Part shown: positions 1-64,000 of the stretch, piece after piece
Position numbering within the stretch: position 1 is the first letter of the stretch
Layout of the letters: each line of letters opens with the position of its first letter
Notes under the pieces: model-generated
The model's input: the letters and a program-made list of their open reading frames with translations, nothing else
Database searches by the model: none
What the model was told of the DNA's origin: nothing
NCBI GenBank assembly: GCA_964488935.1
Contig: CAZAVF010000001.1
Coordinates: forward strand, 753 to 64,752
DNA length: 64,000 nucleotides
Direction of reading: 5' to 3'
Source of the DNA: an uncultured Planctomycetales bacterium
Lineage (GTDB): Bacteria > Omnitrophota > Gorgyraeia > Gygaellales > Profunditerraquicolaceae
Program-made: the position numbers and the translations under genes

Positions 1-1129
1 TTATCTTGTCCATCGCCGCGGCGTAAGAGATACGAACGTATCCCTCGCCGTTATCCCCGAAAGCGGTGCCCGGAACGACGGCGACCTTCTCTTCTTTGAG
101 CAGCCGCCGGCAGAATTCTATGGATGACAATCCGCTCTTCTTCACCGAAGCGAAGGCGTAAAAAGCCCCCTGCGGCAGGGCGCAATCCAGTCCGATGCGG
201 TTCAGCCCGTCGACGATGAAAGAGCGCCTGCGGCGGTATTCCCGTTTCATCTCCTCCATAGAGTCGTGCCCGGTCAGCAATGCCTCACAGGCCGCCATCT
301 GCGACATGATCGGCGCGCAGAGCATCATATATTGATGTATCTTGGTCATCGCCGCGATCACCGGACCGGGGCCGCAGGCATATCCTACGCGCCATCCGGT
401 CATGGCGTAACTCTTGGAGAAGCCGTTCAACAGGAGCGTGTTCTCTTTCGCCCCCGGCAGGGACGCGAATGAAGTGTGCTCGAAGTCGTAAGTGAGATCC
501 GCGTATATTTCGTCGCTGATGCAGATAACCCCGTGCTTCAGCAGCAGCCGGTTCAATTCCCTGAGCTCCCGCGCCGTATAGGAAACCCCGGTCGGATTAC
601 AGGGATAATTCAACAGCAGCGCCTTGGCCGGGAGGCGTAAAGCGGATTCCAGCGCGCGCGGGGTGAGTTTGAAGCCGTCGCGCGAGGTGTCTATACAGAC
701 CGCCGTCCCTCCCGCCAGTTCGGCAAGCGGGGCGTAACATACGTAAGACGGCGCCGGGATAAGTATCCTGTCGCCGGGATTTATGATGGCGCGCAAAGCC
801 AGGTCCACACCCTGGCTCACGCCCACGGTGACCAGGATCTGGCCGTCGTGGGAATAGGACAGCCCGTATCTCTTCTTAAGATACTGCTGCAGCCCCATGC
901 GCAGTTTCACCAGCCCTTTATTCGAGGTGTAGGAAGTGAAGCCGCTCTCCAGCGAATATATGCCGGCTTCCCTGATCTGCCAGGGCGTGACGAAGTCCGG
1001 CTCGCCCACGCCGAGGGAAATGACCTCTTTCATCCCCAGCACAAGGTCGAAAAAAACCCTGATCCCGGAAGGCTGCATCTCTTCCACTTTTTTGGACAAT
1101 TTCCGGCTTACGCCGCTTTTGACCGGCAC
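1..1129 (-). CDS. Class I/II PLP-dependent aminotransferase (aspartate/aromatic aminotransferase family), 3' end runs off window
   Basis: Minus-strand translation gives ...MQPSGIRVFFDL...NGFSKSYAMTGWRVGY... (PLP-lysine motif SKS-AMTGWR). GTG start at 1129 preceded by AGGAG RBS. No stop before position 1. Not in ORF track because it is open-ended. Confidence 0.85.
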   Translation of the reverse strand, partial: MPVKSGVSRKLSKKVEEMQPSGIRVFFDLVLGMKEVISLGVGEPDFVTPWQIREAGIYSLESGFTSYTSNKGLVKLRMGLQQYLKKRYGLSYSHDGQILVTVGVSQGVDLALRAIINPGDRILIPAPSYVCYAPLAELAGGTAVCIDTSRDGFKLTPRALESALRLPAKALLLNYPCNPTGVSYTARELRELNRLLLKHGVICISDEIYADLTYDFEHTSFASLPGAKENTLLLNGFSKSYAMTGWRVGYACGPGPVIAAMTKIHQYMMLCAPIMSQMAACEALLTGHDSMEEMKREYRRRRSFIVDGLNRIGLDCALPQGAFYAFASVKKSGLSSIEFCRRLLKEEKVAVVPGTAFGDNGEGYVRISYAAAMDKI

Positions 1130-1169
1130 GATCGCTCCTTTTTCACGCTCCGTAAGCGTGAATAACGCG

Positions 1170-1661
1170 TTAATACGATATGGGAATACGCTCGTTCTCC
1201 TCTACCTGCTTCAATACCATCCCGTCCTCTTTGTATTTCTTGAGAAGGAAATGCGTGACCACGCCCCTGACGTTCTCCATCGGAGCGAGCTTCTCCGAAA
1301 CGAACTTGGAAACCGTATGCAGGTCCCTTCCCTCGATTATCAGCAGCAGGTCGTAGGTGCCGGAGATCAGGTAACAACTGCCGACCTCCGGGAAAGAATA
1401 GATCCTCTCGGCTATCTTATCGAATCCCAGGTCTTTCTGCGGGGTGATGTTGACCTCTATCAGGGCGCGGACCCCGGAATTCCTGTACTTGACCATTTCC
1501 TTGTTGATCACGGCCTTGTAACTCAGGATGATCCCGTCTTTTTCGTATTTCTTTATGGCCTTGCGCACGGCGTCCGGTTTCCTGCGCAGCATCCTGGAGA
1601 TATCCTCCACCGTAGCCCTGCCGTCTTTCTCAAGTATTTCAAGTATCTCGTCCATGCGCAC
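1170..1661 (-). CDS. Lrp/AsnC family transcriptional regulator
   Basis: N-terminal HTH (LDEIDRKIL-like: MDEILEILEKDGRATVEDISRML) plus C-terminal RAM domain. Sits adjacent to the aminotransferase. Confidence 0.8.
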   Translation of the reverse strand: MRMDEILEILEKDGRATVEDISRMLRRKPDAVRKAIKKYEKDGIILSYKAVINKEMVKYRNSGVRALIEVNITPQKDLGFDKIAERIYSFPEVGSCYLISGTYDLLLIIEGRDLHTVSKFVSEKLAPMENVRGVVTHFLLKKYKEDGMVLKQVEENERIPISY

Positions 1662-1717
1662 CTCTTTTTTAGAATGGTTGTCCGCAGGCGCAAGCCGCCC
1701 GGGATTATACCCTTGAT

Positions 1718-2494
1718 CTAAACATCCCCGCCGTTACGTTTTCCGCCTCCGGAGGGGATAAAAACCGCGGCCGGCGCCCTTTTGTGTTCGGACAATGACC
1801 TCATTTTATTGATACGCGATGCCGCTTTGCGGCCTCGGCCCGCTTTATTCCTTCCGGGGGCATCGGCGAGCAGGGCGTCGATCTCGCCGTAAGTCACTCC
1901 CATTTCCGCCTCGTCCGTCTGTCCAGGCCATAGCCCGGCGCTGGGAGGCTTGTCTATTATACGCTCCGGCACCCCCAGCTCCTCCGCCAGCGACCTCACC
2001 TGGCACTTCAGGAGCCCGCCGAGAGGAAGTATATCGGCGGCGCCGTCCCCGTATTTCGTGAAATAACCCGTCATTATCTCGGAACGGTTGCTGGTCCCGC
2101 ACACCAGGTAATTCAAACGGTTGGCGTAATAATAAAGAACCGACATCCTGAGCCTGGATTTCAGGTTGGCCCCGGCGGTCTTCCTGCGCTTCTCTTCCGC
2201 GGCGGACCCGCAAGGCATGATCATCTTCTTCAGCAAAAGGTCGTATATCCCGGAGACATCCAGCGTCAGCGAAGGCAGCCGGAACCTGGAGACTATCAAT
2301 TCCGCGTCCTCCGCGTCCCGCCGCAGGCTGTGCACCGGAAGTATCAGCGCCAGGACTTTCTTTCTGCCCAGGGCGGAACATAAGAGGGCGGCGGCCGCGG
2401 AAGAATCTATCCCGCCGCTCAAGCCTACCAGCGCACCTTTGGCTCCAGCGCTCTTAATCCGTTCCCGTATCCAGTGTTCGATCTCCGCTCTCAT
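1718..2494 (-). CDS. nadE: NH3-dependent NAD+ synthetase
   Basis: PP-loop SGGIDSS, NadE-like core (YGDGAADI, GLLKCQVR). C-terminal tail extended. Confidence 0.85.
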   Translation of the reverse strand: MRAEIEHWIRERIKSAGAKGALVGLSGGIDSSAAAALLCSALGRKKVLALILPVHSLRRDAEDAELIVSRFRLPSLTLDVSGIYDLLLKKMIMPCGSAAEEKRRKTAGANLKSRLRMSVLYYYANRLNYLVCGTSNRSEIMTGYFTKYGDGAADILPLGGLLKCQVRSLAEELGVPERIIDKPPSAGLWPGQTDEAEMGVTYGEIDALLADAPGRNKAGRGRKAASRINKMRSLSEHKRAPAAVFIPSGGGKRNGGDV

Positions 2495-2535
2495 AGCTTA
2501 TAATCCATATATTATAACATCCGACATTTATCAGG

Positions 2536-3255
2536 TCAATCCCGTATGGCCCGGCCTTGCGGCCCCGCGGCGCCCCTGCAATGCCTGACGCAGATACCGC
2601 AAATGTACTGATCAGCGAGTCTTGCCTTCTGGAATTCCTTCAGTTTCTCGAAACATTTTATATGATCGAACTCAGCCGGTGATTCCTTTATCGCTCCGGC
2701 CGGGCAGAGATCAACGCAGGCGCGGCAGGAACCGCAACCCTCCGCTCCCGGCCCGTCCGCCGGAAGAAGCAGATCCGTGAGCACTGTGGCGAGCCTTACC
2801 CGGCTGCCGAATTCCTTCGTCACCAGCAGGTTGTTCCTGCCTATCCACCCCAAACCGGCGGCTGCGGCCGCGCTCTTATGCGAAAGATGACCGCGCTGTT
2901 TCTCCCAGTCCACGATCTGCGAAGCGGGGACCGGCATGGCCCGGAACCCCTTGCGCTCAAGGTAACGGCAAACACGCAGGGAGAGCTGGTCCAGGAAGAT
3001 GTTGACGCTGCGGTAATGGTGAAAATACAGCTTTGTGGGGTGATGCTCGACTTCTTCCAGCACGGCGGAGGATAAAGAAACCCCGAGGCATACCGCTCTG
3101 GGCAGCCTTGTTTTTAAGGACGGGGGCTCCCCGTATATCTCTTCGCTGCCGGAGATATCCGCCACCCCGAAAAGGTCCGCCCCCAAGAACAACGCGAATT
3201 CCTTCAGTCCCGCGTATTCTTTATCCAAACCGGGCCCCCTTCCTTTTATGTTCAT
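2536..3255 (-). CDS. queG: Epoxyqueuosine reductase (QueG-like, short form), 4Fe-4S
   Basis: AGLGWIGRNNLL, TVLTDLLLP, CGSCRACVDLCPAGAI motifs typical of QueG. Overlaps mnmG 3' end by about 35 nt. Confidence 0.65.
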   Translation of the reverse strand: MNIKGRGPGLDKEYAGLKEFALFLGADLFGVADISGSEEIYGEPPSLKTRLPRAVCLGVSLSSAVLEEVEHHPTKLYFHHYRSVNIFLDQLSLRVCRYLERKGFRAMPVPASQIVDWEKQRGHLSHKSAAAAAGLGWIGRNNLLVTKEFGSRVRLATVLTDLLLPADGPGAEGCGSCRACVDLCPAGAIKESPAEFDHIKCFEKLKEFQKARLADQYICGICVRHCRGAAGPQGRAIRD

Positions 3256-5146
3256 GTTCCCCTTCCGTTCTCCCGCCCTCTGCAGGACTAAGTTTCCTCA
3301 GATAGATCATGATCAGGGATATCGCGGCCGGGGTGACCCCCGATATCCGGGAAGCCTGGCCGAGATTGACCGGCCTTAGAAAACCGAGTTTCTCGCTGAT
3401 CTCCCTGGATATCCCGCAGATAAGACGATAATCGATACCGCCGGGAAGTTTTATCTTCTCAAGATTACGGAAACGCTGGACCTCGGCTTCCTGTCTCTTT
3501 ATGAATCCCGCGTACTTGATCTCGGTCTCGATAAGCCGGCGCGCCGAATGCGCAACGGCGGAAATGTCCACCCCCATTTCTTCCAAGAGCCGTAAATCCA
3601 CTCCCGGCCTTCTCAACAGGTCCTCCGCCGATACGCTTTTTTCCAGCGGCCCCAGCCCTTTTTCCCGGAACAGTGCGCGGTTGCCGGCGGAAGGATTGAT
3701 GCGCAGGCGGCGCAGTATCCCGGGGGCCGAAGACAGGGCATCCGCCCGCTCTTTCGCGCGCATAAAAGAGGACTCCGGCACCAGCCCGAGCCTGTGACCT
3801 TCGGCCGATAATCTTATATCGGCATTATCCTCTCTCAGTATCAGTCTGTATTCCACGCGCGAGGTGAACATACGGTACGGCTCCGGCGTTCCTTTGGTAA
3901 CAAGGTCGTCTACAAGCACGCCTATATAACTGCCGGCCCGGTCCAGTATGAAAGGACCCTCCCCCGCGGCTTTCAAGGCGGCGTTTATGCCGGCAAGTAT
4001 CCCCTGGCCCGCCGCCTCCTCGTAACCGGTGGTGCCGTTTATCTGCCCGGCCAGGAAAAGTCCGGGGACGTCTTTCGCCTCAAGCGATGGATAGAGCTGC
4101 GTCGGGTCCACCACGGTATGCTCTATGCCGTAACCGGGCCTGATGATCTCCGCCTTTTCCAGCCCTTTGACGGAATGCAGCATTAGCAGCTGCACGTCCT
4201 CCGGCAGGCTGGTGGAAAGCCCGTTCGGGTAGATCTCTTCGCTGTCCATCCCTTCCGGCTCAAGGAAGACCTGATGGCGCTCCTTGGATGCGAACTTCAC
4301 TATCTTATCCTCGATGGAGGGACAATATCTTACCCCCGCGGCGTGTATGCGGCCGGTATAAAGAGGGGAACGGTCAAGGTTCTCCCTGATGACCCTGTGC
4401 GTATCCCGGTTTGTATACGTGATATAACAGGGGACCTGCCTGCGTTGTAGCGGGGAGGAAGCAAAAGAGAACGGCCTGGGTACGGCATCCCCTTCCTGAG
4501 CGGTCAAAGAGGAATAATCTATGCTGGAACGCCTGATCCTCGGGCAGGTCCCGGTCTTGAAACGCAGCGTCTTGAGCCCCGCAGAACGCAGAGAAGCGGT
4601 CAAGTCCGCCGAAGCCGGCTCGTTTATGCGTCCGCCGGGAAAACTGCGCAGACCTATATGTATGGTACCTTCGGTGAACGTTCCCGGGCAGAGGACCACG
4701 GCCCCGGCGGTGATCTCCGCGCCGGAGGCGGTGCGGACGCCGCGGCACCCCCCGGGAACAAGCAGAAGCCCGGACGCTTCGCCCGCCTTCACCTCGAGCC
4801 CTTCCTGCATCTTCACGGCGGAACACATATACCCGCGGTATTTTTCCTTGTCGATCTGGGCGCGGGACGACTGAACCGCCGGACCTTTCGACGCGTTGAG
4901 CACGCGGAATTGTATGCCGCAGGCGTCCGCCGCTTTTCCCATTTCCCCGCCGAGCGCGTCGACCTCCCTGACCAGTTGGCCTTTCCCGACGCCGCCGATG
5001 GCAGGATTACAGCTCATCAACCCGATATTGCCCGGGTCCAAAGTCAGCATAAGACACCTGCGTCCCATGCGGGCAGCCGCCAGGGCGGCCTCGATACCGG
5101 CATGACCGGCGCCTACGACTATGACATCATAATCATTCTTCATATT
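3221..5146 (-). CDS. mnmG: tRNA uridine 5-carboxymethylaminomethyl modification enzyme MnmG/GidA
   Basis: YDVIVVGAGHAGIEAA FAD motif, full-length MnmG homology. Track ORF starts 17 codons upstream (5197). Start re-set to MKNDYDV. Confidence 0.9.
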   Translation of the reverse strand, partial: NMKNDYDVIVVGAGHAGIEAALAAARMGRRCLMLTLDPGNIGLMSCNPAIGGVGKGQLVREVDALGGEMGKAADACGIQFRVLNASKGPAVQSSRAQIDKEKYRGYMCSAVKMQEGLEVKAGEASGLLLVPGGCRGVRTASGAEITAGAVVLCPGTFTEGTIHIGLRSFPGGRINEPASADLTASLRSAGLKTLRFKTGTCPRIRRSSIDYSSLTAQEGDAVPRPFSFASSPLQRRQVPCYITYTNRDTHRVIRENLDRSPLYTGRIHAAGVRYCPSIEDKIVKFASKERHQVFLEPEGMDSEEIYPNGLSTSLPEDVQLLMLHSVKGLEKAEIIRPGYGIEHTVVDPTQLYPSLEAKDVPGLFLAGQINGTTGYEEAAGQGILAGINAALKAAGEGPFILDRAGSYIGVLVDDLVTKGTPEPYRMFTSRVEYRLILREDNADIRLSAEGHRLGLVPESSFMRAKERADALSSAPGILRRLRINPSAGNRALFREKGLGPLEKSVSAEDLLRRPGVDLRLLEEMGVDISAVAHSARRLIETEIKYAGFIKRQEAEVQRFRNLEKIKLPGGIDYRLICGISREISEKLGFLRPVNLGQASRISGVTPAAISLIMIYLRKLSPAEGGRTEGEHEHKRKGARFG

Positions 5147-5275
5147 TTTGTGACGGCGTTGGAAAAACCGGCGTAATGACCTGCCCCGCGCTTGCAAGCA
5201 ATAATGCCGTGGACGGCTTGAATACGGCTGTCCACGGCATCAGAAAATCGGCTTACGGTCGGACCGGCCTGCTTT

Positions 5276-7588
5276 TCAACACTTGGAAAAACCGCAGGCC
5301 TGGCATTTCATGCACCCCTCTTCGTGCCAGAGCGCGCCGCCGCAGTCCGGGCAGACGCCCACGATCTCGCCGCGGGGCTTGTCGTTCACCCGGACGTCGT
5401 CTTCACACGAATGCTTCAGGAAGGATTCGGTCTCGCCCGCCGGCACCGCCGAACCTACGGCCTCGGCCGTGAGACGCTTCTCCACTACCCGGGCGATGGC
5501 GTCTGCGCAGGAAAATATCCTCTGTCCCTTTTCCCAGGAAGGACTGGGACAGCGGATATTTCTCAGTTGTTCTATGATGGCTTTGACCTCTATGCCGGAA
5601 CGGAAAGCCAGGGAGACCAGCCTGCCGACCGCCTCCAACTGCGAGGAAGCGCACCCGCCCGCCTTACCCATCTGGGTGAACAGCTCGAACGGCCTGCCGT
5701 CCTGATCGATATTGATCGTCACGTAAAGATTCCCGCATCCGGTGGCCAGTTTCGTGGTGGTCCCCTGGATGACCTCCGGCCTGGGACGCGGCGCTATCCC
5801 TTCCCCTTCACAGGGCTGATCGGCCTTTATTTCGCGGCCGGCCTTGCCGCCTTCCCTGCTCCCAACGTTCAAAACCTGTTCCTCCCTGCTGCCGTCCCGG
5901 TAGATCGTGATGCCCTTACAGCCCAGTTCGAAAGCCAGCAGATAGGACTTGCGCACCGATTCCACGTCGGCCTCGTGCGGGAAATTTATTGTCTTCGAGG
6001 TGGCGTTATGCACGTACTTCTGGAATGCCGCCTGCATACGCACGTGCCATTCCGGTGATATATCGTGCGCGGTGACGAATGTCCTCTTGACGTCCCCGGG
6101 GATACCCTTGACGTCCCGCAGGGAAGAATGCGCGGCTACTTCCTCCATGAGCTCTTTGCTGTAGAAACCGCGTTCCCGCGCCGTCTCCTCGAAGATCGGG
6201 TCCACTTCGAAAAGCTTGTCGTTGTCCATCACGTTCCTGTAATAGGCCACGGCGAACATCGGCTCTATGCCGGAAGAACATGGCCCGGCGATTATGCTGA
6301 TGGTCCCTGTAGGCGCGATGGTCGTCAATGTGGCGTTGCGCAGTCTCCTGCCGTTCTTTCCGGTCGAGTCGTAGATACTGCCTTTGAAAAACGGGAATAC
6401 GCCTTTTGAGGCCGACAGCTCCTGCGACTTGGACAGCGATTCATCGAGGATGAAAGACATCACCTTTTCCGCCAGGTCCACGGCCTCCTGCGAATCGTAC
6501 GCCAGGCCCAGCCGCACCAGCAGCGTGGCCCACCCCATCACGCCGAGACCGACTTTACGCGTATGTTTGGTGGCCTTCTCGATCTCGGGAAGAGGAAAAC
6601 GGTTCACGTCTATAAGGTTATCCAGGAAATGCACCCCCAGCCTGACGGTGCTCTTGAGACGCTCCCAGTCCACTTCAAGCGCCCCGGAAGCAGACTTGCG
6701 GAACATGACGGCGAGGTTGATCGACCCCAGGTCGCAGCTTTCATAGGGCAGGAGCGGCTGTTCTCCGCAAGGATTGGTGCTTTCCATCATGCCGAGATTA
6801 GGGGTGGGGTTATGCTGATTTATGCGGTCTATGAAGATTATTCCGGGTTCCCCGTTCTTATGCGCCTGCTTGACTATCAGGTCGAACACTTCCCGGGCAT
6901 TGACGCTGGATACGGTTTTCTTGGTATACGGGTCTATGAGGTCGTAATTCTCTCCGCTCTCCACCTTCTTCATGAACTCGTCGGTGATCGCAACCGATAT
7001 GTTGAAATTGTTTATCTCTTTGTTGTTCTCCTTGCAGCAGATGAATTCCAGGATATCGGGATGGTCGACCCTGAGGATCCCCATGTTGGCGCCGCGCCTG
7101 GTCCCGCCCTGTTTGACGGCCTCGGTGGCGGCGTCGTATACCCTCATAAAGGAGACCGGACCGGAAGCGACCCCGCCTGTGGTCTTTACCACGGCGTTCT
7201 TGGGGCGCAGGCGGGAAAAAGAGAACCCCGTCCCGCCTCCTGATTTGTGGATTATGGCGGTGGCCTTGAGGGTCTCGAAGATCGACTCCATGGAATCCTC
7301 TATAGGCAGGGTGAAACAGGCGCTTAACTGCCCCAGTTCCCTGCCTGCGTTCATCAGGCACGGCGAGTTGGGCAGGAATTCCAGGGAGGTCATCATGTTG
7401 TAGAAAGAATTCTCCAGCGCCGTTATGTCTTTATCGGTTTTACCGTACGCCTTTTCCGCGGAAGCGATGGCGCGCGCCACGCGCCTGAACAACTCTTCCG
7501 GGGTCTCCACGACCTTTCCTTCGGTATCTTTCTTGAGATAACGCCTTTCCAGGACCCTGAGAGAATTCTCCGACAACTGAAACGCCAT
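5276..7588 (-). CDS. nrdJ: Class II (adenosylcobalamin-dependent) ribonucleotide reductase NrdJ
   Basis: NPCGEQPLLPYESCDLGSINL active-site region, C-terminal Zn-ribbon CPDCGG...CMKCQACG. ATG at about 7588 preceded by GGAGGTG. Track ORF extends to 7636. Confidence 0.85.
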   Translation of the reverse strand: MAFQLSENSLRVLERRYLKKDTEGKVVETPEELFRRVARAIASAEKAYGKTDKDITALENSFYNMMTSLEFLPNSPCLMNAGRELGQLSACFTLPIEDSMESIFETLKATAIIHKSGGGTGFSFSRLRPKNAVVKTTGGVASGPVSFMRVYDAATEAVKQGGTRRGANMGILRVDHPDILEFICCKENNKEINNFNISVAITDEFMKKVESGENYDLIDPYTKKTVSSVNAREVFDLIVKQAHKNGEPGIIFIDRINQHNPTPNLGMMESTNPCGEQPLLPYESCDLGSINLAVMFRKSASGALEVDWERLKSTVRLGVHFLDNLIDVNRFPLPEIEKATKHTRKVGLGVMGWATLLVRLGLAYDSQEAVDLAEKVMSFILDESLSKSQELSASKGVFPFFKGSIYDSTGKNGRRLRNATLTTIAPTGTISIIAGPCSSGIEPMFAVAYYRNVMDNDKLFEVDPIFEETARERGFYSKELMEEVAAHSSLRDVKGIPGDVKRTFVTAHDISPEWHVRMQAAFQKYVHNATSKTINFPHEADVESVRKSYLLAFELGCKGITIYRDGSREEQVLNVGSREGGKAGREIKADQPCEGEGIAPRPRPEVIQGTTTKLATGCGNLYVTINIDQDGRPFELFTQMGKAGGCASSQLEAVGRLVSLAFRSGIEVKAIIEQLRNIRCPSPSWEKGQRIFSCADAIARVVEKRLTAEAVGSAVPAGETESFLKHSCEDDVRVNDKPRGEIVGVCPDCGGALWHEEGCMKCQACGFSKC

Positions 7589-7755
7589 TTCCACACCTCC
7601 CATTATTCTGTTCCTGACCGGCCGTCCAGACTCCAAACGGCGTTATGGACCCGACCCCCGAGACAAACGCTGACTGAGGGTATCACTATAACACCGCAGC
7701 AAAAGCGTGTCAATAAAATACTACATATTGTATGTATCATATCGGAGGATACAAT

Positions 7756-8790
7756 CTATTGTAACTGAGCGGGCAGGGGCCGGCAGGACTCTCTGATGAT
7801 CAATTCCGTCGGCAGGAATATCTTCTTGGCGGGCACGGGCTCGCGGCTGCGCATAAGATTGTTAAGCTCTTTTATGCTCTCCTGCGCCATTTCTATCAAC
7901 GGCTGTTTTATGGTGGTCAGGGAAACCGGGCCGTACAGTCCCGAAGGGTTGTCGTCGAACCCGACAATCGAGAGATCCTCCGGGATCTTACCGCCTCTCT
8001 CTCTGACCACGGCCATCACCTCCAGGGCCATGGAATCGGACGCCACGAACACCGCGGTCACCGGTTCGGCCAGCGCCATGAGTTTCTCGGCGGCTTCCCT
8101 CGCCCGGCCCCGGGAATAATCGGTCTGAAAGACATAATCCTCGTTCAAAGGCAGGCCGTTCTTGCGCAGCGCGTCTTTATATCCGTTATAGCGCAGCAGC
8201 GCGGCCTGGGTGGCGAGGTCTCCGGTTATATGGGCTATTCTGCGGTGCCCCATGTTTATCAGGTAATCCACCGCTTTCTCCGCCCCTCCCTCGTTGTCCA
8301 CTGCGATACAGTTGACGTCCAAGTCGTCTATATAGTTATTTATCACCACCACCGGCAGTTTGCTGCCGAGCGCCTCCTCCAGCTGCCTGCTGTTGCCGAT
8401 GATATCGGCGAAGATAAAACCGCCCACGCCCTTTATGCTCAAAGGCGTGCTTCCGGACGTCAAATGCAGCAGCAGGTCGAGTTTGAAAGCCTCGCAAAGC
8501 GTCCCGATCCCGCGGATCAATTCCAGGGCGTAAAAAGAGTAGAATATCCCTTCATAGCGGGGTATCACCAGGGCGACGACGTTGCTGTGCCCGGTGGCAA
8601 GACGCTGTGCCAGCACGGAGGGCTGAAAATCGAGTTCCTTGACTGCTCTCAGTACCTTCTGGCGGTTATCTTCCCTGACTGTGGGGATCTTGTTTATAAC
8701 GCGGGAGACGGTGGTAATGGATACGCCGCATCGCCTGGCCACATCCTTGATGGAAATAGTCTGAGATGATTTATTGCCGGACCGCACCAT
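7756..8790 (-). CDS. LacI family transcriptional regulator
   Basis: N-terminal HTH IKDVARRCGVSITTVSRVIN plus periplasmic-binding-like sugar-binding domain. Confidence 0.85.
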   Translation of the reverse strand: MVRSGNKSSQTISIKDVARRCGVSITTVSRVINKIPTVREDNRQKVLRAVKELDFQPSVLAQRLATGHSNVVALVIPRYEGIFYSFYALELIRGIGTLCEAFKLDLLLHLTSGSTPLSIKGVGGFIFADIIGNSRQLEEALGSKLPVVVINNYIDDLDVNCIAVDNEGGAEKAVDYLINMGHRRIAHITGDLATQAALLRYNGYKDALRKNGLPLNEDYVFQTDYSRGRAREAAEKLMALAEPVTAVFVASDSMALEVMAVVRERGGKIPEDLSIVGFDDNPSGLYGPVSLTTIKQPLIEMAQESIKELNNLMRSREPVPAKKIFLPTELIIRESCRPLPAQLQ

Positions 8791-8812
8791 AACTATAGAC
8801 GGATAAAGCTTC

Positions 8813-9619
8813 TTATTGGGCTATCTGGTCGCCGATCTTCAGAGGGATGGCCTGGCTGATGATGTCGCAGGCGGCCACGGAATTTCTGGTCTGCATGACC
8901 TTAAGGGTGGCGATGCTGTTGCGCCCCCTGCGCACGGTAAAGGAATCTCCGGCCCTTATCCCGGAATTGGCCCCCAGGTTTATGACAACGAAATTATTCT
9001 CTTTATTGACCGATACCACTTTCCCGATGCGGGGAGCCGTCTCGTCAATATACTTTTGCGACTGAGGGGAGACCGAGATCGGGGGCAGTTCCACTGAATT
9101 CCCGTCGGATGAAGGGGCGGGGGGAACGACGGCGCTGAGCCTGGCGAAATGCAGTTGTTTCTTCAGCTTTTCTATCTTCGTCAGGCTGTCCTTGAGCACT
9201 ATCTCCAGCTCGGAATTCTTGTTCTTCAGCCGGTCGTTCTCGTTCTGCGACTCGCCCAGCCGGCCTTCGAAATAAGTGCGCATTTTCACTTCGCGCTCCA
9301 GGTTCTCGTTGGCCTGCTGAAGCTGGCGGGTAAGACTGTCCCTGGCCTCCATCAGCATCTTGCATTGCTGGTTCAGCTCATCTTTCTCGCGGGAAAGCTG
9401 GTCGTTGGCGGCGCCGAGCTCCTTGACGCGGTCCTGCAGCTTCTTCCGCTCGGCTACACCCTCCTCTATCTTCTTGTTCAGCGCCGCGATCTCCTGCTTG
9501 AGCGAGTCTCTTTCCATCTCAAGGGATCTCTTTATGCCGAGGAGCCTGAGATTTACGAAAAAGCTGACCGCCAGGATCACGCTTACCGCTATAACTACTA
9601 TCTTGAGTTTTCCTTCCAA
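8813..9619 (-). CDS. Membrane-anchored coiled-coil protein with C-terminal beta-domain (hypothetical)
   Basis: Single N-terminal TM, about 130 aa of heptad-rich coiled coil (LKQEIAALNKKIEEG...), C-terminal KVVSVNKENNFVVINLGANSGIRAGDSF. TTG start with AGGAGG RBS. Confidence 0.5.
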   Translation of the reverse strand: MEGKLKIVVIAVSVILAVSFFVNLRLLGIKRSLEMERDSLKQEIAALNKKIEEGVAERKKLQDRVKELGAANDQLSREKDELNQQCKMLMEARDSLTRQLQQANENLEREVKMRTYFEGRLGESQNENDRLKNKNSELEIVLKDSLTKIEKLKKQLHFARLSAVVPPAPSSDGNSVELPPISVSPQSQKYIDETAPRIGKVVSVNKENNFVVINLGANSGIRAGDSFTVRRGRNSIATLKVMQTRNSVAACDIISQAIPLKIGDQIAQ

Positions 9620-9627
9620 TCCGCCTC

Positions 9628-10863
9628 CTATAGTATTCTCGCGAATACTTTCTGCATTACGAGACTTGCCGCGCCGGAAGCCACGGAATTCTCCCGCAGT
9701 TGGGAATAAACGATCTTCAGGTTATCGGTCACCTGCCGGAACGCCCATTGTCTCACCGTCTGGGTGACCTCATTCAGGAAATCCTCCCCTGCTTCCTCCA
9801 TGCCGCCGCCGATGATGACCACCTGGGGATTCAGCAGGTTCGCGAGGGAAGCGATCTTTATGCCCAGCTTGACCGCGGCGGAGCCCAAGGCTTTACGGGC
9901 CGATTTGTCCCCGGCTTTCGCGGCGGCAAAAATATTTTTCAGGCCGGCCTCCTCGGGTTTGCAGCCGGCGGCCTTCAGGAACTCCGTCTCCGCCTTCTTG
10001 TCGGACTTGAGCAGCTTATCGAGTTCGGCCGTGATGCCCAGGTCCATCTCCCAGCGTTTGAGGAAACACGGATCTCCGGCTTCGCAATTGAAAACGGCGT
10101 CCTTGGAATAATTGTATATGGAAACTTCCCCGGCGTACCCGTTGGACCCGGTATATATCTCTCCGTTTATGACGATACCGCATCCTACGCCGGAGAACAT
10201 GTAGACGATGTTCCTGTACCCGCGTCCGAGATTAAGCCAGTTCTCGCCGAAACAGGCGGCGGTGGCGTCGTTCTCTATCAACACCGGCAGGTCGAATTCC
10301 TTCTCGATTATCTCCCGCAGAGGCAGGTCCACGGAAACGTAGGCGTAGGAATGGTCCACCCTCTGCGGCCAGTGTATGCTGCCGTCTTTTTTATTCACCA
10401 GCCCGGCGATGCCTACGCCGATACCCTTGATCGCCGGCACATAGGCCTTGGAACGCCTGAGTATCTCGCGTATGATCTCAAGCACCGCCTCCGTGACGTC
10501 TTTTACCGACGAACGCGGACTGGCTATCTGCGTCTTGGTGACGATGTTGCCTTTCATGTCCACCAGCAGGCCGACCATGTTCAAAAGGTTCAGCCCGACG
10601 CCGATGATGTAACCGGACTGCGAATTGAGCTCAAGCAAAGCCGGCCTGCGGCCGCCTTCCGAGATATCAAGCTCTTTCTCGTAAACCAGGCCGCGCTTTA
10701 TATAATCGTCTATGTAGTTGGAGATTGTAACGACGTTGATCCCCATCTCTTTGGAGATGTCCGGACGGCTGATGGGGCCGCGCCTTCTCAAGATCTCCAG
10801 GATCTCGATATTGCGCTTTTCCTTTTCAGAGTAATCTTCCCTGTGCAAGTCGACAGAAAGCAT
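9628..10863 (-). CDS. ROK family transcriptional regulator (HTH + ROK sugar-kinase-like domain)
   Basis: N-terminal wHTH (EILEILRRRGPISRPDISKEMGI), ROK core GVGIAGLVN...ENDATAACFGE. Confidence 0.8.
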   Translation of the reverse strand: MLSVDLHREDYSEKEKRNIEILEILRRRGPISRPDISKEMGINVVTISNYIDDYIKRGLVYEKELDISEGGRRPALLELNSQSGYIIGVGLNLLNMVGLLVDMKGNIVTKTQIASPRSSVKDVTEAVLEIIREILRRSKAYVPAIKGIGVGIAGLVNKKDGSIHWPQRVDHSYAYVSVDLPLREIIEKEFDLPVLIENDATAACFGENWLNLGRGYRNIVYMFSGVGCGIVINGEIYTGSNGYAGEVSIYNYSKDAVFNCEAGDPCFLKRWEMDLGITAELDKLLKSDKKAETEFLKAAGCKPEEAGLKNIFAAAKAGDKSARKALGSAAVKLGIKIASLANLLNPQVVIIGGGMEEAGEDFLNEVTQTVRQWAFRQVTDNLKIVYSQLRENSVASGAASLVMQKVFARIL

Positions 10864-11036
10864 TTCGGGCAGCCTTTCCAGGTTGTCGGAACCCTTTCCG
10901 AAAGGTATTTTTATATAATTTTATACTACCAAACACTATGCAAGTCAAGTTAAAAAAAGTTTATTGTTGCGGGGGGCTGGATACATCTCTTTGCATTGGC
11001 ACCGGTTACGCGCAGGGGGCGCCGGGCGGGAGCTCT

Positions 11037-12686
11037 TCAACGCACGTCAATGATCACGAAGGACCGGTCTATGGCCCCGGAAGGGTGCAGCGCTACAACG
11101 TTGATGACGCGGCTGCCCTGTTCCAGGTAAACGGTGGAGAAACCGGCATCGTCGGCAGACAAAGCGGAGTCTTTACCGGTCTGTCCGGACCATAAGAAGG
11201 AAAGTTTGACCGGCATGCAGCCGCTTTCGGCCGTATGGGCCGAGGAAGAGACGGAAACGTTCTCCCCGGAGGACGCCGGGACGGGAGAAGCCCCCAGGTC
11301 GAGCCTGGACATATTATACCCTGCATTTTCCGGACGGAAAGAAAGCTCGAGGAAGGTCCGCAGGTTGTATTCTATAGGCTTATTACCGGCCAGTTCTGCC
11401 ATCCTTGCCCTGGAAAGGGCGACGTCCTCTTCGTAGTGCTTGCCGGCGATCCCGATCAACGCATTGTAATATTCGGCGGCGCGCGACGAGTCCCCTTCCC
11501 ACTGCAGCAGCAGGGCCAGGTGATAAATGGCCGACACGACGTAAGGATTTTGCCTGCCGGAATCCGCCAGCCGCTGCAGATAGGATTTACCGCCTTCGGT
11601 ATCCCTGAGCGCGTACATCCTTATCACGCCCGCCTTGAATACCGCCTCATCGGCGTTCTTGCCGGCGGGGAACTTCCCGGCCAGCCCGGCGTAGCGCTCA
11701 GCGGCGGCTTCGAACGAACGGCTCTTCTCGAGGTTCCACGCCCTGGCATAAAGCCGGTCCTCCTGGAAACCGTCCCTGCCCGCAAGGGATTCCGCCATGG
11801 CGAATATCTTCTCGGCGTATTCCGGGTCGCAGAAACCGCTGTCCTTATAAACGAAACGTCCGGCTATATCCAGAAGCATGGATATCTTTTCCTCTTTTGA
11901 ATACGCGGGACTCCGCAGCAGTCCTTCCGCGAAAGCGTCGTAAGCCGGTTCCGATAAAAGGGTGTTGCCTTCTTTCATGAACTGCTCGGCGAGGGCGGAT
12001 ATCTCCTCCAGCCCGGAAGCGCCGGAAGCCTTCTTTTCTATGTAAAGCTTATAGAGCCCGCCGGCTTTTATCTTTTCTCCGGAGGCGGCGAGCGCGTCCG
12101 CCGCGTCCTTCAAGACCGCGGGACCGGAGCCGTCCGCTGCGGCGTATTCACGCGCGGCGGACAGCAATTCCAGCAGCGCCTTTGACGCCGTATCCTCCTG
12201 GTTCTCCCGCAGGGCCTGCCATAGCAAAAGTCGCGAATACACCGTCAGCGCCCCCCCTTCGACGGCAGCCGATTTTACCGCCTTCTGGGCATATTCCAGG
12301 GCTTCACGCCGGTAATCCTCCCCGCTGGAGAAATATTCATCCCATTTCTTCTCCGCCTGTATAGCCGCCAGCTGATCATACCTTGCCATGCCGGCGTAAT
12401 AATAGGTCCATCCCGCCAGATCTTTTTTCTTCGCCGCGACGGTCTTGAGGGAAGAGATTAAATCCCCGTATCTGCCGGAGGAATAATAACATTCTTTCAA
12501 TTTCTGCAGCGACTCCGGTAACGCCGCCCGGAACGAAGCGGTATCGTTCCTGGAGGGAGCAATGACATTCTTAACGCACGCCTCGCAGATATCCTGTTCC
12601 GCCGGATAAGCCGGACGGGAAGAGATGAGCGCGGCAAACAGCATTATCACAAAAAGAACGGCATAAGGGATATTCATCCTCTTCAT
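11037..12686 (-). CDS. Secreted hypothetical protein, alpha-helical/TPR-like repeats
   Basis: Signal peptide MKRMNIPYAVLFVIMLFAALIS. Long helical repeat region. Start re-set from track 12713 to the MKRM ATG (shares 1 nt with stop of upstream GH gene). Confidence 0.55.
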   Translation of the reverse strand: MKRMNIPYAVLFVIMLFAALISSRPAYPAEQDICEACVKNVIAPSRNDTASFRAALPESLQKLKECYYSSGRYGDLISSLKTVAAKKKDLAGWTYYYAGMARYDQLAAIQAEKKWDEYFSSGEDYRREALEYAQKAVKSAAVEGGALTVYSRLLLWQALRENQEDTASKALLELLSAAREYAAADGSGPAVLKDAADALAASGEKIKAGGLYKLYIEKKASGASGLEEISALAEQFMKEGNTLLSEPAYDAFAEGLLRSPAYSKEEKISMLLDIAGRFVYKDSGFCDPEYAEKIFAMAESLAGRDGFQEDRLYARAWNLEKSRSFEAAAERYAGLAGKFPAGKNADEAVFKAGVIRMYALRDTEGGKSYLQRLADSGRQNPYVVSAIYHLALLLQWEGDSSRAAEYYNALIGIAGKHYEEDVALSRARMAELAGNKPIEYNLRTFLELSFRPENAGYNMSRLDLGASPVPASSGENVSVSSSAHTAESGCMPVKLSFLWSGQTGKDSALSADDAGFSTVYLEQGSRVINVVALHPSGAIDRSFVIIDVR

Positions 12687-14089
12687 TATATTTTCTCTTC
12701 CTCCAGCGGGCATTGCTTCATCAGGTCCTTTATGGGCAGCCCTTTCAGGCCGCTTGCGGCGGCATTCTTTTCCACCGGCTCTTTTTGTATTTCTCTGTTA
12801 CTCTGCGGTTTCTTCCAGAATTCCCTGATCACATAATAAGCTTTCCGCGGGACACGCCGGTCCAGCCCCGGCTCCCCGCTTTCGGGGGAAAGCGCGACGA
12901 TCCCGAACCACTCTTCGTTCATGTTCAGGCTGTCCTTGGCCTTTATGTCGAAATAATAGCTCCCGTTAGACCAGTGAGGCTGGGTGTCGTGCACCGTCCA
13001 GGTAGCCGGTGAATTCGGATTGTTCTTCCACCATTCGTCGGTCCACTCGAACATGACCCCGCCGAGACAGTTCCCGGCGCCCTCGCGCCTGCCGGCAAGA
13101 TTCTGGTATATCTGCCTCCACTGGGATTCGAGAAAGAACGCCTGCATGTCCTGGTCTTCCCTGTTGCGGTAGGAATCGTAGCTGTCGGCGCCGAATTCGG
13201 TCAGCACCACCGGTTTATCGAAGGTCGCCTTGAGCGAATTGAACAGGTTCCCGAACGTCTTGCCTCTGTAGATTATACATCCCAGCAGGTCGACGTCTGG
13301 ACAGTACTTGGCCGCGCATTCCAGACCGACCAGTTCTCCGTTGCCGAGGGCGACCGGATGGTCGGGATCTATCTTATGTATCTCCTGCGCCAGTTCGTTG
13401 ACGAATGTGTAATATATCCGGGCGCGCATCGCTCTTTGTTTGACCGGGTCCGGCTCTTTGTCTATCTCGTCCGTGCTCCAGGGATTTATCTGCCCCGTGA
13501 AAGAATAATTGTTCTCGTTGCCCAGCAGCCAGAAAAGTATGCCGGGCTCATCCTTGTATGTGCGCACCATGTCAAGGACCTTTTCCTTGACCTTGTCGCG
13601 AAAGGCCTGGTCGCCGTAGAACGGCCCCGGGTACTCCCAGAACCCGAGCCAGTTGCCCATGATCACCCGCACGTTATAAAGCCTGTAGAGATCGTTCAGT
13701 ACCGCCTTCACTTCGGCCGCGTCGTCGGCTGGCTCGTATAAACGGATGGTATTTACGCCCATGTCCTTCATCATCTTTCCGTCGGCGAGCCAGGGTTTAT
13801 TCTGATCCTGCCACCAGGAATAATCCGACCCCTGCCCGACGGGTACCGGGTTGTAACAAACGCCTTTCACTATGTAAGGCCTGCCGCAGACCAGCAGCTG
13901 GTAATCCCCGTTCTTGAGAACGCGTATGCCGACCTTGGATTGAGGTTTGGCGGAGGTCGTGCCGCAAAGCAGGAAAAGGCAGGCCAGAAAAACACCGCAG
14001 GCCGCGGAGAACGACGCTCCGCGGCCCGCGATACCGGTCTTGTGGCCGCCGGTGATACCGGCGGCGGTGTTATTCGTACTTGATCTCAT
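12686..14089 (-). CDS. Clan GH-A glycoside hydrolase (GH2-TIM-barrel/GH5-like), secreted
   Basis: Signal peptide; NTIRLY, LGNEN (acid/base) and VVLTEFG (nucleophile) motifs. Paralog of the C-terminal domain of 15437..17746. Confidence 0.7.
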   Translation of the reverse strand: MRSSTNNTAAGITGGHKTGIAGRGASFSAACGVFLACLFLLCGTTSAKPQSKVGIRVLKNGDYQLLVCGRPYIVKGVCYNPVPVGQGSDYSWWQDQNKPWLADGKMMKDMGVNTIRLYEPADDAAEVKAVLNDLYRLYNVRVIMGNWLGFWEYPGPFYGDQAFRDKVKEKVLDMVRTYKDEPGILFWLLGNENNYSFTGQINPWSTDEIDKEPDPVKQRAMRARIYYTFVNELAQEIHKIDPDHPVALGNGELVGLECAAKYCPDVDLLGCIIYRGKTFGNLFNSLKATFDKPVVLTEFGADSYDSYRNREDQDMQAFFLESQWRQIYQNLAGRREGAGNCLGGVMFEWTDEWWKNNPNSPATWTVHDTQPHWSNGSYYFDIKAKDSLNMNEEWFGIVALSPESGEPGLDRRVPRKAYYVIREFWKKPQSNREIQKEPVEKNAAASGLKGLPIKDLMKQCPLEEEKI

Positions 14090-15221
14090 CCAGGTAGAAG
14101 ATTATGCCGTCGGGATTGACGTCGGCATTGGTCGCCCAGCAAAAACCTCCTATGATGTAAGAAAGGTCCTTGCCTTTCAGATCGATCGAATACTGCTGCC
14201 AGTCCTTGGTAAGAACGACAGGGCCTATCCCGGCGGTGTCCGAATCGGAGAACTCTCCCATTATCCCGCCGATCTTGAACTCCTCTATGCGTTCGCCGCC
14301 CTTGGCGCCGCGCGCCCAGAAGGTTACCTTTGTCGCCTTGGAAAGATCGAACCCGGCGTCGATACTGCCCCAGTTGTTGGCGGGGTTCTGCCAGTAAATA
14401 CCGCCCCAGCGCGCGCCTTGCGCGCCCTTGGCGGTATATATCACCTTGATGCAGGTATCGCCCAGATAAGGATCTTCCGAGGAAGAACCGTCATATTTTA
14501 TGTCGCCGTAGTCCCCCATCCAGCCGGAAGCCACGAAATGGTTGCTTACCGAGCTTTTATCGGAGTAAACATAAAAAGGCACGTCCTGCTGTTTCCTGCC
14601 CTCAGGCTTCATCTCCTGGTCGGCCGAGAACTTTATGTCGTCGATATAAAAGACACAGCCGTCCGGGTTAAGATCGGCGGTCGTCACCCAGCCGAAGCCC
14701 CCGCTGATGTAAGACAGGTCGCGGCCGGCGAGGTTTATCGTATATTCCTTCCATGTATCTGTCAATTCCACCGGCCCGAACTCTGCCGTCGCGGAATCGG
14801 TATAATCGCCTTTTATTCCTCCCACAACGAATTTCTGGATGACCTCGCCGCCTTTGGCGCCGCGCGCCCAGAAAGTCAGTTTGGTCATGCCGGTAAGGTC
14901 GAATCCTCCCTTTTTGCTCCCCCAGTTATTGGCGGGATTCTGCCAGTAAACCCCGGCCCATCCCTGGCCCTGCGACTTCTTGGCCGAATAAGTGAACTCC
15001 ATGCTGGTGGACCCGGAATGAGGATTCTCCAGGGACTGGTCGTTCATCTTGATGTCGCCGAAATCCCCCATCCAGCCGGAAGCCGCGTAATGATTGTCGG
15101 GAGACTTGGTGTCGGTATAGACACTGAAAGACTTCAGGTTATCCGCTTGTGCGTGAACAAAAGTAACGGCTAATGCCGGGACCAACACGGCAAGCAATGT
15201 GATCATCAATAATTTTCTCAT
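14070..15221 (-). CDS. Secreted protein made of two tandem CBM-like domains
   Basis: Signal peptide; two roughly 175-aa repeats each with SGWMGD-GDIK...WQNPANNWGS...TFWARGAKGGE...GGF-W. The duplication is visible at DNA level. Confidence 0.65.
   Translation of the reverse strand: MRKLLMITLLAVLVPALAVTFVHAQADNLKSFSVYTDTKSPDNHYAASGWMGDFGDIKMNDQSLENPHSGSTSMEFTYSAKKSQGQGWAGVYWQNPANNWGSKKGGFDLTGMTKLTFWARGAKGGEVIQKFVVGGIKGDYTDSATAEFGPVELTDTWKEYTINLAGRDLSYISGGFGWVTTADLNPDGCVFYIDDIKFSADQEMKPEGRKQQDVPFYVYSDKSSVSNHFVASGWMGDYGDIKYDGSSSEDPYLGDTCIKVIYTAKGAQGARWGGIYWQNPANNWGSIDAGFDLSKATKVTFWARGAKGGERIEEFKIGGIMGEFSDSDTAGIGPVVLTKDWQQYSIDLKGKDLSYIIGGFCWATNADVNPDGIIFYLDEIKYE
14070..15221 (-). repeat. Intragenic tandem duplication (2 x about 525 nt) encoding the two CBM-like domains
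   Basis: DNA segments around 14270-14410 and 14830-14960 align at roughly 75 percent identity (for example gccgcccttggcgccgcgcgcccagaaggt / gccgcctttggcgccgcgcgcccagaaagt). Confidence 0.6.
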
Positions 15222-15436
15222 CTTAAAACCCCTCCATAATGGACCGCGGATATATCTTTCTTGCCCGCGTTCCTTTCCCCGGGCGGCCGCTGAAATACGG
15301 GACCGGCGGCCGCGCTAAAAGGGAACGATTCCTTAGTAACATAACCCATACCTTATTCCGAGTTCAGACTGCCTTTACTGCCTGTATTCCTCCTTTCTAC
15401 CTCCTGCACTGTAACAGATACCGCGTAAAAAGCGTT

Positions 15437-17746
15437 TCAATGATTCCATTTCTTCTTATACATGAAATACACCGGTCTCAATTCCCTGAGGAACGGGCTG
15501 TTCTTGCCGTCCCCCTGCCCGCATATCCCAAGCCATTCTTCATGCATAAAACCGTCCGGGAAAGGCCCGGTGAACAGACCTTTGGTGTCGTGCATGGACG
15601 GTTCATAGGCTTTCCACCATTCATCCAGCCATTCAAAGATCACGCCTCCTATGGCGTTGCCTTCGCCTTCGTGAAAAGCCATGTTCTCTTCTATATCCTC
15701 CCAGGCCCCGCGGTGGTATTCGGACTGCGCCTTTTCCGACGCCTCTACGCTGCTGCCGAGGGCAAAGGCCGGACATCCGTATTCCGTGATGAACGCGGGT
15801 TTACCTGTCTCTTCCCTGACCTGGCGCCAGAGGAACCCGAAACCGTAGTCTCCCCGGTAGGCGTTGGTGCCGAAAATATCCACGTCCGGAGCGTTCTTGC
15901 CGAACTTATCCAGGAAGAGCACGTCTCCGCTGCATATCGCCACCGGATGTTCGGGATCTATCTCTTTGACCCTCTTTGCCACCTCGTTGGCGAACTTGAA
16001 GAAAGCCTCGGGCTCCTTGTCCGCGTTGCAGGCGAAACCGTAAACGTTCTCGTTGCCCAGCAGCCAGAAAAGGACGTAAGGCTCGTCCTTGAATTCCTTC
16101 ACCATGCCGAGCACGGATTCCATCATCTTCTTCTTGTGCTCTTCGTCGTTATAATCCGTTCCCGGGTACCAGGAAGCCCCCGAACCTATGGCGTATTTGC
16201 CGAGAAAATCGCCCAGGATCACCCTGATGCCGTAGTCCTTGTACATCGCGCGCATCAATTCCTTGTTCACCTTCTTGGGATGATGATAAAGCCTGATAGT
16301 GTTTATGCCCATATCCTTCATCAGTTTGAAGTCGCCTACCGCCGGTTCATTGGCGTCGCGGGTGTTGTTCCTGTTCTTGTCCACGAAAGAATCGTAAGGG
16401 CCGTCTATCCTGCCGTTGGAATTGAAATCTTCCTCCATCCAGTTGCCGAGGGTCCCCTCATCGGGGGACTGCCCGATCTTTGTCGGGGTATAAGTGACGG
16501 CCCTGATCACGTACGGCTTGCCTTCGACTATCAGCTGCCAGCCTTCGTCATCATACTGGACAAGATGCACTTTCCCGCCGCCCAGTTGTCTTTTTACCTC
16601 CGGAGCGCGTCCGCCGGGCAGACGCTCCTGGATCTTCTTCAACGAGGCTGTCTTCACGAATTTCCCCGGGGTGGTCACGGCCATATCGTTGGAGACGTCG
16701 TTATCGAAACCGTTCAGTATCTTTATGTCCGCTCCGGCCAGTTTGTAGCCGAGAGACGGGTTGTTGCGCAATATATAATTTATTTTTGCGATAGCGGCCT
16801 GCCCCACATACCAGGGAGTATGCCAGTAGGTCCAGCCGTAGGTGCCGGGGAAATGCACGACTATCGCGTAATAACATTTAAGGGCGTGTTTATATAAACC
16901 GGATTTTTCCAGTATAAGCCCGAGATAAAAAAGTTTCACGCCCTGCGGCTCCGGCGCCGTGGCCCATTTCAGGAAAGCCGCTTCCAGGTCCGGGGAATGC
17001 ACGTAATCCCAATGGGAACCTTCCAGCCTTTTTTCCTTCTGCGCCTTTTTGTAGGCCGGGTCCCAGCGTATGGAAGTGGTGTTGGGATAGATCCCTTCGC
17101 CCACCGCGGCGCTCAAACCTTCCTGGTCCTTGACGACGTATTTGTACTCCGCGGTGCCGGTCCTGGTGAATTCCCCGTATTTTTCATAGTCAACCACGTC
17201 CTCTTTGCCGGGGTCATACAATTCTATTACCGTAGGCAGCTGGCTGACTTTCTTCTTTTCCTCTATCTCTATAGAACCGGTCTCTATCTTCTTGACGCTC
17301 TGTTCCGAGGCCAGCGCGATCTTCCAGTACCACCCGCGCTGGTCCCAGGCCTGGGCGAACGGATATTTCTCTATGATGGTCTTGAACAGTTCCTTCGCCT
17401 CGTCGTTCTTCCCCTGCCGCATATAGCTCTCCGCCTGGATGAAATAGGCGGTGGCGACGTCGTTGAGGACACTTACGGCCTGTATCTCCTCTTTGTGGGA
17501 CGGGAGCTCTTTCAGCGAGGACTGTTGTTTCAAGGCCTCCGCGGCATACAGCTCAATGCACCTGCCGGTATATTTAAAGGTGGCTTCCACGTCTCCGCTG
17601 CCGTGCGCCTGCCAGGATTTGGTGATCAATACCGAAGAGGACTCGGCGGACGTCTCCGCGGCCGTAGTGCCGTCTCCGGACCAGGCAACGCCTCCGGAAA
17701 GAAGGAAGGGAACAAAACATAACGGGATTAAGAAGGATGGTTTCAT
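15437..17746 (-). CDS. Secreted glycoside hydrolase: N-terminal helical/TPR-like region + clan GH-A catalytic domain
   Basis: Signal peptide; C-terminal NTIRLYHHP, LLGNENVYG, AFITEYG motifs paralogous to 12686..14089. Confidence 0.7.
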   Translation of the reverse strand: MKPSFLIPLCFVPFLLSGGVAWSGDGTTAAETSAESSSVLITKSWQAHGSGDVEATFKYTGRCIELYAAEALKQQSSLKELPSHKEEIQAVSVLNDVATAYFIQAESYMRQGKNDEAKELFKTIIEKYPFAQAWDQRGWYWKIALASEQSVKKIETGSIEIEEKKKVSQLPTVIELYDPGKEDVVDYEKYGEFTRTGTAEYKYVVKDQEGLSAAVGEGIYPNTTSIRWDPAYKKAQKEKRLEGSHWDYVHSPDLEAAFLKWATAPEPQGVKLFYLGLILEKSGLYKHALKCYYAIVVHFPGTYGWTYWHTPWYVGQAAIAKINYILRNNPSLGYKLAGADIKILNGFDNDVSNDMAVTTPGKFVKTASLKKIQERLPGGRAPEVKRQLGGGKVHLVQYDDEGWQLIVEGKPYVIRAVTYTPTKIGQSPDEGTLGNWMEEDFNSNGRIDGPYDSFVDKNRNNTRDANEPAVGDFKLMKDMGINTIRLYHHPKKVNKELMRAMYKDYGIRVILGDFLGKYAIGSGASWYPGTDYNDEEHKKKMMESVLGMVKEFKDEPYVLFWLLGNENVYGFACNADKEPEAFFKFANEVAKRVKEIDPEHPVAICSGDVLFLDKFGKNAPDVDIFGTNAYRGDYGFGFLWRQVREETGKPAFITEYGCPAFALGSSVEASEKAQSEYHRGAWEDIEENMAFHEGEGNAIGGVIFEWLDEWWKAYEPSMHDTKGLFTGPFPDGFMHEEWLGICGQGDGKNSPFLRELRPVYFMYKKKWNH

Positions 17747-17748
17747 CT

Positions 17749-18597
17749 TTATCCTACCAGCGCCCCCTGAGTGACGCCTTTGACGATGTATTTCTGCATA
17801 AAAATATAAACAAGGATTATGGGCAGGGCGGTGATGGTCAACCCGGCCATAAGCAGCGGATAACGCGTTATGAATTCCCCCTGGAACGTCATCAACGCCA
17901 CCTGGAGAGGCATCAAAGGCTTGGAATCGAATATGATAAGCGCCAGCACGTATTCATTCCAGACGTTCAGCGCGTTCAGGACCACCACTACCGCCAGGAC
18001 CGGCTTCGCCAGCGGCAGGGCGACATGCCGCCAGATGCCGAGTTTGGAGCAGCCGTCTATCCTCGCAGCGTCCTCCAGTTCCTTGGGCATCTTGTCGAAA
18101 AACGTTTTCAGGAGAAAAATGCTGGTCGACAATCCCACGTTGATCATACAGAGTATATAGCCTATCGGGGTATTGCGCAGATGCAGTTTGTTCAACAGGA
18201 CATAAAGCGGGACGAAACTCCCCGGTATGGGGATCATCATCGCGGCCATGAACATATAGAAAATAAGGTTCCTGCCCGGGAAGGTGAAACGGGAGAATGC
18301 GTAAGCGGCCAGCGAGGAGACCACCACGATGCCTAGCACGACTACGGAGGTATAAACAATGCTGTTGAAAAAATTCCTCCCGAACCCGCCCTGCTGCCAG
18401 GCCAGGACGTAATTCTCGAAATGAAACTCTTTGGGTATGAGGGACATATCCCTGAAAATGGTCTCCTGGGTCTTGAGGCTGGAAGAGAACATCCAGAGCA
18501 GCGGGAAAATGCAGGTCAACGCCACCGCTATAAGGAAAGCGTAAACTATAACGTTAACAGCCACTTTTTTACCGCGGTAATATTTATCGCTTTTCAT
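17749..18597 (-). CDS. Carbohydrate ABC transporter permease (MalG/UgpE-like)
   Basis: 6 TM, EAA-loop region (DAARIDGCSKLGIWRHVALPLAKP). Confidence 0.85.
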   Translation of the reverse strand: MKSDKYYRGKKVAVNVIVYAFLIAVALTCIFPLLWMFSSSLKTQETIFRDMSLIPKEFHFENYVLAWQQGGFGRNFFNSIVYTSVVVLGIVVVSSLAAYAFSRFTFPGRNLIFYMFMAAMMIPIPGSFVPLYVLLNKLHLRNTPIGYILCMINVGLSTSIFLLKTFFDKMPKELEDAARIDGCSKLGIWRHVALPLAKPVLAVVVVLNALNVWNEYVLALIIFDSKPLMPLQVALMTFQGEFITRYPLLMAGLTITALPIILVYIFMQKYIVKGVTQGALVG

Positions 18598-18621
18598 ATA
18601 CGGCAGCGCTCCTCCGGCGCG

Positions 18622-19500
18622 TTAATATTGCCTTGACCTTTTGGAAAAACGGTACTGCACGAACGAGATTATTATCAGCACCACCCCGAAGACAATGCCC
18701 TGCGCGCAGGCGTAACCGAAACGCGACGAACCGCGCATGGAAGCCAGTATGCGCAGCACCGGCACCTGCGTGTGGTAAGCAGGACCGCCGCCGGTCATGG
18801 CGATGATCAAAACGAACGCCTGCATGGTGCCCAGGACCGTGAGGATCGCCACCAGGATCGCCACGGGGATCATCAGCGGCATGGTTATGTTCTTGAAACT
18901 GGCCCAGGCATTGGCGCCGTCAACGCGCGCGGCTTCGTACAACTCCCGGGGGATCGTCTGCAGCCCTGCCAGGAAGATCAGGAAGCCCCAGCCGAAACCC
19001 TTCCAGCAGTGCACCACGGCCACGGTGGTAAGCGCGGTCTGCGGATCGGAGAGCCAGTTCTTTGCCAGATGCGGCAGCCCCATTTTGAGCAGCCATGCAT
19101 TGAAAAGCCCGTAGTTACCGTCCAGTATCCACTGCCATACAAGGCCTACCACAACTTCGGAAAGCACCGGAGGGATGAAAAATACCAGCCGGAAGAAATT
19201 CTTCATCCTTATCTCCCTGTCGCAGGCCATGGCCAGCATGAAAGCCAGCGCGTTCTGGAAAATAATCGCGATCAGGGTGATATACCCGGCGTGCCACATG
19301 GAAAGCCACCAGATATTGTCCTGGGTGAGGACTTCTTTGAAATTGGCGAGACCGACGAAGGTCTTGGTGGGAAGAATGCCGTCCCATTCGTACATACCGA
19401 GCTGGAAGACCCAGATGAACGGTATAAGATAGAAAATAAGGAAAATCGTTACCGCGGGCAGAACGAAAAGATAATTTTCCAGTGTCGATTTAATACGCAT
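18622..19500 (-). CDS. Carbohydrate ABC transporter permease (MalF/UgpA-like)
   Basis: 6 TM, EAARVDGANAWASFKNITMPLM EAA motif. Confidence 0.85.
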   Translation of the reverse strand: MRIKSTLENYLFVLPAVTIFLIFYLIPFIWVFQLGMYEWDGILPTKTFVGLANFKEVLTQDNIWWLSMWHAGYITLIAIIFQNALAFMLAMACDREIRMKNFFRLVFFIPPVLSEVVVGLVWQWILDGNYGLFNAWLLKMGLPHLAKNWLSDPQTALTTVAVVHCWKGFGWGFLIFLAGLQTIPRELYEAARVDGANAWASFKNITMPLMIPVAILVAILTVLGTMQAFVLIIAMTGGGPAYHTQVPVLRILASMRGSSRFGYACAQGIVFGVVLIIISFVQYRFSKRSRQY

Positions 19501-19542
19501 TTGAGCCGTTTGATCGCCGGGGTTTCAGCCGCGCGGCGGATA

Positions 19543-20862
19543 TCATCTGTTGTTTTGTTTCGACAATTCCCTCTGTTTGATCCTCTGCACTTCTTCCGCC
19601 ACCTGCACCGGGGTTTTCTCCCCGATAACGATGGATTGTATCCCTTTATCCAAAGCCTCTATCACCGCCGGGAACTCGGAGACCCCCCACACGTTGGGAT
19701 GCGTGGAATTATCGATATCGTCGGCGAACTGCGCCAGCACTTCGGATATTTTCTTCAGGCTGTCCTTATTTGCCGGCAAATTAAGCGTGGTCTCCGCCAG
19801 GAACACCTGCTGTTCGCGGTCGGTAAGCCAGCGCAGGAACTTGACCGCCTCCTCTTTCCTCGGGGATCTGGCGTTGACCATAAAAGACGATCCCGCCCCT
19901 CCCCAGATCACCATGGGATACCTGGAACTTGCCGCCGGAGGCAGCATGGCGCCGAACTCCAGACCGGGATTCATGCCTTTATAGACGTTCACGCACCAGG
20001 ATCCGTTGAACGCGAATACGGCCTTCTCGTTGGCGAAAAGCTGCTCGGCGTTCTTGTTGACCATGGTCACCAGCCCGTTCGCCAGCACGCCGGAATCCTG
20101 CATCTGTTTGAATATCTCAAGAACTTTGATCCAGTCCGGATCGGTATAGGGCACCTCTCCTTTTATGGTGGCCAGCACTTTGTCTTTTCCCATGACATTG
20201 AAGGCGTAATTATTGGCCATGCAGTCGACCATCCAGACTTCCCCCCAACCGGATACAAGCCCCTGCACTCCTGAGGCCTTGATCTTGGGTCCCAAGGCAA
20301 GAAACTCCTCCAGGCTGGCCGGGGGCTTATTGGGATTGCCGCCCAGCTGCTTGAGCAGCTTCTTGTTGTAAACCATCTGGATTGTGGTTATGTCGATGGG
20401 CACGCCGTAGATACCGGGAGTGACCCCGTAGGTATTATCGGAGGAGAACTCGTTGACGGCCAGGGCCTTGGAAAAAAGGATATTTTTCCATTTGCCGTTG
20501 TCCGCCGACATGTACGGGGTGATGTCGAGTATGTGCCCCGCCTTGATGAAAGAGGAGAAATCGCGTTTTTCTCCCAGTATGCCGAAGATATCCGGCAGGC
20601 TCACGCTCTGCGCGGCGGCCCTGATCTTCTGGGAGTAGGCGTCGGAAGGGGCGTAAAGCTCAAAGGTGACCTTCACGCCGGTCAACTCTTCATACCGGCG
20701 GCTCAGCTCTTCGAACGCGGACTGGCGGTCGGTCATCCAGTGCCAGATGACCACGGAATTCTTATTCTCAACAGGCATGGGAGAGCACCCGCACAGGAAA
20801 AGCAGACTTAGAACGGAAAAAGCCGATAAACCTCTCAGACAGCCGGAGAATTTTGCCGCCAT
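19543..20862 (-). CDS. Extracellular sugar-binding lipoprotein of ABC transporter
   Basis: Lipobox LLFLCGCS after internal ATG preceded by GAGGAGG. SBP family 1 fold. Track ORF begins at an upstream GTG (20958). Confidence 0.8.
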   Translation of the reverse strand: MAAKFSGCLRGLSAFSVLSLLFLCGCSPMPVENKNSVVIWHWMTDRQSAFEELSRRYEELTGVKVTFELYAPSDAYSQKIRAAAQSVSLPDIFGILGEKRDFSSFIKAGHILDITPYMSADNGKWKNILFSKALAVNEFSSDNTYGVTPGIYGVPIDITTIQMVYNKKLLKQLGGNPNKPPASLEEFLALGPKIKASGVQGLVSGWGEVWMVDCMANNYAFNVMGKDKVLATIKGEVPYTDPDWIKVLEIFKQMQDSGVLANGLVTMVNKNAEQLFANEKAVFAFNGSWCVNVYKGMNPGLEFGAMLPPAASSRYPMVIWGGAGSSFMVNARSPRKEEAVKFLRWLTDREQQVFLAETTLNLPANKDSLKKISEVLAQFADDIDNSTHPNVWGVSEFPAVIEALDKGIQSIVIGEKTPVQVAEEVQRIKQRELSKQNNR

Positions 20863-21017
20863 TGAGCCTCCTCTCAAGCCGGAAATCTTGTGGTGTAACG
20901 GGATTTGCCGACAGTTATTTGGAACGCAGGCAGATTGAGTTGCGTTTAACTCTAACACAGGTTCATTATATGGTCAAGATTTTTATGCCCGGGAGGAACG
21001 GAGAGCCGCAGGACCCG

Positions 21018-21401
21018 TCAATGCAGCCTCATTATCCTGGAAAGATTCATGAATCCGGCATTCTCCAGATTGATCCCCATACGGTACCCGCCGGAGGACT
21101 CCTGCTTACTCCATACCACCCTGCCCCTGGCATAAACCGGCTGCCCCTGGTCGGGAACGTTCAGCCATATCTCCAGATCGGCGGAAGACGGCAGTTCCGA
21201 ACCGGAAAGTATTCCCAGTCCGTGAGCGCTGATATCGCTCGAGACCGCTTCACCGGAAACATGCGAATACAGATCGGTATACTTGACCGGGAACCGGACC
21301 GGGATACGCTCGAACAATCTCTGGTCTTCCGGACTTCCGTCGGGCTGTTCTATATATTCCATCCATCCCGGATCTCCCCGCGGCAGATCCGCCCTGAACA
21401 A
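21018..21401 (-). CDS. PilZ domain protein (c-di-GMP binding)
   Basis: RxxxR (QRLFERIPVRF) and D-x-S-x-x-G (SDISAHGLG) PilZ motifs. Confidence 0.6.
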   Translation of the reverse strand: MFRADLPRGDPGWMEYIEQPDGSPEDQRLFERIPVRFPVKYTDLYSHVSGEAVSSDISAHGLGILSGSELPSSADLEIWLNVPDQGQPVYARGRVVWSKQESSGGYRMGINLENAGFMNLSRIMRLH

Positions 21402-21711
21402 AATAATTCGACGCGCCGCGGCTTTCAGACCGCGGTTCGCCCAGATCTCGATACTGGGCGGCGGCTGTATTATCCCCGCGCCAAGGGCGCGGTTTCAGCG
21501 CCGTCGAAGTATAAAAGGCCGGCACGGCCCAGACTCCCCTTTGGAGTCGAGTCCTGAATTATACCGGGGTTTTATTCCGGCCCGATAGATTATAGCTTAC
21601 CGGGACGGGGAATGTCAACGTAAAACGGATCCGGGCATCCGGCTTAATTCCGGACGGTCCCTCAAAGATATCCGATCTGACCGTGGATGTAACGGAATTC
21701 CGACGAACGTA

Positions 21712-22077
21712 TCAACTATTCTGCCTTAGGACGTGCGCCACGCCTGCGGTGACCGGGTTGGAGAGACTTATGCCGGCGCGGAAATTATCCTTCCCCTCCT
21801 GCATAGTCCACATCACTTCGCCTTTTGTATAGAACGGCTGGTGTTTATCGGAAAGGAAAAGCCAGCAATCGAGGGAAGAGCCGCATGACAACGAAGACCC
21901 GGTAGACAATCCCAGTCCCCGTATGCTTACGTCGTTAACGGTCCCCGCGGATTGTCCCTGCGCGCCCGCCAAAGAGAATTTCAGCGGAAAGCTGACCGGG
22001 ATCCTTACAAAAAACCTTCTCTCGTTCTGGTTTGCCATAGTGGAGCCCCCCCCGGGAAAGCCTCTTCTTCTAAACAA
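21712..22077 (-). CDS. PilZ domain protein (paralog)
   Basis: ERRFFVRIPV and NDVSIRGLG motifs. Two candidate starts (22077 or MANQ at 22038) flank a C7/G7 homopolymer. Confidence 0.6.
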   Translation of the reverse strand: MFRRRGFPGGGSTMANQNERRFFVRIPVSFPLKFSLAGAQGQSAGTVNDVSIRGLGLSTGSSLSCGSSLDCWLFLSDKHQPFYTKGEVMWTMQEGKDNFRAGISLSNPVTAGVAHVLRQNS

Positions 22078-22139
22078 AAACCGGAAGAGTCACTTTCCTT
22101 CCGGCTGAATCCGTGGCTATCCCCGCTTTTTGAATGCGG

Positions 22140-22302
22140 GACTAGCCGGCTTAGAAAAGAGTTTTATTATCCTTTTGCAAAAAAAGTATAACTCGAACAA
22201 TTCCTTTTGTCAAGCACAAATCTTACTGAAATCATTTGACTTTAGTATTTAGATATGATATTTCTAAAGGGTATTTTTGATGAATAATCCAAGGAGGTAA
22301 CA
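22140..22302 (+). promoter_or_regulatory. AT-rich promoter region for ftsH-like operon, with RBS AAGGAGGT at 22291-22298
   Basis: About 160 nt at roughly 70 percent AT in a 60+ percent GC genome. TTGTCA and TTGACT -35-like hexamers. Strong SD 5 nt before ATG 22303. Exact -10 not assignable. Confidence 0.4.
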
Positions 22303-23988
22303 ATGAACCTGAAGAAAGTCTCCGTTTATGTGAAATTGAACTGGGTAAAGCTGCTGCTGGTCCTGCTGGCATTAACGATGGGGACGCTCACCGTGATCGC
22401 TTTGATAGTCGGTATGAAGGCCATGGCTGGGCTGGAATCCTTCTACAAACAGATGCAGCTTTCCATGATCCCGCTGCAGATATTCATCGCCGTGGTCACC
22501 GCTTTTGTCTTCGCCTCCATTTACACCGTCTTCCACTACTGGTTCTTCTTTGCCGGGGGGATGACGAAACTCGGGCAGAAAAAGATAAAAAGCGTGGAAG
22601 TGAACGTTAAATGGGACGACGTCATAGGTATGGACGAGGTCAAGCGGGAAGCCTGGGAAGTGGTGCAGCTGCTGAAAGACCGCACGAAACTGCAGCGCGT
22701 GGGCGGACAGATCGTGAAAGGCATACTGCTCTCCGGGGCGCCGGGATGCGGAAAGACCTATCTGGCAAAGGCGATAGCCACGGAAGTAAAAATGCCCTTC
22801 CTTTCGGTGGTGGGCAGCGAGCTGGAGGGCATCATAGTCGGGCTGGGGGCGGCCAAGATCCGCTCGCTGTTCAAGGAAGCGCGCGCGCTGGCCGAACTGC
22901 ACGGCGGATGCATAATATTCATCGATGAGATAGACTCCGTGGCCAGGCCCAGGAGGGATGACGCCGGCTTCGGGGGCCAGATGAGCGCCAACGCCGCCGT
23001 CAACCAGCTGCTCACGGAGCTGGACGGCCTGCGCAAAAAAGAGAACAACCTGGTGGTGATCGGAGCCACCAACGTGGACGAGAAGGACCTCGACCCGGCG
23101 CTGATGCGGGCCGGGCGTTTCGACAGGAAAATATACATCGGGCTCCCCGGGCTTAAAGACAGAGAGAATCTTTTCGGGTTCTATCTGAAAAAGGTGCGCT
23201 GCGGAAACGACATAAGCATCAGCCAGCTGGCGCGTAAAGCGGTCTATAAAAGCCCCGCCGATATAAACAATATCGTGCGGGAAGCCGGTATAATCGCCAT
23301 CCGCAACCATAAAGACAGCATCGGCATGGCCGAGATAAACGAGGCCATGGAAAGAATAGACATGGGCTTGAGAAAATCGCTGGAGCTCAGCCCGGCGGAA
23401 AAAGAACAGGTCGCCTATCACGAAGCCGGCCACGCCATCGCCGCCTACCTGCTCCACCCCACCGACGACGTGTTCAAAGCCACCATAATACCCCGCACCG
23501 TAGGCTTTCTCGGCTACGTCTATCACCGTTCGAAGGAAGAGATGCACATACACAATAAAGAATATTACCTGGCGAATATAAAAGTGGCGATGGGTTCTTA
23601 CGCCGCCGAAATGCTGAAGTTCCGCACCACCACTTCCGGGGTCGGAGAAGACATGCATCAGGCGGCTTTCTGGGCCTATAATATGGTCTGGTGCTGGGGA
23701 ATGGGCTCTTCCGGCATGAAGGGGAATTTCAAGGAATTGAACAAAAGTTTCTCCTCCTTCTCCGCGTGGTCGCAGATGAATTTCATTTCCGAGAGAACAA
23801 AGGAAAAACTGGACGAGGACGTGCAAAACATACTTTCACAATGCCTGCAGGAAGTGGAAGACCTGCTGAAAAAAGAATCCGCGCTGCTCGACCGTTTCGC
23901 CGGGGAATTGATCGCCAAGGAGGAGCTTGATTACGACCAGATAGAGGCGATATTCAAAGATTGCGGAAAAGAACGGATAAAGAAATGA
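22303..23988 (+). CDS. FtsH-family AAA+ ATPase / M41 zinc metalloprotease paralog (short periplasmic loop)
   Basis: 2 N-terminal TM, Walker A GAPGCGKT, Walker B IIFIDEIDS, SRH region ATNVDEKDLDPALMRAGRFDRKI, HEAGHAIAAY zinc site. 561 aa, which is shorter than canonical FtsH. Confidence 0.85.
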   Translation: MNLKKVSVYVKLNWVKLLLVLLALTMGTLTVIALIVGMKAMAGLESFYKQMQLSMIPLQIFIAVVTAFVFASIYTVFHYWFFFAGGMTKLGQKKIKSVEVNVKWDDVIGMDEVKREAWEVVQLLKDRTKLQRVGGQIVKGILLSGAPGCGKTYLAKAIATEVKMPFLSVVGSELEGIIVGLGAAKIRSLFKEARALAELHGGCIIFIDEIDSVARPRRDDAGFGGQMSANAAVNQLLTELDGLRKKENNLVVIGATNVDEKDLDPALMRAGRFDRKIYIGLPGLKDRENLFGFYLKKVRCGNDISISQLARKAVYKSPADINNIVREAGIIAIRNHKDSIGMAEINEAMERIDMGLRKSLELSPAEKEQVAYHEAGHAIAAYLLHPTDDVFKATIIPRTVGFLGYVYHRSKEEMHIHNKEYYLANIKVAMGSYAAEMLKFRTTTSGVGEDMHQAAFWAYNMVWCWGMGSSGMKGNFKELNKSFSSFSAWSQMNFISERTKEKLDEDVQNILSQCLQEVEDLLKKESALLDRFAGELIAKEELDYDQIEAIFKDCGKERIKK

Positions 23989-24830
23989 GCCGTCTCCGCG
24001 CGGCATTCCTGTCCGTCTGGTTTGCCTCCGTTCTATGCGGATGTTTCTCCCTGCAGCCCACCTATACCAGGGAAAAGTCGGCGGAGGCCGTGATAGCCCT
24101 CTGCCGCAGCGAATACGGCCTGAAAACAAACGCCTGGCTCTCCGGGGACACCCTTTACGTTTATCTGCCGGTGGCGTCGCTGACGACCACGGACAAGGAG
24201 CTGGCCGGCGTGATACAGAAGGATATAAACCGTCTCGTGATCGCCGCCACCCGGGTCTGTCTGAGCATGAATCCGCGCATGGAATTCCTGGTGATCGCCG
24301 TGACCGATACCAGGCAGCACGGAATAGAATACAGGATAGTCAATTACGTCGCGGACCTGGTCAAGCTGCAGTACAATGCCATCTCCAGGAACGATTTCGC
24401 GGCGCGCAGCATAATCTCGATAACCCAGAACCCGCTGGCCATAGGAGACGAAGAGGGAAAATACATTCTTAAGGAACCTCTCAAGAAAGCCGATTTCATC
24501 TGCTCCCTGATAACGCAGAGGATAGATTACGCCGCGGCAAAACAGCGGCAGAACGCGGCGGCCATGCCCCCCAAAGCTGCGGAAGTAAGTCTAACGGAGG
24601 GCTCTTTGACGGTAGCGCTGCTGCAGCCGGTTTCAGGGGATGCGGCGTCTGTGGCCTCCGCCGCCGGATTGAAAGAAGAGGCTCTGGCCGCGGCGGCATG
24701 GGTCATCAATGAATATGGTTTCCGGGATTTCGACACGTTGAAGATATCCGGCCCGCCGCCGGATAACGCCGGATCAGAATTCAACCGCAAAGCCCTGCTT
24801 TCTCATCTGCGGGAAGCAGTACGCAAATGA
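23985..24830 (+). CDS. Lipoprotein of unknown function, translationally coupled to ftsH-like gene
   Basis: ATGA start/stop overlap with upstream gene. Signal/lipobox FASVLCGC. No recognisable domain. Confidence 0.55.
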   Translation: MSRLRAAFLSVWFASVLCGCFSLQPTYTREKSAEAVIALCRSEYGLKTNAWLSGDTLYVYLPVASLTTTDKELAGVIQKDINRLVIAATRVCLSMNPRMEFLVIAVTDTRQHGIEYRIVNYVADLVKLQYNAISRNDFAARSIISITQNPLAIGDEEGKYILKEPLKKADFICSLITQRIDYAAAKQRQNAAAMPPKAAEVSLTEGSLTVALLQPVSGDAASVASAAGLKEEALAAAAWVINEYGFRDFDTLKISGPPPDNAGSEFNRKALLSHLREAVRK

Positions 24831-24862
24831 GATCCGGCGTATAAGATAGGATTCACCGCGGA

Positions 24863-25471
24863 TCAGAAAGAGACTTTCCTGCCGTTTACGCGCAGACGTC
24901 CGCGCAGAAAAAGGTCTATCGCCAGAGGATATATCCGGTGTTCGGCTTTATGTATCCTTTTCTCCAGCCCGGCAAGGCTGTCGTTTCTTCCCACCTTTAC
25001 CGCCTCCTGCATTATTACCGGGCCGTGATCGGTCTTCTCGTCCACGAAATGCACGGTCACTCCGGTGACCTTGACCCCGTATTCGAAGGCGTCTCGTATA
25101 GCGTGGGCCCCTTTGAAAGAGGGAAGCAGGGCCGGATGGATATTGATTATGCGGTTATGGTAACGTTTAACGAAAGCGGGGCTCAGTATGCGCATGAAAC
25201 CGGCGAGGACTATAAGGTTTATGCCTCCGCGGCGCAGCGCGTACAGGATCTCCGTCTCGAACGATCCCCGGGAGGAGAAGTCACCGCGGGAGACGATCAA
25301 GGTCCTTACCCCGGACCGCGCCGCTTTGCCGATGACCGGCGCCGCAGGATTGTCGCAGACCAAAAGCGCGATCTCCGCTCTCAACGCCCCGCTCTTCACC
25401 GCTCTAACTATGGAGAGGAAATTGCTCCCCGCGCCGGAAGCGAACACGGCTATCCTGGCTTTTCTTCTCAT
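24863..25471 (-). CDS. purN: Phosphoribosylglycinamide formyltransferase
   Basis: IAVFASGAGSN, INIHPALLP, HFVDEKTDHGPVI motifs. Start re-set to MRRKARI. Confidence 0.85.
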   Translation of the reverse strand: MRRKARIAVFASGAGSNFLSIVRAVKSGALRAEIALLVCDNPAAPVIGKAARSGVRTLIVSRGDFSSRGSFETEILYALRRGGINLIVLAGFMRILSPAFVKRYHNRIINIHPALLPSFKGAHAIRDAFEYGVKVTGVTVHFVDEKTDHGPVIMQEAVKVGRNDSLAGLEKRIHKAEHRIYPLAIDLFLRGRLRVNGRKVSF

Positions 25472-25491
25472 GAACTGCTCCCCGCGACTGC

Positions 25492-26277
25492 TTACAGAAC
25501 GGCTATCGCTTTGACCGGACACACCTCTACGCACTCCATACACGAAGTGCATTTAGCGTAATCTATGACCGCCAGGTTATTCTCGACCTTTATCGCCCCG
25601 TATTTGCACGTTTTCTCGCAGCGCCTGCAGGCAATGCAGGCGGTCTTGCAGTATCCCCGCTTGACCGCGGCGGTATCGGAAGAACGGCATGCCACGTAAA
25701 CCTTCTGTTCTTCCGTCCGGAGGGAAAACAGGTGCTTGGGGCAGGCGCTGACGCACTTTCCGCAGGCGCGGCATTTATCTTTATCGACGTGCGGGAGCCC
25801 GTCTTTCCCCAGATGGATGGCGTTAAAGGGACAGACCTTCGCGCATGTTCCCAGCCCTATGCAGCCCCAGGCGCATTTCTTCGGCCCCCCGAGAAGGGCG
25901 GCAGCGGCCCGGCAATCCTTTAAACCGGAGTAAATGTATCTCTCCTCCACGCCTGCGCCGCCGCGGCAATGCAGCACCGCGGTCCTTCTGGAGGATTTAT
26001 CAAGCTTCTTGCCCAGTATGGCCGCAATCTCGTTCTTTACCGTTTCGTCGCCGGCCCGGCAGGCGTCCGGGGAAAGCTCCCCTTTGAGGACCGCTTCGGC
26101 AAACCCGAAGCAGCCCGCGGCGCCGCAGGCCCCGCAATTGGCCCCGGGCAGCAGTCCCATTATCTTCTCCAGGCGCAGGTCGGTGTGCACGGCCAGCTTG
26201 CGCGAGGCGAAAGCCAGCCCGGCCCCGAACAGCACGCCGAGCTCACCCAATATCAATACCGCAGTCAATATGGCCAT
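25492..26277 (-). CDS. rnfB: Rnf complex subunit B (Fe-S, polyferredoxin)
   Basis: N-terminal TM, CxxCxxxC cluster, two 4Fe-4S ferredoxin domains. Confidence 0.85.
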   Translation of the reverse strand: MAILTAVLILGELGVLFGAGLAFASRKLAVHTDLRLEKIMGLLPGANCGACGAAGCFGFAEAVLKGELSPDACRAGDETVKNEIAAILGKKLDKSSRRTAVLHCRGGAGVEERYIYSGLKDCRAAAALLGGPKKCAWGCIGLGTCAKVCPFNAIHLGKDGLPHVDKDKCRACGKCVSACPKHLFSLRTEEQKVYVACRSSDTAAVKRGYCKTACIACRRCEKTCKYGAIKVENNLAVIDYAKCTSCMECVEVCPVKAIAVL

Positions 26278-26295
26278 ATGGATATTCCCTCCGGG

Positions 26296-26904
26296 TCAGA
26301 ACCTGAACCCGTTGAACCCCATGAACGAAAGGCTCATCAGCGAAGCGGTGACAAAAGCGATGGGGAATTCCCTGACCGCTTCCGGCACGCGTGAATATTC
26401 CAGCCTTTCCCTTATGGCGGACATCAAAAGCATGGCCAGAGTATAGCCTATGCCCACGCAGATCCCCTGAAAAACCGAGAATATGAAGCTCCCCGGCAAA
26501 GGTCTGCCCTTGCTGAAGAACATGTCCGTATTGAGCACCGCGACCCCGAGCACTGCGCAGTTGACCGTGATCAACGGCAGGTAGATGCCGAACACGCGGT
26601 AAAGCGCCGGCATGAACTTGCGGACAACCATTTCTACCAGCTGGACGCAGGAAGCTATGACCAGGATAAAAGAAATGGTGCGCAGATAAGCGAGGTTGAA
26701 TGGTATCAAAAGGTAATTATATATCGCCCAGGTTATGGCTGAGGACATGACGATCACGAAAAACACCGCCGAGCTCATGGCCAGGGCCGGGCGGGTCTCC
26801 TTGGAAATGGCGATGAACGAACACAACCCCAGGAAACGCGAAAGGATGACGTTGGAAACGAAGATGCTGGAAATAAAGATCGCCAGGAAATGTCCCGCGT
26901 TCAT
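26296..26904 (-). CDS. rnfA: Rnf complex subunit A
   Basis: FLGLCSF, YLRTISFILVIA, LPLITVNCAVLGVA (near-identical to RsxA core). Confidence 0.85.
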   Translation of the reverse strand: MNAGHFLAIFISSIFVSNVILSRFLGLCSFIAISKETRPALAMSSAVFFVIVMSSAITWAIYNYLLIPFNLAYLRTISFILVIASCVQLVEMVVRKFMPALYRVFGIYLPLITVNCAVLGVAVLNTDMFFSKGRPLPGSFIFSVFQGICVGIGYTLAMLLMSAIRERLEYSRVPEAVREFPIAFVTASLMSLSFMGFNGFRF

Positions 26905-27491
26905 CCCTTCCTCCCCTTCAGCAGATTAAAGAACCCCAGCATCCCCCCTATGACCAAAAGCGCCCCCGGGGGCAGGGCCATCATCAGCGCCGGCTGAAAA
27001 CCGGGAAGCACTGTATATCCCAGCAGTTGTCCGGAACCGAGCAGTTCCCTGACCGCGGAAATAAGCGCCAGCCCCAGGGTGAACCCGGCGCCCATCCCCA
27101 GAGCGTCCGCCAACGAAGCGGAGAGCGTCCGGCGGGAGGCGAAGGCCTCGGCGCGGCCGAGCACCATGCAGTTGACCACGATCAACGGGACATATATACC
27201 CAGGGACTTGTTCAACGCCGGGCTGTAGGCCTTCATCACCAGTTCGGCGATGGTCACGAAAGTGGCGATAATGATGATGAAACACGGTATGCGTATCTTG
27301 TCCGGCACCGCTTTCTTTATCAACGATACGATACAATTCGAGCCGACAAGCACGAAAGTGGCGGCGGCTCCCATGCCCAGCGCGTTGCTTACCGAAGTGG
27401 AGACCGCCAGCACCGGGCAGAGCCCGAGCGCCAGCACGAAAATGGGATTCTGTTTTATTATACCTTTAAGGAACTCGGATAATAATTTCAT
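26901..27491 (-). CDS. rnfE: Rnf complex subunit E
   Basis: LALGLCPVLAVS, LIVVNCMVLGRAEAFA. Track ORF has a 135-codon spurious 5' extension. Confidence 0.85.
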   Translation of the reverse strand: MKLLSEFLKGIIKQNPIFVLALGLCPVLAVSTSVSNALGMGAAATFVLVGSNCIVSLIKKAVPDKIRIPCFIIIIATFVTIAELVMKAYSPALNKSLGIYVPLIVVNCMVLGRAEAFASRRTLSASLADALGMGAGFTLGLALISAVRELLGSGQLLGYTVLPGFQPALMMALPPGALLVIGGMLGFFNLLKGRKG

Positions 27492-28435
27492 CTTGCCTTT
27501 CCCGTGCCGTAAATACGCCCGCGGGTATACCTGTCGATGAAAGGGGCAACGGCGTTCATTATCAGGATGGCGTAACACGTCCCTTCGGGATAGCCGCCCC
27601 ACAGCCTGATCACCACGGTCAACAGGCCGCATCCGGCCCCATAGATCAACTGCCCTTTGGCGGTCAAAGGAGAGGTCACGTAATCCGTCGCCATGTAAAA
27701 GGCGCCCAGCACCAGCCCGCCGGAAAGCAGGTAAAACAGCCAGTCCCCGCTGAACAGTCCGGAAGGTCCGAAAACATAATGCAAGATCCCGGCGGTCAAC
27801 AGATAAGACACCGGGATATGCCAGGTTATATATCCTTTGAGAAAAAGAAAGACCGCGCCGGCCAGCAGCCCCGCTATGCAGACCTCCCCTATACATCCGG
27901 CCTTGTTGCCCAGGAAAAGATCCAGGTAAGGATAAACCTGCTGGAGATGCCCCTCTTTCAGCGCGGACAACGGGGTCGCCGAAGCGACGGCATCGAAACC
28001 CGGGGCGCGGAAAGAGGTCATGTAAGCCGGCCAGGAGGCCATGAGGAACGCCCTTGCCGCGAGGGCAGGATTGAATATGTTCTGTCCCAGCCCGCCGAAG
28101 ATATGTTTCCCCACGGCGATGGCGAAAAAAGAGCCGACCGCCGGGATCCAGAGCGGGACTCCGGCGGGCAGGTTATACGCCAGGAGCAGACCGGTAAGGA
28201 AGGCGCTGCCGTCGGACAATGTGACCTGCCTGCGCGTCATTTTCTGCAGCAGCCATTCTGAAACGAGCGCTGCCGCGACGGCCGTGACGATAACGGCGAG
28301 GGCCGCATAACCGAAGAAATAGACGCCGGCCGCCCCCGCTGGAAGCAACGCCAGGCTGACGCTCCACATTATGCGCGCCGTGGACTCGCGCGCATGCAGA
28401 TGCGGCGCCGCGGCGACTATAAGCTTATTTCCCAT
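27488..28435 (-). CDS. rnfD: Rnf complex subunit D
   Basis: AAPHLH start, GGLGQNIFNPALAARAF, TDYVTSP, DRYTRGRIYG match RnfD/NqrB. Confidence 0.85.
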   Translation of the reverse strand: MGNKLIVAAAPHLHARESTARIMWSVSLALLPAGAAGVYFFGYAALAVIVTAVAAALVSEWLLQKMTRRQVTLSDGSAFLTGLLLAYNLPAGVPLWIPAVGSFFAIAVGKHIFGGLGQNIFNPALAARAFLMASWPAYMTSFRAPGFDAVASATPLSALKEGHLQQVYPYLDLFLGNKAGCIGEVCIAGLLAGAVFLFLKGYITWHIPVSYLLTAGILHYVFGPSGLFSGDWLFYLLSGGLVLGAFYMATDYVTSPLTAKGQLIYGAGCGLLTVVIRLWGGYPEGTCYAILIMNAVAPFIDRYTRGRIYGTGKAR

Positions 28436-28949
28436 TACGCAAGGCCTCCCTTACTTCGGCCGCTTTCAGGTCCACGGACGATATTACCGCCCGCGAAGAG
28501 ATCGTCGCCCCGGTTATCGCCTGCACCCCGGAGACCCGGGCCGCCTCCACGCCGCTGAACCTGCCGGTGAAAGATACTTCCGCCACTCTGCTTCCCAATC
28601 CGGGGGTCTCGTTCTGGTTGAGGATCTTTATCGCTTTTATCTTCGCCCCGGCGTCCATGCAGACCATGGTATCTATCATACCGGAATACCCCTTACCGGC
28701 GGCTTTGAACAAAACGCCCAGCAACCTGCCGCTTTTATCATAAGCCTTGTAAAAGAGGACCTCGTCGCCTTTACGTACCGGCGTGAAAGCCGCGGCCTCC
28801 GGCTGCAGCTCTTTCAACGCCGCTTCTTCCTCCAGGCCCGCCTGTGCCGCTATACGCGGGGCGGTGACGGCATTGACCGCCGCAAGAAGACCACCTGCCG
28901 ATAATGCTATGAGGCCCAAAATGAACGCGAACCTGAATATATCCCTCAT
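28425..28949 (-). CDS. rnfG: Rnf complex subunit G (FMN-binding)
   Basis: SGMIDTMV, ETPGLG, ITGATISS FMN-bind motifs. Start re-set (track ORF has 63 extra codons). GGAGG RBS. Confidence 0.85.
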   Translation of the reverse strand: MRDIFRFAFILGLIALSAGGLLAAVNAVTAPRIAAQAGLEEEAALKELQPEAAAFTPVRKGDEVLFYKAYDKSGRLLGVLFKAAGKGYSGMIDTMVCMDAGAKIKAIKILNQNETPGLGSRVAEVSFTGRFSGVEAARVSGVQAITGATISSRAVISSVDLKAAEVREALRNGK

Positions 28950-30217
28950 CTGGCGGCCTCCGCTTTGGCTCTCTTTATATACTGAACCAGCCGGCGGTTG
29001 GCCGGACACACATAAGTGCACGCTCCGCATTCCACGCAATCGGCCAGCCCTTGCCGTTTCGCTTCCTCGAACAATCCCCTCTCGGCAGCCGCCCCCAGCA
29101 TACAGGGAAGCAGTCCGGTGGAACATACGCGCACGCACCTGCCGCAGCGTATGCAGGCGCTCTCTTCCAGGATACGGCTGCTCTTCTTCCCCAGCACCAG
29201 CACGCCGCTGGTGGTTTTTGTTACAGGGACGTCCGTCCCGGCCTGGGTGATACCCATCATCGGCCCCCCGATGATTATTTTACCGGGTTCTTCCTTAAGC
29301 GGCCCGCATGAAGCGATCAATTCCGATACCGGGGTACCGGTCCGGACCAGCAGGTTTGCGGGATTCGACAGGCAATCGCCGGTGACTGTGACCACCCGTT
29401 CGTAAAGAGGTTTCCCCAGATAAACGGCCTCGTAGGCGGCGAAAACGGTGACCACGTTCTGCACTACGGCCCCTGCCTCGAACGGCAGCTTGCCGCGGGG
29501 GACTTCCCTGCCCAGAACGCTCCTGATCAGTTGTTTTTCCCCGCCCTGGGGATAAAAAGACTTTAATTCCTTCACCCTCAGCGGTTTTGAGACCCTGCCG
29601 AGGAACAGTTCTATCGCCCTTGGTTTATTGTCCTCTAACGCTATGCAGATGTCCTCGACTCCCAGTATGCGGCCGAGCAGCAGCGCCCCTTTGATGATCT
29701 CGTCGCTTTTCTCCAGCATCAGCCGGTAGTCTGAAGTGAGATATGGCTCGCATTCCGCCCCGTTGACGATCAGCGTTTGTACCCGGACCGGCGGTTTAAG
29801 TTTGAGAAAAGACGGGAACCCCGCTCCTCCCATCCCCACAAGACCGGCATCGCGTATTATATCGAGGAGCTCTGCCTGCGGCAAAGAATCCACAACGCCC
29901 GCCTCGCGCGCCCGGAAAGCGAAAGAATCGGGCAGCTGCGTCTCTATCACCGCTGCGCCGCACCTGCCGAGCACGGGATGCGCGCAGGTTTCCAGCGAAG
30001 ATACCGTTCCGGTCACGGAAGAATGGACGGCCGCCGACGGCATGGCCCCGGCGGAAGCTATCCGCTGCCCGGTAAGGACTTTATCTCCCGGCTTGACCTC
30101 CGGCAGGCAAAGCTTGCCCAGATGCTGGCAGAACGGGATGAATACCTTGCCCGGGGGAGGCAGAACGGTTATCTTCTTATCCTCGGTAGCTTCTTTGCGG
30201 TGCTCTAATTTAACCAT
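28946..30217 (-). CDS. rnfC: Rnf complex subunit C (NADH-binding, 2x4Fe-4S)
   Basis: GMGGAGFPSFLKL, NGAECEPYLTSD, CIRCGRCVRVC and CGACTYVCP. Start re-set to MVKLEH (track ORF has about 223 spurious N-terminal codons). Confidence 0.85.
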   Translation of the reverse strand: MVKLEHRKEATEDKKITVLPPPGKVFIPFCQHLGKLCLPEVKPGDKVLTGQRIASAGAMPSAAVHSSVTGTVSSLETCAHPVLGRCGAAVIETQLPDSFAFRAREAGVVDSLPQAELLDIIRDAGLVGMGGAGFPSFLKLKPPVRVQTLIVNGAECEPYLTSDYRLMLEKSDEIIKGALLLGRILGVEDICIALEDNKPRAIELFLGRVSKPLRVKELKSFYPQGGEKQLIRSVLGREVPRGKLPFEAGAVVQNVVTVFAAYEAVYLGKPLYERVVTVTGDCLSNPANLLVRTGTPVSELIASCGPLKEEPGKIIIGGPMMGITQAGTDVPVTKTTSGVLVLGKKSSRILEESACIRCGRCVRVCSTGLLPCMLGAAAERGLFEEAKRQGLADCVECGACTYVCPANRRLVQYIKRAKAEAAR

Positions 30218-31467
30218 GCGCTCATTCTCTTGTAGAAGATATTCGCCAGCCCGGTCAGCGCGAACAGGCAGCCGATCACGGAAATAATGAATATTTCCGG
30301 GAGCCTTTCCGCTATCTTGCTGCTTAAAAGCATGAAGGTAAGGAACCCCGCGTGCATTATTATTTCCATCGCGCTGAAGACCTTGCCGCGCATCTGGCTG
30401 TCGCTGACCCTGTGTATTATGGTGTTGGAGGCGATCATGATGGGGGAAACGCTCAACCCCAGAAGTAACGCCAGACCGGCAGCCACGTTGAAAAGAGGAT
30501 ACCTCTGCAGCATGAAGGCGAAAATTATCAGTATGATCCCGGCCGAGGCAAGGGAAATGAAGATCACCCTGTAATGCGATATCCTGGACCCGAAACGCCC
30601 GTAGACCACCGAACCGAGAAAAAGCCCGGCGCCGAGGAAAACGATGAGCAGACCGAGATCTTTGGTGGCGGAATGCAGGGTTTTCTGCACGAAAACTATC
30701 ATCACCACGTAGAGGGCCCCCAGGGCCGCGGAAAGCGAGAAAATAAGCCCCACCGTGAAACGTATGTGCTTGTTCTTCAGGACGTATTGCCAGCTCTCCT
30801 TCAGTTCCTGCAGCACCGTCTTCTTGAATATCTCCTCCATATCCCTGACCGGATGGGAAACCGCATGTTCCCGTATTCTCCTGCATGCCCCGGTGTAAAT
30901 AAAGAAGATCAGGCCTGCGGAAAAGGCGAAACTAAGCGAATCCAGGAAAAAACCGCTCTTGGGCCCGATCCATTCCACCAGCAGCCCGCTTATGCCGAAC
31001 CCGGCTACCGCAGCGATCATTCCGGTCATATTGGCCAGGGTGTTGGCCATCAACAGATGCTTCTTCTCCACGAGCTCCGGCAGTATCGCCATCTTGGCCG
31101 GGACAAAGAACCTGCCGATGCTGAAAATAACGAATATGACCGTATACAAAGGAAGGAAGTTGCTGGTATGAAAAAAGAAAAGCGGTATGCTCAACACGAG
31201 AGCCGCGCGCAGGAAATCGCAGACATACATGGTGCGGCGTTTGTCCCAGCGGTCCACGTAGACCCCGGCCACCGGACCCACGACAAAGACCGGGAGGATG
31301 GTAAAGGACATTATCTTGGCGATCTGCATCGGGGAACCAGGGGCTTTAAGATAGATAAGCCCCAGTAAAGCCATCTGGTCGAGCCTGTCCCCCAGTTGGG
31401 AAACGATCTGGCCGAGCCAGAGCAGGAAGAAATTACGGTTCTTCAATACCTGGACGTATTCAGACAT
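30205..31467 (-). CDS. MFS transporter (12 TM, DHA3/EntS-like efflux family)
   Basis: 12 predicted TM; MFS motif region GDRLDQ..., G-x-x-x-DRWDKRR. Confidence 0.8.
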   Translation of the reverse strand: MSEYVQVLKNRNFFLLWLGQIVSQLGDRLDQMALLGLIYLKAPGSPMQIAKIMSFTILPVFVVGPVAGVYVDRWDKRRTMYVCDFLRAALVLSIPLFFFHTSNFLPLYTVIFVIFSIGRFFVPAKMAILPELVEKKHLLMANTLANMTGMIAAVAGFGISGLLVEWIGPKSGFFLDSLSFAFSAGLIFFIYTGACRRIREHAVSHPVRDMEEIFKKTVLQELKESWQYVLKNKHIRFTVGLIFSLSAALGALYVVMIVFVQKTLHSATKDLGLLIVFLGAGLFLGSVVYGRFGSRISHYRVIFISLASAGIILIIFAFMLQRYPLFNVAAGLALLLGLSVSPIMIASNTIIHRVSDSQMRGKVFSAMEIIMHAGFLTFMLLSSKIAERLPEIFIISVIGCLFALTGLANIFYKRMSAWLN

Positions 31468-31742
31468 ATCCCGTTATATAGTGGAGCCCCTCAGGCTAAT
31501 CCTTCGACAAGCTTCAGTAGTGAGCCTGTCGAATCCTTCTATTTTCCGGCGAAGCCAATGCTTCGCCGGTACACAGCGTTTATTCGGCTGACTGCTTATT
31601 CCGGCGACCTCCCCGAAGTCTACTCCACTTTTATCCCCGGGTTAAAACCCGGGGATTTCTGGGCTAGGGGATTAATATTATCCCCGGCGGCACCAGCGGG
31701 TAAAGCCGGCGATCCGCCTGCGGCTTTAATTCCGCTTTCAGG
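31468..31742 (-). ncRNA. Structured leader / repeat element copy 1 (hairpin array + conserved 3' module UUCGACARGCUCACU...UUGUCGAAGGAUYAGCC..GGGRGC) ending at MFS start codon
   Basis: Seen in sequence: at least 5 perfect hairpins (for example CCCCGGGuuuuaaCCCGGGG, CCGGCGAAGCauugGCUUCGCCGG, GGGGAUaauauuaAUCCCC). The 3' module is conserved with a second copy at 43964..44235 in the same orientation relative to the downstream gene. Confidence 0.45.
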
Positions 31743-31815
31743 GTCAAATATGGAGCCGATGAGTGGATTTGAACCACCGGCCCGCGCTTTACGAAAGCGC
31801 TGCTCTACCAACTGA
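31743..31815 (-). tRNA. tRNA-Thr (anticodon CGU)
   Basis: Minus-strand GCCGATGTAGCTCAGTTGGTAGAGCAGCGCTTTCGTAAAGCGCGGGCCGGTGGTTCAAATCCACTCATCGGCT; cloverleaf with 7-bp acceptor, anticodon loop UUCGUAA; near-identical to E. coli tRNA-Thr(CGU). CCA not fully encoded (TCCT). Coordinates within 1-2 nt. Confidence 0.85.
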
Positions 31816-32026
31816 GCTACATCGGCATAAAACGGCAAGTATCGTTGCCCCTTAAGGGCGACAAGCTGCAAACCGGTATGATTATAACAGCTTTATCGGA
31901 ATAGTCAACAGAGGGAAATCCGGAAAAACTGGTTCTGGGTTCTGAAAAAACAAAAACGCTTATTATATATATAGAATTTATATCTGTTTCTTTTAGAACC
32001 CGGCACCTACAACCTAAAACCTGTAT

Positions 32027-32476
32027 TTACGCTGCCGCCAGCCGCGCCTTGACCATCTCGCTTACCTGGCGGGCGTCGGCCGAAGCCCCGGTCCTGGAGG
32101 TCACCTCTTTCATCACCCGGCCCATATCTTTAAGCCCTGAGGCGCCCAGGGAAGCTATACTCTCTTCTATTATCCGCGAAAGCTCAGCCCCGGACAACTG
32201 CGGGGGCAGATAGGCTTTCAATATCCCGCTCTCCGTTTCTTCCTTATCTGCGAGATCGGGACGGTTCCCCTGCCTGAACTGCTGTATGGAATCCTCGCGC
32301 CGCTTTATCTGCTTCTTTATCACCGCTATGCAGTCCTCATCGTCCAGCAGGTCCCTGTTCTTGTTCATCGCCACGTTCTTGAACTCGGCCCTCAGAAAAC
32401 TCAGGACCGAGGATTTAAGACTGTCCTTGCTTTTAAGGGCTTCTTTATAATCGCCGAAAATCTTCTCTTCAAGCAT
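32027..32476 (-). CDS. GatB/YqeY domain protein
   Basis: Typical YqeY-like helical protein (LKSKD...AVIKKQIKRR..., C-terminal GatB-like). Confidence 0.75.
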   Translation of the reverse strand: MLEEKIFGDYKEALKSKDSLKSSVLSFLRAEFKNVAMNKNRDLLDDEDCIAVIKKQIKRREDSIQQFRQGNRPDLADKEETESGILKAYLPPQLSGAELSRIIEESIASLGASGLKDMGRVMKEVTSRTGASADARQVSEMVKARLAAA

Positions 32477-32492
32477 GACCGCCGCTCTCCTT

Positions 32493-33392
32493 TCAAAAAG
32501 CGCTTATCTCCCTGAAACGTTCCATCCTGCCGCGGATATCCGCCGGTGTGAGCCTGCCGCTGCGTTCAAGTCCAAATCCCTCCACGTTGAAAGAAGCGCA
32601 GACCGTGCCGTGGACAATGGCTCTTTTTAACGCCCCCCTGTCCGCGCGCCCGCGGCCGGCAAGATACCCCATGAATCCTCCCGCGAAAGTGTCGCCGGCT
32701 CCGGTGGGATCCACGACCTTTTCCACAGGGTAAGCCGGCAGGGAGAAAAAAAGATCGGGCCCGTAAAGCATTACGCCGTGCTCTCCCTTCTTTATAAGCA
32801 CGATGCGCGGTCCCATACGCTGCAGGCGTCTGGCCGCGCTCACAAGGTTGTCCTCCCCGGAAAGATCGCGCGCTTCGCGGTCATTGGCCACGTAAATGTC
32901 CACTTTCTTCAGCAGCCTGAGCAGCGAGGCCCGTTTGTTATGTATCCAGTAATTCATGCTGTCCAGGCCGACCAGGCGCGCCGAATGCATGCGCCCGAGG
33001 AGCCGGTTCTGGATATCCGGGTCGACGTTGGCGAGAAAGATGTTGCGGATGCCGCGCTGGCCGCTTTTCACCACCGGGCTGAAAGTGGAAAGCACTCCCA
33101 GCTCGGTTTTAAGGGTGAGAGCGGTGTTCATGTCCCCTTTGTATTCCCCGCTCCACTTGAAGGTGACGCCGGCTGTCTTCATCAGGGAATCCAGGTTTAT
33201 GCCTTTTCCGGAGAGGAAATCCAGGTGTTCAGCAGGGAAATCCTCGCCCACGGTGGCCACCAGGTTGACATGCGTGAAGAGCCTGGCGGACATCGAGAAA
33301 TGGACGGCGGAACCTCCCAGCATATAATTGCGCCGGCCGTGCGGCGTTTTTACGGTATCCAAAGCCACTGTTCCCAGGACAAGTATGCTCAT
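32493..33392 (-). CDS. PfkB family carbohydrate kinase (ribokinase-like)
   Basis: DPTGAGDTFAGGF anion-hole motif, GG N-terminal motif. Start re-set to MSILVLG (ATGA overlap with uppP). Confidence 0.8.
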   Translation of the reverse strand: MSILVLGTVALDTVKTPHGRRNYMLGGSAVHFSMSARLFTHVNLVATVGEDFPAEHLDFLSGKGINLDSLMKTAGVTFKWSGEYKGDMNTALTLKTELGVLSTFSPVVKSGQRGIRNIFLANVDPDIQNRLLGRMHSARLVGLDSMNYWIHNKRASLLRLLKKVDIYVANDREARDLSGEDNLVSAARRLQRMGPRIVLIKKGEHGVMLYGPDLFFSLPAYPVEKVVDPTGAGDTFAGGFMGYLAGRGRADRGALKRAIVHGTVCASFNVEGFGLERSGRLTPADIRGRMERFREISAF

Positions 33393-34132
33393 CTCAGAAA
33401 AATAAGGGTCGCCGCCGCCGCCAGAAGGCAATAGTACCCGAAATACGGCAATTTTGACCTAATGATCATGCGTCTCAACAGCGCAAGCGCGGCCAGTCCG
33501 AAGATGAAACTGGCAAGGAACCCGGCCAGAAGGCTCCCCGGTGATCCCGCGCAGACCATGGTGATATCGCGTACGTCCAGCAGGGCCGCGCCGGCCACCG
33601 CCGGTATCCCGGCAATGAAAGAAAATTTAAAACACGTTTCCCGTTCTATCCCCCTGAAAAGCAGCGAGGAGATGGTGGCGCCGGAACGCGAGATCCCCGG
33701 CAGCACCGCTATTCCCTGCGCCGCTCCCATGAAAACCGCGTCGCCGAAAGAAACATCCTTTCTTCCGGAAACGCGCACTCTCCCGGCCATAATAAGCGCC
33801 GTTCCGGTGGCCAGCAGGGCGAAAGCCGCCAGCCTCGGGCAGGAAAACATCCGTTCTACAAGACCCTTGAGCGGGAAAGCGATGGCGCCGGTTATCAGCG
33901 TGACCGCCGCCGCCAGCAGCAGCTGTTTCCTGTCCAGGAGCATCCGCAGGATATCGCGGCGGAAATACAGCACGGTCGCGGAAAGCGTGCCCAGATGAAG
34001 GACTATGGGAAAGACCAGTCCGCGCCCGTCTATGCCGAGAAGCTTCTGGAATATGGCCAGATGCGCAGAACTGCTTACGGGGAAGAACTCCGTCATTCCC
34101 TGCACCGCGCCGAGGAGGATATATTTTATCAT
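33389..34132 (-). CDS. uppP: Undecaprenyl-diphosphatase
   Basis: EFFPVSSSAHL and PGISRSGATI motifs, 7-8 TM. Confidence 0.9.
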   Translation of the reverse strand: MIKYILLGAVQGMTEFFPVSSSAHLAIFQKLLGIDGRGLVFPIVLHLGTLSATVLYFRRDILRMLLDRKQLLLAAAVTLITGAIAFPLKGLVERMFSCPRLAAFALLATGTALIMAGRVRVSGRKDVSFGDAVFMGAAQGIAVLPGISRSGATISSLLFRGIERETCFKFSFIAGIPAVAGAALLDVRDITMVCAGSPGSLLAGFLASFIFGLAALALLRRMIIRSKLPYFGYYCLLAAAATLIFLR

Positions 34133-34170
34133 GCCAGTTATTATATTAGAACGGAGGCATAAATCAATAT

Positions 34171-34842
34171 TTAAATCGGCGCGCCGCGCGGCTTAGAGAA
34201 TCGCACCGGGTCCACGCCGTGTTTAACGAAGAAATTACGCATGTCGACCGGCAGCGGGGCGGACAAAACGATGTCCTTTCCGGAATAAGGGTGCCGGAAT
34301 TCCAGACGCCAGGCGTGCAGCATCACTCTTTTCGCCCTCAGGGCGAAGTCCCTCCTGAAAACGAATTTTGATTCCCCCACGATCGGATGACCGATGCGGG
34401 TAAAATGGATACGCAGCTGGTTGGTCCGCCCGGTTTCCGGGGCCGCGTTGACCACGGAGAAAGCCGGGCGCCGCAGCAGCACCTCATACGAGGTCGAAGC
34501 CGGTTTCCCTTCTATCGGGCTGCGGATGATCATTTTCCCTTCCGCCGGACTGCCGTGCAGCACGGCGAGATACGTCTTACTCACCGCCCTTTCGCGGAAA
34601 AGGTCCATCATCTTCTTCCGGGCGGATTTTCCCCTGGCGTAGATTATCAGGCCGGAAGTCTCGCGGTCAAGGCGGTGGCAGGGATGGTAACGCGGCAGGC
34701 CGTCCTGTCCGGCATTGAGGGAATTCAAAAAGGAGGTCAGGTCCTGTTCTCTCCCGCCGGAAGCGGGTATGGTAAGTATTCCGGGCGGTTTATTGAAAAC
34801 GGCTAAGTGGTCGTCCTCGTAGATCGCCTGGATATTATTCAT
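34171..34842 (-). CDS. RluA family pseudouridine synthase
   Basis: HRLDRETSGL catalytic Asp motif. Confidence 0.8.
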   Translation of the reverse strand: MNNIQAIYEDDHLAVFNKPPGILTIPASGGREQDLTSFLNSLNAGQDGLPRYHPCHRLDRETSGLIIYARGKSARKKMMDLFRERAVSKTYLAVLHGSPAEGKMIIRSPIEGKPASTSYEVLLRRPAFSVVNAAPETGRTNQLRIHFTRIGHPIVGESKFVFRRDFALRAKRVMLHAWRLEFRHPYSGKDIVLSAPLPVDMRNFFVKHGVDPVRFSKPRGAPI

Positions 34843-34849
34843 CTCCGGT

Positions 34850-35794
34850 TCAAACGGTCTCCAGCATCCGGTCTATGGCCCTGCGGGCGCGGCTGCGGAT
34901 CTCCTGCGGGACCTTCACCTCCCCGCGCAGCGTCTCCAGTGCGGAAAGCACTTTTTCCTGCGTGGTGCGTTTCATGTTGGGGCACACCGCCGCCTCGGCG
35001 GCCGGATAGAATTCCTTGCCGGGATTGTCTTTTTTCAACCTGTAGATTATGCCCACTTCCGTTCCGATGATGAATTCGCGCGAGGAGGAAGAACGGGCGT
35101 ATTTTGACATTCCGCTGGTGGAAAGGGCGGCATCGGCGAGGGAAATAACGGATGGCAGGCATTCCGGATGCGCCAGGACGCGCGCTTCGGGATGAAACCT
35201 TTTCTCTTTTTTTATGTCCTCCGGTTTTATCTTTATGTGGGTCGGGCAGAACCCGTCCCAGGCGATGAGCTTTATCCCGGTCTGGGCGCTCGCGTAGGAA
35301 GCCAGATATTTGTCCGGCACGAAGATTATCTCCGGACGGCGGCCTTCTTTTTCCATTTCCCCGGCCACGGCCTTGACCACTCCGACGGCATTGGTGGAAG
35401 TGCAGCAGATGTCAAGTTCGGCTTTGACCGCGGCGGACGTATTGACGTATCCCACGCTGACCGCGCCGGGATGTTTTTTCTTTAATTCCCGGAGCTCTTC
35501 CCTGGTTATCATTCCGGCCATCGGACAGGTTGCGCTGATGTCCGGCATGACCACCTTTTTCTCCGGTGAGAGTATGGCGGCGGTCTCTGCCATGAAATGC
35601 ACCCCGCAGAAAATTATCACTTCGGCCCTGGTCCCGGCGGCGATGCGGCTCAATTCCAGCGAATCGCCGGTAAAATCGGCGATATCCTGCACCTCGGGAA
35701 GCTGGTAATTGTGCGCCAGGATCACCGCGTTCTTTTTTTTCTTCAGTTCCTGTATCTTCTTCCCGATGCTGCCCGTGTTTATTACCGGTACCAT
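34850..35794 (-). CDS. nadA: Quinolinate synthase
   Basis: ILAHNYQ, three conserved Cys for 4Fe-4S, full-length NadA. Confidence 0.9.
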   Translation of the reverse strand: MVPVINTGSIGKKIQELKKKKNAVILAHNYQLPEVQDIADFTGDSLELSRIAAGTRAEVIIFCGVHFMAETAAILSPEKKVVMPDISATCPMAGMITREELRELKKKHPGAVSVGYVNTSAAVKAELDICCTSTNAVGVVKAVAGEMEKEGRRPEIIFVPDKYLASYASAQTGIKLIAWDGFCPTHIKIKPEDIKKEKRFHPEARVLAHPECLPSVISLADAALSTSGMSKYARSSSSREFIIGTEVGIIYRLKKDNPGKEFYPAAEAAVCPNMKRTTQEKVLSALETLRGEVKVPQEIRSRARRAIDRMLETV

Positions 35795-35795
35795 C

Positions 35796-36815
35796 TCAAT
35801 CCAATACCTTTCTTATTATTCCCCCCCCGACTACCGTATCTCCTCTGTAAATCACCGCCGATTGTCCTGGAGTAACCGCGAATTGGGGAAGACGGAAAAC
35901 AATTTTCAGTGTGTTGCCGGATGGCGTTATTTCGGCTGGCTGTTCCGTATGATTATAACGTATCTTCACGTTCAGGACAATCTTCTTTTTCAACGGCGCG
36001 CGCGTAAAACTCAGCCTGTCTACGATGAAAGCCGACGCCGGGATCTCCTGCCTGCCAGCCAGCACCACCCTGTTGCGCCGCGCGTCCAATTTCTTGACGT
36101 ATAAAGGCCGGCCGGCAGAGATGCCCAGTCCCTGTCTTTGGCCGACGGTATAGAACGGCACTCCCTTATGACGGCCGAGGACCCTGCCTGCCGTATCCAC
36201 GAATTCCCCGGGGACGCAGCTGAACCCCGGGACGGAGAGAAGGAAAGAGCGGTAATCGCCGTCCGGGACAAAACACACATCCTGGCTCTCCTTGCCGGCC
36301 GGAACGCTCAGCCCGGCGGCGGAGACAAGACGGCGTACTGCCTCTTTGGTGTGGCCGCCGAGCGGGAAAAGCGTGTTCTTGAGCGCGGCCGGGGTAAGAC
36401 GGTAAAGAAAATAACTCTGGTCTTTCCCGGGGTCGGCCGCTTTTTTCAGGCGGCCGTTATCTATTTTAGCGTAATGCCCGGTGGCGAAATAATCCGCTCC
36501 CAGCGACAGCGCCAGGGTCCTCAGCAATCCGAACTTTATATAAAGGTTGCATCGCACGCAGGGATTGGGGGTGCGGCCTCCGGCGTATTCCGCCAGGAAA
36601 TCATCGATGACCCGGCGTCTGAACTCTTTTTCCAGACGGAATACCCGGTGTTCAATGCCGGCCTCTTCCGCCGCGCGCCTTGCCGCGCAGGCATCTTCAT
36701 GCCCGGATAAAAGAGCGGTAACTCCGATTACCCGGAAGCCGCGCGATTTGAGTAATAAAGCCGCCGCCGCGGAATCCACCCCTCCGCTTAAAGCGATTGC
36801 CGCCGTTTTCGACAT
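35796..36815 (-). CDS. mnmA: tRNA-specific 2-thiouridylase
   Basis: LSGGVDSA PP-loop, NPCVRCN, DQSYFL motifs. Confidence 0.9.
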   Translation of the reverse strand: MSKTAAIALSGGVDSAAAALLLKSRGFRVIGVTALLSGHEDACAARRAAEEAGIEHRVFRLEKEFRRRVIDDFLAEYAGGRTPNPCVRCNLYIKFGLLRTLALSLGADYFATGHYAKIDNGRLKKAADPGKDQSYFLYRLTPAALKNTLFPLGGHTKEAVRRLVSAAGLSVPAGKESQDVCFVPDGDYRSFLLSVPGFSCVPGEFVDTAGRVLGRHKGVPFYTVGQRQGLGISAGRPLYVKKLDARRNRVVLAGRQEIPASAFIVDRLSFTRAPLKKKIVLNVKIRYNHTEQPAEITPSGNTLKIVFRLPQFAVTPGQSAVIYRGDTVVGGGIIRKVLD

Positions 36816-36865
36816 ATCGATATGAATTGGCCGCCTGCGCCGCTTTTAGACGGCGGGGCCGCGCA

Positions 36866-37627
36866 TTATCTGCTGTAGCCGGTAAGCAAAAGAGTATAAC
36901 CGGCGGAAGACGTCCCCTTCAACTTCAAAGGTATCCTTTTTTCGTCCGCGGAGATCCATATCTCGAATTTCCGCGGTTCGCTAGTGAAATGGTAAGCCTT
37001 AAAAATACCCGCAGGGACCTTAACCTCTTCTATGGAATCCAGAGAAACGGTAAAACTCTGCGTCGGAAGCTGGACGTCCATCCGCCATCCTTCCTTAAGA
37101 CCCGGGACCGTCCTGACGTAATAAGGCAGCAATACGGCGTTATGTATGGCCTTATCCCTCCTGATGATCCGTTCGCTCCTGTTCTTTCCTTCCTCTCTGG
37201 TTATCTTAAGAGAAAAACCCGACTGGTCGTATTCCTCGGTTATCCTCTCCTTCTTAGGCCAGAAATCTATCGTCCTTTCCACGCGCACCGGCAGCAGGCT
37301 GACGGGAAGACAATAAATAAGTTCGTTGTCCCTGAAACGGGCCAGGACCGTGCGGAAATTCACTACGTGAACCGCGGTCCCGTCCAGTTCGGCAACATTC
37401 TTGTGCTCGAATTCCGCGGTCCCCACCGATAGTATGCCGAGCTTTACCTGATATTTGATCTTCTCGCCCACGTATTTTTTTATCGGATCGTCATGCGCGG
37501 GAGAGGACGCGGAGGTCTCTTCTGCGCGCTCCGGGTGACGGAAAACACCGGCCTTGAGGAATAAACCGGCCGCCGCCGCGGCCAGGACCGAGTATAATAC
37601 AACCCTGTGTAGTGGTATCTGCGCCAT
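36866..37627 (-). CDS. Exported hypothetical protein (DUF3108-like)
   Basis: Signal peptide; no catalytic motifs recognised. Confidence 0.45.
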   Translation of the reverse strand: MAQIPLHRVVLYSVLAAAAAGLFLKAGVFRHPERAEETSASSPAHDDPIKKYVGEKIKYQVKLGILSVGTAEFEHKNVAELDGTAVHVVNFRTVLARFRDNELIYCLPVSLLPVRVERTIDFWPKKERITEEYDQSGFSLKITREEGKNRSERIIRRDKAIHNAVLLPYYVRTVPGLKEGWRMDVQLPTQSFTVSLDSIEEVKVPAGIFKAYHFTSEPRKFEIWISADEKRIPLKLKGTSSAGYTLLLTGYSR

Positions 37628-37652
37628 TTGTCGCCTTAGTGTCCGCAGCCGT

Positions 37653-38627
37653 TTAACCGCGCTGCGGGGCCCCGCAATGGATCACGTCCCCCGCCATCAC
37701 TTTCTCCGTCAAGCCTGAATCACGCCTCACCAGCAGTCCGCCGTCGTCTTCTATGTCCACCGCCTCTCCCTCGATCACTCCCCTGGGCAGTATGACCTTG
37801 ACCCTTTTTCCGAGGGTGGAATTAAGCCCGCGCCATTTCCCGGTTATCAGAGCGTGATTGCCCCGGCAAAACTCTATATAATAAGTCTCCATCCTGAAAA
37901 ATATCTCCTGGAGCAGGGCCACGCGGTCCACTTTCATGCCTGCGGCTTCCGTTATCGCGGCCGTGCCGGGCAGGAGTTCCGAGGGGCCGTTATTCACGTT
38001 CAAGCCGACTCCCACCACCACGTAAGCCGCCCCGCCGGCGCCCCGGCCGGCTTCGGTAAGTATACCTCCGGCCTTCCGGACGTCCAGCAGGATATCATTG
38101 GGCCACTTTATCCCGGTAAGGACCCCGGTAACGTTATGAACGGCTTCGGATACGGCTACCGCCGCCAGCAGATTGAGCAGGGAAAAACGCCCCGGTGAGA
38201 ACGACGGGCGCAGCAAGAGGGAAAAATAGATGCCCTTCCCGGCCGGGGAGAACCATGTCCTTCCCGCCCTGCCGCGGCCGGACGACTGGCTCTCCGCCAC
38301 TACCGCCGTGCCCTCCTGAGCGCCTTCGGCGGCCAGACGCGATGCGTCGTCCATAGTGGAAACGGTCTTGTCCAGATAAACTATACGCCTGCCGACCTTG
38401 ACCGTCGCGAGGTTCTTCTCTATCTCTGCGGGAAGCAGACAATCCGGGATAAAGGTCATCTTATAGCCCAGGTGCGGCACGGTCTCTATCCCGTAACCGT
38501 TATCGCGCAGCCGGCGCACCTCTTCCCACAACTCCTCCGCGCCGATGCCCAGCGCCGAAGTAAGTTCTTCCTCCCGGACGAACCGTTCGCGTTCTTTAAG
38601 CAATGTGATTATCTTTTCCCGCAGCAT
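37653..38627 (-). CDS. birA: Bifunctional biotin--[acetyl-CoA-carboxylase] ligase / repressor
   Basis: N-terminal HTH, GRGRAGRTW biotin-binding motif, C-terminal SH3-like domain. Start re-set to MLREKI. Confidence 0.85.
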   Translation of the reverse strand: MLREKIITLLKERERFVREEELTSALGIGAEELWEEVRRLRDNGYGIETVPHLGYKMTFIPDCLLPAEIEKNLATVKVGRRIVYLDKTVSTMDDASRLAAEGAQEGTAVVAESQSSGRGRAGRTWFSPAGKGIYFSLLLRPSFSPGRFSLLNLLAAVAVSEAVHNVTGVLTGIKWPNDILLDVRKAGGILTEAGRGAGGAAYVVVGVGLNVNNGPSELLPGTAAITEAAGMKVDRVALLQEIFFRMETYYIEFCRGNHALITGKWRGLNSTLGKRVKVILPRGVIEGEAVDIEDDGGLLVRRDSGLTEKVMAGDVIHCGAPQRG

Positions 38628-38643
38628 CGTTGTCCCGGAGAAT

Positions 38644-39051
38644 TCAGAAGTGCACCTCCATCGCCTTGAACGGACATATCCGCACGCAGACACCGCAGGC
38701 GATGCATTTATCCTCGTAGAAAATTATCTCCCTGCTCTTCCCATCCGGCAGCAGGGCCCCGGCCGGGCAAAGGGGGACGCAGACACCGCAGTCCGTGCAT
38801 TTTTCCTCGTTCCTCACCACGTCCCGGCTTAAAGGCTGAATCTTCACCCCGCAGGACTTCAGATAATGCAGCCCTTTTTCGAAAGCCTGCTCTTCACCGT
38901 TCAGCTCCAGGACCATCAACCCTTCCTCGTCGGGAGTAACATAAGCCTTCAGGATGTTGAAATTAAGCCCGTAATCCTTGACCAGCTTGAAAACGATCGG
39001 CTGTTCAACCAGTTTACGGGGAAAATGCAGGACCACTTTTCTGGAGATCAT
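38644..39051 (-). CDS. NIL-domain ferredoxin (2x4Fe-4S), COG1900 partner
   Basis: N-terminal NIL domain plus CTDCGVCVPLCP and CIACGVCVRICP clusters. Confidence 0.7.
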   Translation of the reverse strand: MISRKVVLHFPRKLVEQPIVFKLVKDYGLNFNILKAYVTPDEEGLMVLELNGEEQAFEKGLHYLKSCGVKIQPLSRDVVRNEEKCTDCGVCVPLCPAGALLPDGKSREIIFYEDKCIACGVCVRICPFKAMEVHF

Positions 39052-39067
39052 CTTTCCGCTCCTTGCC

Positions 39068-40276
39068 TCACTCTTTCTTGTAAAGCCTCTCGTTGAGCGG
39101 CTTCACCTTGTAGCCGCTCTCGGCCCCCGGCAGCGCCGCCGAAGGCTCGGTAAGGAAAAACTCGCCTTTTTCTATCCTGGTCTTCAGCAGCAGGGCGATC
39201 TTGCGCGCGCGCGCGTAGCTGGAAAGGCTGCCGGTGGGGACGGTCTTGCCGCGCACTTTGATGTTCCCCGAGCGCAATTCGGCGTAACTGACCTCCGCGA
39301 TGACGCGGGACGTCCTTTGCGGATAATCGCGTCCATAGTCCACGACCGGAGCGTATATCTCGGCATCGGTCACAGCAGCCCGCCCGGCCACCTCCTCGTC
39401 GAGGACGGGGATGGGCACGCCTATGCCGACGGAAAGCGTGGCCCCGTAACCGGCCATGCTCGTGCCTATCAGCCATTCCGGGCTCATCTGTTTCAGGTCG
39501 CCGATGACCGCAAGCGTACCGCCTCCGCCAAGAGGGACCCCGTTCCTGCCGCGTTCGGCGCAGGGATTATGCTGCGTCCCGTGCCAGGCTATGTAGCCGG
39601 TCCCGCCCCCGAGGAAAATACGGGTGCCTATGCCTATGGTACGGTAATAAGGGTCTTTCAGCAGAGGAGAAAGCTGCCCGGCGGAAGAATAATTGGCGTT
39701 GCCGAGCCGCGGCTTGAGCATACCCATATAAGTGAACACGGTCTTGCCTGAGAGATTGACCGCCACGTTATAATTCTGATAACAGTTGCGCATGTTGAAA
39801 AGGACCGCCTCATTGAGGTCCTTGATGTTCAGCAGCGTCTCCAGTTTTTTCCGGGGGTAGCAGTCGGTTCCGTAAGCGCTGCATTCCAGTTTGACGTCTT
39901 TGCCGGCCGCCAGTTCCTGGATCACGTGCCCGCCGCCGTATTTGAATTCCCCGGGGAAGACCTTGTTGCGCGGGTCGTCGTCCGGCACGGCGGTGGCCCC
40001 GAGGAAAACGTCCACGGCGCCGAAAGCGGCATAGACCGGCACGTCGTTGACCGTGCAGCTGCCGCCTCCCAGCTTGATCCTCGGCTTGGAGTGACCGATA
40101 TTGAAATAAACCCCGCTGGAACACATGGGACCGAAAGTGGCGGTGGTGACCACGTCCACTTCCCTGGCGGCCTTCCTGGCGCCTTTTTTCGCCACCAGGT
40201 CTATGATCTCCTCGGCGGTGACCACCACGGCCTCTCCCCTGCCGATCTTACCGTTGATCTCCTTGATAGTCTTCAT
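39068..40276 (-). CDS. COG1900/DUF39 homocysteine-biosynthesis (sulfide-incorporating) enzyme
   Basis: DUF39 core conserved along length. Start re-set to MKTIKEING with GAGGGGAA RBS (track ORF has 38 extra codons). Confidence 0.7.
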   Translation of the reverse strand: MKTIKEINGKIGRGEAVVVTAEEIIDLVAKKGARKAAREVDVVTTATFGPMCSSGVYFNIGHSKPRIKLGGGSCTVNDVPVYAAFGAVDVFLGATAVPDDDPRNKVFPGEFKYGGGHVIQELAAGKDVKLECSAYGTDCYPRKKLETLLNIKDLNEAVLFNMRNCYQNYNVAVNLSGKTVFTYMGMLKPRLGNANYSSAGQLSPLLKDPYYRTIGIGTRIFLGGGTGYIAWHGTQHNPCAERGRNGVPLGGGGTLAVIGDLKQMSPEWLIGTSMAGYGATLSVGIGVPIPVLDEEVAGRAAVTDAEIYAPVVDYGRDYPQRTSRVIAEVSYAELRSGNIKVRGKTVPTGSLSSYARARKIALLLKTRIEKGEFFLTEPSAALPGAESGYKVKPLNERLYKKE

Positions 40277-40296
40277 TTCCCCTCGCTTTGGCCCGT

Positions 40297-40518
40297 TTAA
40301 ACCGAGACCACTTCTTTCACTTCCGGCACTTCCTGTTTCAGGATGCGTTCTATGCCCATTTTCAGGGTGAACTGGCTCATTGCGCAGCATCCGCAGCTGC
40401 CGGTAAGTCTTACCTTCACCACGCCGTCTTCGCCGACCTCCACCAGCTCCACGCTTCCGCCGTCGGCCGCCAGCATGGGCCTGATCTTCTCCAGCACAGC
40501 CTCAACCTTTTCTCTCAT
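40297..40518 (-). CDS. NifU-like Fe-S cluster scaffold domain protein
   Basis: NifU C-terminal domain with CGCC / CxxC pair (LTGSCGCCAMS). Confidence 0.7.
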   Translation of the reverse strand: MREKVEAVLEKIRPMLAADGGSVELVEVGEDGVVKVRLTGSCGCCAMSQFTLKMGIERILKQEVPEVKEVVSV

Positions 40519-40594
40519 CTAATCCTCCCGTATGCCTGACCCGTTTATGTGCGGCTCTATTTTGAACGGTCCGGTCCCGGTCTGCGAAGACGCC

Positions 40595-41494
40595 TCAGGA
40601 CAAATATCTCTCCCCCGTATCCGGGAGGACCGTAACCACCGTTTTTCCCCTGCCGAGCTTTTCGGCCGCTCTCAGGGCGGCCCAGACCGCGGCCCCCGCG
40701 GAGATGCCGGCGAAGATACCTTCGCGCGCCGACAATTCAAGACGGCATGACAAGGCTGCCTCGTCGGTGACCGTGATTATACCGTCTATCAATGAAACAT
40801 CCAACACGGGCGGGATGAACCCCGCGCCTATACCCTGTATTTTATGCGCTCCCGGCTTTCCCCCGGAAAGCACCGGGCTGGCCGCAGGCTCGACCGCGAT
40901 AACCTTAACGCGTGGATTCTCCGCCTTCAAAGCCGCGCCTACGCCTGTCAACGTCCCTCCGGTGCCGACCCCGCAGACAAAAGCGTCGATCCCGCCTGCG
41001 GTATCGCGCAGGATCTCCACGGCGGTGGTCCTGCGATGGGCCTCGGGATTGGCCGGATTACTGAACTGCCTTATGGAATAACTCTTCTTCAAGGAACGGC
41101 CTATTTCCTCCGCCTTATCTATCGCCGCGCGCATGCCGCCTGAAGCCGGCGTAAACACGACTTCCGCCCCGTAACTGTCCAGTATTTCGCGGCGCTGGCG
41201 GCTCATATTCTCCGGCATGACTATAAGACATTTGTATCCGCGTAAAGCGGAAAGCATTGCAAGTCCTATGCCGGTATTGCCGCTGGTGGGCTCGATGATC
41301 GTATAACCGGGCTTGAGCAGACCGCGGCGTTCCGCCTCATTGACTATATTAAGACAAATACGGTCTTTGATGCTGCCGCCGGGATTGCCCCCCTCTATCT
41401 TCACGAAGACGTCGGCGCCGCTCCGCGCGGGCAGAGCGTTCAATTTTACCAGCGGGGTATTGCCTATTAAACAAGAAACGTCCCTAGTGAACAT
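40595..41494 (-). CDS. cysK: Cysteine synthase (O-acetylserine sulfhydrylase)
   Basis: PLP-lysine region SIKDR, TSGNTG, GVGTGGT motifs. Confidence 0.9.
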   Translation of the reverse strand: MFTRDVSCLIGNTPLVKLNALPARSGADVFVKIEGGNPGGSIKDRICLNIVNEAERRGLLKPGYTIIEPTSGNTGIGLAMLSALRGYKCLIVMPENMSRQRREILDSYGAEVVFTPASGGMRAAIDKAEEIGRSLKKSYSIRQFSNPANPEAHRRTTAVEILRDTAGGIDAFVCGVGTGGTLTGVGAALKAENPRVKVIAVEPAASPVLSGGKPGAHKIQGIGAGFIPPVLDVSLIDGIITVTDEAALSCRLELSAREGIFAGISAGAAVWAALRAAEKLGRGKTVVTVLPDTGERYLS

Positions 41495-41516
41495 GGCGTA
41501 TTTTTATGGCGGAGCT

Positions 41517-41960
41517 TCATATCTGATAAACCATCTGCGCTTTATTCTTGCGGTTGAGATTTTCCAGCAGGTCGGCGAAGGTCACGCCGTCGACTATGCG
41601 CAGGGTGGCGCCGGAGACCCTCTGCCAGACGTCCCTGAAAACGCATTTATAGAGATCCCGGCACCCTTTATATCCGTCCTCCACGCAGGCGATCGGTTCC
41701 ACCGGAGAAGCGATGAAACGCACCACCTGGCCCAGGGATATCTCCCCAGGAGTCCTGGCAAGAAGATAACCGCCTACTTTACCCCGGCGGCTTTCGACAA
41801 AACCGCCTTTTTTCAGTTCCAGCAGCACCTGTTCAAGGAACTTGATCGGTATGTCCAGCCTGCCGGCCATATGCTGTATGCTTACCGGTTTATCCCCGTA
41901 ATGGATCGCCAGGTCAAGTATGGCTTTAAGCGCGTAATCGCCTTTGTATGTTATTCTCAT
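41517..41960 (-). CDS. Rrf2 family transcriptional regulator (CymR/IscR-like)
   Basis: Rrf2 wHTH (YALKAILDLA...), 22 nt upstream of cysK. Confidence 0.8.
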   Translation of the reverse strand: MRITYKGDYALKAILDLAIHYGDKPVSIQHMAGRLDIPIKFLEQVLLELKKGGFVESRRGKVGGYLLARTPGEISLGQVVRFIASPVEPIACVEDGYKGCRDLYKCVFRDVWQRVSGATLRIVDGVTFADLLENLNRKNKAQMVYQI

Positions 41961-42029
41961 GACTATAATCCTGATTATAATAGTAGAGTATACCAGGTTA
42001 ATGCCGTTCTGTCAACCCTATTTCCGACA

Positions 42030-42045
42030 TTGGTCCATGGACCAA
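42030..42045. promoter_or_regulatory. Perfect 16-bp palindrome TTGGTCCATGGACCAA upstream of the Rrf2 gene (candidate operator). A second inverted repeat CTGTCT-GA-AGACAG lies at about 42058-42071
   Basis: Seen in sequence about 70-85 nt upstream of the Rrf2 start. Confidence 0.35.
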
Positions 42046-42128
42046 ATCGGCGCGTCACTGTCTGAAGACAGCGGTTTGTTCATGATCTGATACCGAACGG
42101 CGTCTTTAAGGGCGCGGCGACGCAACGA

Positions 42129-43034
42129 TCACAGGGAAAGCAGGTATTTGGCTGCGGAAAGCGCCGCTTTAGCTCCTTCACCGGCGGCGATAACGATCTG
42201 TTTTTCCGGGACATCGGTAACGTCCCCGGCGGAGAACAATCCGGGGATATCCGTTTCATTGGAACAATTGACCTTTATCTCCCCTTTTGTGTTCTTTGAG
42301 ACGGCCGCCGCGAATTCCGAGTTGGGAATGAGCCCTATCTCCACGAAAATCCCCTGCACCGGCAGCATCGACTCTCTACCTTCTGCGGAAAGCCGGATAC
42401 CTTCCACAAAACGACCCCCTCTCACTTCCATTACCGAGGTATTCTTGCGGATCTCCACGTTGCCGGCTCCGGCCAGCCTGTCAATAAGGACCCTGTCGGC
42501 GGTGAACTCCCCGGAAGATTCCACCACGTACACCCTGGAGGCTATGCGCGACATCTGAAGGGCCGCGTCCAGCGCTGAATTGCCGCCGCCGATGACCGCG
42601 ACCTCCCTGCCGGCGAACAAAGGCCCGTCGCAGACCGCGCAATAGGTAAGCCCTCTGCCGAGGAACTCCTTTTCTCCCGGGACCCCCAGCAGACGCGAAC
42701 GTTTCCCCGTCGCGGCGATGACCGCCCGGGAGCTGTAGACATCTCTTTCCCCGGCGACTGTAAACCGGCCGCCGTCCCTCGCGATGGACAGGGCGGTCTC
42801 CGGCTGCACCAGTCTTATGCCGAATTTCTTCAGATGTTCTTCGAACCTCGCGGTCAGGTCCGGCCCGCTGATCACCTGGCATCCGGTGTAATTCTCAATG
42901 CGGCCGCTCCAGGCCGCCTGGCCGCCGATGTCGCGGCTGATCATGATAAAATCAAGACCCTTCCTGGCGGCATAGATGGCGGCAGTTACTCCCGCCGGGC
43001 CTCCCCCTATGATCAAAAGATCCGACTGTTTCAT
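42129..43034 (-). CDS. trxB: Thioredoxin-disulfide reductase
   Basis: GGGPAG FAD motif, redox CAVCDG, GGGNSA NADPH motif. Confidence 0.9.
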   Translation of the reverse strand: MKQSDLLIIGGGPAGVTAAIYAARKGLDFIMISRDIGGQAAWSGRIENYTGCQVISGPDLTARFEEHLKKFGIRLVQPETALSIARDGGRFTVAGERDVYSSRAVIAATGKRSRLLGVPGEKEFLGRGLTYCAVCDGPLFAGREVAVIGGGNSALDAALQMSRIASRVYVVESSGEFTADRVLIDRLAGAGNVEIRKNTSVMEVRGGRFVEGIRLSAEGRESMLPVQGIFVEIGLIPNSEFAAAVSKNTKGEIKVNCSNETDIPGLFSAGDVTDVPEKQIVIAAGEGAKAALSAAKYLLSL

Positions 43035-43055
43035 CGCGCATTCTCCCGCATCCGG

Positions 43056-43292
43056 TCAAACCAGACCCAGCGCATGTTTTATGCGCTCGCGGTCGAACCC
43101 GACGATAAGCTCCCCTTCGATGTCGACGACCGGCACTCCCATCTGGCCGGTCCTCTCCACGATCTCATCCGCAGCAGAGCGGTCGGCGGCAACGTCGATG
43201 TCCTCGAAAACAACGTTGTTCTCCTTAAGGAACTGTTTCAGCCGGATGCAGTAAGGACAGGTGGGGGTGCTGTAAACCTTTACGCTCTTCAT
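43056..43292 (-). CDS. Glutaredoxin-like protein (CPYC)
   Basis: TCPYC active site, 78 aa thioredoxin fold. Confidence 0.7.
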   Translation of the reverse strand: MKSVKVYSTPTCPYCIRLKQFLKENNVVFEDIDVAADRSAADEIVERTGQMGVPVVDIEGELIVGFDRERIKHALGLV

Positions 43293-43329
43293 ATATGTCT
43301 CCTTTCCCCGGACCGGAAGGACGCGCGGG

Positions 43330-43794
43330 TCACGCCTTTAGAACGGCCGGCGTCAGATCCACTATACCGGTAACGTTCAACTTGATCATATATTCCGGAT
43401 CCGGCAGCAGGGCTTCGGGATGGGAAGGATGCCCCTTGCGTCCGCCGAGATCGGTTATCAGTCTTTGCGTCAGCCTGGCGGTTATCCTGTTCTCCCATAA
43501 CCGTATGACCTCTTCGGGCAGCCGTTCTTTGAGGATTATTTCCGCCTCCCCTTTCAGGCAATATCCTTTGAACCCGTGCTCCTCGACCGCGGTGACGCTG
43601 AACCTGCCGCTGCGCAGAATATTGCCGTAAGTGCGATTCTTATAAAGATCAAGCAGGTATATCTCCCCCGCGGGGGCGATGACATCCACCACCCCTTTGC
43701 AGGAGGAATGGGGATAACCGTCAGCGTCTATGGAGCAGGCGACGACAAAACTCTGCGCGAGCAAAAAAGAGTGGATTTCTTCCGGTATGATCAT
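43330..43794 (-). CDS. Pyridoxamine 5'-phosphate oxidase-like FMN-binding protein
   Basis: Split-barrel PNPOx-like. Start re-set to MIIPEEI, 7 nt after rubredoxin stop. Confidence 0.55.
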   Translation of the reverse strand: MIIPEEIHSFLLAQSFVVACSIDADGYPHSSCKGVVDVIAPAGEIYLLDLYKNRTYGNILRSGRFSVTAVEEHGFKGYCLKGEAEIILKERLPEEVIRLWENRITARLTQRLITDLGGRKGHPSHPEALLPDPEYMIKLNVTGIVDLTPAVLKA

Positions 43795-43801
43795 AAGCGG
43801 G

Positions 43802-43963
43802 TTATATCTTCTCGAACATATCCTTGCCGACGCCGCATTCGGGACAAACCCAGGTGTCCGGCAGCGCTTCGAACGCCGTCCCCGGCGCGATCCCCGCCGA
43901 AGGGTCACCCTGCTGGGGATCGTATACATAACCGCATACTGTGCAACGGTATTTCTGCATCAT
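43802..43963 (-). CDS. Rubredoxin
   Basis: CTVCGYVYD...CPECG iron-binding pairs. AAAGGAGG RBS before ATGATG. Track ORF extends to an upstream ATG at 43996. Confidence 0.9.
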
Positions 43964-44235
43964 GGCCTCCTTTATATCGCGGTCGATACGGAACATATGA
44001 CCGGTTGAAATTAGGCTCCCGCCGGCTGATCCTTCGACAAAACCCGGCAGTGGGCCTGTCTAGCCGACTGCTACAGTGAGCTTGTCGAACTGCTCAGCAC
44101 AGGCGCCAGCGGCTTCTCTGTTACTTGAACGGAGTTCCTCCGAAGCGGTCCCGCTCTTTGTGCAACGATCGCGTTCCTCTTCGTCCTCATTCCCGGGCTT
44201 CAAAGCCCGGTGGTTTCTGCGCGGGAGAATGATCT
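43964..44235 (-). ncRNA. Structured leader / repeat element copy 2 between flavodiiron-protein gene and rubredoxin gene
   Basis: Contains CCCGGGcuuugaaGCCCGGG hairpin, CUUCGGAGG, and the modules UUCGACAAGCUCACU...UUGUCGAAGGAUCAGCC..GGGAGCC matching copy 1. Confidence 0.45.
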
Positions 44236-45432
44236 TTACTTGCGGGACTCTATAAGTCTGCGCCCGAAATCACGCCCGAAATCACGGCAACTTTCCAGGT
44301 CCTCCGTAGAGGGGCTATACTGGAAGGAAATTCCCGGGCAAACCGGCGGCATGCCGGTCCCGGTCAACATTGTTTCTATTTCCTTCACCGCCCCGCCCGC
44401 CCAGCCGAAAGAACCGAAAACCGCGCTAAGACGGTTCTGCGGTTTTAATCCTTTGAGCAGATACAGGAATCCGGCAAGGTTCGGCAGCATACCGTTGTCG
44501 TGGGTGGATGAACCGAACAGGTATCCTCCGGCTTCCAGCATCCTGCCTATTATCTCCGTGCGGTCGGCCCGGTTTATGTCGAACACCTCCGTCTCCACTC
44601 CCGCCTCCGACAGGCCGGAATAGATCGCGCCGGCCATTTTCCCGGTGCCTCCCCACATGCTTTCATAAACGATCACTGCCCTGGGGACGGAAGAATTCAG
44701 CGCCCAGCGGGCGTAGTTCCCGAGGATCGCGCCCGGGTCGCTGCGCCATATCATCCCGTGGCTGGGAGCGATCATGGAGACCGGCAGGCCGCTTTTCAGA
44801 AGTTCGGCGATCTTGCCGGATACAAGCCGGCTCAAAGGCCAGAGGATATTGGCGTAATATTTGGCGGCCTCGCGCATGAGCAGGCCCTGTTCGGCCTCGT
44901 CCGCGAACCTTCTGCAGCCGGCAAGATGCTGCCCGAAAGCGTCGTTGGAGAAAAGTATTTTCCCATCATCCAGATAAGTGAACATGCTGTCCGGCCAATG
45001 CAGCATGGGAGCTTCTATAAAAGTAAGCGATTTTCTGCCTAAAGAAAGTTTGTCGCCGGTCTTTACGGTCTGGAAAGGCCAGTCCGCGTAATAATGCCTT
45101 AAGAGCCCTTCACGGCATTTTTCAGTACCCAACAGCTTTGCCCGCGGGGCCGCGCGCATCACTTCCGGCAGGGCTCCCGAATGGTCGGTTTCGACGTGGT
45201 TCGCCACGACGTAATCTATCTTCTCCGGAGGCACGACAGCGGAGATATTCTCCAGCAGTTCCCGGGAGAAAGGTCCGAACACTGTGTCTATGAGGGTGAT
45301 CTTGTCGTCTATTATAAGGTAGGAATTATACGTCGTTCCGGCGGAAGTGTTGAAGGTGTGCCCGTGAAAATGCCTTACGCTCCAGTCCACCGCGCCGACC
45401 CAGAACACATCTTTGCTTATTTCGCAACGCAC
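44236..45432 (-). CDS. Flavodiiron protein (rubredoxin:oxygen/NO oxidoreductase, FprA/ROO)
   Basis: Metallo-beta-lactamase-like diiron domain HVETDHSGALPE plus C-terminal flavodoxin domain. GTG start with GGAGG RBS. Confidence 0.85.
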   Translation of the reverse strand: MRCEISKDVFWVGAVDWSVRHFHGHTFNTSAGTTYNSYLIIDDKITLIDTVFGPFSRELLENISAVVPPEKIDYVVANHVETDHSGALPEVMRAAPRAKLLGTEKCREGLLRHYYADWPFQTVKTGDKLSLGRKSLTFIEAPMLHWPDSMFTYLDDGKILFSNDAFGQHLAGCRRFADEAEQGLLMREAAKYYANILWPLSRLVSGKIAELLKSGLPVSMIAPSHGMIWRSDPGAILGNYARWALNSSVPRAVIVYESMWGGTGKMAGAIYSGLSEAGVETEVFDINRADRTEIIGRMLEAGGYLFGSSTHDNGMLPNLAGFLYLLKGLKPQNRLSAVFGSFGWAGGAVKEIETMLTGTGMPPVCPGISFQYSPSTEDLESCRDFGRDFGRRLIESRK

Positions 45433-45671
45433 CCGGCCTCCTGTGGTTCGCTGTTAAATGAAGCTCCGCGGGCTGAAGCCCGCGGTTTCCCAAAGCGGAA
45501 TAATGCGCTGTCCTTCGAAATCTCTGAAGAAGGAAGCGGCCAAATCTCATCCGCGCCATAAATGGCGCGGTTTTCTGGCCGCGCATGTATAAATTCTTTG
45601 AACAGCGCACAGAGAAATCGTGGATCAAAAGGTGTTGCGGGCATTCCCGCCCCCCGGGACCCCGCCGGACA

Positions 45672-46718
45672 TCATTCGCTCACGATGTCCTTGCCGGTCT
45701 CCTGCCCGCGCCAGAATACCAGCCGCTGTCTGGCGTACGCTATATTCTGCTCCTGTTCCGCGTCCTTGCCCGCCCTGGCGAGGAAATCCGAATAGGCGGC
45801 CGAGGCTTCCCTTCCCTTGAACAGCTTGTCGAACACAAGCGCCTTGTTGAAATAAGCGGCGGTGAAGCCGGGATCGATCTTCAGGGCCATGTTGAAATCG
45901 TTAAGGGCGTCCATGTATTTCTCCTGCCGGCGGAAAACGACTCCCCGGTTATTGTAGGCCTTGGCGCATGCCGCGTCCAGTTCTATGGCCCTCGAATAAT
46001 CGGAGATGGCCTTGGCGTATTGTTTAAGACGCAGGAAAACATTGCCGCGGTCGTTATATGCCTGTACGTAAAAATGGTCTATCCTCAGGGCCTCGTTGAA
46101 ATCGGACAGGGCGGAATCAAAGACGCCGAGTTTGAAATAAGCGTTGCCCCGGTTGTCGTAGGCCTCGCTGTAATCCTCGTCCAGCTCTATGGCTGTGCTG
46201 AAATCGCGCGCGGCCTGTTCATACATCCCGGTCTCGAGGTTCACCTTTCCCCTGGCGTTGTATCCCGGGGCGTAAGAGGAATCCATAGCCACCATCTTTT
46301 CACCGTCGGCACCGGCCGATCTGTAGTCTTTCTTGTCCAGGAATATATTGCAGCGTATAAGATACGATTTTATATAAGCGGGGCTGGCCTCTATGGCGGC
46401 ATCCATCTCCTCCAGGGCCGGGTTATAATATTTTTTGTGGAAATAATCCACTCCCTTGAATATGCTCACCGCAGTAGAGGAAGGCACCGCCCCCTGCCGG
46501 ATGTCATCCATTATCTGCAGGTAAAAATCGGCCTCCGGGTCGAACCTGTTGAGATGGTATGCCTGCCGGAATTCGGAGCATGCGGAAGAGAAATCCTCCT
46601 TCATGGCAAAAACCACCCCGCGGTAAATGAATTCTCCTGTCCCCACGGCCGCCAAAGCCGCGTTGGACGCCAACAATACAGCCCCCAGGATAAACATGGA
46701 TATCTTGGTCCGCATCAT
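45672..46718 (-). CDS. Secreted TPR-repeat protein
   Basis: Signal peptide, at least 7 canonical TPR units (AYxNRGxxxxxLxxYxxAIxDxxxAIELDP-like). Confidence 0.75.
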   Translation of the reverse strand: MMRTKISMFILGAVLLASNAALAAVGTGEFIYRGVVFAMKEDFSSACSEFRQAYHLNRFDPEADFYLQIMDDIRQGAVPSSTAVSIFKGVDYFHKKYYNPALEEMDAAIEASPAYIKSYLIRCNIFLDKKDYRSAGADGEKMVAMDSSYAPGYNARGKVNLETGMYEQAARDFSTAIELDEDYSEAYDNRGNAYFKLGVFDSALSDFNEALRIDHFYVQAYNDRGNVFLRLKQYAKAISDYSRAIELDAACAKAYNNRGVVFRRQEKYMDALNDFNMALKIDPGFTAAYFNKALVFDKLFKGREASAAYSDFLARAGKDAEQEQNIAYARQRLVFWRGQETGKDIVSE

Positions 46719-46755
46719 TATACTCCTCCGGATTATAATTGCCGGCGCCGGGGAA

Positions 46756-47157
46756 CTATCCTATGGTCAATACCGCGGAATTCTCCCAGAGCCCGTGTAT
46801 ATTGCAATAAGCGCAGGCGAGCACCGTTCCCGGCTTATCTGTCTTCATCTTTACCCTTACCTCGGGTACGGAATATACTCCGCTGGTATCCGGCCCCTGG
46901 ATAGACGCCCCATGCGCAGGGAATTCGCACCTGGCGGCCTGATACGGGAACTTCTCGCCCTGCGGCAGAAAATACACCTCTATCCAGGCGATATGATGAG
47001 CGGAGGTGTTGGGATGCGGTATCTGTCTGCCTACCGTTACGATTATCTCGAATATCCCGTCTTTGGGCGCCTGGGGAGGCAAATCTATGACCGGGACGTG
47101 TTTCTCGGCTTTCCAATCGGCATCCTGGAACAAATCTTTCATCAAGGTCATCCCCAA
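46756..47157 (-). CDS. Superoxide reductase (neelaredoxin/desulfoferrodoxin centre II type)
   Basis: EKHVP, HPNTSAHHIAW, CNIHGLWE iron ligands. Confidence 0.8.
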   Translation of the reverse strand: MGMTLMKDLFQDADWKAEKHVPVIDLPPQAPKDGIFEIIVTVGRQIPHPNTSAHHIAWIEVYFLPQGEKFPYQAARCEFPAHGASIQGPDTSGVYSVPEVRVKMKTDKPGTVLACAYCNIHGLWENSAVLTIG

Positions 47158-47188
47158 CCCTCCTTTGTGCAGGCGCGTACCAGCGCCG

Positions 47189-47908
47189 TTAATATCCCGT
47201 GAACCCTTCGCTTTTCAGATTGACGGCGGGACAGCCCATATGCAGGCATAACTCTCTCATTTCCGCCACCATGGACGGGGGGCCGAATATGAACACCGTT
47301 CTCTCCCTGAACCACGGGTCGCGCCCTTCTATGAAAGCGCGGTCTATCCGCCCGTAAAAACATTCCCCTTCCGGCGGCCGGCAATCGGTGACCGCATAAT
47401 GCACTTTAAACCGGCCGCTGCAGGCTCCCCAGGCGTCCAACTCCCTCTTGAATGCCGTCTCTTCAACGCTCCTGTTGGAATAAAAAAGAACCGCCTCAAC
47501 CGGAAAACCCTTGTATGCCAGATAATCCACCATGGAGATCACCGGGGTTATCCCGATGCCTCCGGCGATAAAACCCACCCGGGTGTATTCCGGGCTGAGC
47601 GTGCAGCCGCCCATCGGCGCCAGGAGTTTCACTTTGTCGCCGGTCCCGAGAGCCTGCAGACGCAAGGAGAACCTGCTCCCGGTCAGTCTTTTAGTCACCT
47701 CCGCGTAACCGCGGTGGGGTGAACAGGAAAAAGAAAGGTATTTGTTCAGTTCCCCGTTATCCGGGGACTCTTCGTCGAATATCAACTTCAGGAACTGCCC
47801 CGGAAGAAAATCTATTTTTTCTCCGCAGTCGAAACGGAAACTGCTGACCCCGGCGGCCCTTTCCGTGCTGCCGGAGAAAGAAACTTCGAATATCTTCATA
47901 GACCGCAT
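47189..47908 (-). CDS. FAD/NAD(P)-binding oxidoreductase (ferredoxin-NADP reductase-like)
   Basis: FNR-like two-domain fold (RxYS-like flavin motif, GGIGITP NAD(P) motif). Confidence 0.6.
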   Translation of the reverse strand: MRSMKIFEVSFSGSTERAAGVSSFRFDCGEKIDFLPGQFLKLIFDEESPDNGELNKYLSFSCSPHRGYAEVTKRLTGSRFSLRLQALGTGDKVKLLAPMGGCTLSPEYTRVGFIAGGIGITPVISMVDYLAYKGFPVEAVLFYSNRSVEETAFKRELDAWGACSGRFKVHYAVTDCRPPEGECFYGRIDRAFIEGRDPWFRERTVFIFGPPSMVAEMRELCLHMGCPAVNLKSEGFTGY

Positions 47909-48840
47909 TCGGCGAGCACTTCCTTTATCGCAGCGGCCGATTTCCTGAACAGGGCCGTTTCCCCGTCGTCAAGCCTGGGCCTGAGGACCTGACGCACCCC
48001 GGAACGGTTAACCACCGCCGGAAGACTCATATAGACGCCGTTTATGCCGCAATAGTCCTCGACGAGGCAGCCGACCGGCAGGACCGAATTCTGATCGTGC
48101 AGGATTGCCTGGGTGATGCGCACCAGAGCAAGCCCGATCCCGTAGGAAGTCTCCCCTTTACGCTCGATGACCCGGTAGGCGAAAGTCCGCACCTCCTCCG
48201 ATATCCTCTCCAACAGGTCGCGGCGTTCGCATCTGCCGCATACCGGACAGTAATCATCAAGCAGTATGCCGCCGATCATGGCGCGGCTCCAGACCGGGAA
48301 TTCGCTGTCCCCGTGCTCTCCAAGCATATAAGCGTGAACGTTGCGCGCGTCCACCCCGCAATGACGGGAGAGCAGCCAGCGCATCCTGCCGGAATCCAGC
48401 ACCGTGCCGGAGCCTATCACCTTCCCGGAAGGACTGCCGGAGAATTTATACGCGGCGTAGGAAAGCACGTCCACCGGATTGGAAACCACAAGTATGACCG
48501 CATCGGGAGCGTATTTGACTATCTCCGGAACGATCCGGCGGAAAAGCTCCACGTTATCCTTTGCCAGGGCCATGCGCGTCTGCCCGGGGGCCTGTTTACG
48601 CCCGGCGGTGATCACCACCAGGTCGGAACCGGCGATGTCCGCGTATGTGCCTGAGGAGACCTCCACCGGGGAAGCGGTGTAAGGCATGCCGCTGGAGAGA
48701 TCCAGGACCTCTCCTTCCGCGCGTTTTACGTCGATGTCCGTTATCACGATCGACCTGGCTGCGCCGCTGAGCATAAGACTGTAAGCGTACCTTATCCCCA
48801 CGTTTCCGCCGCCGATGACCGCGACTTTCGGTTTAAGCAT
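47896..48840 (-). CDS. ldh: L-lactate dehydrogenase (LDH/MDH family)
   Basis: VAVIGGGNVG, ITAGRKQ, GEHGDS catalytic His. Unusual CPVCGRC tri-cysteine segment. Confidence 0.8.
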   Translation of the reverse strand: MLKPKVAVIGGGNVGIRYAYSLMLSGAARSIVITDIDVKRAEGEVLDLSSGMPYTASPVEVSSGTYADIAGSDLVVITAGRKQAPGQTRMALAKDNVELFRRIVPEIVKYAPDAVILVVSNPVDVLSYAAYKFSGSPSGKVIGSGTVLDSGRMRWLLSRHCGVDARNVHAYMLGEHGDSEFPVWSRAMIGGILLDDYCPVCGRCERRDLLERISEEVRTFAYRVIERKGETSYGIGLALVRITQAILHDQNSVLPVGCLVEDYCGINGVYMSLPAVVNRSGVRQVLRPRLDDGETALFRKSAAAIKEVLAECGL

Positions 48841-48854
48841 ACACTGCCTCAGGT

Positions 48855-49958
48855 TTACAGCCCGGCTTTCAGCGTGCTGTTCTCCAGTTCTTCTATCTCC
48901 GCTTTGAGTTTGTCCGGCAGCCCCAGGACCCCGACATCCATGAATCCCCGTACGATCAGGGACTGGGCTTCCTGCGGGGAGAAACCGCGGCAGCGCAGAT
49001 ATTCTATCTCGTCCTTGTTTATCCTGCCTATGGCGGCTTCATGGGAGAGGTCCACGTCGCGGTATTCGGTCTCCATCTCCGGGATCGCGTAAATACTCCC
49101 TTGCTCGGGCAATATCAGCCCGCGGCATTCCAGGTGCCCCTTCACGTCGCCGGCTGCGGCCTTGATATGCCCGCGGGCCACCACTTTCCCGCCCAGGCTG
49201 ACCGCCCTGGAGATGATCTCGGCCTGTGTCCGTTCCGCCTGCAGGACGACGCGGGAGCCTATGTCCTGCAGGGAACCGGGATGCGAAAGTATTATGGAAT
49301 TGAAACTGGCCCGCGCCTTTCTGCCGTGTAAAAGCGCCGTGGGATACATGGTGATGTCGCGCACCGGTCTCAGGCAGACGTAATTGGATATGAACGCGGC
49401 TTCTTCCCCGACGGAAGCTATGCTTACCGGCTTCACGCTGACGCTTTCCTGCCAGGAATGGATCATGGTGAAATTCAAATATGCCCCGTTATGCACGAAG
49501 AATTCGGATATGCCCAGATGCACGCTTTCGGAGGCGGAATGAGAAGCCGAGCATCCGGTTATTATGTAGGCCCTCGCCCCCTCTTCCACTACGATCAGGT
49601 TATGCACCTTCTGTTCAAAGCCGCGCTGTTTCAGGAAAAGGCAGGCCTGCACGGGGAATTCTATCGTATGGCCGCGCTTGACCCTGATGAAATACCCGCC
49701 CTCGGTCTCTTTGTCGAAGTCCCGGCCCGCGGAACGGAAATTGGCGCCGAAATACCCGGCGGCCGCCGGGTCTCTTTTCAGGGCCTCCCTTATCTCCATT
49801 ATCTCCAGTCCGTCCGAGAACGACCGGGAGAACATGAGCCCGGAGTCCTGCTGCAGAAAACTTCCCGAGCGGTCCTTCTCGGAGAAATCCATCCCCGAGG
49901 AGACAATGGTATCGCGATCGCGATCCTCCAGATTATCTTGCCGATTGCGCTCTGTCAT
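48855..49958 (-). CDS. Fe-S cluster assembly protein SufB/SufD family
   Basis: C-terminal SufBD beta-helix region. N-terminal 22 codons overlap sufC and may not be real (alternative ATG at about 49892). Confidence 0.7.
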   Translation of the reverse strand: MTERNRQDNLEDRDRDTIVSSGMDFSEKDRSGSFLQQDSGLMFSRSFSDGLEIMEIREALKRDPAAAGYFGANFRSAGRDFDKETEGGYFIRVKRGHTIEFPVQACLFLKQRGFEQKVHNLIVVEEGARAYIITGCSASHSASESVHLGISEFFVHNGAYLNFTMIHSWQESVSVKPVSIASVGEEAAFISNYVCLRPVRDITMYPTALLHGRKARASFNSIILSHPGSLQDIGSRVVLQAERTQAEIISRAVSLGGKVVARGHIKAAAGDVKGHLECRGLILPEQGSIYAIPEMETEYRDVDLSHEAAIGRINKDEIEYLRCRGFSPQEAQSLIVRGFMDVGVLGLPDKLKAEIEELENSTLKAGL

Positions 49959-50661
49959 CGCACCCTATGCATTTGTCGTAACCGCGTTCCCTTATGTTCT
50001 CGAATATCTCCTTCGGCCTGCCCACGCACCACATCTTCCCGTCTATCATCACGCAGCCTTTCCTGGCGTTTATATAATCCAGGATATACCCGGTGTGTGT
50101 TATGATCAGCGCGGACTTCCCTTCTTCCTTGAGATACTCATCAAGCACCCTGCCCATCACCGAGATGTTCTCCAGGTCCACTCCCGACTCCGGTTCGTCG
50201 AGGAGGAGCATATCGGGATCCTGCAGTATCAACTGGAAAAGCTCCGAGCGTTTCATTTCGCCGCCGGAGAACCCGATATTTATGTCCCTGGATAAATGCT
50301 GGGAAAGGGAAAGCTTACCGGACATGTTCTTTATAAGCCCCCCGTCCCCGTTGAGACGGCCGGCGATCTGGGAGAGCTTGACGCCCCTGACCTGCGGAGG
50401 ATGCTGATACATAAGCCCCAGGCCGAGCTTTACCCTCTCCTCCATGGGAAGGCCGTCTATCCTGGTCCCCTTCAGCATGATCTCTCCGGAGGTGACTTTG
50501 TAGCCTTCAAACCCCATTATAGCCTTCAGCAGCGTGCTCTTGCCGCTCCCGTTCGGGCCGAACAGAACCACTACTTCCCCTTTGCGTATATGCATGTTCA
50601 CGCCCTGAAGAATGCGGTGACCGGATATTTCCACGCTTATGTCTTTGACCTCAAGCATCAT
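49933..50661 (-). CDS. sufC: Fe-S cluster assembly ATPase SufC
   Basis: Walker A GPNGSGKST, signature FSGGEMKR, Walker B LLLDEPESG. Confidence 0.85.
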   Translation of the reverse strand: MMLEVKDISVEISGHRILQGVNMHIRKGEVVVLFGPNGSGKSTLLKAIMGFEGYKVTSGEIMLKGTRIDGLPMEERVKLGLGLMYQHPPQVRGVKLSQIAGRLNGDGGLIKNMSGKLSLSQHLSRDINIGFSGGEMKRSELFQLILQDPDMLLLDEPESGVDLENISVMGRVLDEYLKEEGKSALIITHTGYILDYINARKGCVMIDGKMWCVGRPKEIFENIRERGYDKCIGCDDRAQSAR

Positions 50662-50803
50662 TATGACTCTCCGAGATATGTCCGGATGGAAAGCTCCGGG
50701 CCGTCCTATTTTACCAGTAAAGGAACTCCTTAGTAAACTATTTTCTTAAGAGAAAACATACTGGTCAGGGAGACGGCGGAAAACCGGGACAATCCGCGCC
50801 GCT

Positions 50804-53509
50804 CTACGGCCGGCTGCGTATTCTCTTCATCAATTCCATGCACCATAACGGCAACGAGGAAAGGGCGACCATCACTGCCCAGTCGAGAACGTCCGGTGAA
50901 GAGACGCTGAAGATGTCGGAGAAAAACGGCATGTAGACCGCCGCCAGCAAAAGCAGGAAAGAGACCAGCACCGCAGCCACAAGCTTGGGATTGGAGGATA
51001 TGCCGAGTGAGAACACCGAACGCTCGGCGCTGCGGCAGTTGAAGGCGTGAAAAAGCTGGCTGCAGGAAAGCACGATAAAGGCGGCGGTCCGCGCCTCCAT
51101 CAACCCTTGCTTGCGTACGAACATCTCGAAGACAAAAGCGGCCAGGCTGCAGAAGGCTATCAGGCCTCCCTGAAAAAGCATCAGCTTGAGCCGCCGGACG
51201 TCTACGATCTTCTCCCGAGGATCGCGCGGTGGCCTGGACATCACGTCCCTTTCCACCGGCTCCACCCCCAATGCCAGGGCCGGCAGGCTGTCGGTCACCA
51301 GATTTACCCAGAGTATGTGTATGGGCAAAAGCGGCACCGGCAGTCCGGCCAGGGAAGCCGCGAACATGACCATGATCTCTCCGGTGTTGCAGGAAAGCAG
51401 GTAATGTATGAATTTGCGGATGTTCCCGTATATGCCGCGCCCCTCTTCCACCGCGGCGACTATAGAAGAAAAGTTATCGTCGGTGACGACCATGTCGGAG
51501 ACCTCTTTGGTAACGTCCGTGCCGGTGATCCCCATGGCGACCCCGATGTCGGCTTCTTTCACCGCCGGGGCGTCGTTGACGCCGTCGCCGGTCATGGCCA
51601 CGATCTCGCCGCGTCCGCGCCAGGCCTTCACGATCCTCAGCTTATGCTCGGGAGATACCCTGGCGTATACCGCGATATTCTCCACGCGGGAAGAGAACTC
51701 CTCCCCCGAAAGACGGTCCAGTTCCTCGCCGCTCAAAGCCGCGGAACCGGAATCGAAGAACCCGAGGCTGCGCGCCACTGCCACGGCGGTATTCTTATGG
51801 TCGCCGGTGATCATCACGGTGCGTATTCCGGCCCTCCTGCAGCTTGCCACCGCCTCCGCGGCCTCCGGGCGGGGCGGGTCCATCATGGCGATCAGGCCGC
51901 AAAAAACGAGATACCGTTCTATGAAATCCGGGTTATAATCCTCCGGGCGGCCGTCCAGGGAACGGTAGGCTACGGCCAGCACGCGCATCGCTCCGTCGGC
52001 CAGGCTGTTGTTGAGCTCGAGTATGCGCCTCTTCTCTTCGGGAGAAAGCCTGCGCCTTGTCCCGTTCTCCTCGATCTCCGAACAGTCCCCGAGGAGCACA
52101 TCGGGGGCCCCCTTGACGAACGCGGTAAACCCGTCCCCCTGCCTGCGGACCACGCTCATTTTCTTGCGTTTAGGGTCAAACGGGATCTCTTCCACGAAGG
52201 GAAATGCCTTTTCCATCGCCGGTTTATCGATCCCCATTTTGGCCGCCGCTACCACTATGGCGCCCTCGGTAGGGTCACCGACCACGCTGGTCCTGCCGGA
52301 AGAAGACACCAGTTCGGCTCCGTTGCAAAGAACGCCGCACAGCAAGGCCTTGTTCAACTCCGGGTAATCGAGAGGGTTTATTTTCCTGCCGTCCAGGAGA
52401 AAATCCCCCCGGGGGGTATACCCGCTGCCCTCCACCGAGAACACGCGGTCCGGGAAGGCTATGCGCTGCACGGTCATCTCATTTTTGGTCAAGGTCCCGG
52501 TTTTGTCGGTGCAGATGACCGTGGCGCAGCCCAGCGTCTCCACCGAGGGGAGTTTCCGGATCAAAGCATTGCGTTTGACCATACGCTGCACACCGAGGGC
52601 CAGGGCCACCGTGACCACCGCCGGCAGACCTTCGGGTATCGCCGCCACAGCCAGGCTGACCGCGGTGAGAAAAACATCCAGTATCCTCCCGCCGCGCAGC
52701 ATCTCCAGGACAAAAACGACGCCCACCAGCGCGAAACAAATGTATACTATCCATCTGCCGAACTCTTCCAGCTTGCGCTGCAGAGGCGTCTGTTCCGGCA
52801 CCTGCTGCTGTATCATGCCGGCTATCCTGCCGAGTTCGGTGCGCATCCCGGTGCTGACCACCAGGGCCCTGGCTTTCCCGGCGACCACCGACGTCCCCAT
52901 ATAAACCATGTTGGCCCTGTCCGCCAGTCCGGCGTCGGCGATATTCAAAGGAAGTTCGGTCTTGTTCACGGGTATCGACTCCCCGGTAAGACTGGCCTCC
53001 TGGAGCGAGAAATTCCGCGTGGCCCAGGAAATACGGCAGTCCGCCTGAAGATTGTCCCCCGCCTCTATCTCGATCAGGTCCCCGGGGACCAGATCGCGGG
53101 AAGGGATCATTCCGCGCACTCCGCTGCGTATGATGCGCGATACCGGACTGGACATTTTCTTCAACGCCGCCAGTGATTTTTCCGCGCGGTACTCCTGCAG
53201 GAATCCCAGGAAGGCATTCAGCGCCACCACCGCCAGTATAGCCAGTGCGTCTCCCCATTCGTTCAGAAAACCGGATATCACCGCCGCAACTATCAGCACC
53301 CAGATGATGAAACTCCTGAATTGCGCGATAAAGATCTCGAGCGCCGAGTCGTGCACGGCTTCCTTTAATTCATTGGGCCCGTATTCGCGCAACCGGTCGC
53401 CTGCCGCCTGCAGGGAAAGTCCTTTATTCAGGTCCGTACCGAGTTCTCCGGCCGCCCCGGCAACGTCTTTCTGCCACCATTTAATCATAGAGTAGCGTTC
53501 TGTGTCCAC
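50804..53509 (-). CDS. Cation-translocating P-type ATPase (type IIA/IIB, Ca2+-ATPase-like)
   Basis: DKTGTLT phosphorylation site, [10 protein letters not shown] hinge, 10 TM, N-terminal cation-ATPase_N. Confidence 0.9.
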
Positions 53510-53546
53510 ACCGCAGCCTTTCCGTTATACATCCGTACCGCCGTCA

Positions 53547-54560
53547 TCAGCAGAATATGCCGGGGACCTTCTCCCCGCAAAAACGGCATTTTCCGCTATC
53601 GATCCCGCAATTCCTTACGCTGAATATCCCCCTTGTCACCAGAAGTTCCCGGCACTTATGACAATGCGTGTCCCCGCCCCAGCCTGAGACGTTGCCGGCG
53701 TAAACGTATGAAAGCCCGGCCCGCTTTCCCGCCTCCACCGCCCTCCTCACAAGAGGCTCCGGGGTGGACTGAAAAGCGTTGAATTTATAATCCGGGTGGA
53801 AACGCGAAATGTGCCAGGGTGTATGCCTGTCCAGGGAAACGATGAATCCCGCCAGACCTTCGAGTTCCTCTTCCGAGTCGTTCAACCCGGGTATCAGCAG
53901 CGTGGTGAGCTCAACCCAGATGCCGAGCTTTTTCATCAGGCGCACCGATTCCAGGACCGGCTCCAGAGACGCCCCGCAGTACTCGCGGTATGAATCCTCC
54001 CTGAAGAATTTTATGTCCACGTTGGCCGCGTCCAGCCATGGGGCGGCTGTCTCCAGCGCTCTGCCGGTCATATAACCGTTGGTGACGAAAACGTTCTTCA
54101 ACCCTTTTTCACGCGCCGCTTTGCAGGTATCTAACGCGTATTCCATGAATACCGTGGGTTCGGTATAAGTATAGGAAACACCGGCGCAGCCGTTCTCCAG
54201 CGCCGACTCCACAATCTTCTCCGGAGGGATTTCCTCCTCCCTGGCTGATCCGTCGTAAACGGAAACATCCTGCGATATCTGCCAGTTCTGGCAGAACCCG
54301 CACCTGAAATTGCAGCCGGGAAAGGCGATCGACATGCTCAATGAACCCGGGAGAAAATGATAAAGCGGTTTCTTCTCCACCGGGTCGACGTTCCCGCAGA
54401 CGGGATTGCCGTAGGCGTGCGTCATCAGAATCCCGTCCCTGTTGAAACGGACGCCGCAAACGCCGCTGCCGCCCGGCCCGATACGGCAGGAATGACGGCA
54501 AAGCAGGCAATGCACCGCGCCGCCGTCCAGTTTATCGTATAATATCGCCTCTTTATCCAT
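53547..54560 (-). CDS. Radical SAM enzyme of the AmmeMemoRadiSam (AmrS) / PFL-activase-like family
   Basis: CNFRCGFCQNW radical-SAM CxxxCxxC with the CQNW signature, plus N-terminal Cys-rich HCLLCRHSC...GVCGV. Confidence 0.65.
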   Translation of the reverse strand: MDKEAILYDKLDGGAVHCLLCRHSCRIGPGGSGVCGVRFNRDGILMTHAYGNPVCGNVDPVEKKPLYHFLPGSLSMSIAFPGCNFRCGFCQNWQISQDVSVYDGSAREEEIPPEKIVESALENGCAGVSYTYTEPTVFMEYALDTCKAAREKGLKNVFVTNGYMTGRALETAAPWLDAANVDIKFFREDSYREYCGASLEPVLESVRLMKKLGIWVELTTLLIPGLNDSEEELEGLAGFIVSLDRHTPWHISRFHPDYKFNAFQSTPEPLVRRAVEAGKRAGLSYVYAGNVSGWGGDTHCHKCRELLVTRGIFSVRNCGIDSGKCRFCGEKVPGIFC

Positions 54561-54575
54561 ATCCGGCGGCTGCCT

Positions 54576-55292
54576 TCAGCGTATAAGCGCCACCTCGTCT
54601 ATATACAGGACCACCTCTATATCCCCCGTCTTCAGGTCGACCGGCTGGTCTGTGACAAGACCTGTCACCTCGAACTGGTAGGATTTCACCCCGTTGTCGA
54701 CCCGGCTCAGGGATGTCTTATCGTCCCCGGTCCCGGTCCACTTTACGCTTTTCCAGTCGCGCTGATAGTCGTAGCGCGTGGTCAACTCCTTGAAATAGAC
54801 CCTTTCATCCAGCCATTCACCGGTATGCACTATCCTGGAGGCGCGAAGGATCTCTCCGTCCCCGTCTATGATATCGGTGGCGATCCTGACCAGCACCGGT
54901 TTCTGTCCCGTTCCTTTGACGGGTTCGACGAATACTTTATATGAGATACCGGATATCCCGCTCCAGTCCAGACCGGCCGGACGGTTCTCCCATTCGCATT
55001 TCTTATCGATGAGACCCTGCCCGCAGGCCAGGAAATTATAGCTGCCCGGGATCAGTTTGAGCGTCAATTTAAGCGACCGGCCGAACGGCGCCGCGCTTTT
55101 GGCCGAGCTTTCCACCGCGAGATTGAAGTCCCTGCTTCCGTACTCCACTTTCTTCACAGCATCCCCGGAATCGAACCTGCTGACCACTATCCGGTGCTGA
55201 TCCGCCGGACGCAGCAGCATGCCGGCTACAAAAACCGCCGCTAAAGCCGCCGGGACCGCCAAGAAAACAGCCGTTCTTTTCGCCTTGATCAT
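54576..55292 (-). CDS. Exported/membrane-anchored hypothetical protein
   Basis: N-terminal hydrophobic anchor, no recognisable domain. Tightly packed between radical SAM and PP-loop genes. Confidence 0.4.
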   Translation of the reverse strand: MIKAKRTAVFLAVPAALAAVFVAGMLLRPADQHRIVVSRFDSGDAVKKVEYGSRDFNLAVESSAKSAAPFGRSLKLTLKLIPGSYNFLACGQGLIDKKCEWENRPAGLDWSGISGISYKVFVEPVKGTGQKPVLVRIATDIIDGDGEILRASRIVHTGEWLDERVYFKELTTRYDYQRDWKSVKWTGTGDDKTSLSRVDNGVKSYQFEVTGLVTDQPVDLKTGDIEVVLYIDEVALIR

Positions 55293-55301
55293 CTCTCCTC
55301 C

Positions 55302-56369
55302 TTAACGATGTTGGTGCCCTATGCGTAACGCATCCAGGGCCTTTTCGTCCGCGGGCATACAATACGAAATTTCTTCCGCGCCTCCCTGCACCCTGCAGGA
55401 TATTCTTACTCCTTCGCCGGGAGCGGGCCGGCAGTAATAAGCCAGCAGGGAACCTGACAATGATATGAGTCCGGGGTCGAATTCCCCCCTGCCCAGGGCA
55501 ACAGGACCTGCCTCATCTAACGTATAGAACAACCGGTCGCCCGGCGCGGCACAGGACTCCAGTTCCCCGTTCTCCTTTTCGTCTCTTCCCACTATGAGCC
55601 TTGTCTTTTCGGAAAGTCTGAAATGCCTGCCGATCTTGAGCAGTTCAAGTTCCGGGAGCTTAACCCCCTCATGACAACAAAGGTCGCGCAGCCGTCCGGA
55701 AAAGATCGGGTCCGTGAGCAGACACCCGCCGGCGGCATTCACGGGTTCCTTTATGCCCATAGACTCCGCCAGGCGTAATTGCGCCCGGCGGGACCGTCCG
55801 CTAATACTCAGCAGTTTGGCGCGCTCCACCCATCCTTCTCTTTCAGGGATGGTCACCGGCAGTATGCGGCCGGACAGAGGTCTCAGGATCAGCCCGGGGA
55901 TGCCGCTTTCCCGGTCGGCGATCTCAAGTGTCTGTCTGCGCTGCGACATGCCGCGCTGCCCGACCACTTCTCCGGTCACTACGAAATCGGCGCCCTCCCT
56001 CCGCATGAAATCGGCGCCCTTCTTCAACATCAATATACGGCAGTCCAGGCATGGATTCATGTTGGAGCCGAAACCGTGTTCCGGAGATCTCAGGATGGCG
56101 ACGGCTTCATCGGAGACGCTGATCTCCGCGACAGGGGCTCCCGACCATTCCTCCAGACAGGAAACAAGTCTCTTCCTCGTTCCGGTTTTATCGCGCTCGC
56201 GCGGCAGATAAGGCAGCACGATCTTGAGCGGCAGGATCTTTATCCCCTGGTCGATCATCAGCCTGGCGGCAAGTATGCTGTCCAGCCCGCCTGAAATAAG
56301 CGCCACGGCTTTTATCTGTTCTTTAACGGACATTTCTCCAGCTTTCTTTGCGGACTGAGTATTGGGCAA
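55302..56369 (-). CDS. ThiI-like PP-loop ATP pyrophosphatase lacking THUMP domain (putative sulfurtransferase)
   Basis: SGGLDS PP-loop at residue about 25, GEVVGQRGMSQ (ThiI GESLGQVASQ-like), GGCLLTDP (ThiI CCTLFxP-like), plus a unique roughly 100-aa C-terminal extension. Confidence 0.6.
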   Translation of the reverse strand: MPNTQSAKKAGEMSVKEQIKAVALISGGLDSILAARLMIDQGIKILPLKIVLPYLPRERDKTGTRKRLVSCLEEWSGAPVAEISVSDEAVAILRSPEHGFGSNMNPCLDCRILMLKKGADFMRREGADFVVTGEVVGQRGMSQRRQTLEIADRESGIPGLILRPLSGRILPVTIPEREGWVERAKLLSISGRSRRAQLRLAESMGIKEPVNAAGGCLLTDPIFSGRLRDLCCHEGVKLPELELLKIGRHFRLSEKTRLIVGRDEKENGELESCAAPGDRLFYTLDEAGPVALGRGEFDPGLISLSGSLLAYYCRPAPGEGVRISCRVQGGAEEISYCMPADEKALDALRIGHQHR

Positions 56370-56386
56370 CGTGAACGCCGGGACGG

Positions 56387-57745
56387 TTATCCCTTAAGGC
56401 GGACGGCCGGCAGGTTTTTCAAAGAACGCCTGATCTCCGCGGCCGGATGAGAAAAATTCTTCAACTCTCCGCCGAGGAACTTATCGTAGGACGCAAGGTC
56501 GAGGAAACCGTGGCCGCTGAAGTTGAAAAGGATGCATGCGCCCTTCGGCGCCGCTCTTGCCGCGTCGACGGCGGCCTTCACGGCGTGCGCGGTCTCCGGG
56601 GCCGGGATTATGCCTTCGGTCCTGGCAAAAACCAGAGCGGCCTTGAAAACTTCCAGCTGCGGATAAGACCGGGCCTCGGCTATCTTCTTCCTGCAAAGCA
56701 GGCTTACGAGAGGGGAACACCCGTGATATCTCAGCCCGCCGGCGTGTATTGAAGGAGGCATGAATTTATGGCCCAGCGTGAACATCTTCAGCAGGGGAGT
56801 GAGAGAAGCGGTATCCCCGAAATCGTATTCATACAGCCCCCTGGTAAGAGTGGGACAGGCTGACGGCTCGACGGCTATTATGCGCATCTCCGGGCGCCTG
56901 CGCAGTTTGTCGGTCACGAACGGAAAGGCCAGCCCTCCGAAGTTGCTGCCGCCGCCCACGCATCCGATCACGAAATCAGGCTTCTCCCCGAGGATCTTAA
57001 GCTGCGCCTTGGCCTCCTGTCCGATCACGGTCTGATGCAGAAGCACGTGGTTCAACACGCTGCCGAGGGCGTAATTGGTATCCTTTCTGCCGGCTGCGTC
57101 CTCCACCGCTTCGGAAATGGCCGTCCCGAGACTCCCCTGGCACCCCGGGTCCTCCTTCAGCATGGCCCGCCCGCAGACCGTCGTATCGGAAGGGGAGGCG
57201 ACGACGTCCGCGCCCCAGATCTTCATCAATGAACGCCGGAAAGGTTTCTGGTTGTAACTCACCTTCACCATATAAACCATGCATTTCATGGAAAAGACGT
57301 TACAGGCAAAACTCAATGCCGCGCCCCACTGCCCGGCACCGGTCTCGGTGGTGAGGCGGCGTATCCCTTCTTTCTTGTTGAAATACGCCTGCGCTATGGA
57401 AGTATTGATCTTATGACTGCCGGTGGGGGAAACGCTTTCGTCTTTATAGTATATGCGGGCTTTTGTTCTCAGGTACTTTTCCAGCCGCAAGGCCCTCCTC
57501 AAAGGAGTGGGCCTCCAAAGCCGGTAGATATCCCTTACTGCGGCCGGGATGACGATCTCTTTCTGCCTGCTCATTTCCTGGCGGATCAACGAAAGAGGGA
57601 ATATCCTTTGCAGGTCCGCCGCCGACAAAGGCCGTCCGGTGGCGGGATTCAAGGCCGGAGGAGCGGGAAAAGGCAGATCGGCAAGCAGGTTATACCAGGC
57701 CGCCGGTATATGTTTTTCCGTCAGGATGACTTTACTCTCATCCAT
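56387..57745 (-). CDS. TrpB-like PLP-dependent enzyme (TrpB2 / trpB_rel family)
   Basis: [11 protein letters not shown]-lysine, [22 protein letters not shown] motifs. Confidence 0.75.
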
Positions 57746-57903
57746 AATACGCCTACCCCTGGCAGGGCTTTCTTCCTTTATTCGCCTTCTTGGAACGCCA
57801 GTTCAATTTACCTCTACGTTTTCTCTTTCCCATTTTTACCTTCCTTTCAACCTTGTTTTCACGGTCTTAAGAAACCGCCGTGCGATGTATTCCGCGTTGA
57901 CGA

Positions 57904-58641
57904 TCAATATTTATAATAATTGGCCGGGACCGCCTGAACTATGTATCTCACTGCCTCGACCATGCAGCTCCTTATGGCCTTTTCCATCGGGGTATCCGAA
58001 TATCGCGAAAGCACCCCTCCCAGTATCCAGCCTCCCGGCGGCCCTGAGGAAGACTTTATCGATACGTCCGAAGCCTGCCCCTGAACCTTGTTGGAAGCCA
58101 CCACCTCTGAATTGGCGGCGTTCACTATCCTTATTTCCAGGGCTACATGCGCTTTATTGACCGCTGCGCCGAGCAGCCCGCCCAGAACACCGCTGGATAC
58201 GCCGCCTCCCCCGCCCAACCCTTCCCTGCCGCCGGAGGCCTGCGGTTCAAATTCGTTGACGCTCACGGTTATTATCAGATCCGCGGACGGACGCTGTCCG
58301 TCTCCGGGTTCGGCATGTAAATCGCCGCTGGCGCCGCCCGTCCGGGTGTCCTGGACTGTAGACAGATCAAGCACCGCGAAACGGCCGCTGTTGGCAATAC
58401 CGCTTAACAGCATGTCACGCAAAGCCGCGCCAGTCTCCGCGTCGCTTTTTTCCGATTTCACTTCGAAAGCCGCGACGGCGATCCTCGCTTTCGGACCGGA
58501 ATAAGCCGGAAGGGGGATGATCCCTGCTTTACTTTCAGCCCTGCCGCCTTTTACGGAAAGACCCAGGCTCCGGCATCCGCCGAGTAATATGGCCAGGCTT
58601 GAAAAAAGAATGATCTTAACAAGAAATCTTCTCAAATTCAC
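57904..58641 (-). CDS. CsgG-family lipoprotein
   Basis: Lipobox LLGGC; CsgG-like core. No csgE/F or curlin genes nearby. Confidence 0.65.
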   Translation of the reverse strand: MNLRRFLVKIILFSSLAILLGGCRSLGLSVKGGRAESKAGIIPLPAYSGPKARIAVAAFEVKSEKSDAETGAALRDMLLSGIANSGRFAVLDLSTVQDTRTGGASGDLHAEPGDGQRPSADLIITVSVNEFEPQASGGREGLGGGGGVSSGVLGGLLGAAVNKAHVALEIRIVNAANSEVVASNKVQGQASDVSIKSSSGPPGGWILGGVLSRYSDTPMEKAIRSCMVEAVRYIVQAVPANYYKY

Positions 58642-58745
58642 CTCTGCGGGAACATTGGCGGACAGGATTTGGCGTTTTCTTCGTTTCCGGAGACTTTTCA
58701 GGCGGGCTCTTGCCTTAAAACCGGTCCGCAGGGGTTTATTCTATA

Positions 58746-59399
58746 TTATAACAACCGGCGGGTCAAGATTTTTTGAAGATCGCCCAGGCTGCGCACTATC
58801 TTCCAGGGAGAGAACGACTTTATCTCCTTCTTCTCCCCGGATCCGGTAAGCACGATTGCCGTCCGCACTCCGGCCCGCAGTCCGGTCAAGGCATCTATCC
58901 CCATATCTCCTACATACAGGGCGTTGCCGCGTTTTACGCCGAGCTTGCGCAGGATCATGCGCAGGATCAGGGGATCCGGCTTGCCTTTCTTCAATTTATC
59001 CGCGCAAAGCACATAAAGGAAATACTTTTCAAGGGACAGATGTTTAAGCAATATACCGGAAAAATACGATGGCCGGTTGCTGGCCACGGCCATTAATACG
59101 CCTCGTTTATCCAGCTCTCTCATCAGCGCCGCCGCACCGGGGAGCAGGCGCGATTTCCTGCGCAAAGCCCCGGCATGGTGCTTTCTGTATACGCCCAGCG
59201 CTTTCTTCAGGCTTCCCGCCGGGACGAACGGGCGCAGCAGGCCGGCGTCCCCCCATCCAACGGCTCTGCGGATGACCGCCGCAGGCTTAAGCGGCAGCCC
59301 CAGGATCCGCATCACATAATTGAAACTCTCCGTTATGGCGGGATAAGCATCGGCCAGCGTACCGTCCAGATCGAATATAACAAGTTTTATCTTTTCCAT
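58746..59399 (-). CDS. HAD superfamily hydrolase (phosphoglycolate phosphatase-like)
   Basis: FDLDGTL motif I, S/T motif II, K...GDxxxD motif III. Start re-set to MEKIKLV. Confidence 0.75.
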   Translation of the reverse strand: MEKIKLVIFDLDGTLADAYPAITESFNYVMRILGLPLKPAAVIRRAVGWGDAGLLRPFVPAGSLKKALGVYRKHHAGALRRKSRLLPGAAALMRELDKRGVLMAVASNRPSYFSGILLKHLSLEKYFLYVLCADKLKKGKPDPLILRMILRKLGVKRGNALYVGDMGIDALTGLRAGVRTAIVLTGSGEKKEIKSFSPWKIVRSLGDLQKILTRRLL

Positions 59400-59531
59400 T
59401 ATTGTCCGGGCGCGCCGCGGAATAAACGGACGCGTATTCATTCAGGAAAAAAGGCAGGCTTTTCGCCTGCCTTTTCCGATATTTGGAGATCCGCGCTTAT
59501 CCTGAACTGGAGAATGGCGGTCGGCCCGGGA

Positions 59532-60002
59532 TCAATCGCCGCTCTGGGCCGGGGTCTCCGCCTGTGTTTCGCCGGCGGACGGCGGTTCCTGGGGGTCTTC
59601 CGCCGGGGCATTCTGGACGTCTTCCAGTTTCTCCACGCTGATATTGACGGCGCTATTCTTTCCGCCGGTATCCGAAATATAATCAACGCTCACTATGTCC
59701 TGCGTCTTGAGCTCGGAAATATCTTTTATATTCTCGTAGGCGGTCTTCTCGTTGACGAACAGGCTTATCTCTTTTTCATTGTCCGTCTCATAATCGAGAT
59801 ATTTTACGGAGATCTGTTTCTTGGGCGCGTCTACGGAGACGACCTCCCCCCAAAGCCACTGGACTTCCTTTACCCCGCTGTCCGCCATGGCCTGCTCTTC
59901 TATAGTCTTACTGTCCTGGCTCAAGTCCCCGGCCAGGCCCGTTCCGCCGGAAAGAAAGAACACCGCCGCAACCGTCATGAATAACACTCCGAAGATATTC
60001 AT
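59532..60002 (-). CDS. Small secreted hypothetical protein
   Basis: Signal peptide, acidic Pro/Glu-rich C-terminus. Confidence 0.4.
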   Translation of the reverse strand: MNIFGVLFMTVAAVFFLSGGTGLAGDLSQDSKTIEEQAMADSGVKEVQWLWGEVVSVDAPKKQISVKYLDYETDNEKEISLFVNEKTAYENIKDISELKTQDIVSVDYISDTGGKNSAVNISVEKLEDVQNAPAEDPQEPPSAGETQAETPAQSGD

Positions 60003-60108
60003 CCTGACTCCTCCTTTGCCTCCGGCCGGCTCTTAAAGAGACGCCTCCGTAAGGCAACAATTTAACATACGCCCGGGTCTTTGTCAAGACGGGCGGGTTG
60101 ACAGCGCG

Positions 60109-60684
60109 TCAGCGCACAATCTCCTTTACCCTTGGAGCCGCGGCTATATAAACACAGGCCGCCAGCAGGGCTTTCAGGGCGTCGCCCGGGACGAAAGCCC
60201 AGAAACCGCAAAGCATCGCCTGCGTCCCGCCGTAACCGCAGACCGTCTTCAGCCAGAGCGTCCCGCAGGACAAGATCAAAAGGTCCGCCAGCAGGAAAAC
60301 AGCGGCCGCGCGGATAACGCTTTTATCGATCGCCATGGAACGGGAAAGCGAGGGGACGACGAACTGCGCGGCAATAAAACCCACCAGGTATCCTCCGGTG
60401 ATACCCTGGAAATACGACAAACCCGCTCCGCTGCCGGTAAAAACCCCGAGTCCGGCGGTCCCGGCGCATACATACAGAACCTGCGAGGCCATGCCCATTC
60501 GCGCCCCCAGCAGGGCTGCCGACAAAAGGACAAAGAACGTCTGCAGGGTCAACGGAACGGGAGTAAAAGGCAGCTGGATACGCACATGCGCCCCAAGGGT
60601 AATGGCCGCCGCGAAAGAAACGATAAGAATTATCCTTGATAATACCTTGTTTAAAACAATATCCCTTTTCAATATAGCTTCCAT
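60109..60684 (-). CDS. bioY: Biotin transporter BioY
   Basis: BioY family 6-TM with characteristic G-rich helices. Confidence 0.8.
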   Translation of the reverse strand: MEAILKRDIVLNKVLSRIILIVSFAAAITLGAHVRIQLPFTPVPLTLQTFFVLLSAALLGARMGMASQVLYVCAGTAGLGVFTGSGAGLSYFQGITGGYLVGFIAAQFVVPSLSRSMAIDKSVIRAAAVFLLADLLILSCGTLWLKTVCGYGGTQAMLCGFWAFVPGDALKALLAACVYIAAAPRVKEIVR

Positions 60685-60834
60685 ACCGTCATCTCCCTGT
60701 TCCTGGCATTGTTACCGGAAACCGCGCCTGTTGCGCGTGACCCGCATTACACCGTTCTACAGGATATAACGCGGGACTGCCGCGCATAAGCCGGGAACCC
60801 GCGCCGTGCGGATCCCGGCTCATGCCCGGACCGG

Positions 60835-61047
60835 TCATTCTCTTGCGATGGCAAGCGTGATAATACCGGCGAGGATCAGGAACAAGCCTATGCATCCCAT
60901 GAACACTATCTTCAGGCTCTCAAACCAGCCGATCACCGCCCATGCCCCGAGACCGAGAAAAACCAGACCCAGGACGAATTTGAACGCCGCGGCCAGCGTC
61001 TTTTTGCAACCGCAACTTTTCTCATCTTTCTTCGTCTCTTCCGCCAT
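60835..61047 (-). CDS. Small 2-TM membrane protein (hypothetical)
   Basis: 70 aa with two hydrophobic helices. Coding status uncertain. Confidence 0.3.
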   Translation of the reverse strand: MAEETKKDEKSCGCKKTLAAAFKFVLGLVFLGLGAWAVIGWFESLKIVFMGCIGLFLILAGIITLAIARE

Positions 61048-61145
61048 ACCTCCCCCTTTCGCTGTATAATACTCTTCCCCGCCGGTTCAAGCGGAGAATT
61101 CCTTCTTAAGATCTACTTGAACCGAAGACCGGCCGCTTCCCGCCT

Positions 61146-62063
61146 TCATTCCGCCGCTTCTCCGGCCGGCCGCGCCTTCCATCGCTTATGCATCCACCCC
61201 CATTCAGAAGGATACTTTCTGATATAAACCTCTATAACGGACGTGATCATCTGGACGCTCTCCTGGATGGAATCCTGCCCTTGCGGTAATTCCATCTGCG
61301 GTTCGAAAGTTATCCGGTGCGTATCATCAGGCTGTCTGATGATAAAACAGGGGACGACGGCCGATCCGGTGCGCTGCGCCAGCACGACCGGCCCGGTGGC
61401 GGTGGCGGCTTTTCTGCCGAAGAAATCTACGAACACGCCTGCCGTGCCGAAATTCTGGTCCATCGGAATGAACACCATTTCATTGTTGCGCAGGGCGCGC
61501 AGGGTCTCCGCTACGCATGCCTGCCTCGGCTGGCTGTAGATCATCCTCATCCCGAACTTGCTGCGCTTGCGGATAAGAAGCCTTTCCACGCGGATATCCC
61601 TCATCCTGCGCATAATGACCCCTATTTTGTAGCCGTCGATGTCCAGTTTCGAGATCAAAAGAGGGAAATTGCCGAAGTGCGCGCTTACCAGTATCACCCC
61701 TCTGCCTGCGGCAAGGGCCCTGTCCAGGTGCTCTCTGCCTTCTATTTCCACCCGCCCGGCCATATACGAGTGGTCGACAACCAGCTTGAGGATCTCCGCC
61801 CCGGATTTGGCTATGGAGATAAAACAGTCCCGGCATATGCTTCTGAGTTCCCCGTCATCTTTCTCTTTACCGAAGGCTGTGCGCAGGCTGTCCATTGCCA
61901 CCCTGCGGTGTTTCACCGCTATAATATACAAGACGCGGCCGAGAACGGCGGAGAACCCGTATAAAAAACAACCGGGCAGTACTCTTATTATTGAAGAACA
62001 AGTTACAAGCGCCGCCCAGGCGAAGAAACGCGACGCTTCTTTGGACATTTTCTTAAATTGCAT
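61146..62063 (-). CDS. Lipid A biosynthesis (Kdo2-lipid IVA) acyltransferase, LpxL/HtrB family
   Basis: N-terminal TM, lysophospholipid-acyltransferase fold similarity across length. Confidence 0.6.
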   Translation of the reverse strand: MQFKKMSKEASRFFAWAALVTCSSIIRVLPGCFLYGFSAVLGRVLYIIAVKHRRVAMDSLRTAFGKEKDDGELRSICRDCFISIAKSGAEILKLVVDHSYMAGRVEIEGREHLDRALAAGRGVILVSAHFGNFPLLISKLDIDGYKIGVIMRRMRDIRVERLLIRKRSKFGMRMIYSQPRQACVAETLRALRNNEMVFIPMDQNFGTAGVFVDFFGRKAATATGPVVLAQRTGSAVVPCFIIRQPDDTHRITFEPQMELPQGQDSIQESVQMITSVIEVYIRKYPSEWGWMHKRWKARPAGEAAE

Positions 62064-62179
62064 TCAACCGCCTTTACTCCCCTGTGGGATCAGCAGCATC
62101 TTCCGGTATGGCCCCGTATCCGCCGTATTATAGCAAAAAAACCCGTCAATTCAAGAGCAAAGCCGGACGCGGCGGGCGG

Positions 62180-62665
62180 CTACAGTTTGTAGCCTATCTT
62201 GCGCAGCAGACCGTGTCTCCAGGCAATGTCCTCCGCCGACTCCACGCCTTTCGGCTTGGCGCCGTCTATCACCCCCAGGATACCGCATCCGTTCTCCGTT
62301 TCAGCCACTATGACCTCAACGGGATTGGCGGTTGCGCAATATATGCAGCAGACCTCCTGGACCGCCTTTACGGCATTCAACACGTTTATAGGGAAAGCGT
62401 TGCGTATGCAGATCATAAAAGAATGTCCCGCGCCTATGGAAGCCGCATTCTCCGCCGCCGTCACCTTCAACTCCGCGTCATTGCCTTCGACGCGTATTTT
62501 GCACGCCCCAGAGGATTCCGTAAAAGCCAGTCCGAATTTTATACCGGGGACAGAACCCGCCATGACCTCGTAAAGATCCTCAACCGTTTTGATAAAATGG
62601 CTCTGCCCGAGTATAATATTGACATCGTCCGGTTTGGCGATCTTCACGCTCCTGAATTCAAGCAT
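62180..62665 (-). CDS. Adenosine-specific-kinase-like protein (PF04008-like)
   Basis: About 160 aa with family-typical N-terminus MLEF...KPDDVNIILGQSHFIKTVED. Assignment from memory only. Confidence 0.45.
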   Translation of the reverse strand: MLEFRSVKIAKPDDVNIILGQSHFIKTVEDLYEVMAGSVPGIKFGLAFTESSGACKIRVEGNDAELKVTAAENAASIGAGHSFMICIRNAFPINVLNAVKAVQEVCCIYCATANPVEVIVAETENGCGILGVIDGAKPKGVESAEDIAWRHGLLRKIGYKL

Positions 62666-62787
62666 TCTTCCCTCCCGCGTTCTTTAAATTTGTCCGGCGC
62701 GGATAAGACCGCATTCCGTTCCCGTGACCCGGGTTTCTTTACCGGGACTGCCGGACCGGGCAGGCCGGAAATCTGTCCCGCGGAGTA

Positions 62788-64000
62788 TCATTTGTTCACC
62801 CTGATACGGCGGAACCCGGCCGCGCCTCTCGGCTGCATCCTGTCGTAAGTCCTGATGGAAACCAGCATCAGGTCAGGGTCGCCGAGAAGATGCAGCGGTA
62901 TCCCCACCGTTACCTGCCCCTTGCTCAACTTTACGGAAACGCCGCCGGAAGGAACGGGCCTCCCCTTGTCGAACATCTTGAAGACATTGTGACGGCTGAT
63001 GAACATGATCTTCGGCATGGCGGCGAATTCCACGCCTTTCTTATAGCCGAATATGTAAGCGGTGAACACGAATCTCTTTTCCAGTTCACTGTTCTTCCCG
63101 ACGGTTATATAAAACATCCCCCCGGATACGGAATAGCTGACCTCACCGGCCTCGTTGGGGCCGGGAGGATCGTATTCCTCGTCGGGGGTCTCCCTGGAGA
63201 AAGGGAATATCCTTCCTTTCCCTACGCTGCCCAGCGTAATATCAGGATAATCGCCGAACAGTTCGTTGCCGCGGGCGAAGGATAAAAGATAAAAAGCGCT
63301 GGAGCTGGTCTGGCTCCTGTAACAGAGGACCGCCCCGTGTTTCTTCTCGAGATCGGTACCGTTAAGCCAATGCACCCTCCAGTCCAGGGCAAGGCCCGAG
63401 AACTGCTCCGGCGGCAGAAGAGGAAGCTCCGGGTGATAATGCCTCGGCAGGGGCCAGCCCGGACAATGCACCAGATAAGGGAATACCTGCGGCCTGCCGA
63501 TCTCCCGCTCAAGATCGGCAAGCGCCACGCAGAGGAACAGATAATACGCCTTATGGTCCACGTTCACGTCTCCGGAATGAGAAACGAATATCTTCGTCGG
63601 CCTGTAATCCAGCAGTACTTTTTTCAGGTCGGCAAGGATGTTCTCCCCGGTATAGGCGGAACCATAACTGAAATTCTCTTTGTAAGGGACAGCCGATATC
63701 CTGGTAAGAATGCTTTTATACGGTTTTCTGCTCTTCCAGTATTTGCAGAATATCGAGAAAGTGCCGAAATCCGGGTAACCCAGGAACACGAGATCTTCGT
63801 CCGGCACACCCAGTGATTCCATGGCTTTGGTCGCTTCTTTCCTGCGCACCTCGCCCATCTGTATGAACTCCCCGGTGCGCAGCACCGGCCTTTTCTTGTA
63901 GACAAGGAAAGCCAACTGGTTGTGGTCCCCGTTCGTCAGGTAAACCACTTTTAAAGAGGCCCCGCGGCGCAAGGTTTCCTGTATAACTCCCGCGCAGGCT
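62788..64000 (-). CDS. PIG-L/LmbE family deacetylase, 5' end beyond window
   Basis: LGYPDFG motif. Reading frame stays open upstream of the TTG at 63972 to the window edge. Confidence 0.55.
   Translation of the reverse strand, partial: ACAGVIQETLRRGASLKVVYLTNGDHNQLAFLVYKKRPVLRTGEFIQMGEVRRKEATKAMESLGVPDEDLVFLGYPDFGTFSIFCKYWKSRKPYKSILTRISAVPYKENFSYGSAYTGENILADLKKVLLDYRPTKIFVSHSGDVNVDHKAYYLFLCVALADLEREIGRPQVFPYLVHCPGWPLPRHYHPELPLLPPEQFSGLALDWRVHWLNGTDLEKKHGAVLCYRSQTSSSAFYLLSFARGNELFGDYPDITLGSVGKGRIFPFSRETPDEEYDPPGPNEAGEVSYSVSGGMFYITVGKNSELEKRFVFTAYIFGYKKGVEFAAMPKIMFISRHNVFKMFDKGRPVPSGGVSVKLSKGQVTVGIPLHLLGDPDLMLVSIRTYDRMQPRGAAGFRRIRVNK

Follow-up and report, generated by a model that had tools for sequence, protein, structure and literature searches.

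A codon-usage-scored gene call, which overlooks a few short minus-strand genes, places only two genes on the plus strand of the 64-kb window (the whole stretch of DNA analysed here) versus 56 on the minus strand, in agreement with the sequence-only reading, which had singled out these two as the only plus-strand genes. The first gene (22303..23988, plus strand) encodes an FtsH-like ATP-dependent zinc metalloprotease of 561 aa in which two transmembrane (TM) helices separated by a short loop are followed by an AAA and an M41 domain. The second gene (23985..24830, plus strand; ORF 23961-24830) encodes a lipoprotein of 281 aa from an undescribed family. The ATG of the lipoprotein gene at 23985 overlaps the TGA of the protease gene at 23986-23988 in an ATGA. 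The operon is followed, after a gap of 32 nt, by a convergent purN gene for GAR formyltransferase (24863..25471, minus strand; Formyl_trans_N) and is preceded by an AT-rich divergent promoter region (22078..22302; 36% GC overall) that separates it from a PilZ-domain gene on the minus strand.

This AT-rich region carries two back-to-back sigma-70-type promoters. The operon promoter (22236..22264, plus strand) consists of a -35 element TTGACT (22236-22241) and a -10 element TATTTC (22259-22264) with a spacer of 17 nt that ends in TGA, i.e. an extended -10 promoter, and a Shine-Dalgarno sequence AAGGAGG can be read 5 nt 5' of the ATG (22291..22297, plus strand). Across 8 aligned upstream regions, taken from loci with a protease identity from 100% down to ~50%, the TTGAC and TATGnTA columns are invariant. 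The second promoter, TTGACA-17-TATACT (22213..22185, minus strand), serves the neighbouring PilZ gene and not the operon, and the PilZ leader contains a terminator-like hairpin (hairpin 22106..22079, leader and promoter 22079..22213, minus strand). An Rfam scan of the AT-rich region gave no RNA family, even at E<=1, and, therefore, no known riboswitch is present there.

The PilZ gene (21712..22038, minus strand) encodes a protein of 108 aa from the ATG at 22038 with a Pfam PilZ match (E 1.7e-10) and the RxxxR and DxSxxG motifs, and its orthologs likewise have 108 aa. Two divergent PilZ genes had been proposed upstream of the operon, and both minus-strand ORFs are indeed Pfam PilZ proteins (E 1e-10 and 1e-11). 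The PilZ neighbours are confined to close relatives and are absent at more distant loci; thus, they lie outside the conserved module, and a c-di-GMP link in which the PilZ genes would form part of this module was rejected.

The atypical composition of the AT-rich upstream DNA had been taken to suggest horizontal acquisition or a strongly regulated promoter; in the former reading, this DNA and the orientation of the operon against all its neighbours would mark a horizontally acquired island. The 160 nt at 22151-22310 are the most AT-rich of the window (27.5% GC compared to a mean of 56.4%, sd 5.2%, over all 160-nt windows of the 64 kb, the second-lowest having 33.8%), and this part of the description stands. 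The composition of the genes themselves is ordinary. The GC contents of the protease and lipoprotein coding sequences (54% and 57%) and their GC3 values (0.73 and 0.69) are like those of the neighbouring genes and, therefore, "island" is a misnomer. Moreover, the codon-usage correlations of the two genes (0.90 and 0.81) compare with 0.80-0.94 in other genes of the window, and the tetranucleotide distance of the operon is at the 71st percentile. A search for an integrase, a tRNA or repeats at the borders of the operon was negative, the only tRNA of the window being 7 kb away. Finally, relatives whose proteases are as little as 50% identical share the genes, their orientation and the promoter, and all related Omnitrophota loci examined retain the pair together with the convergent purN. 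Given these observations, horizontal acquisition is unsupported, and we regard it as highly improbable. Rather than foreign DNA, the AT-rich stretch represents a conserved extended -10 promoter of the sigma-70 type that lies back to back with the PilZ promoter.

The protease has the domains expected of an FtsH-family AAA+/M41 protease, and all motifs named in the sequence-only reading were located. The AAA domain (aa 141-281; Pfam PF00004, E 3e-37, 128 bits) is followed by AAA_lid_3 and by Peptidase_M41 at aa 362-550 (PF01434, E 4e-41; 141.5 bits with a cutoff of 29.9). Walker A (GAPGCGKT, aa 145-152), Walker B (IIFIDEID, aa 204-211), the second region of homology (SRH; aa 255-278, with RAGRFDR) and the HEAGH zinc-binding motif (aa 373-377; 23419..23433, plus strand) are present, and Asp450 within SGVGEDM (aa 445-451) aligns with the canonical third zinc ligand. 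With no loss among the residues of the ATPase and of the zinc site, the sequence most likely specifies an active membrane protease that is hexameric and driven by ATP.

The membrane anchor (22348..22557, plus strand) was delineated by a simple hydropathy scan rather than by a topology predictor and comprises TM1 (aa 16-38), a periplasmic loop of ~16 aa (aa 39-54) that includes LESFYKQMQLS, and TM2 (aa 55-85). The ES[FY] motif of the loop (here E45, S46 and F47) and TM2 are strongly conserved in short and long forms of the protease. Aligned to canonical FtsHs, the protease shows a gap in place of their periplasmic domain of ~70 aa, Pfam gave no match to FtsH_ext (PF06480) in the protease, and the match to TIGR01241 begins only at profile position 106. 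Thus, hydropathy, Pfam and alignment agree with the earlier description of two TM helices joined by a minimal loop without a periplasmic domain.

FtsH is the universal membrane-anchored AAA+ protease. The protease analysed here shares with canonical FtsH (E. coli, T. maritima; MEROPS M41) the two N-terminal TM helices, the single AAA module, the HEXXH motif and the domain order, and the solved structures closest to it in sequence are those of FtsH (7zbh, E 1e-91; 2ce7, E 1e-86). It differs from canonical FtsH in lacking the ~70-aa periplasmic domain and in having IVG rather than FVG in the pore loop. In the pore-1 loop (EGIIVGLG, aa 175-182; 22825..22848, plus strand), the IIVG at aa 177-180 has Ile in place of the canonical aromatic residue (MFVG in FtsH). 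Among the short-form relatives, the pattern was located in 21, of which 20 have (I/M)IVG, and not in 4 more, and the deeper relatives L009 and L010 retain M[FY]VG. The Ile in the pore loop of the sub-clade may point to an altered grip on substrates or an altered specificity.

Because the protein has only 561 aa and lacks the periplasmic domain, the sequence-only reading had concluded that it is an accessory paralog and not the housekeeping FtsH. In a fuller version of this idea, a specialised paralog functions beside a canonical ftsH with a periplasmic domain in the same genome, and the lipoprotein adapts it to a few substrates. Consistent with this scenario, the protease is only ~36% identical to canonical FtsHs, it scores 428.7 bits on TIGR01241, i.e. 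under the equivalog cutoff of 600, and it carries Ile for Phe in the pore loop, as does paraplegin (PMC2734466). However, the missing periplasmic domain is common to all Omnitrophota relatives aligned, and a score under the cutoff to all those tested, in both cases including relatives with a canonical pore loop (487-498 bits). The variants all occupy the same orthologous slot, neither the 64-kb window nor the flanks of the related loci examined contain another M41 gene, and most bacteria have a single ftsH (PMC9020784). Accessory status does not follow from the loss of a domain that is lost in all aligned relatives of a gene kept in the same slot, and we consider the paralog scenario rather unlikely.

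In Pseudomonas aeruginosa clone C, the FtsH2 xenolog is a documented accessory FtsH beside a housekeeping one, i.e. a case of the kind proposed in the sequence-only reading, and it is horizontally acquired (PMC10850787); at the locus analysed here, composition and synteny favour vertical descent. A contig search with the protease returned only two loci of the Omnitrophota type, the matches being swamped by the universal CIIFIDEI motif, and K03798 is listed in the supplementary material of Seymour et al. 2023 without copy numbers. In PADLOC and PHROG searches the protease matches only generic AAA models and none specific for anti-phage defence or phages. Our literature search returned nothing relevant on FtsH in Omnitrophota, and none of the papers searched describes an FtsH that lacks the periplasmic domain or carries tandem AAA modules.

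A parallel to the pore loop is found in paraplegin (SPG7) of the mitochondrial m-AAA protease, an FtsH-family subunit with a non-aromatic pore loop that has Ile at this position (PMC2734466); unlike the protease described here, paraplegin is eukaryotic and is not known to have a lipoprotein partner. The same locus in other Omnitrophota encodes proteases with two to five AAA modules, and at L110 and L111 these multi-AAA versions show an apparent in-frame stop and an apparent frameshift. In some relatives a unit of the type found here is fused with another unit that carries an aromatic pore loop (AAA-M41-AAA-M41 fusions), and in a tree of AAA modules the type of protease in the window groups with unit 1 of these fusions and unit 2 is more canonical, a pattern that also fits the paralog scenario. 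Paraplegin is not known to function without a second FtsH-type subunit, AFG3L2, with which it forms a hetero-oligomer. Based on this precedent and on the fusions with an aromatic-loop unit, a partner FtsH elsewhere in the genome is possible, and by analogy the sub-clade might need a second subunit. We treat this likeness as a lead and not as evidence.

As judged from its sequence, the product of the second gene is a lipoprotein that carries a signal peptide and is predicted to be lipid-modified at Cys20: the N-terminal MSRLR is followed by a hydrophobic stretch and the lipobox VLCGC, with Cys20 at nt 24042-24044. Among 105 relatives, Cys20 is kept in 99% and the Gly at -1 in 87%, and the residue at +2 is rarely Asp. 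The family comprises 645 clusters at 50% identity. Searches with the lipoprotein against Pfam, NCBIfam, PHROGs and PADLOC gave no match, and a profile search with the family against PDB sequences was also negative; the earlier description as a lipoprotein without a known domain, whose start overlaps the protease stop, thus holds. In the AlphaFold model (pLDDT 92.3) two alpha+beta domains are predicted to begin ~5-8 residues past the lipid anchor, giving a short tether, with a helix from residue 29 as the first modelled structured element. D124 and R141 are invariant in the family, D108, E137, D155 and R179 are near-invariant, and Y244 is also conserved.

Three possible relationships of the lipoprotein found no support. 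Firstly, it does not appear to be a detached FtsH periplasmic domain (hhalign of the family profile with the N-terminal parts of 68 canonical FtsHs: probability 0.65%, E 0.088), and there are no FtsH chains among the top 50 Foldseek matches in the PDB. Secondly, an HflK/HflC-type modulator would be expected to contain Band_7, and Pfam finds no domain, Band_7 included, in the lipoprotein or its 105 relatives. Canonical FtsH has the SPFH (Band_7) proteins HflK/C, and the periplasmic protein linked to the protease described here belongs instead to a new lipoprotein family. Thirdly, the lipoprotein is similar to CamS-type lipoproteins (PDB 3n2q and 4hn3, the top Foldseek matches) in size and in having several alpha+beta domains. 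Kinship to these proteins is unsupported, since the best Foldseek match is not significant (E 1.9e-3, TM 0.22, rmsd 17.7 A, 10% identity) and the Pfam CamS domain is found in none of the 105 relatives.

Evidence for a connection between the two proteins comes from their genomic context. In a metagenome search seeded with the lipoprotein alignment A1 alone, the protease gene is immediately upstream and on the same strand at all loci (17/17), purN is present at 15 of these 17 (the remaining two contigs end too soon), and the pair is also adjacent at about 10 further loci with a protease identity down to ~50%. The order FtsH-like protease, lipoprotein and convergent purN is kept, with Formyl_trans_N downstream at all related loci that extend far enough, and the upstream neighbours vary (ABC/PilZ, enolase/DivIC, MreBCD). 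The reading frames overlap by 4-56 nt at most loci examined (that of the window, L002, L005-L007, L009, L010, L089, L092 and L110) and are apart at P0131 (6 nt) and L091 (36 nt). Adjacency also holds across protease architectures of one to five AAA modules. Almost all named relatives are Candidatus Omnitrophota, and the NCBI proteins MFZ2385829.1 and MFA5320006.1 lead to assemblies of close relatives. Combining this synteny with the typical GC3, codon usage and tetranucleotides, we conclude that the two genes are an old, vertically inherited core operon of the phylum Omnitrophota.

This conserved coupling bears out the proposal that the lipoprotein is tied to the protease and makes it probably a dedicated periplasmic partner. 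Alternatively, the lipoprotein could be merely co-transcribed, e.g. with a structural or transport function in the envelope, or it could be a substrate or sensor of the protease rather than a structural partner. Its lack of a fold or sequence tie to known FtsH modulators and its much faster evolution (18-32% identity across relatives compared to 50-77% for the proteases) are in line with this alternative, and the conserved charged residues could form an active or ligand-binding site. Given that the lipoprotein gene is adjacent at every locus examined, irrespective of the number of AAA modules and usually with overlapping reading frames, and that nothing of the protease but a short, highly conserved loop is exposed to the periplasm, we judge the alternative to be quite unlikely.

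In total, we suggest, with a probability of roughly 0.6, that a divergent FtsH-type protease without a periplasmic domain and a lipoprotein as its periplasmic partner constitute a core Omnitrophota operon. The protease combines a membrane anchor of two helices in N-in orientation with a single AAA+ unfoldase module and an M41 zinc protease. In the proposed model, the gene overlap would couple translation, and synthesis of the lipoprotein would, therefore, keep pace with that of the protease. On the periplasmic side of the inner membrane, the lipoprotein may then lie against the conserved ES[FY] loop of the ring formed by the protease and stand in, in trans, for the built-in periplasmic domain and HflK/C of canonical FtsH, where it may stabilise the ring or gate or select membrane-protein substrates. 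How the periplasmic side of FtsH and its partners control substrate entry is an open question (PMC9020784). More tentatively, we propose as a possible extension of this model a "split" FtsH of Omnitrophota, in which a separately encoded but co-translated lipoprotein, representing a new fold family, has taken the place of the periplasmic module and docks on the ES[FY] loop to control the entry of membrane proteins, and in which the locus has repeatedly been rebuilt by duplication of AAA or AAA-M41 units to give one to five AAA modules.

These genes are currently annotated by NCBI as "AAA family ATPase" or "hypothetical protein", and among the cluster members of the protease, named "AAA family ATPase" by NCBI, one is named "cell division protease FtsH" by JGI. 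The operon provides the first functional context for an unannotated protein family of at least 645 clusters. The phylum-wide loss of the periplasmic domain, with a linked lipoprotein in its place, is a natural experiment on the purpose of this domain, and the variable number of AAA modules at one locus is relevant to how AAA+ rings stack and cooperate. If the "split" reading is true, Omnitrophota would possess FtsH proteases with multi-tier or concatenated rings.

The FtsH-like protease ORF (22303-23988, plus strand, 561 aa) and the lipoprotein ORF (plus strand, from the ATG at 23985 to 24830), the start of which overlaps the protease TGA in an ATGA, are the only plus-strand genes called in the window. 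Given that 56 of the 58 genes called by codon-usage scoring lie on the minus strand and that the cumulative GC skew falls steadily across positions 1-64000, the operon is probably oriented head-on to replication. The operon also opposes nearly all of its neighbours in every related locus examined.

We compared the loci of close relatives (L002-L005), the more distant loci L006 (GCA_001805465.1) and L007, those of the GTDB representatives L009 and L010, and the contigs L089, L091, L092 and P0131. All share a core in which an FtsH-like gene is followed on the same strand by a 260-340-aa ORF without a Pfam domain, usually overlapping it, and then by a convergent purN, while the upstream genes differ by locus (ABC transporter and PilZ, enolase and DivIC, or MreBCD). 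The downstream ORFs are homologs of the window lipoprotein (18-32% identity), and the proteases are 50-77% identical. Of the 17 loci identified by scanning metagenomes with the lipoprotein only, all have the protease immediately upstream and 15 have purN downstream; the two remaining contigs stop too early. The lipoprotein gene is obligatorily linked to the protease gene, usually with translational overlap, and the proposal in the sequence-only reading that the lipoprotein is a dedicated partner gains strong comparative support.

In the window, purN (24863-25471, minus strand) is separated from the lipoprotein gene by 32 nt (24831-24862); in several relatives there is no gap, and the two genes share 14-42 nt at their 3' ends (L006:10466-10483; L007:10430-10471; L089:6479-6492). 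Protease, lipoprotein and purN stay together phylum-wide without an obvious functional reason. Named homologs of both proteins are from Candidatus Omnitrophota in almost all cases. The L009 record (CAYGZJ010000024.1), titled 'uncultured Planctomycetales bacterium', contains an Omnitrophota-type locus (enolase, short FtsH-like, lipoprotein, purN, rnfB, rnfA), likely reflecting a taxonomic mislabel; alternatively, the module extends beyond Omnitrophota.

Pfam domains of the protease are AAA (aa 141-281), AAA_lid_3 and Peptidase_M41 (aa 362-550), and the protein retains Walker A, Walker B, a second region of homology carrying both arginines, and HEAGH, as well as an Asp that aligns to the third zinc ligand of canonical FtsH. 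The hydrophobic segments at aa 16-38 and 55-85 are separated by approximately 16 residues, the match to the FtsH equivalog profile TIGR01241 begins at profile position 106, and alignment with seven canonical FtsHs shows that a periplasmic domain of approximately 70 aa is missing. These features describe an intact FtsH-type ATPase/protease with a predicted two-helix anchor and hardly any periplasmic exposure. The regions of the protein conserved best include TM2 and the short periplasmic loop (LESFYKQ[LM]Q..), whose ES[FY] motif occurs in the short and the long forms alike. Identity to canonical FtsHs of many phyla is only ~36%, and because the TIGR01241 score is 428.7 bits against a cutoff of 600, the NCBI name is 'AAA family ATPase'; deeper Omnitrophota versions likewise score below the cutoff (487-498 bits). 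Whereas the pore-1 loop of canonical FtsH is MFVG, that of the window's sub-clade (66-100% identity) is (I/M)IVG; paraplegin, Lon and p97-D1 share the Ile at this position, which has been called a substrate-specificity determinant (PMC2734466).

The ORFs, domains, strand bias and AT-rich stretch described in the sequence-only reading are all borne out, but its suggestion of an AT-rich island acquired horizontally is rejected, as the coding composition is ordinary. Coding GC (54% for the protease, 57% for the lipoprotein) and GC3 (0.73 and 0.69) are similar to those of neighbouring genes, codon-usage correlations to the long genes of the window are 0.90 and 0.81 (0.80-0.94 for other genes), and in tetranucleotide distance the two-gene block ranks at the 71st percentile among windows of its size. 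AT-richness is confined to the 225-nt intergenic spacer, and 22151-22310 has the lowest GC content (27.5%) among 160-nt windows of the 64 kb (mean 56.4%, sd 5.2%). The second most AT-rich 160 nt (31870-32029, 33.8% GC) adjoins the sole tRNA gene of the window (31754-31826, minus strand).

The spacer, which matches no Rfam family, contains two promoters back to back: (i) the operon promoter (22236-22264, plus strand; TTGACT-17-TATTTC with a TGn extension) and (ii) a near-consensus PilZ promoter (within 22036-22213, minus strand; TTGACA-17-TATACT). Across eight aligned upstream regions, including those of loci with proteases only ~50% identical, the operon promoter is invariant at its -35 and TGnTA bases; judged by its sequence, this promoter is conserved and strong. 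A Shine-Dalgarno sequence, AAGGAGG, is read 5 nt before the protease ATG (plus strand). The two minus-strand ORFs directly upstream (21018-21362 and 21712-22038) both encode small PilZ domain proteins with the RxxxR and DxSxxG c-di-GMP-binding motifs kept; this pair is present in the closest relatives only (L002-L005) and absent from more distant loci. Two hairpins in the PilZ leader of ~140 nt (minus strand, within 22036-22213) are conserved among close relatives; the second resembles a terminator and precedes a U tract (22106..22079). Pairing of their 5' arms, CCGGCU and AGCCGG, could form an antiterminator. With a folding z-score of -2.77, no covariation to judge by and no Rfam match, the leader may act as an attenuator or as an undescribed riboswitch.

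Elsewhere in the Omnitrophota, the syntenic slot of the protease gene is occupied by FtsH-like genes with extra modules, of which no description was found in a literature search. An AAA-AAA-M41 form of ~830 aa is common (e.g. 827 aa, L089:2993-5476); other loci encode a TM-AAA-M41-AAA-M41 protein of 1021 aa (L091:7872-10937), three AAA modules with M41 downstream in a different frame (L111:1826-6146), and five Walker A motifs within one frame that a single in-frame stop at 4105-4107 interrupts (L110:2170-7002). L089, L091 and L110 have an ORF of ~260-340 aa in the lipoprotein's position, with homology confirmed for L089 and L091. All architectural variants sit in one and the same slot, no second FtsH copy is present within the 64-kb window, and the prior favours a single ftsH per genome (PMC9020784). 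We put at roughly 0.6 the probability that the protease is the sole FtsH-family gene of the genome; the status of accessory paralog, as first suggested, is unproven. Against a single gene, in a neighbour-joining tree of AAA modules the window's type groups with unit 1 of the AAA-M41-AAA-M41 fusions and unit 2 is nearer canonical FtsH, and a separate partner subunit for the protease is therefore possible.

The lipoprotein has no Pfam domain. Searching 1.84 billion representative proteins with a profile (E<=0.001) gave a family of 645 clusters of similar length throughout; among 105 members no consistent Pfam match turned up, and 99% of these relatives retain the lipobox Cys20 and 87% the Gly before it. 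The confident AlphaFold model (pLDDT 92.3, pTM 0.87; input alignment of 105 sequences) predicts two alpha+beta domains, both with an alpha-beta-beta-alpha-beta-beta arrangement, and the first helix begins only nine residues past the lipobox Cys. Foldseek against the PDB returned nothing below E 1e-3, the best match, a CamS-type lipoprotein, reaching a TM of only 0.22; the family profile was negative against PDB sequences, as was hhalign against 68 canonical FtsHs (N-terminal region).

The lipoprotein could alternatively be a sensor or substrate of the protease, or be functionally unrelated to it. We favor a model in which a very short linker would hold the lipoprotein at the inner membrane's outer leaflet, and the lipoprotein would bind the protease ring at its conserved loop. 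In canonical FtsH, stabilisation or gating belongs to the built-in periplasmic domain and HflK/C; in these Omnitrophota, the lipoprotein may assume this role.

Follow-up and report, generated by a model that had tools for sequence, protein, structure and literature searches.

A candidate Rrf2 operator on the promoter of a sulfur amino-acid operon in Candidatus Omnitrophota

Gene content of the locus

The window, by which we mean the whole 64-kb stretch of DNA analysed here, carries a sulfur amino-acid operon whose host is a Candidatus Omnitrophota bacterium. Profile matches confirmed the run of six co-directional minus-strand genes (rrf2, cysK, nfu, COG1900, NIL-ferredoxin and birA) that a sequence-only reading had described. 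The leading gene encodes an Rrf2-family regulator of 147 amino acids (41517–41960; PF02082, E = 1.5e-34), for which an exact protein look-up in public assemblies returned no record. It is followed by cysK (40595–41494), the product of which passes the model for O-acetylserine sulfhydrylase A (TIGR01139, 416 bits; cutoff 351) and displays the TSGNT loop and QF motif in its translation, and by a gene for a 73-residue Fe–S carrier of the Nfu type (NifU C-terminal domain; 40297–40518; PF01106) with a CxxC motif, the cysteines of which, C42 and C45, are kept in 41 of 41 sequences. The two predicted subunits of an L-aspartate semialdehyde sulfurtransferase (hereafter L-ASST) are encoded next: COG1900, also termed DUF39 or HcyBio (39068–40276; 402 amino acids; PF01837, 5e-149), and its partner, a NIL domain with a 2x[4Fe–4S] ferredoxin (38644–39051; PF09383 and Fer4). 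The longest open reading frame for COG1900 begins at 40390, with the PF01837 match beginning only at residue 54 of that frame; a start at 40276 (MKTIKEING) leaves a 20-nt gap behind nfu. The gene for the biotin–protein ligase BirA (37653–38627) starts 16 nt downstream of the NIL-ferredoxin gene; no terminator-like site was found between the two, and birA is probably co-transcribed with the operon.

The order Rrf2–CysK–NifU–COG1900–NIL-ferredoxin recurs in about 30 Omnitrophota loci. A tblastn search of the window with the metY, metX, metW, DUF169, PP-loop protein, nifS, AIR-synthase-like and Thi4 sequences of relatives gave no matches, and an Rfam scan of the window returned a single tRNA, and neither a SAM riboswitch nor one of another class close to the operon. 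Upstream of the operon, and also on the minus strand, lie a thioredoxin-reductase-like gene (42129–43034) and a glutaredoxin-like gene (43056–43292), which are syntenic neighbours in many Omnitrophota and fall outside the operator-controlled unit described below.

A probable homocysteine enzyme pair of a known kind

COG1900 matches PF01837 (HcyBio) over its full length (496 bits; profile positions 1–349 of 349). The sequence-only reading had let its assignment hinge on conserved cysteines, and the homolog retains them: C52 and C139 are the sole invariant cysteines (80 of 80 sequences) and match, by position and count only and not by direct alignment, the two nearly universal cysteines reported for L-ASST, Cys54 (essential; MA1821) and Cys131 (PMC12068725). 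With 113 bits against the model for methanogenesis marker 16 (TIGR03287; cutoff 364), the protein is not an MMP16/ComF paralog, and a domain search of its 402 residues found no Fer4 match, so that it lacks the inserted ferredoxin domain of MMP16/ComF. A profile search found no CBS domain either, whereas the archaeal form of L-ASST carries a C-terminal CBS regulatory domain (PMC12068725), which is not a defining feature. In the partner subunit the NIL domain is followed by two CxxCxxCxxxCP motifs; all eight cluster cysteines are present in 72 of 72 sequences, and the gene adjoins COG1900 in 72 loci. A PDB sequence search with COG1900 found no solved relative, and an AlphaFold model of it (48 close homologs) reached a pLDDT of 43, too poor for use.

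Like archaeal L-ASST, the pair combines a domain of the COG1900a type, in which two cysteines are conserved, with an adjoining NIL + 2x[4Fe–4S] ferredoxin, and it shares with known L-ASST systems an anaerobic host and a tie to sulfide assimilation. It is of a known kind, because public pipelines already name Omnitrophota COG1900 homologs ‘homocysteine biosynthesis protein’ or ‘L-aspartate semialdehyde sulfurtransferase’, and for the same reason it adds little on its own. Nor is it unusual in being ‘methanogen-type’, as had been suggested, given that genetics has established the pathway in Desulfovibrio and that Dehalococcoides is inferred to use it (PMC5764234). Sole reliance on this route cannot be inferred, as Omnitrophota L029 and L044 carry metX, metW and metY in an operon with COG1900. 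Unlike in known L-ASST systems, a small Nfu gene adjoins or separates the two subunit genes, the pair is part of a cysK operon with a probable Rrf2 repressor, and COG2122, which is required by D. vulgaris, was not seen in the 64-kb window, the part of the genome covered here. Substrates do differ among COG1900 paralogs (PMC12068725), and some Omnitrophota have metX and metY alongside the pair in one operon, so that a second route to homocysteine would be redundant; the pair might then yield another thiol in place of homocysteine, for instance from a different aldehyde, as MMP16 does for coenzyme M. We consider this improbable in view of the COG1900a cysteine pattern, the NIL-ferredoxin partner, the absent ferredoxin insertion and the failed MMP16 model. 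Moreover, COG1900 is 71% identical to its homolog in Dehalococcoides mccartyi, from a genus inferred to use the L-ASST route, and both homocysteine routes are also kept in M. acetivorans (PMC12068725).

A 30-nt candidate operator overlapping the promoter

The operon is preceded on the minus strand by a promoter with 11 of 12 consensus matches and a 17-nt spacer, consisting of a −35 box (TTGACA; 42010–42015) that is kept in all orthologous loci and a −10 box (TATACT; 41987–41992) whose C at position 5 is present in 25 of 25 non-redundant sites. Footprinting of 27 loci yielded one 30-nt block, for which the −10 box forms the left end; in the window this candidate operator is TATACTCTACTATTATAATCAGGATTATAG (41963–41992, minus strand) and the family consensus is TATACTCTACTAtnatnATAGAGATTATAG. 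The conserved pattern reads TTGACA-N16/17-TATACT running into CTACTA-N5-ATAGAGATTATAG, and in the clade of the window the right half has TCAGG instead of TAGAG. The block is an imperfect dyad centred at positions 14–15, with 6–7 of about 13 pairs matching, and it overlaps the −10 box and the predicted transcription start, as well as the ribosome-binding site AGGA in the window's clade. Within the 64 kb there is one site, at 43.8 bits, the next best scoring 5.8 bits, and no weak copies were found in the window, including at the sufC, sufCB and grx promoters. Across 873 kb of loci, matches lay just upstream of Rrf2 genes only. This element, and not the palindrome considered below, is probably the control site, and the Rrf2 protein most likely binds it, the basis for this assignment being co-occurrence.

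With the −10 box inside the block and its operator role a prediction, the element could be merely an unusually conserved promoter or leader, or else be recognised by some other regulator that is unlinked. There is little likelihood of this, as conservation extends 24 nt past the −10 box around a variable 5-nt centre with dyad symmetry, no covariation points to an RNA hairpin, the block co-occurs with an Rrf2 gene at most sites, and in one locus (L081) it is retained despite being displaced by 7 nt relative to the promoter. The sequence-only reading had instead proposed that Rrf2 binds, upstream of its own gene, a perfect 16-bp palindrome, TTGGTCCATGGACCAA (42030–42045), and/or a second inverted repeat, CTGTCT-N2-AGACAG (42058–42071). 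The palindrome is real, perfect, intergenic and upstream of the Rrf2 gene, as described, but an operator role for it is very improbable. Both repeats fall within a genome-specific insertion of about 70 nt that is missing from the three closest relatives, the Rrf2 proteins of which are 90% identical. The palindrome is also placed 14 nt upstream of the −35 box, a location that does not suit a repressor, and is present as a single copy in the window, so that the further copies which that reading had led us to look for were not found there. Its occurrence is at the level of chance: the window holds two perfect 16-bp palindromes against a mean of 1.25 in first-order Markov simulations, and 71% of such random sequences of window size have at least one. 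The second repeat fares no better as an operator, being unconserved, not beyond chance and likewise upstream of the −35 box. RNA folding of the palindrome-bearing segment is not exceptional (z = −0.61), and with no T-run behind it the palindrome is unlikely to act as a terminator. The palindrome is probably without a regulatory role.

The candidate operator heads other sulfur operons in relatives

In related loci and metagenome contigs we found 102 operator sites, the majority before an Rrf2 gene; in the metagenome scan, 73 sites had full promoter context and all of these were upstream of sulfur genes. At least nine operator-headed operons begin with a gene other than Rrf2, a count that leaves out three loci (L163, L140 and L129) in which Rrf2 was first on inspection. 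These operons include the types DUF2292–DUF3034–metY–cysK–metX–metW and cysH-like (PAPS-reductase-like)/PHO4 permease/cysK/siroheme. Throughout, the operator-controlled operons consist of Cys/Met/sulfate genes, and cysK is present wherever the operon sequence is long enough for a judgement. In a metY–PALP–ThiS–ThiF–Rrf2 operon whose Rrf2 is 52% identical to the one described here, the −10 box is overlapped by a weaker copy of the operator. The operator recurs at the head of further sulfur-assimilation operons in related bacteria and so defines a sulfur-assimilation regulon; the regulon is seen in relatives, as the window has no second site, not even at sufCB. The sulfide-linked Cys/Hcy regulon under a CymR-like Rrf2 that the sequence-only reading had envisaged thus gains support, beyond what that reading could draw on, from the metY–cysK–metX–metW and cysH-like/PHO4-permease/cysK operons of related metagenome contigs, which share its promoter–operator.

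The Rrf2 protein compared with known regulators

The regulator belongs to the Rrf2 superfamily by its PF02082 winged-helix domain and fold and by its TIGR00738 score (110 bits against 73), but it falls below the equivalog cutoffs for both CymR (NF047409, 91 bits; cutoff 195) and IscR (TIGR02010, 97 bits; cutoff 208). Its best solved relatives are Thermincola potens IscR and Bacillus subtilis CymR. It has three cysteines (C92, C100 and C106), Asp8 and a C-terminal tail ending in VYQI; among its homologs, the three cysteines are found in 120 of 120, Asp8 in 118 of 120 and the Tyr-x-Ile end in 120 of 120. Both features, the cysteines with Asp8 and the tail, occur together in 61 of the 150 nearest 50%-identity cluster representatives, and a Tyr-x-Ile-type C terminus is found in 1 of the 57 window proteins. 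The cysteine triad aligns with the cluster-ligand positions 92, 101 and 107 of T. potens IscR, in the loop after the wing; we take these positions to be serines in the crystallised mutant.

IscR (of E. coli and T. potens; PDB 4CIC) is the best match in sequence and structure. Unlike IscR, however, the protein has no His behind the third Cys and its operator occurs at Cys/Met/sulfate genes and not at sufCB in the window, although nfu, and nifS in relatives, lies in or after the operon. The three cysteines and N-terminal Asp8 are also conserved in the [4Fe–4S] regulator NsrR of Streptomyces coelicolor, in which Asp8 is the fourth cluster ligand (PMC5411485), but identity to NsrR is only 25–28% in Foldseek alignments and there is no link to NO-detoxification genes. 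With the CymR–CysK system of B. subtilis and Staphylococcus aureus, it shares its probable role as a repressor of the Rrf2 family acting on cysteine and sulfur genes, and its aromatic-x-Ile end: in S. aureus, the tails of CymR (…GYMFYI) and CysE (…DDYII) insert into CysK, and the terminal Ile is conserved in all CysE and CymR tails compared (preprint 10.1101/2024.09.19.614015). Docking of the present tail is predicted from this likeness. CymR proper has no cluster (PMC9338935), whereas the three invariant cysteines and Asp8 here are typical of cluster-binding Rrf2 proteins; homocysteine genes, too, would come under control here, unlike with CymR. The regulator gene adjoins cysK, as in the CAC2236–cysK pair of Clostridium acetobutylicum. 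In relatives, the gene run also includes nifS, nfu and mnmA, a likeness to the Rrf2–iscS–iscU–trmU operon of Clostridium perfringens (Cpe1786), which is induced by cysteine limitation. The published CymR box presumably differs from our candidate operator.

A model for control of the operon

We propose, with a probability of roughly 0.7, that this is an autoregulated sulfur amino-acid operon in which Rrf2 represses through the 30-nt dyad. One sigma-70-type promoter (TTGACA-17-TATACT) would drive rrf2, cysK, nfu and the genes for COG1900 and the NIL-ferredoxin, with transcription probably continuing into birA and the genes behind it. CysK makes cysteine from O-acetylserine and sulfide, the COG1900/NIL-ferredoxin pair would form homocysteine from aspartate semialdehyde and a sulfur donor, and the small Nfu probably feeds Fe–S clusters to the NIL-ferredoxin. 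An Rrf2 dimer most likely represses by binding the dyad over the −10 box and transcription start, and most likely does not bind the palindrome farther upstream. By analogy, we infer dual sensing: DNA binding may respond to an Fe–S cluster on Cys92, Cys100 and Cys106 together with Asp8 of the partner subunit, and to docking of the C-terminal Tyr-x-Ile tail in the CysK active site, as in CymR–CysK. Under a shortage of sulfide or cysteine, the tail would be displaced by O-acetylserine, which would relieve repression of the operon. More broadly, and at somewhat below even odds, this protein and a large, mostly uncultured Rrf2 branch may be two-input sensors that join an NsrR/IscR-type cluster to a CymR-type CysK-docking tail, coupling sulfide/O-acetylserine and Fe–S status to one operator over genes of sulfate reduction, of cysteine and of the two homocysteine routes, L-ASST among them. 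The papers searched describe neither a combined regulator of this sort nor transcriptional control, in any form, of L-ASST genes.

Each input might instead act alone. If the protein were a plain IscR-type sensor of Fe–S status, the operon would chiefly supply Fe–S clusters (cysK for cysteine, nfu and, in relatives, nifS) and the tail would have no CysK-docking role. The aligned triad of T. potens IscR, the best solved relative, favours this, as do nifS downstream in relatives and a tail-bearing relative adjoining nifS–nifU; we nevertheless judge it unlikely, given the low IscR score, window sufCB genes without an operator, a regulon of Cys/Met/sulfate genes that includes cysK, and the tail in every homolog. 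Slightly less likely again is a pure CymR-type repressor that depends on CysK and O-acetylserine, with the three cysteines serving as a thiol redox switch or structurally and not as cluster ligands. The tail, the cysK adjacency and the sulfur regulon fit this, and in S. aureus it is a cysteine thiol by which CymR senses oxidation (PMC9338935). Against it stand the position and spacing of the triad, which are those of cluster-binding Rrf2 proteins, the near-invariance of the NsrR ligand Asp8, the low CymR score and the lack of a cluster in CymR proper.

Under the two-input model, a widespread Rrf2 subgroup would seem to merge the two best-known sensing modes of the family, cluster occupancy and partner-enzyme docking. 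If true, this would explain how anaerobes couple cysteine supply with Fe–S demand, and would add one more to the proteins that signal by plugging into the active site of CysK. The locus offers a concrete, testable candidate operator and regulon for sulfur assimilation in a phylum without genetics, the first candidate for a regulator of homocysteine synthesis by L-ASST and, in the small Nfu gene tightly beside or between the L-ASST genes, a lead on the enzyme's cluster or sulfur source.

A strict rule linking the tail to an adjacent cysK was rejected, given one relative with a cysK-like neighbour (P0140; Pfam PALP only) that lacks the tail and another (P0168) that has the tail next to nifS–nifU. 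The sole ortholog to have lost the tail, L027, has lost cysK from its operon as well, which counts in favour of the proposed model.

A co-directional sulfur operon led by an Rrf2 regulator

Profile matches bear out the co-directional run described in the sequence-only reading, with all six genes on the minus strand: an Rrf2 regulator (41517-41960; PF02082, 1.5e-34), CysK (40595-41494; TIGR01139, 416 bits, exceeding the curated cutoff), a 73-aa NifU C-terminal-domain protein, Nfu (40297-40518; PF01106), COG1900/HcyBio (39068-40276; PF01837, 5e-149, full-length match), a NIL domain with two 4Fe-4S motifs (NIL-ferredoxin, 38644-39051; PF09383 and Fer4) and BirA (37653-38627). Intergenic gaps from Rrf2 to BirA are 16-76 nt, and no terminator-like sites were seen between these genes. 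Glutaredoxin-like (Grx) and thioredoxin-reductase-like (TrxR) genes lie upstream of the operon, and DUF3108, mnmA and nadA lie downstream; a riboswitch scan of the window returned none.

In a search of 185,579 species genomes, the closest COG1900 genes (94% identical) belonged to MAGs of Candidatus Omnitrophota, among them one called Candidatus Undivivens industriae. The order Grx-TrxR-Rrf2-CysK-Nfu-COG1900-NIL-ferredoxin was found again in about 30 Omnitrophota loci, and Dehalococcoidia keep just COG1900-NIL-ferredoxin, sometimes with cysK alongside. A Thi4-like flavoprotein gene lies immediately upstream of COG1900 in many Dehalococcoidia (loci L025-L080, approximately 5200-5980) and between Rrf2 and cysK at locus L023. 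Most Omnitrophota carry, between the NIL-ferredoxin gene and birA, a gene for a PP-loop ATPase-like protein (SGGxDS-type motif SAGADS, without a Pfam match) and one for a NifS-type cysteine desulfurase (L011:7593-9595 and 30 further loci). Neither gene occupies this interval in the window or in the three relatives nearest to it, and no copies were found elsewhere in the 64-kb window.

Other genes in the window touch on sulfur and redox chemistry. A sulfur-related run at 53547-57745 encodes a radical SAM protein, a 238-aa unknown protein, a ThiI-like protein that carries an NFACT-R domain, and a PALP-family PLP enzyme of 452 aa. Rnf complex genes (25492-30886) encode an RnfC-like protein, two Rnf-Nqr membrane subunits and an RnfB-like polyferredoxin; together with a rubredoxin (43802-43996) and a flavodiiron-like protein (44236-45432), they are consistent with a strict anaerobe.

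The enzyme pair is of a known kind

COG1900 and the NIL-ferredoxin match L-ASST (MA1821/MA1822), the L-aspartate semialdehyde sulfurtransferase described from Methanosarcina. The two proteins are genetically required for homocysteine synthesis in Desulfovibrio, and the same role has been inferred in Dehalococcoides (PMC5764234). The conserved cysteines whose loss would have counted against this assignment are kept: COG1900 has exactly two invariant cysteines, C52 and C139, present in 80/80 sequences, which fits the two reported for the L-ASST subfamily, COG1900a (PMC12068725). All eight NIL-ferredoxin cysteines are likewise invariant. The profile model score ruled out MMP16, the coenzyme M paralog. 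Unlike the archaeal L-ASST, the window COG1900 has no CBS domain. A PDB search found no solved structure of a COG1900 relative, and the cysteine correspondence with MA1821 is by position and number. The pair is already annotated, Omnitrophota homologs being labelled 'homocysteine biosynthesis protein' or 'L-aspartate semialdehyde sulfurtransferase' at NCBI and JGI.

At seven loci (L004, for example L004:6001-7954, L019, L021, L031, L040, L061 and L079), the 73-aa nfu separates the COG1900 gene from the NIL-ferredoxin gene instead of preceding both, which suggests that Nfu works directly with L-ASST, delivering clusters or sulfur. Neither metX, metY nor metW was found in the 64-kb window. At two Omnitrophota loci, metY, metX and metW share an operon with COG1900 (L029:968-5786 and L044:747-5558), placing both homocysteine routes in one Rrf2-headed transcription unit. 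The L029 operon additionally has DUF169.

A conserved candidate operator overlaps the promoter

The sequence-only reading had proposed a 16-bp palindrome and a second inverted repeat (CTGTCT-N2-AGACAG, 42058-42071) as candidate Rrf2 operators. The palindrome, TTGGTCCATGGACCAA, does exist at 42030-42045, but its position is 14 nt upstream of the -35 box, and its occurrence is at chance level: the window holds two perfect 16-bp palindromes, and at least one arises in 71% of Markov simulations. Moreover, both repeats fall within a segment of about 70 nt that is missing from the three closest relatives (Rrf2 90% identical), and the RNA structure of this segment is not unusual. The operator proposal is most likely wrong; taken as a whole, the earlier observation is partly confirmed and its interpretation partly supported. 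The trxR-rrf2 spacer (42046-42128 region) measures 168 nt, against about 97 nt in relatives; the surplus of some 70 nt has no recognisable origin.

By contrast with that palindrome, which the three closest relatives lack, all orthologous Rrf2 genes are preceded by TTGACA, 16-17 nt and TATACT fused to CTACTA-N5-ATAGAGATTATAG. The window copy of this candidate operator (41963-41992, minus strand) has TCAGG where the family has TAGAG, a change that also makes a ribosome-binding site. The 5-nt centre of the block is variable, and an imperfect dyad is centred about positions 14-15. A matrix derived from the block found a single site in the 64-kb window (43.8 bits versus 5.8 for the runner-up), and in 873 kb of related loci its sites lie only directly upstream of Rrf2 genes. 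A minimal sufC-sufB/D pair 7 kb upstream (48855-50661) has no operator copy. At L084:3731-4000, a more IscR-like, tail-bearing Rrf2 adjoining nifS-nifU has a different, perfect promoter repeat (CCGAGT-N5-ACTCGG), and so the operator type varies between Rrf2 branches.

The candidate operator marks a probable sulfur regulon

Scanning metagenome contigs with the core operator pattern gave at least 120 stretches, 73 of which, as listed, have the full promoter context; among the matches listed, sulfur genes lie downstream of 73/73 such sites. Most operator-led operons among these matches are headed by Rrf2, followed by cysK-(DUF169)-nfu-COG1900-NIL-ferredoxin-(PP-loop protein-nifS-birA), by metY-cysK-metX-metW, or by PAPS-reductase-like, PHO4-type permease, cysK and siroheme-synthase-like genes. 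At least nine operons begin with another gene: at least seven read DUF2292-DUF3034-...-metY-cysK-metX-metW (L093, L108, L136, L138, L154, L179 and L201), and at least two PAPS-reductase-like/PHO4/cysK (L105 and L168). All operator-led operons long enough for judgement, among the matches listed, contain cysK. Where a small DUF2292 (YezD-like) protein and a secreted DUF3034 protein head metY-cysK-metX-metW (L136, L138, L154, L179, oriented 2200-3360, and L201), the same operator is followed by a leader of about 200 nt. A more distant relative, whose Rrf2 is 52% identical, has a weaker operator copy that is shifted 7 nt with respect to the promoter and overlaps the -10 box of a metY-PALP-ThiS-ThiF-Rrf2 operon. 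At the level of sequence, a conserved block joined to sulfur operons is what comparative genomics usually shows for a repressor site with its regulon, and from the co-occurrence of block and gene we infer that Rrf2 is the cognate protein.

A regulator with two putative sensory features

The Rrf2 protein scores under the IscR and CymR equivalog cutoffs alike and is about equally close, by sequence and predicted fold, to Thermincola potens IscR and Bacillus subtilis CymR. Cys 92, 100 and 106, which align with the T. potens IscR cluster ligands, occur in 120/120 close homologs, and Asp8, which in NsrR is the fourth [4Fe-4S] cluster ligand (PMC5411485), in 118/120. The same 120/120 homologs end in Tyr-x-Ile, an end unique to Rrf2 among the 57 window proteins. 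The C-terminal peptides of Staphylococcus aureus CymR (…GYMFYI) and CysE (…DDYII) enter the CysK active site, their terminal Ile giving the conserved contacts (preprint 10.1101/2024.09.19.614015). More widely, 92/150 of the nearest 50%-identity cluster representatives have an aromatic-x-Ile end, 61 of them with the Cys triad as well. The sole tail-less ortholog (L027:5210-5640, ending …RTLVK, not …YQI) stands in an operon without cysK, which looks like a single deletion that removed both the tail and the partner presumed to bind it. There are counter-examples in both directions, namely a tail-less Rrf2 adjoining a cysK-like (PALP) gene and a tail-bearing Rrf2 adjoining nifS-nifU. The candidate regulatory element, its regulon and this double-featured regulator are a variation on known Rrf2 systems.

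What the genes are, where the promoter and the conserved operator lie and which residues are conserved can be read directly from the sequence; beyond this, we propose that an Rrf2 dimer would repress the operon by occluding the -10 box and the transcription start, which is predicted near 41980. More speculatively, and by analogy with CymR-CysK, CysK seated on the Rrf2 tail would serve as co-repressor, O-acetylserine would detach it under low sulfide or cysteine, and an Fe-S cluster could provide a second input. As a co-repressor encoded within the operon, CysK would regulate itself. At the enzyme level, methionine feedback may come in addition through the NIL domain (PMC12068725).

Follow-up and report, generated by a model that had tools for sequence, protein, structure and literature searches.

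A conserved pairing of thiI(NFACT-R) with an AmmeMemoRadiSam-type radical SAM gene in an Omnitrophota clade

Several described systems resemble the genes considered here. In the ThiI+DUF814 family, a ThiI-type PP-loop domain without THUMP or rhodanese domains is joined to a C-terminal NFACT-R/DUF814 domain; an alternative route to tRNA 4-thiouridine (s4U), as its synthase, was the predicted role of this family, with TusA as the only conserved neighbour reported, and the same study reported archaeal genes for NFACT, a protein with NFACT-R, beside the gene for the AmrS partner AMMECR1 (Burroughs & Aravind 2014, PMC4075521). TtuI of M. maripaludis and P. furiosus is a rhodanese-less, [4Fe-4S]-dependent U8-tRNA sulfurase in which the CXXC+C cysteines are the cluster ligands, and the thiamine role of E. 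coli ThiI requires the rhodanese domain alone (He et al. 2022, PMC9825150). AmrS is the radical SAM member (TIGR04337) of the AmmeMemoRadiSam system, beside AMMECR1 (TIGR04335) and Memo (TIGR04336). The literature searched yielded no experimentally characterised ThiI(NFACT-R) member or AmrS, and we found no solved structure of either.

We analysed a 64-kb stretch of DNA (hereafter, the window), whose database matches are labelled Candidatus Omnitrophota, with Candidatus Undivivens industriae as the closest named relative. Four ORFs, all on the minus strand and in the order trpB2, thiI, hypothetical, amrS, span positions 53547–57745 (Table 1). A preliminary description of this DNA had named four operonic genes and families for three of them, and both the ORFs and the Pfam and NCBIfam profile scores agreed with it. 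Its gaps of 10–18 nt were right in part: ThiI and the hypothetical gene are separated by 9 nt, and the hypothetical gene and AmrS by 15 nt, but TrpB2 and ThiI lie 53 nt apart rather than 17 (82–126 nt in relatives), because ThiI starts at an ATG at 56333 that follows a GGAG ribosome-binding site and gives a 343-aa product equal to a database protein (P0001). No convincing terminator was found between the four genes. The cluster is also neighboured by genes for a Ca-ATPase and a HAD hydrolase and by a CsgG-like gene.

Table 1. Positions of the cluster genes, domains, and one neighbouring ORF in the window.
Feature	Positions	Strand	Description	Basis
trpB2	56387..57745	-	452 aa; stand-alone TrpB2-type tryptophan synthase beta-like PLP enzyme	NF009057, TIGR01415
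thiI(NFACT-R)	55302..56333	-	343 aa; PP-loop sulfurtransferase, ThiI+DUF814 family; putative uridine sulfurase acting on RNA, [4Fe-4S]-dependent	Pfam ThiI + NFACT-R_2
PP-loop domain of ThiI	55869..56318	-	ThiI-type ATP-pyrophosphatase core, with SGGLDS	PF02568
NFACT-R_2 domain of ThiI	55335..55631	-	C-terminal, DUF814-type, predicted RNA-binding domain	PF18297
hypothetical gene	54576..55292	-	238 aa; exported or membrane-anchored, CBM11-like beta-sandwich; between thiI and amrS	AF2 + Foldseek
amrS	53547..54560	-	337 aa; AmmeMemoRadiSam-type radical SAM enzyme	TIGR04337
26-codon ORF	57753..57833	-	basic; directly upstream of trpB2; context only	conservation across loci

Comparing gene neighbourhoods, a check that the preliminary description had proposed, showed that the link between thiI and amrS is kept well beyond close relatives, whereas the four-gene arrangement with trpB2 and the hypothetical gene is kept only where ThiI is at least 67% identical. 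The adjacency of thiI(NFACT-R) and amrS was present at 28 distinct loci; searches started from the AmrS side recovered the same pair, and the three best-ranked metagenome loci showed it too. The stop and start of the two genes overlap by 4 nt in 16 of these 28 pairs, five more are spaced by 0–30 nt, and gaps of 765–795 nt are confined to loci with the hypothetical gene in between. Among informative Omnitrophota-labelled genome loci, AmrS directly follows ThiI(NFACT-R) in 16 of 28 (a count that takes in Ca. Undivivens industriae, L006, where the hypothetical gene separates the two), and 12 of the 28 have ThiI without AmrS, including two (L046 and L054) where ThiI is directly followed by the same Ca-ATPase. 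No AmrS lay within 10 kb of ThiI in the 32 informative loci with other labels. The flanks of the pair vary: across 25 pairs, the adjoining gene belongs to one of 5 families on the upstream side and one of 10 on the downstream side, and trpB2 and the hypothetical gene are missing from all 24 more distant pairs. Thiamine genes follow the pair in some loci (ThiM and ThiE in L089 and L090; Thi4 two genes downstream in L087), and, by BLAST only, the gene next after amrS at two others (L011 and L094) groups with the L089 ThiM-like ORF. In a neighbour-joining tree, all ThiI-linked AmrS, that of the window included, form a single clade, separate from the AMMECR1/Memo-linked AmrS; with every pair confined to that clade, the linkage in essence goes back to a single event. 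A distant lineage (L118) carries a second, reordered linkage, amrS–PRTase–thiI(NFACT type). Together, the gene arrangements support a predicted co-transcription of amrS with the gene for the THUMP-less ThiI-like protein.

The AmrS protein scores 324.6 bits on TIGR04337 (cutoff 220) and carries the signature CNFRCGFCQNW, with CX3CX2C at 54291–54314 (checked by translation), in agreement with its earlier placement in the AmmeMemoRadiSam family. Its invariant cysteines, likewise checked by translation, comprise an N-terminal four-cysteine set (C18/C21/C25/C35), C83/C87/C90, and a C-terminal CxxC...CxxC (C300/C303/C325/C328). It has the same cysteine motifs as AmmeMemoRadiSam proteins and shares 43–44% identity with the AmrS domains of proteins in which AmrS is fused to AMMECR1 and Memo (P0310, P0361), and TIGR04337 scores are alike (325–356 bits) for ThiI-linked, AMMECR1/Memo-linked, and methyltransferase-linked AmrS. 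Unlike in the AmmeMemoRadiSam system, neither AMMECR1 (PF01871) nor Memo (PF01875) was found in the 64 kb, by Pfam scans of all sizeable ORFs or by tblastn with AMMECR1 and Memo seeds, and neither occurred within 6–10 kb of any of the 28 pairs. The absence noted earlier was confirmed, and the gene may be called an orphan in this respect, but it is no exception: neither AMMECR1/Memo nor ThiI is adjacent in 53 of 62 informative AmrS-anchored metagenome loci, so this is the usual state. In other AmrS clades, 8 loci have a gene for a class I methyltransferase as neighbour, at −5 nt, while a DEAD-box helicase and an archease each adjoin AmrS in 3. The QueE model matches AmrS weakly. QueC and QueE, a PP-loop ATPase paired with a small PFL-AE-like radical SAM enzyme, work one after the other in preQ0 synthesis; they serve as an analogy only, since here the scores are far under the family cutoffs, other queuosine genes are missing, and there is no sign of a common substrate.

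The call of a THUMP-less ThiI-like PP-loop enzyme proved sound: the protein has SGGLDS, PF02568 spans residues 18–167 of the 355-aa ORF, and Pfam and NCBIfam scans of that ORF found neither THUMP nor rhodanese domains. Its C-terminal extension, earlier thought unique, is NFACT-R_2 (PF18297; E 8.4e-16, 58 bits, cutoff 26.9), an architecture common to at least 7988 database proteins, and this RNA-binding domain, together with the prior s4U prediction (PMC4075521), speaks against the earlier view that the protein is unlikely to act on tRNA. In an AF2 model (pLDDT 86.8), the C-terminal domain matched the FBPS/RqcH C-terminal domain 5h3w (Foldseek E 1.3e-6) and the RqcH structures 8s1u_H and 7aqc_R; the profile match to the RqcH NFACT-R region is weak (E 0.31). 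Further Foldseek matches of the model were MnmA, ThiI (4kr6/2c5s), TtuA, LarE-[4Fe-4S], and QueC (3bl5). The CxxC (codons 95/98, 56040–56051, checked by translation) and Cys204 (in GGCLLTDP, 55722–55724) are invariant among 14 aligned ThiI(NFACT-R) sequences, all of which include the NFACT-R region, and the NPCxDC aligned with NPCVMC of MnmA 9hln. The domain layout, the conserved CxxC and internal cysteine, GRxRxxQ (SGRSRRAQ here), and an elaborated active-site loop are all as described for ThiI+DUF814. In contrast to that description, the ±10 kb around the locus in close relatives had no recorded TusA, and the conserved neighbour in the Omnitrophota clade is AmrS, an association absent from PMC4075521. 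With TtuI, the protein shares the PP-loop catalytic domain, the CXXC + C triad, the lack of rhodanese, and, as a prediction, the chemistry of ATP activation of uridine followed by sulfide from the cluster. It differs in that the RNA-binding module is a C-terminal NFACT-R rather than an N-terminal NFLD/THUMP, and in that its third cysteine lies 106 residues from the CxxC, versus 80 in TtuI, the cluster here being putative.

The two remaining genes appear to be lineage-specific. TrpB2, previously called a TrpB-like PLP enzyme, scores 693.7 bits on NF009057 (above cutoff) and 627.8 bits on TIGR01415 (cutoff 518.85), and its best solved relatives, the S. solfataricus TrpB2 structures 6hul (chain B at 458 bits), 4qys, and 6hte, are chains whose entries name them tryptophan synthase beta chain 1 or 2. 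By these scores, the full-length protein is an ordinary member of this structurally characterised family, with nothing unusual detected; the thiI-adjacent position is specific to the sublineage of the window. No trpA or any other trp gene was found in the window, and the location outside a trp operon is like that of the trpB2_o and trpB2_a classes (PMC1854888). Present upstream of ThiI only in L002–L006, trpB2 is a neighbour outside the conserved unit. Directly before it lies the 26-codon ORF, which is 88–100% identical over 23 distinct loci, with 251 synonymous versus 44 nonsynonymous codon differences, and has no match in Pfam, NCBIfam, or PDB; we assert no functional link to the cluster. 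The hypothetical gene was rightly described as encoding an exported hypothetical protein, with an N-terminal hydrophobic helix (residues 5–26) and no Pfam or NCBIfam match; it has a strong AGGAGG ribosome-binding site. The best Foldseek match of its AF2 model (pLDDT 72) is CBM11 1v0a (E 8e-8, TM 0.63 normalised to target). Only 22 homologues were found among 5.8 billion proteins, three remoter ones (47–70% identity) sit in unrelated contexts, and the gene lies between thiI and amrS only in L002–L006. On this model, it is best read as a lineage-restricted, probably membrane-anchored, CBM11-like envelope protein inserted between the two genes.

We lean toward viewing the cluster as a compact Omnitrophota housekeeping operon, in which a co-translated, clade-specific pair of Fe-S enzymes travels with lineage-specific passengers and no dedicated four-enzyme pathway exists, judging by which genes are present, the families to which they belong, their domain architecture, how they are conserved, and the overlap of reading frames. 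The thiI(NFACT-R)–amrS dicistron, usually with translational coupling through an ATGA overlap, would be the sole evolutionarily stable core and would have arisen once in one Omnitrophota clade, after which the sublineage of the window would have gained two unrelated genes, trpB2 upstream and the envelope-protein gene between the core genes. ThiI would bind RNA, most likely tRNA, via NFACT-R, adenylate the uridine C4 oxygen with ATP at its PP-loop, and replace that oxygen by sulfide bound to the free iron of a [4Fe-4S] cluster whose ligands would be Cys95, Cys98, and Cys204. AmrS would cleave SAM at its CX3CX2C cluster in its family role, possibly co-expressed with ThiI only because both are oxygen-sensitive Fe-S enzymes, and TrpB2 would turn indole and serine or phosphoserine into tryptophan. 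Several points count against this housekeeping explanation: thiI and amrS have stayed tightly coupled for long and through many flank rearrangements, which is more than synteny of a generic kind and could mean that their enzymes have a substrate in common; the linkage recurs, reordered, in L118; and the archaeal NFACT genes beside AMMECR1 point to a link between NFACT-R proteins and the AmmeMemoRadiSam system.

These same points would fit a closer partnership, in which ThiI thiolates a tRNA or rRNA and AmrS modifies the same or a neighbouring nucleoside or prepares the site beforehand, a reading that we regard as possible though doubtful. The pair has survived at least 5 upstream and at least 10 downstream neighbour changes, the 4-nt overlap is frequent, the L118 linkage appears independent, and other AmrS clades adjoin RNA-flavoured genes (the methyltransferase, helicase, and archease above). 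However, the pairs amount essentially to a single evolutionary event, 12 of the 28 informative Omnitrophota-labelled ThiI loci and all 32 with other labels lack a nearby AmrS, most AmrS genes have no ThiI nearby, a single case of the L118 type is about at chance level (roughly 0.2 expected), and gene overlaps are frequent in these compact genomes. Sulfur chemistry on a cofactor or small molecule rather than on RNA, such as thiamine- or thiazole-related steps or LarE-like sulfur insertion, is an improbable role for the PP-loop enzyme and AmrS: the PP-loop domain resembles the small-molecule sulfurtransferase LarE-[4Fe-4S] (8cnz; TM 0.47–0.50, normalised to target) and thiamine genes follow several pairs, but these are just one of the 10 downstream families, NFACT-R occurs in all 14 aligned members, and the rhodanese domain, to which the thiamine role of E. 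coli ThiI is confined, is absent. Least credible is the view of the preliminary description that the four genes make up a new pathway for thio-modification of a small molecule or peptide, which the co-oriented, close-set genes without clear terminators might suggest but which lacks comparative support because trpB2 and the hypothetical gene are limited to one sublineage and ThiI bears an RNA-binding domain; the same arrangement in relatives down to 67% ThiI identity is uninformative because these are syntenic over 20 kb, the hypothetical protein has homologues in unrelated contexts, and no precursor peptide, transporter, or tailoring genes were found among the cluster neighbours.

Overall, the pairing of thiI(NFACT-R) with amrS offers a modest new clue to the radical SAM family AmrS, and not a new thio-modification pathway. 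If the two enzymes do act on one RNA, this would imply a hypermodified nucleoside specific to the Omnitrophota clade and would give the AmrS family a connection with RNA modification.

The cluster at 53547-57745 comprises four open reading frames in a single orientation on the minus strand (see table), with a gene for a Ca-type P-type ATPase downstream and a CsgG-like gene and a HAD hydrolase gene upstream. Curated hidden Markov models, including the ThiI Pfam model, agreed with the family calls of the preliminary description, namely AmrS, a TrpB-like enzyme and a THUMP-less ThiI-like protein, and the cysteine signature that it had reported for the radical SAM protein is indeed present. The statement that no AMMECR1 or Memo gene lies nearby also held: We found none in the 64-kb window, either with Pfam models run on essentially every ORF of appreciable size or by tblastn with seeds from fusion proteins, and none within 6-10 kb of any of 28 loci bearing a thiI(NFACT-R) gene followed by amrS (hereafter, "the pair"). 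Base composition is even over the window, with no island at the cluster, and Rfam and tRNA scans returned nothing close to it. Database matches assign the organism to Candidatus Omnitrophota, and among named relatives Candidatus Undivivens industriae is the nearest. Since each gene comes from a described family, the locus does not amount to a new system, and it is best described as a compact housekeeping operon with a clade-specific thiI(NFACT-R)-amrS core. The preliminary description was largely right on gene content and mostly wrong in interpretation; the four-gene pathway for thio-modification of a small molecule or peptide that it had proposed received no comparative support.

Features of the window, with positions in window coordinates
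Feature	Position	Strand	Size	Evidence or content
trpB2		minus	452 aa	TIGR01415 627.8 bits, NF009057 693.7 bits
thiI(NFACT-R)	start ATG 56333	minus		ThiI-type PP-loop and NFACT-R_2
238-aa protein gene	between thiI and amrS	minus	238 aa	no family match
amrS		minus	337 aa	TIGR04337 324.6 bits, CNFRCGFCQNW motif
Basic ORF	57753-57833, between CsgG-like gene and trpB2	minus	26 codons	GGAAGG ribosome-binding site
Rnf operon	25492-30886	minus		Rnf-type ion-translocating ferredoxin:NAD oxidoreductase
MnmA gene	35796-36815
Sulfur-assimilation cluster	39068-41960	minus		Rrf2 regulator, CysK-like PLP enzyme, HcyBio-type (sulfide-dependent) homocysteine biosynthesis protein
SufC/SufD-like genes	48855-50661

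The ThiI-like protein, ThiI(NFACT-R), matches PF02568 (E 1.9e-10), and its N terminus lies only 13 residues ahead of an SGGLDS PP-loop. It differs from canonical ThiI/TtuI, which has an N-terminal NFLD/THUMP domain: Pfam and NCBIfam model scans matched neither a THUMP nor a rhodanese domain, and the canonical model TIGR00342 gave 38.1 bits against a cutoff of 264.5, with only model positions 164-314 matched. The C-terminal extension, previously taken to be unique, is an NFACT-R_2 domain (PF18297; E 8.4e-16, 58.4 bits against a cutoff of 26.9), and the same ThiI+NFACT-R architecture is shared by at least 7988 database proteins. Sequence searches retrieved no solved structure of ThiI(NFACT-R); in an AlphaFold model (pLDDT 86.8), Foldseek matched the N-terminal domain to the PP-loop sulfurtransferases MnmA, ThiI (4kr6/2c5s), TtuA and LarE-[4Fe-4S], and the C-terminal domain to those of FBPS and RqcH (E 1.3e-6 to 4.6e-5). 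We observed that C95, C98, C204 and G179-R180-x-R182-x-x-Q185 are invariant across 14 aligned ThiI(NFACT-R) sequences and that every motif of the ThiI+DUF814 family (SGGLDS, NPCxDC, GRxRxxQ and GGCLLTDP) is present and invariant, the NPCxDC segment aligning with NPCVMC of MnmA. The ATG listed as the thiI start is the most likely one, given a GGAG ribosome-binding site and agreement with a 343-aa database match (P0001). The gap between trpB2 and thiI is accordingly 53 nt (82-126 nt in relatives), rather than falling within the 10-18 nt that had been given for the entire cluster.

In 2014, Burroughs and Aravind described the ThiI+DUF814 fusion as nearly mutually exclusive with THUMP-ThiI; they predicted that it acts as an alternative synthase of tRNA 4-thiouridine, and gave TusA as its sole conserved neighbor (PMC4075521). 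The literature that we searched contained no experimental paper on this activity, which stands as a prediction. The reported TusA association does not extend to the Omnitrophota loci that we checked, where the genes called over ±10 kb in two close relatives (L002 and L004) and over ±8 kb in L086-L088 include no TusA family member. For rhodanese-less archaeal TtuI, a CXXC + C triad has been shown to be the [4Fe-4S] ligand set (PMC9825150), and the catalytic domain of ThiI(NFACT-R) carries the same triad as this [4Fe-4S]-dependent class, by which cluster binding is predicted here as well. From what is known of the family, the enzyme would adenylate uridine at the expense of ATP and would transfer sulfide from the three-Cys [4Fe-4S] cluster. 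The ThiI-like protein is very likely an RNA enzyme. The opposite claim, that it was unlikely to act on tRNA, does not sit with the NFACT-R domain and the 2014 prediction, and correcting it removes a likely annotation trap: A ThiI without THUMP is not necessarily a non-RNA enzyme.

The radical SAM protein is a genuine AmrS. Its TIGR04337 score compares with a cutoff of 220 and covers model positions 4-333 of 349, while ThiI-linked orthologues reach 336-351 bits and AMMECR1/Memo-linked ones 337-353 bits. It is 43-44% identical to the AmrS domains fused to AMMECR1 and Memo in the database proteins P0310 and P0361, and the motifs of its invariant cysteines (C83/C87/C90 as CX3CX2C, C18/C21/C25/C35 near the N terminus, and C300/C303/C325/C328 near the C terminus) are also seen in P0310. 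As a member of this family, which numbers 1445 clusters (50% identity) at E < 1e-30, it would cleave SAM; a sequence search returned no solved AmrS structure. The preliminary description had called this AmrS an orphan. Co-occurrence with AMMECR1 and Memo in the same genome gives the AmmeMemoRadiSam system its name, but adjacency is not required: Among 62 informative AmrS metagenome loci, AMMECR1 and/or Memo was adjacent in 5 and ThiI nearby in 4, and 53 had neither. Other recurrent neighbors were a gene for a class I SAM methyltransferase (Methyltransf_11) that precedes amrS by ~5 nt at eight metagenome loci (L105, L108, L113, L121, L127, L129, L130 and L136), with a DEAD-box helicase ahead of the methyltransferase at L129, L130 and L136; an archease after AmrS at L097, L100 and L142; and a Usp gene beside AmrS at six. 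A neighbor-joining tree placed AMMECR1/Memo-linked or fused AmrS in one clade, separate from the ThiI-linked sequences, and the methyltransferase-linked ones mostly in a third, which holds seven of the eight.

Out of 150 family representatives, ~30 are longer than 500 aa, and ten of these were scanned for fusion partners. None carried a ThiI domain, which disposed of a ThiI-AmrS fusion among them; the partners found were AMMECR1/Memo, DsbD_2, FMN_bind/Fer4_5, flavodoxin-FAD-NAD, an intein (with a LAGLIDADG domain) and a CBM11-like domain. A set of seven proteins (P0277, P0280, P0291, P0304, P0314, P0351 and P0359) mostly joins AmrS to electron-transfer or membrane modules, the types being flavodoxin-FAD-NAD (CPR-like), DsbD_2 membrane domains and FMN_bind with Fer4_5 (NosR-like). 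These fusions suggest a reductant supply dedicated to this radical SAM family.

Conservation of the locus was evaluated by scanning species-representative genomes with a ThiI(NFACT-R) alignment as anchor, which yielded 80 loci (L006-L085) that were then searched with the window proteins. The four genes recur, together with 20 kb of synteny, in relatives whose ThiI is 67-82% identical; because all of this stretch is shared, their four-gene arrangement is uninformative, and we dropped these close relatives (L002-L006) as evidence of conservation. Directly downstream of thiI(NFACT-R), amrS was found at 16 of 28 informative Omnitrophota-labelled loci (counting that of Undivivens industriae, where the 238-aa gene lies between), at which ThiI is just 43-49% and AmrS 50-60% identical to those of the window, and at none of 32 informative loci labelled otherwise (Desulfobacterota, Nitrospirota, Nitrososphaeria and others). 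Look-ups of AmrS homologues recovered the same pair, and so did a metagenome scan anchored on AmrS, at its best three loci. Among 28 distinct loci with the pair, the thiI and amrS reading frames overlap by 4 nt at 16 and are separated by 0-30 nt at 5, and a spacing of 765-795 nt occurs only where the 238-aa gene is inserted. In 25 flank-clustered pairs, five families account for the gene immediately before thiI (e.g., Zip and FeoB transporters, TrpB2) and ten for the gene immediately after amrS (e.g., phosphatase, DUF386, ThiM, Ldh, Ca-ATPase). Since the pair is kept while these flanks vary, thiI(NFACT-R)->amrS is the stable unit, and since the ThiI-linked AmrS all fall in one neighbor-joining clade, the linkage is essentially one evolutionary event, maintained since.

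At two other Omnitrophota loci (L046, 2739-6403; L054, 10001-14080), the orthologue of the Ca-type P-type ATPase gene (63-66% identical) comes straight after thiI(NFACT-R) with no amrS between, so AmrS was lost or moved from that position. On an Omnitrophota chromosome (L050), an AmrS-like match 5 kb upstream of thiI turned out to be a 222-aa ORF that is truncated and lacks any AMMECR1/Memo signal; it was uninformative. Several Omnitrophota loci carry thiamine genes directly 3′ of the pair, by Pfam a ThiM-like hydroxyethylthiazole kinase and ThiE (L089, 9034-10049; L090, 7476-8494) or Thi4 (L087, 10673-11449), and at L011 and L094 the gene after the pair clusters with the ThiM-like ORF of L089, by BLAST only. 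These genes may be a coincidence or may hint at a thiamine-related role.

The neighborhood to which the preliminary description had attached its pathway was thus conserved in its thiI-amrS part; trpB2 and the 238-aa gene occupy these positions only in close relatives. TrpB2 is assigned by its scores against cutoffs of 518.85 (TIGR01415) and 366 (NF009057), versus 159 bits on the TrpB1 model, and by PDB searches in which TrpB2 chains gave 405-458 bits and TrpB1 chains at most 139; the nearest solved structures are three chains deposited as tryptophan synthase beta chain 1 or 2, and an exact-sequence look-up of the product found no match. As is typical of trpB2_o and trpB2_a genes (PMC1854888), it lies outside a trp operon. 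A search of 5.8 billion proteins retrieved just 22 homologues of the 238-aa protein, each of Omnitrophota type, and those at 47%, 65% and ~70% identity sit in unrelated contexts (beside BacA and a cation-efflux gene, or UDG). The model of the 238-aa protein (pLDDT 72) shows an N-terminal helix and then a beta-sandwich, with the family 11 carbohydrate-binding module 1v0a as the best solved fold match (E 8e-8, 15% identity). As no Pfam family, CBM_11 included, matched at E ≤ 0.01, we call the protein CBM11-like in predicted fold only, not a family member. In an AmrS homologue of 681 aa from another AmrS clade (P0389), the AmrS part is fused to a hydrophobic anchor at the N terminus and to a domain resembling CBM_11 (Pfam E 2.3e-6). 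This recalls the window, where a gene for a membrane-anchored CBM11-like protein immediately precedes amrS; no homology between the two CBM11-like regions was detected (hhalign probability 0.4%, not significant). We found no tie of TrpB2 or the 238-aa protein to sulfur chemistry, and trpB2 and the gene for this CBM11-like, presumably envelope-borne protein are best regarded as lineage-specific additions to the thiI-amrS core.

Upstream of trpB2, the 26-codon ORF recurs at 23 distinct Omnitrophota loci (L002, 8472-8549; L007, 9152-9229; and 20 further loci besides the window), where it is 88-100% identical while the adjoining proteins are just 40-55% identical. Its codon differences comprise 251 synonymous versus 44 nonsynonymous ones, which marks it as a genuine gene under strong constraint. 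It has no gene call in the annotated relatives' loci examined and no Pfam, NCBIfam or PDB match; its product presumably resembles the tiny basic ribosomal proteins bL37 and bTHX, which we offer as a lead only. Elsewhere, the window holds the sulfur-related and Rnf genes listed in the table; the RnfC homologue (646 aa) has ~220 additional N-terminal residues without a Pfam match.

Do ThiI(NFACT-R) and AmrS work on a shared substrate? Long retention of the pair through many flank rearrangements would fit this, as would the translational coupling given by the 4-nt overlap, but the linkage has a single origin, and amrS is absent from 12 of the 28 informative Omnitrophota-labelled ThiI loci, including the two where ThiI leads straight to the same ATPase. 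A reordered linkage in a distant lineage (L118, 3422-5992) also speaks for it, yet is at about chance level: There, M50 peptidase, AmrS, phosphoribosyltransferase and ThiI (NFACT type) follow one another on a single strand, the opposite order to that in Omnitrophota, and the ThiI fragment shares 37% identity with the window protein. Likewise compatible with chance is a Planctomycetota MAG locus (L066, 10001-14032), where thiI(NFACT-R), a 154-aa ORF and genes for a ThiF-family E1-like enzyme and a zinc-ribbon protein precede a Memo-like gene on the opposite strand; this Memo lies 2.2 kb from ThiI, and ~1 such case is expected in ~45 loci. Neighbors of RNA flavor in other AmrS clades and the published proximity of archaeal NFACT genes to AMMECR1 (PMC4075521) add to the case for a shared substrate, whereas the pair is absent in every other phylum sampled and both families are widespread independently. 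On balance, we consider a shared substrate doubtful, if tenable.

The conserved, translationally coupled pair leads to the more specific proposal that AmrS acts on RNA, with or right after the RNA thiolase, which we hold to be unlikely. If true, it would agree with the archaeal NFACT-AMMECR1 neighborhood and would offer, for the first time, a substrate hypothesis for the entire AmmeMemoRadiSam system that can be tested directly. The ThiI(NFACT-R)-AmrS association, which we did not find in the literature searched, is a modest but testable lead on AmrS family function. AmrS, AMMECR1 and Memo are widespread families, the latter two with human homologues, and a reproducible link of AmrS to a predicted RNA-modifying enzyme narrows the targets to tRNA or rRNA nucleosides.
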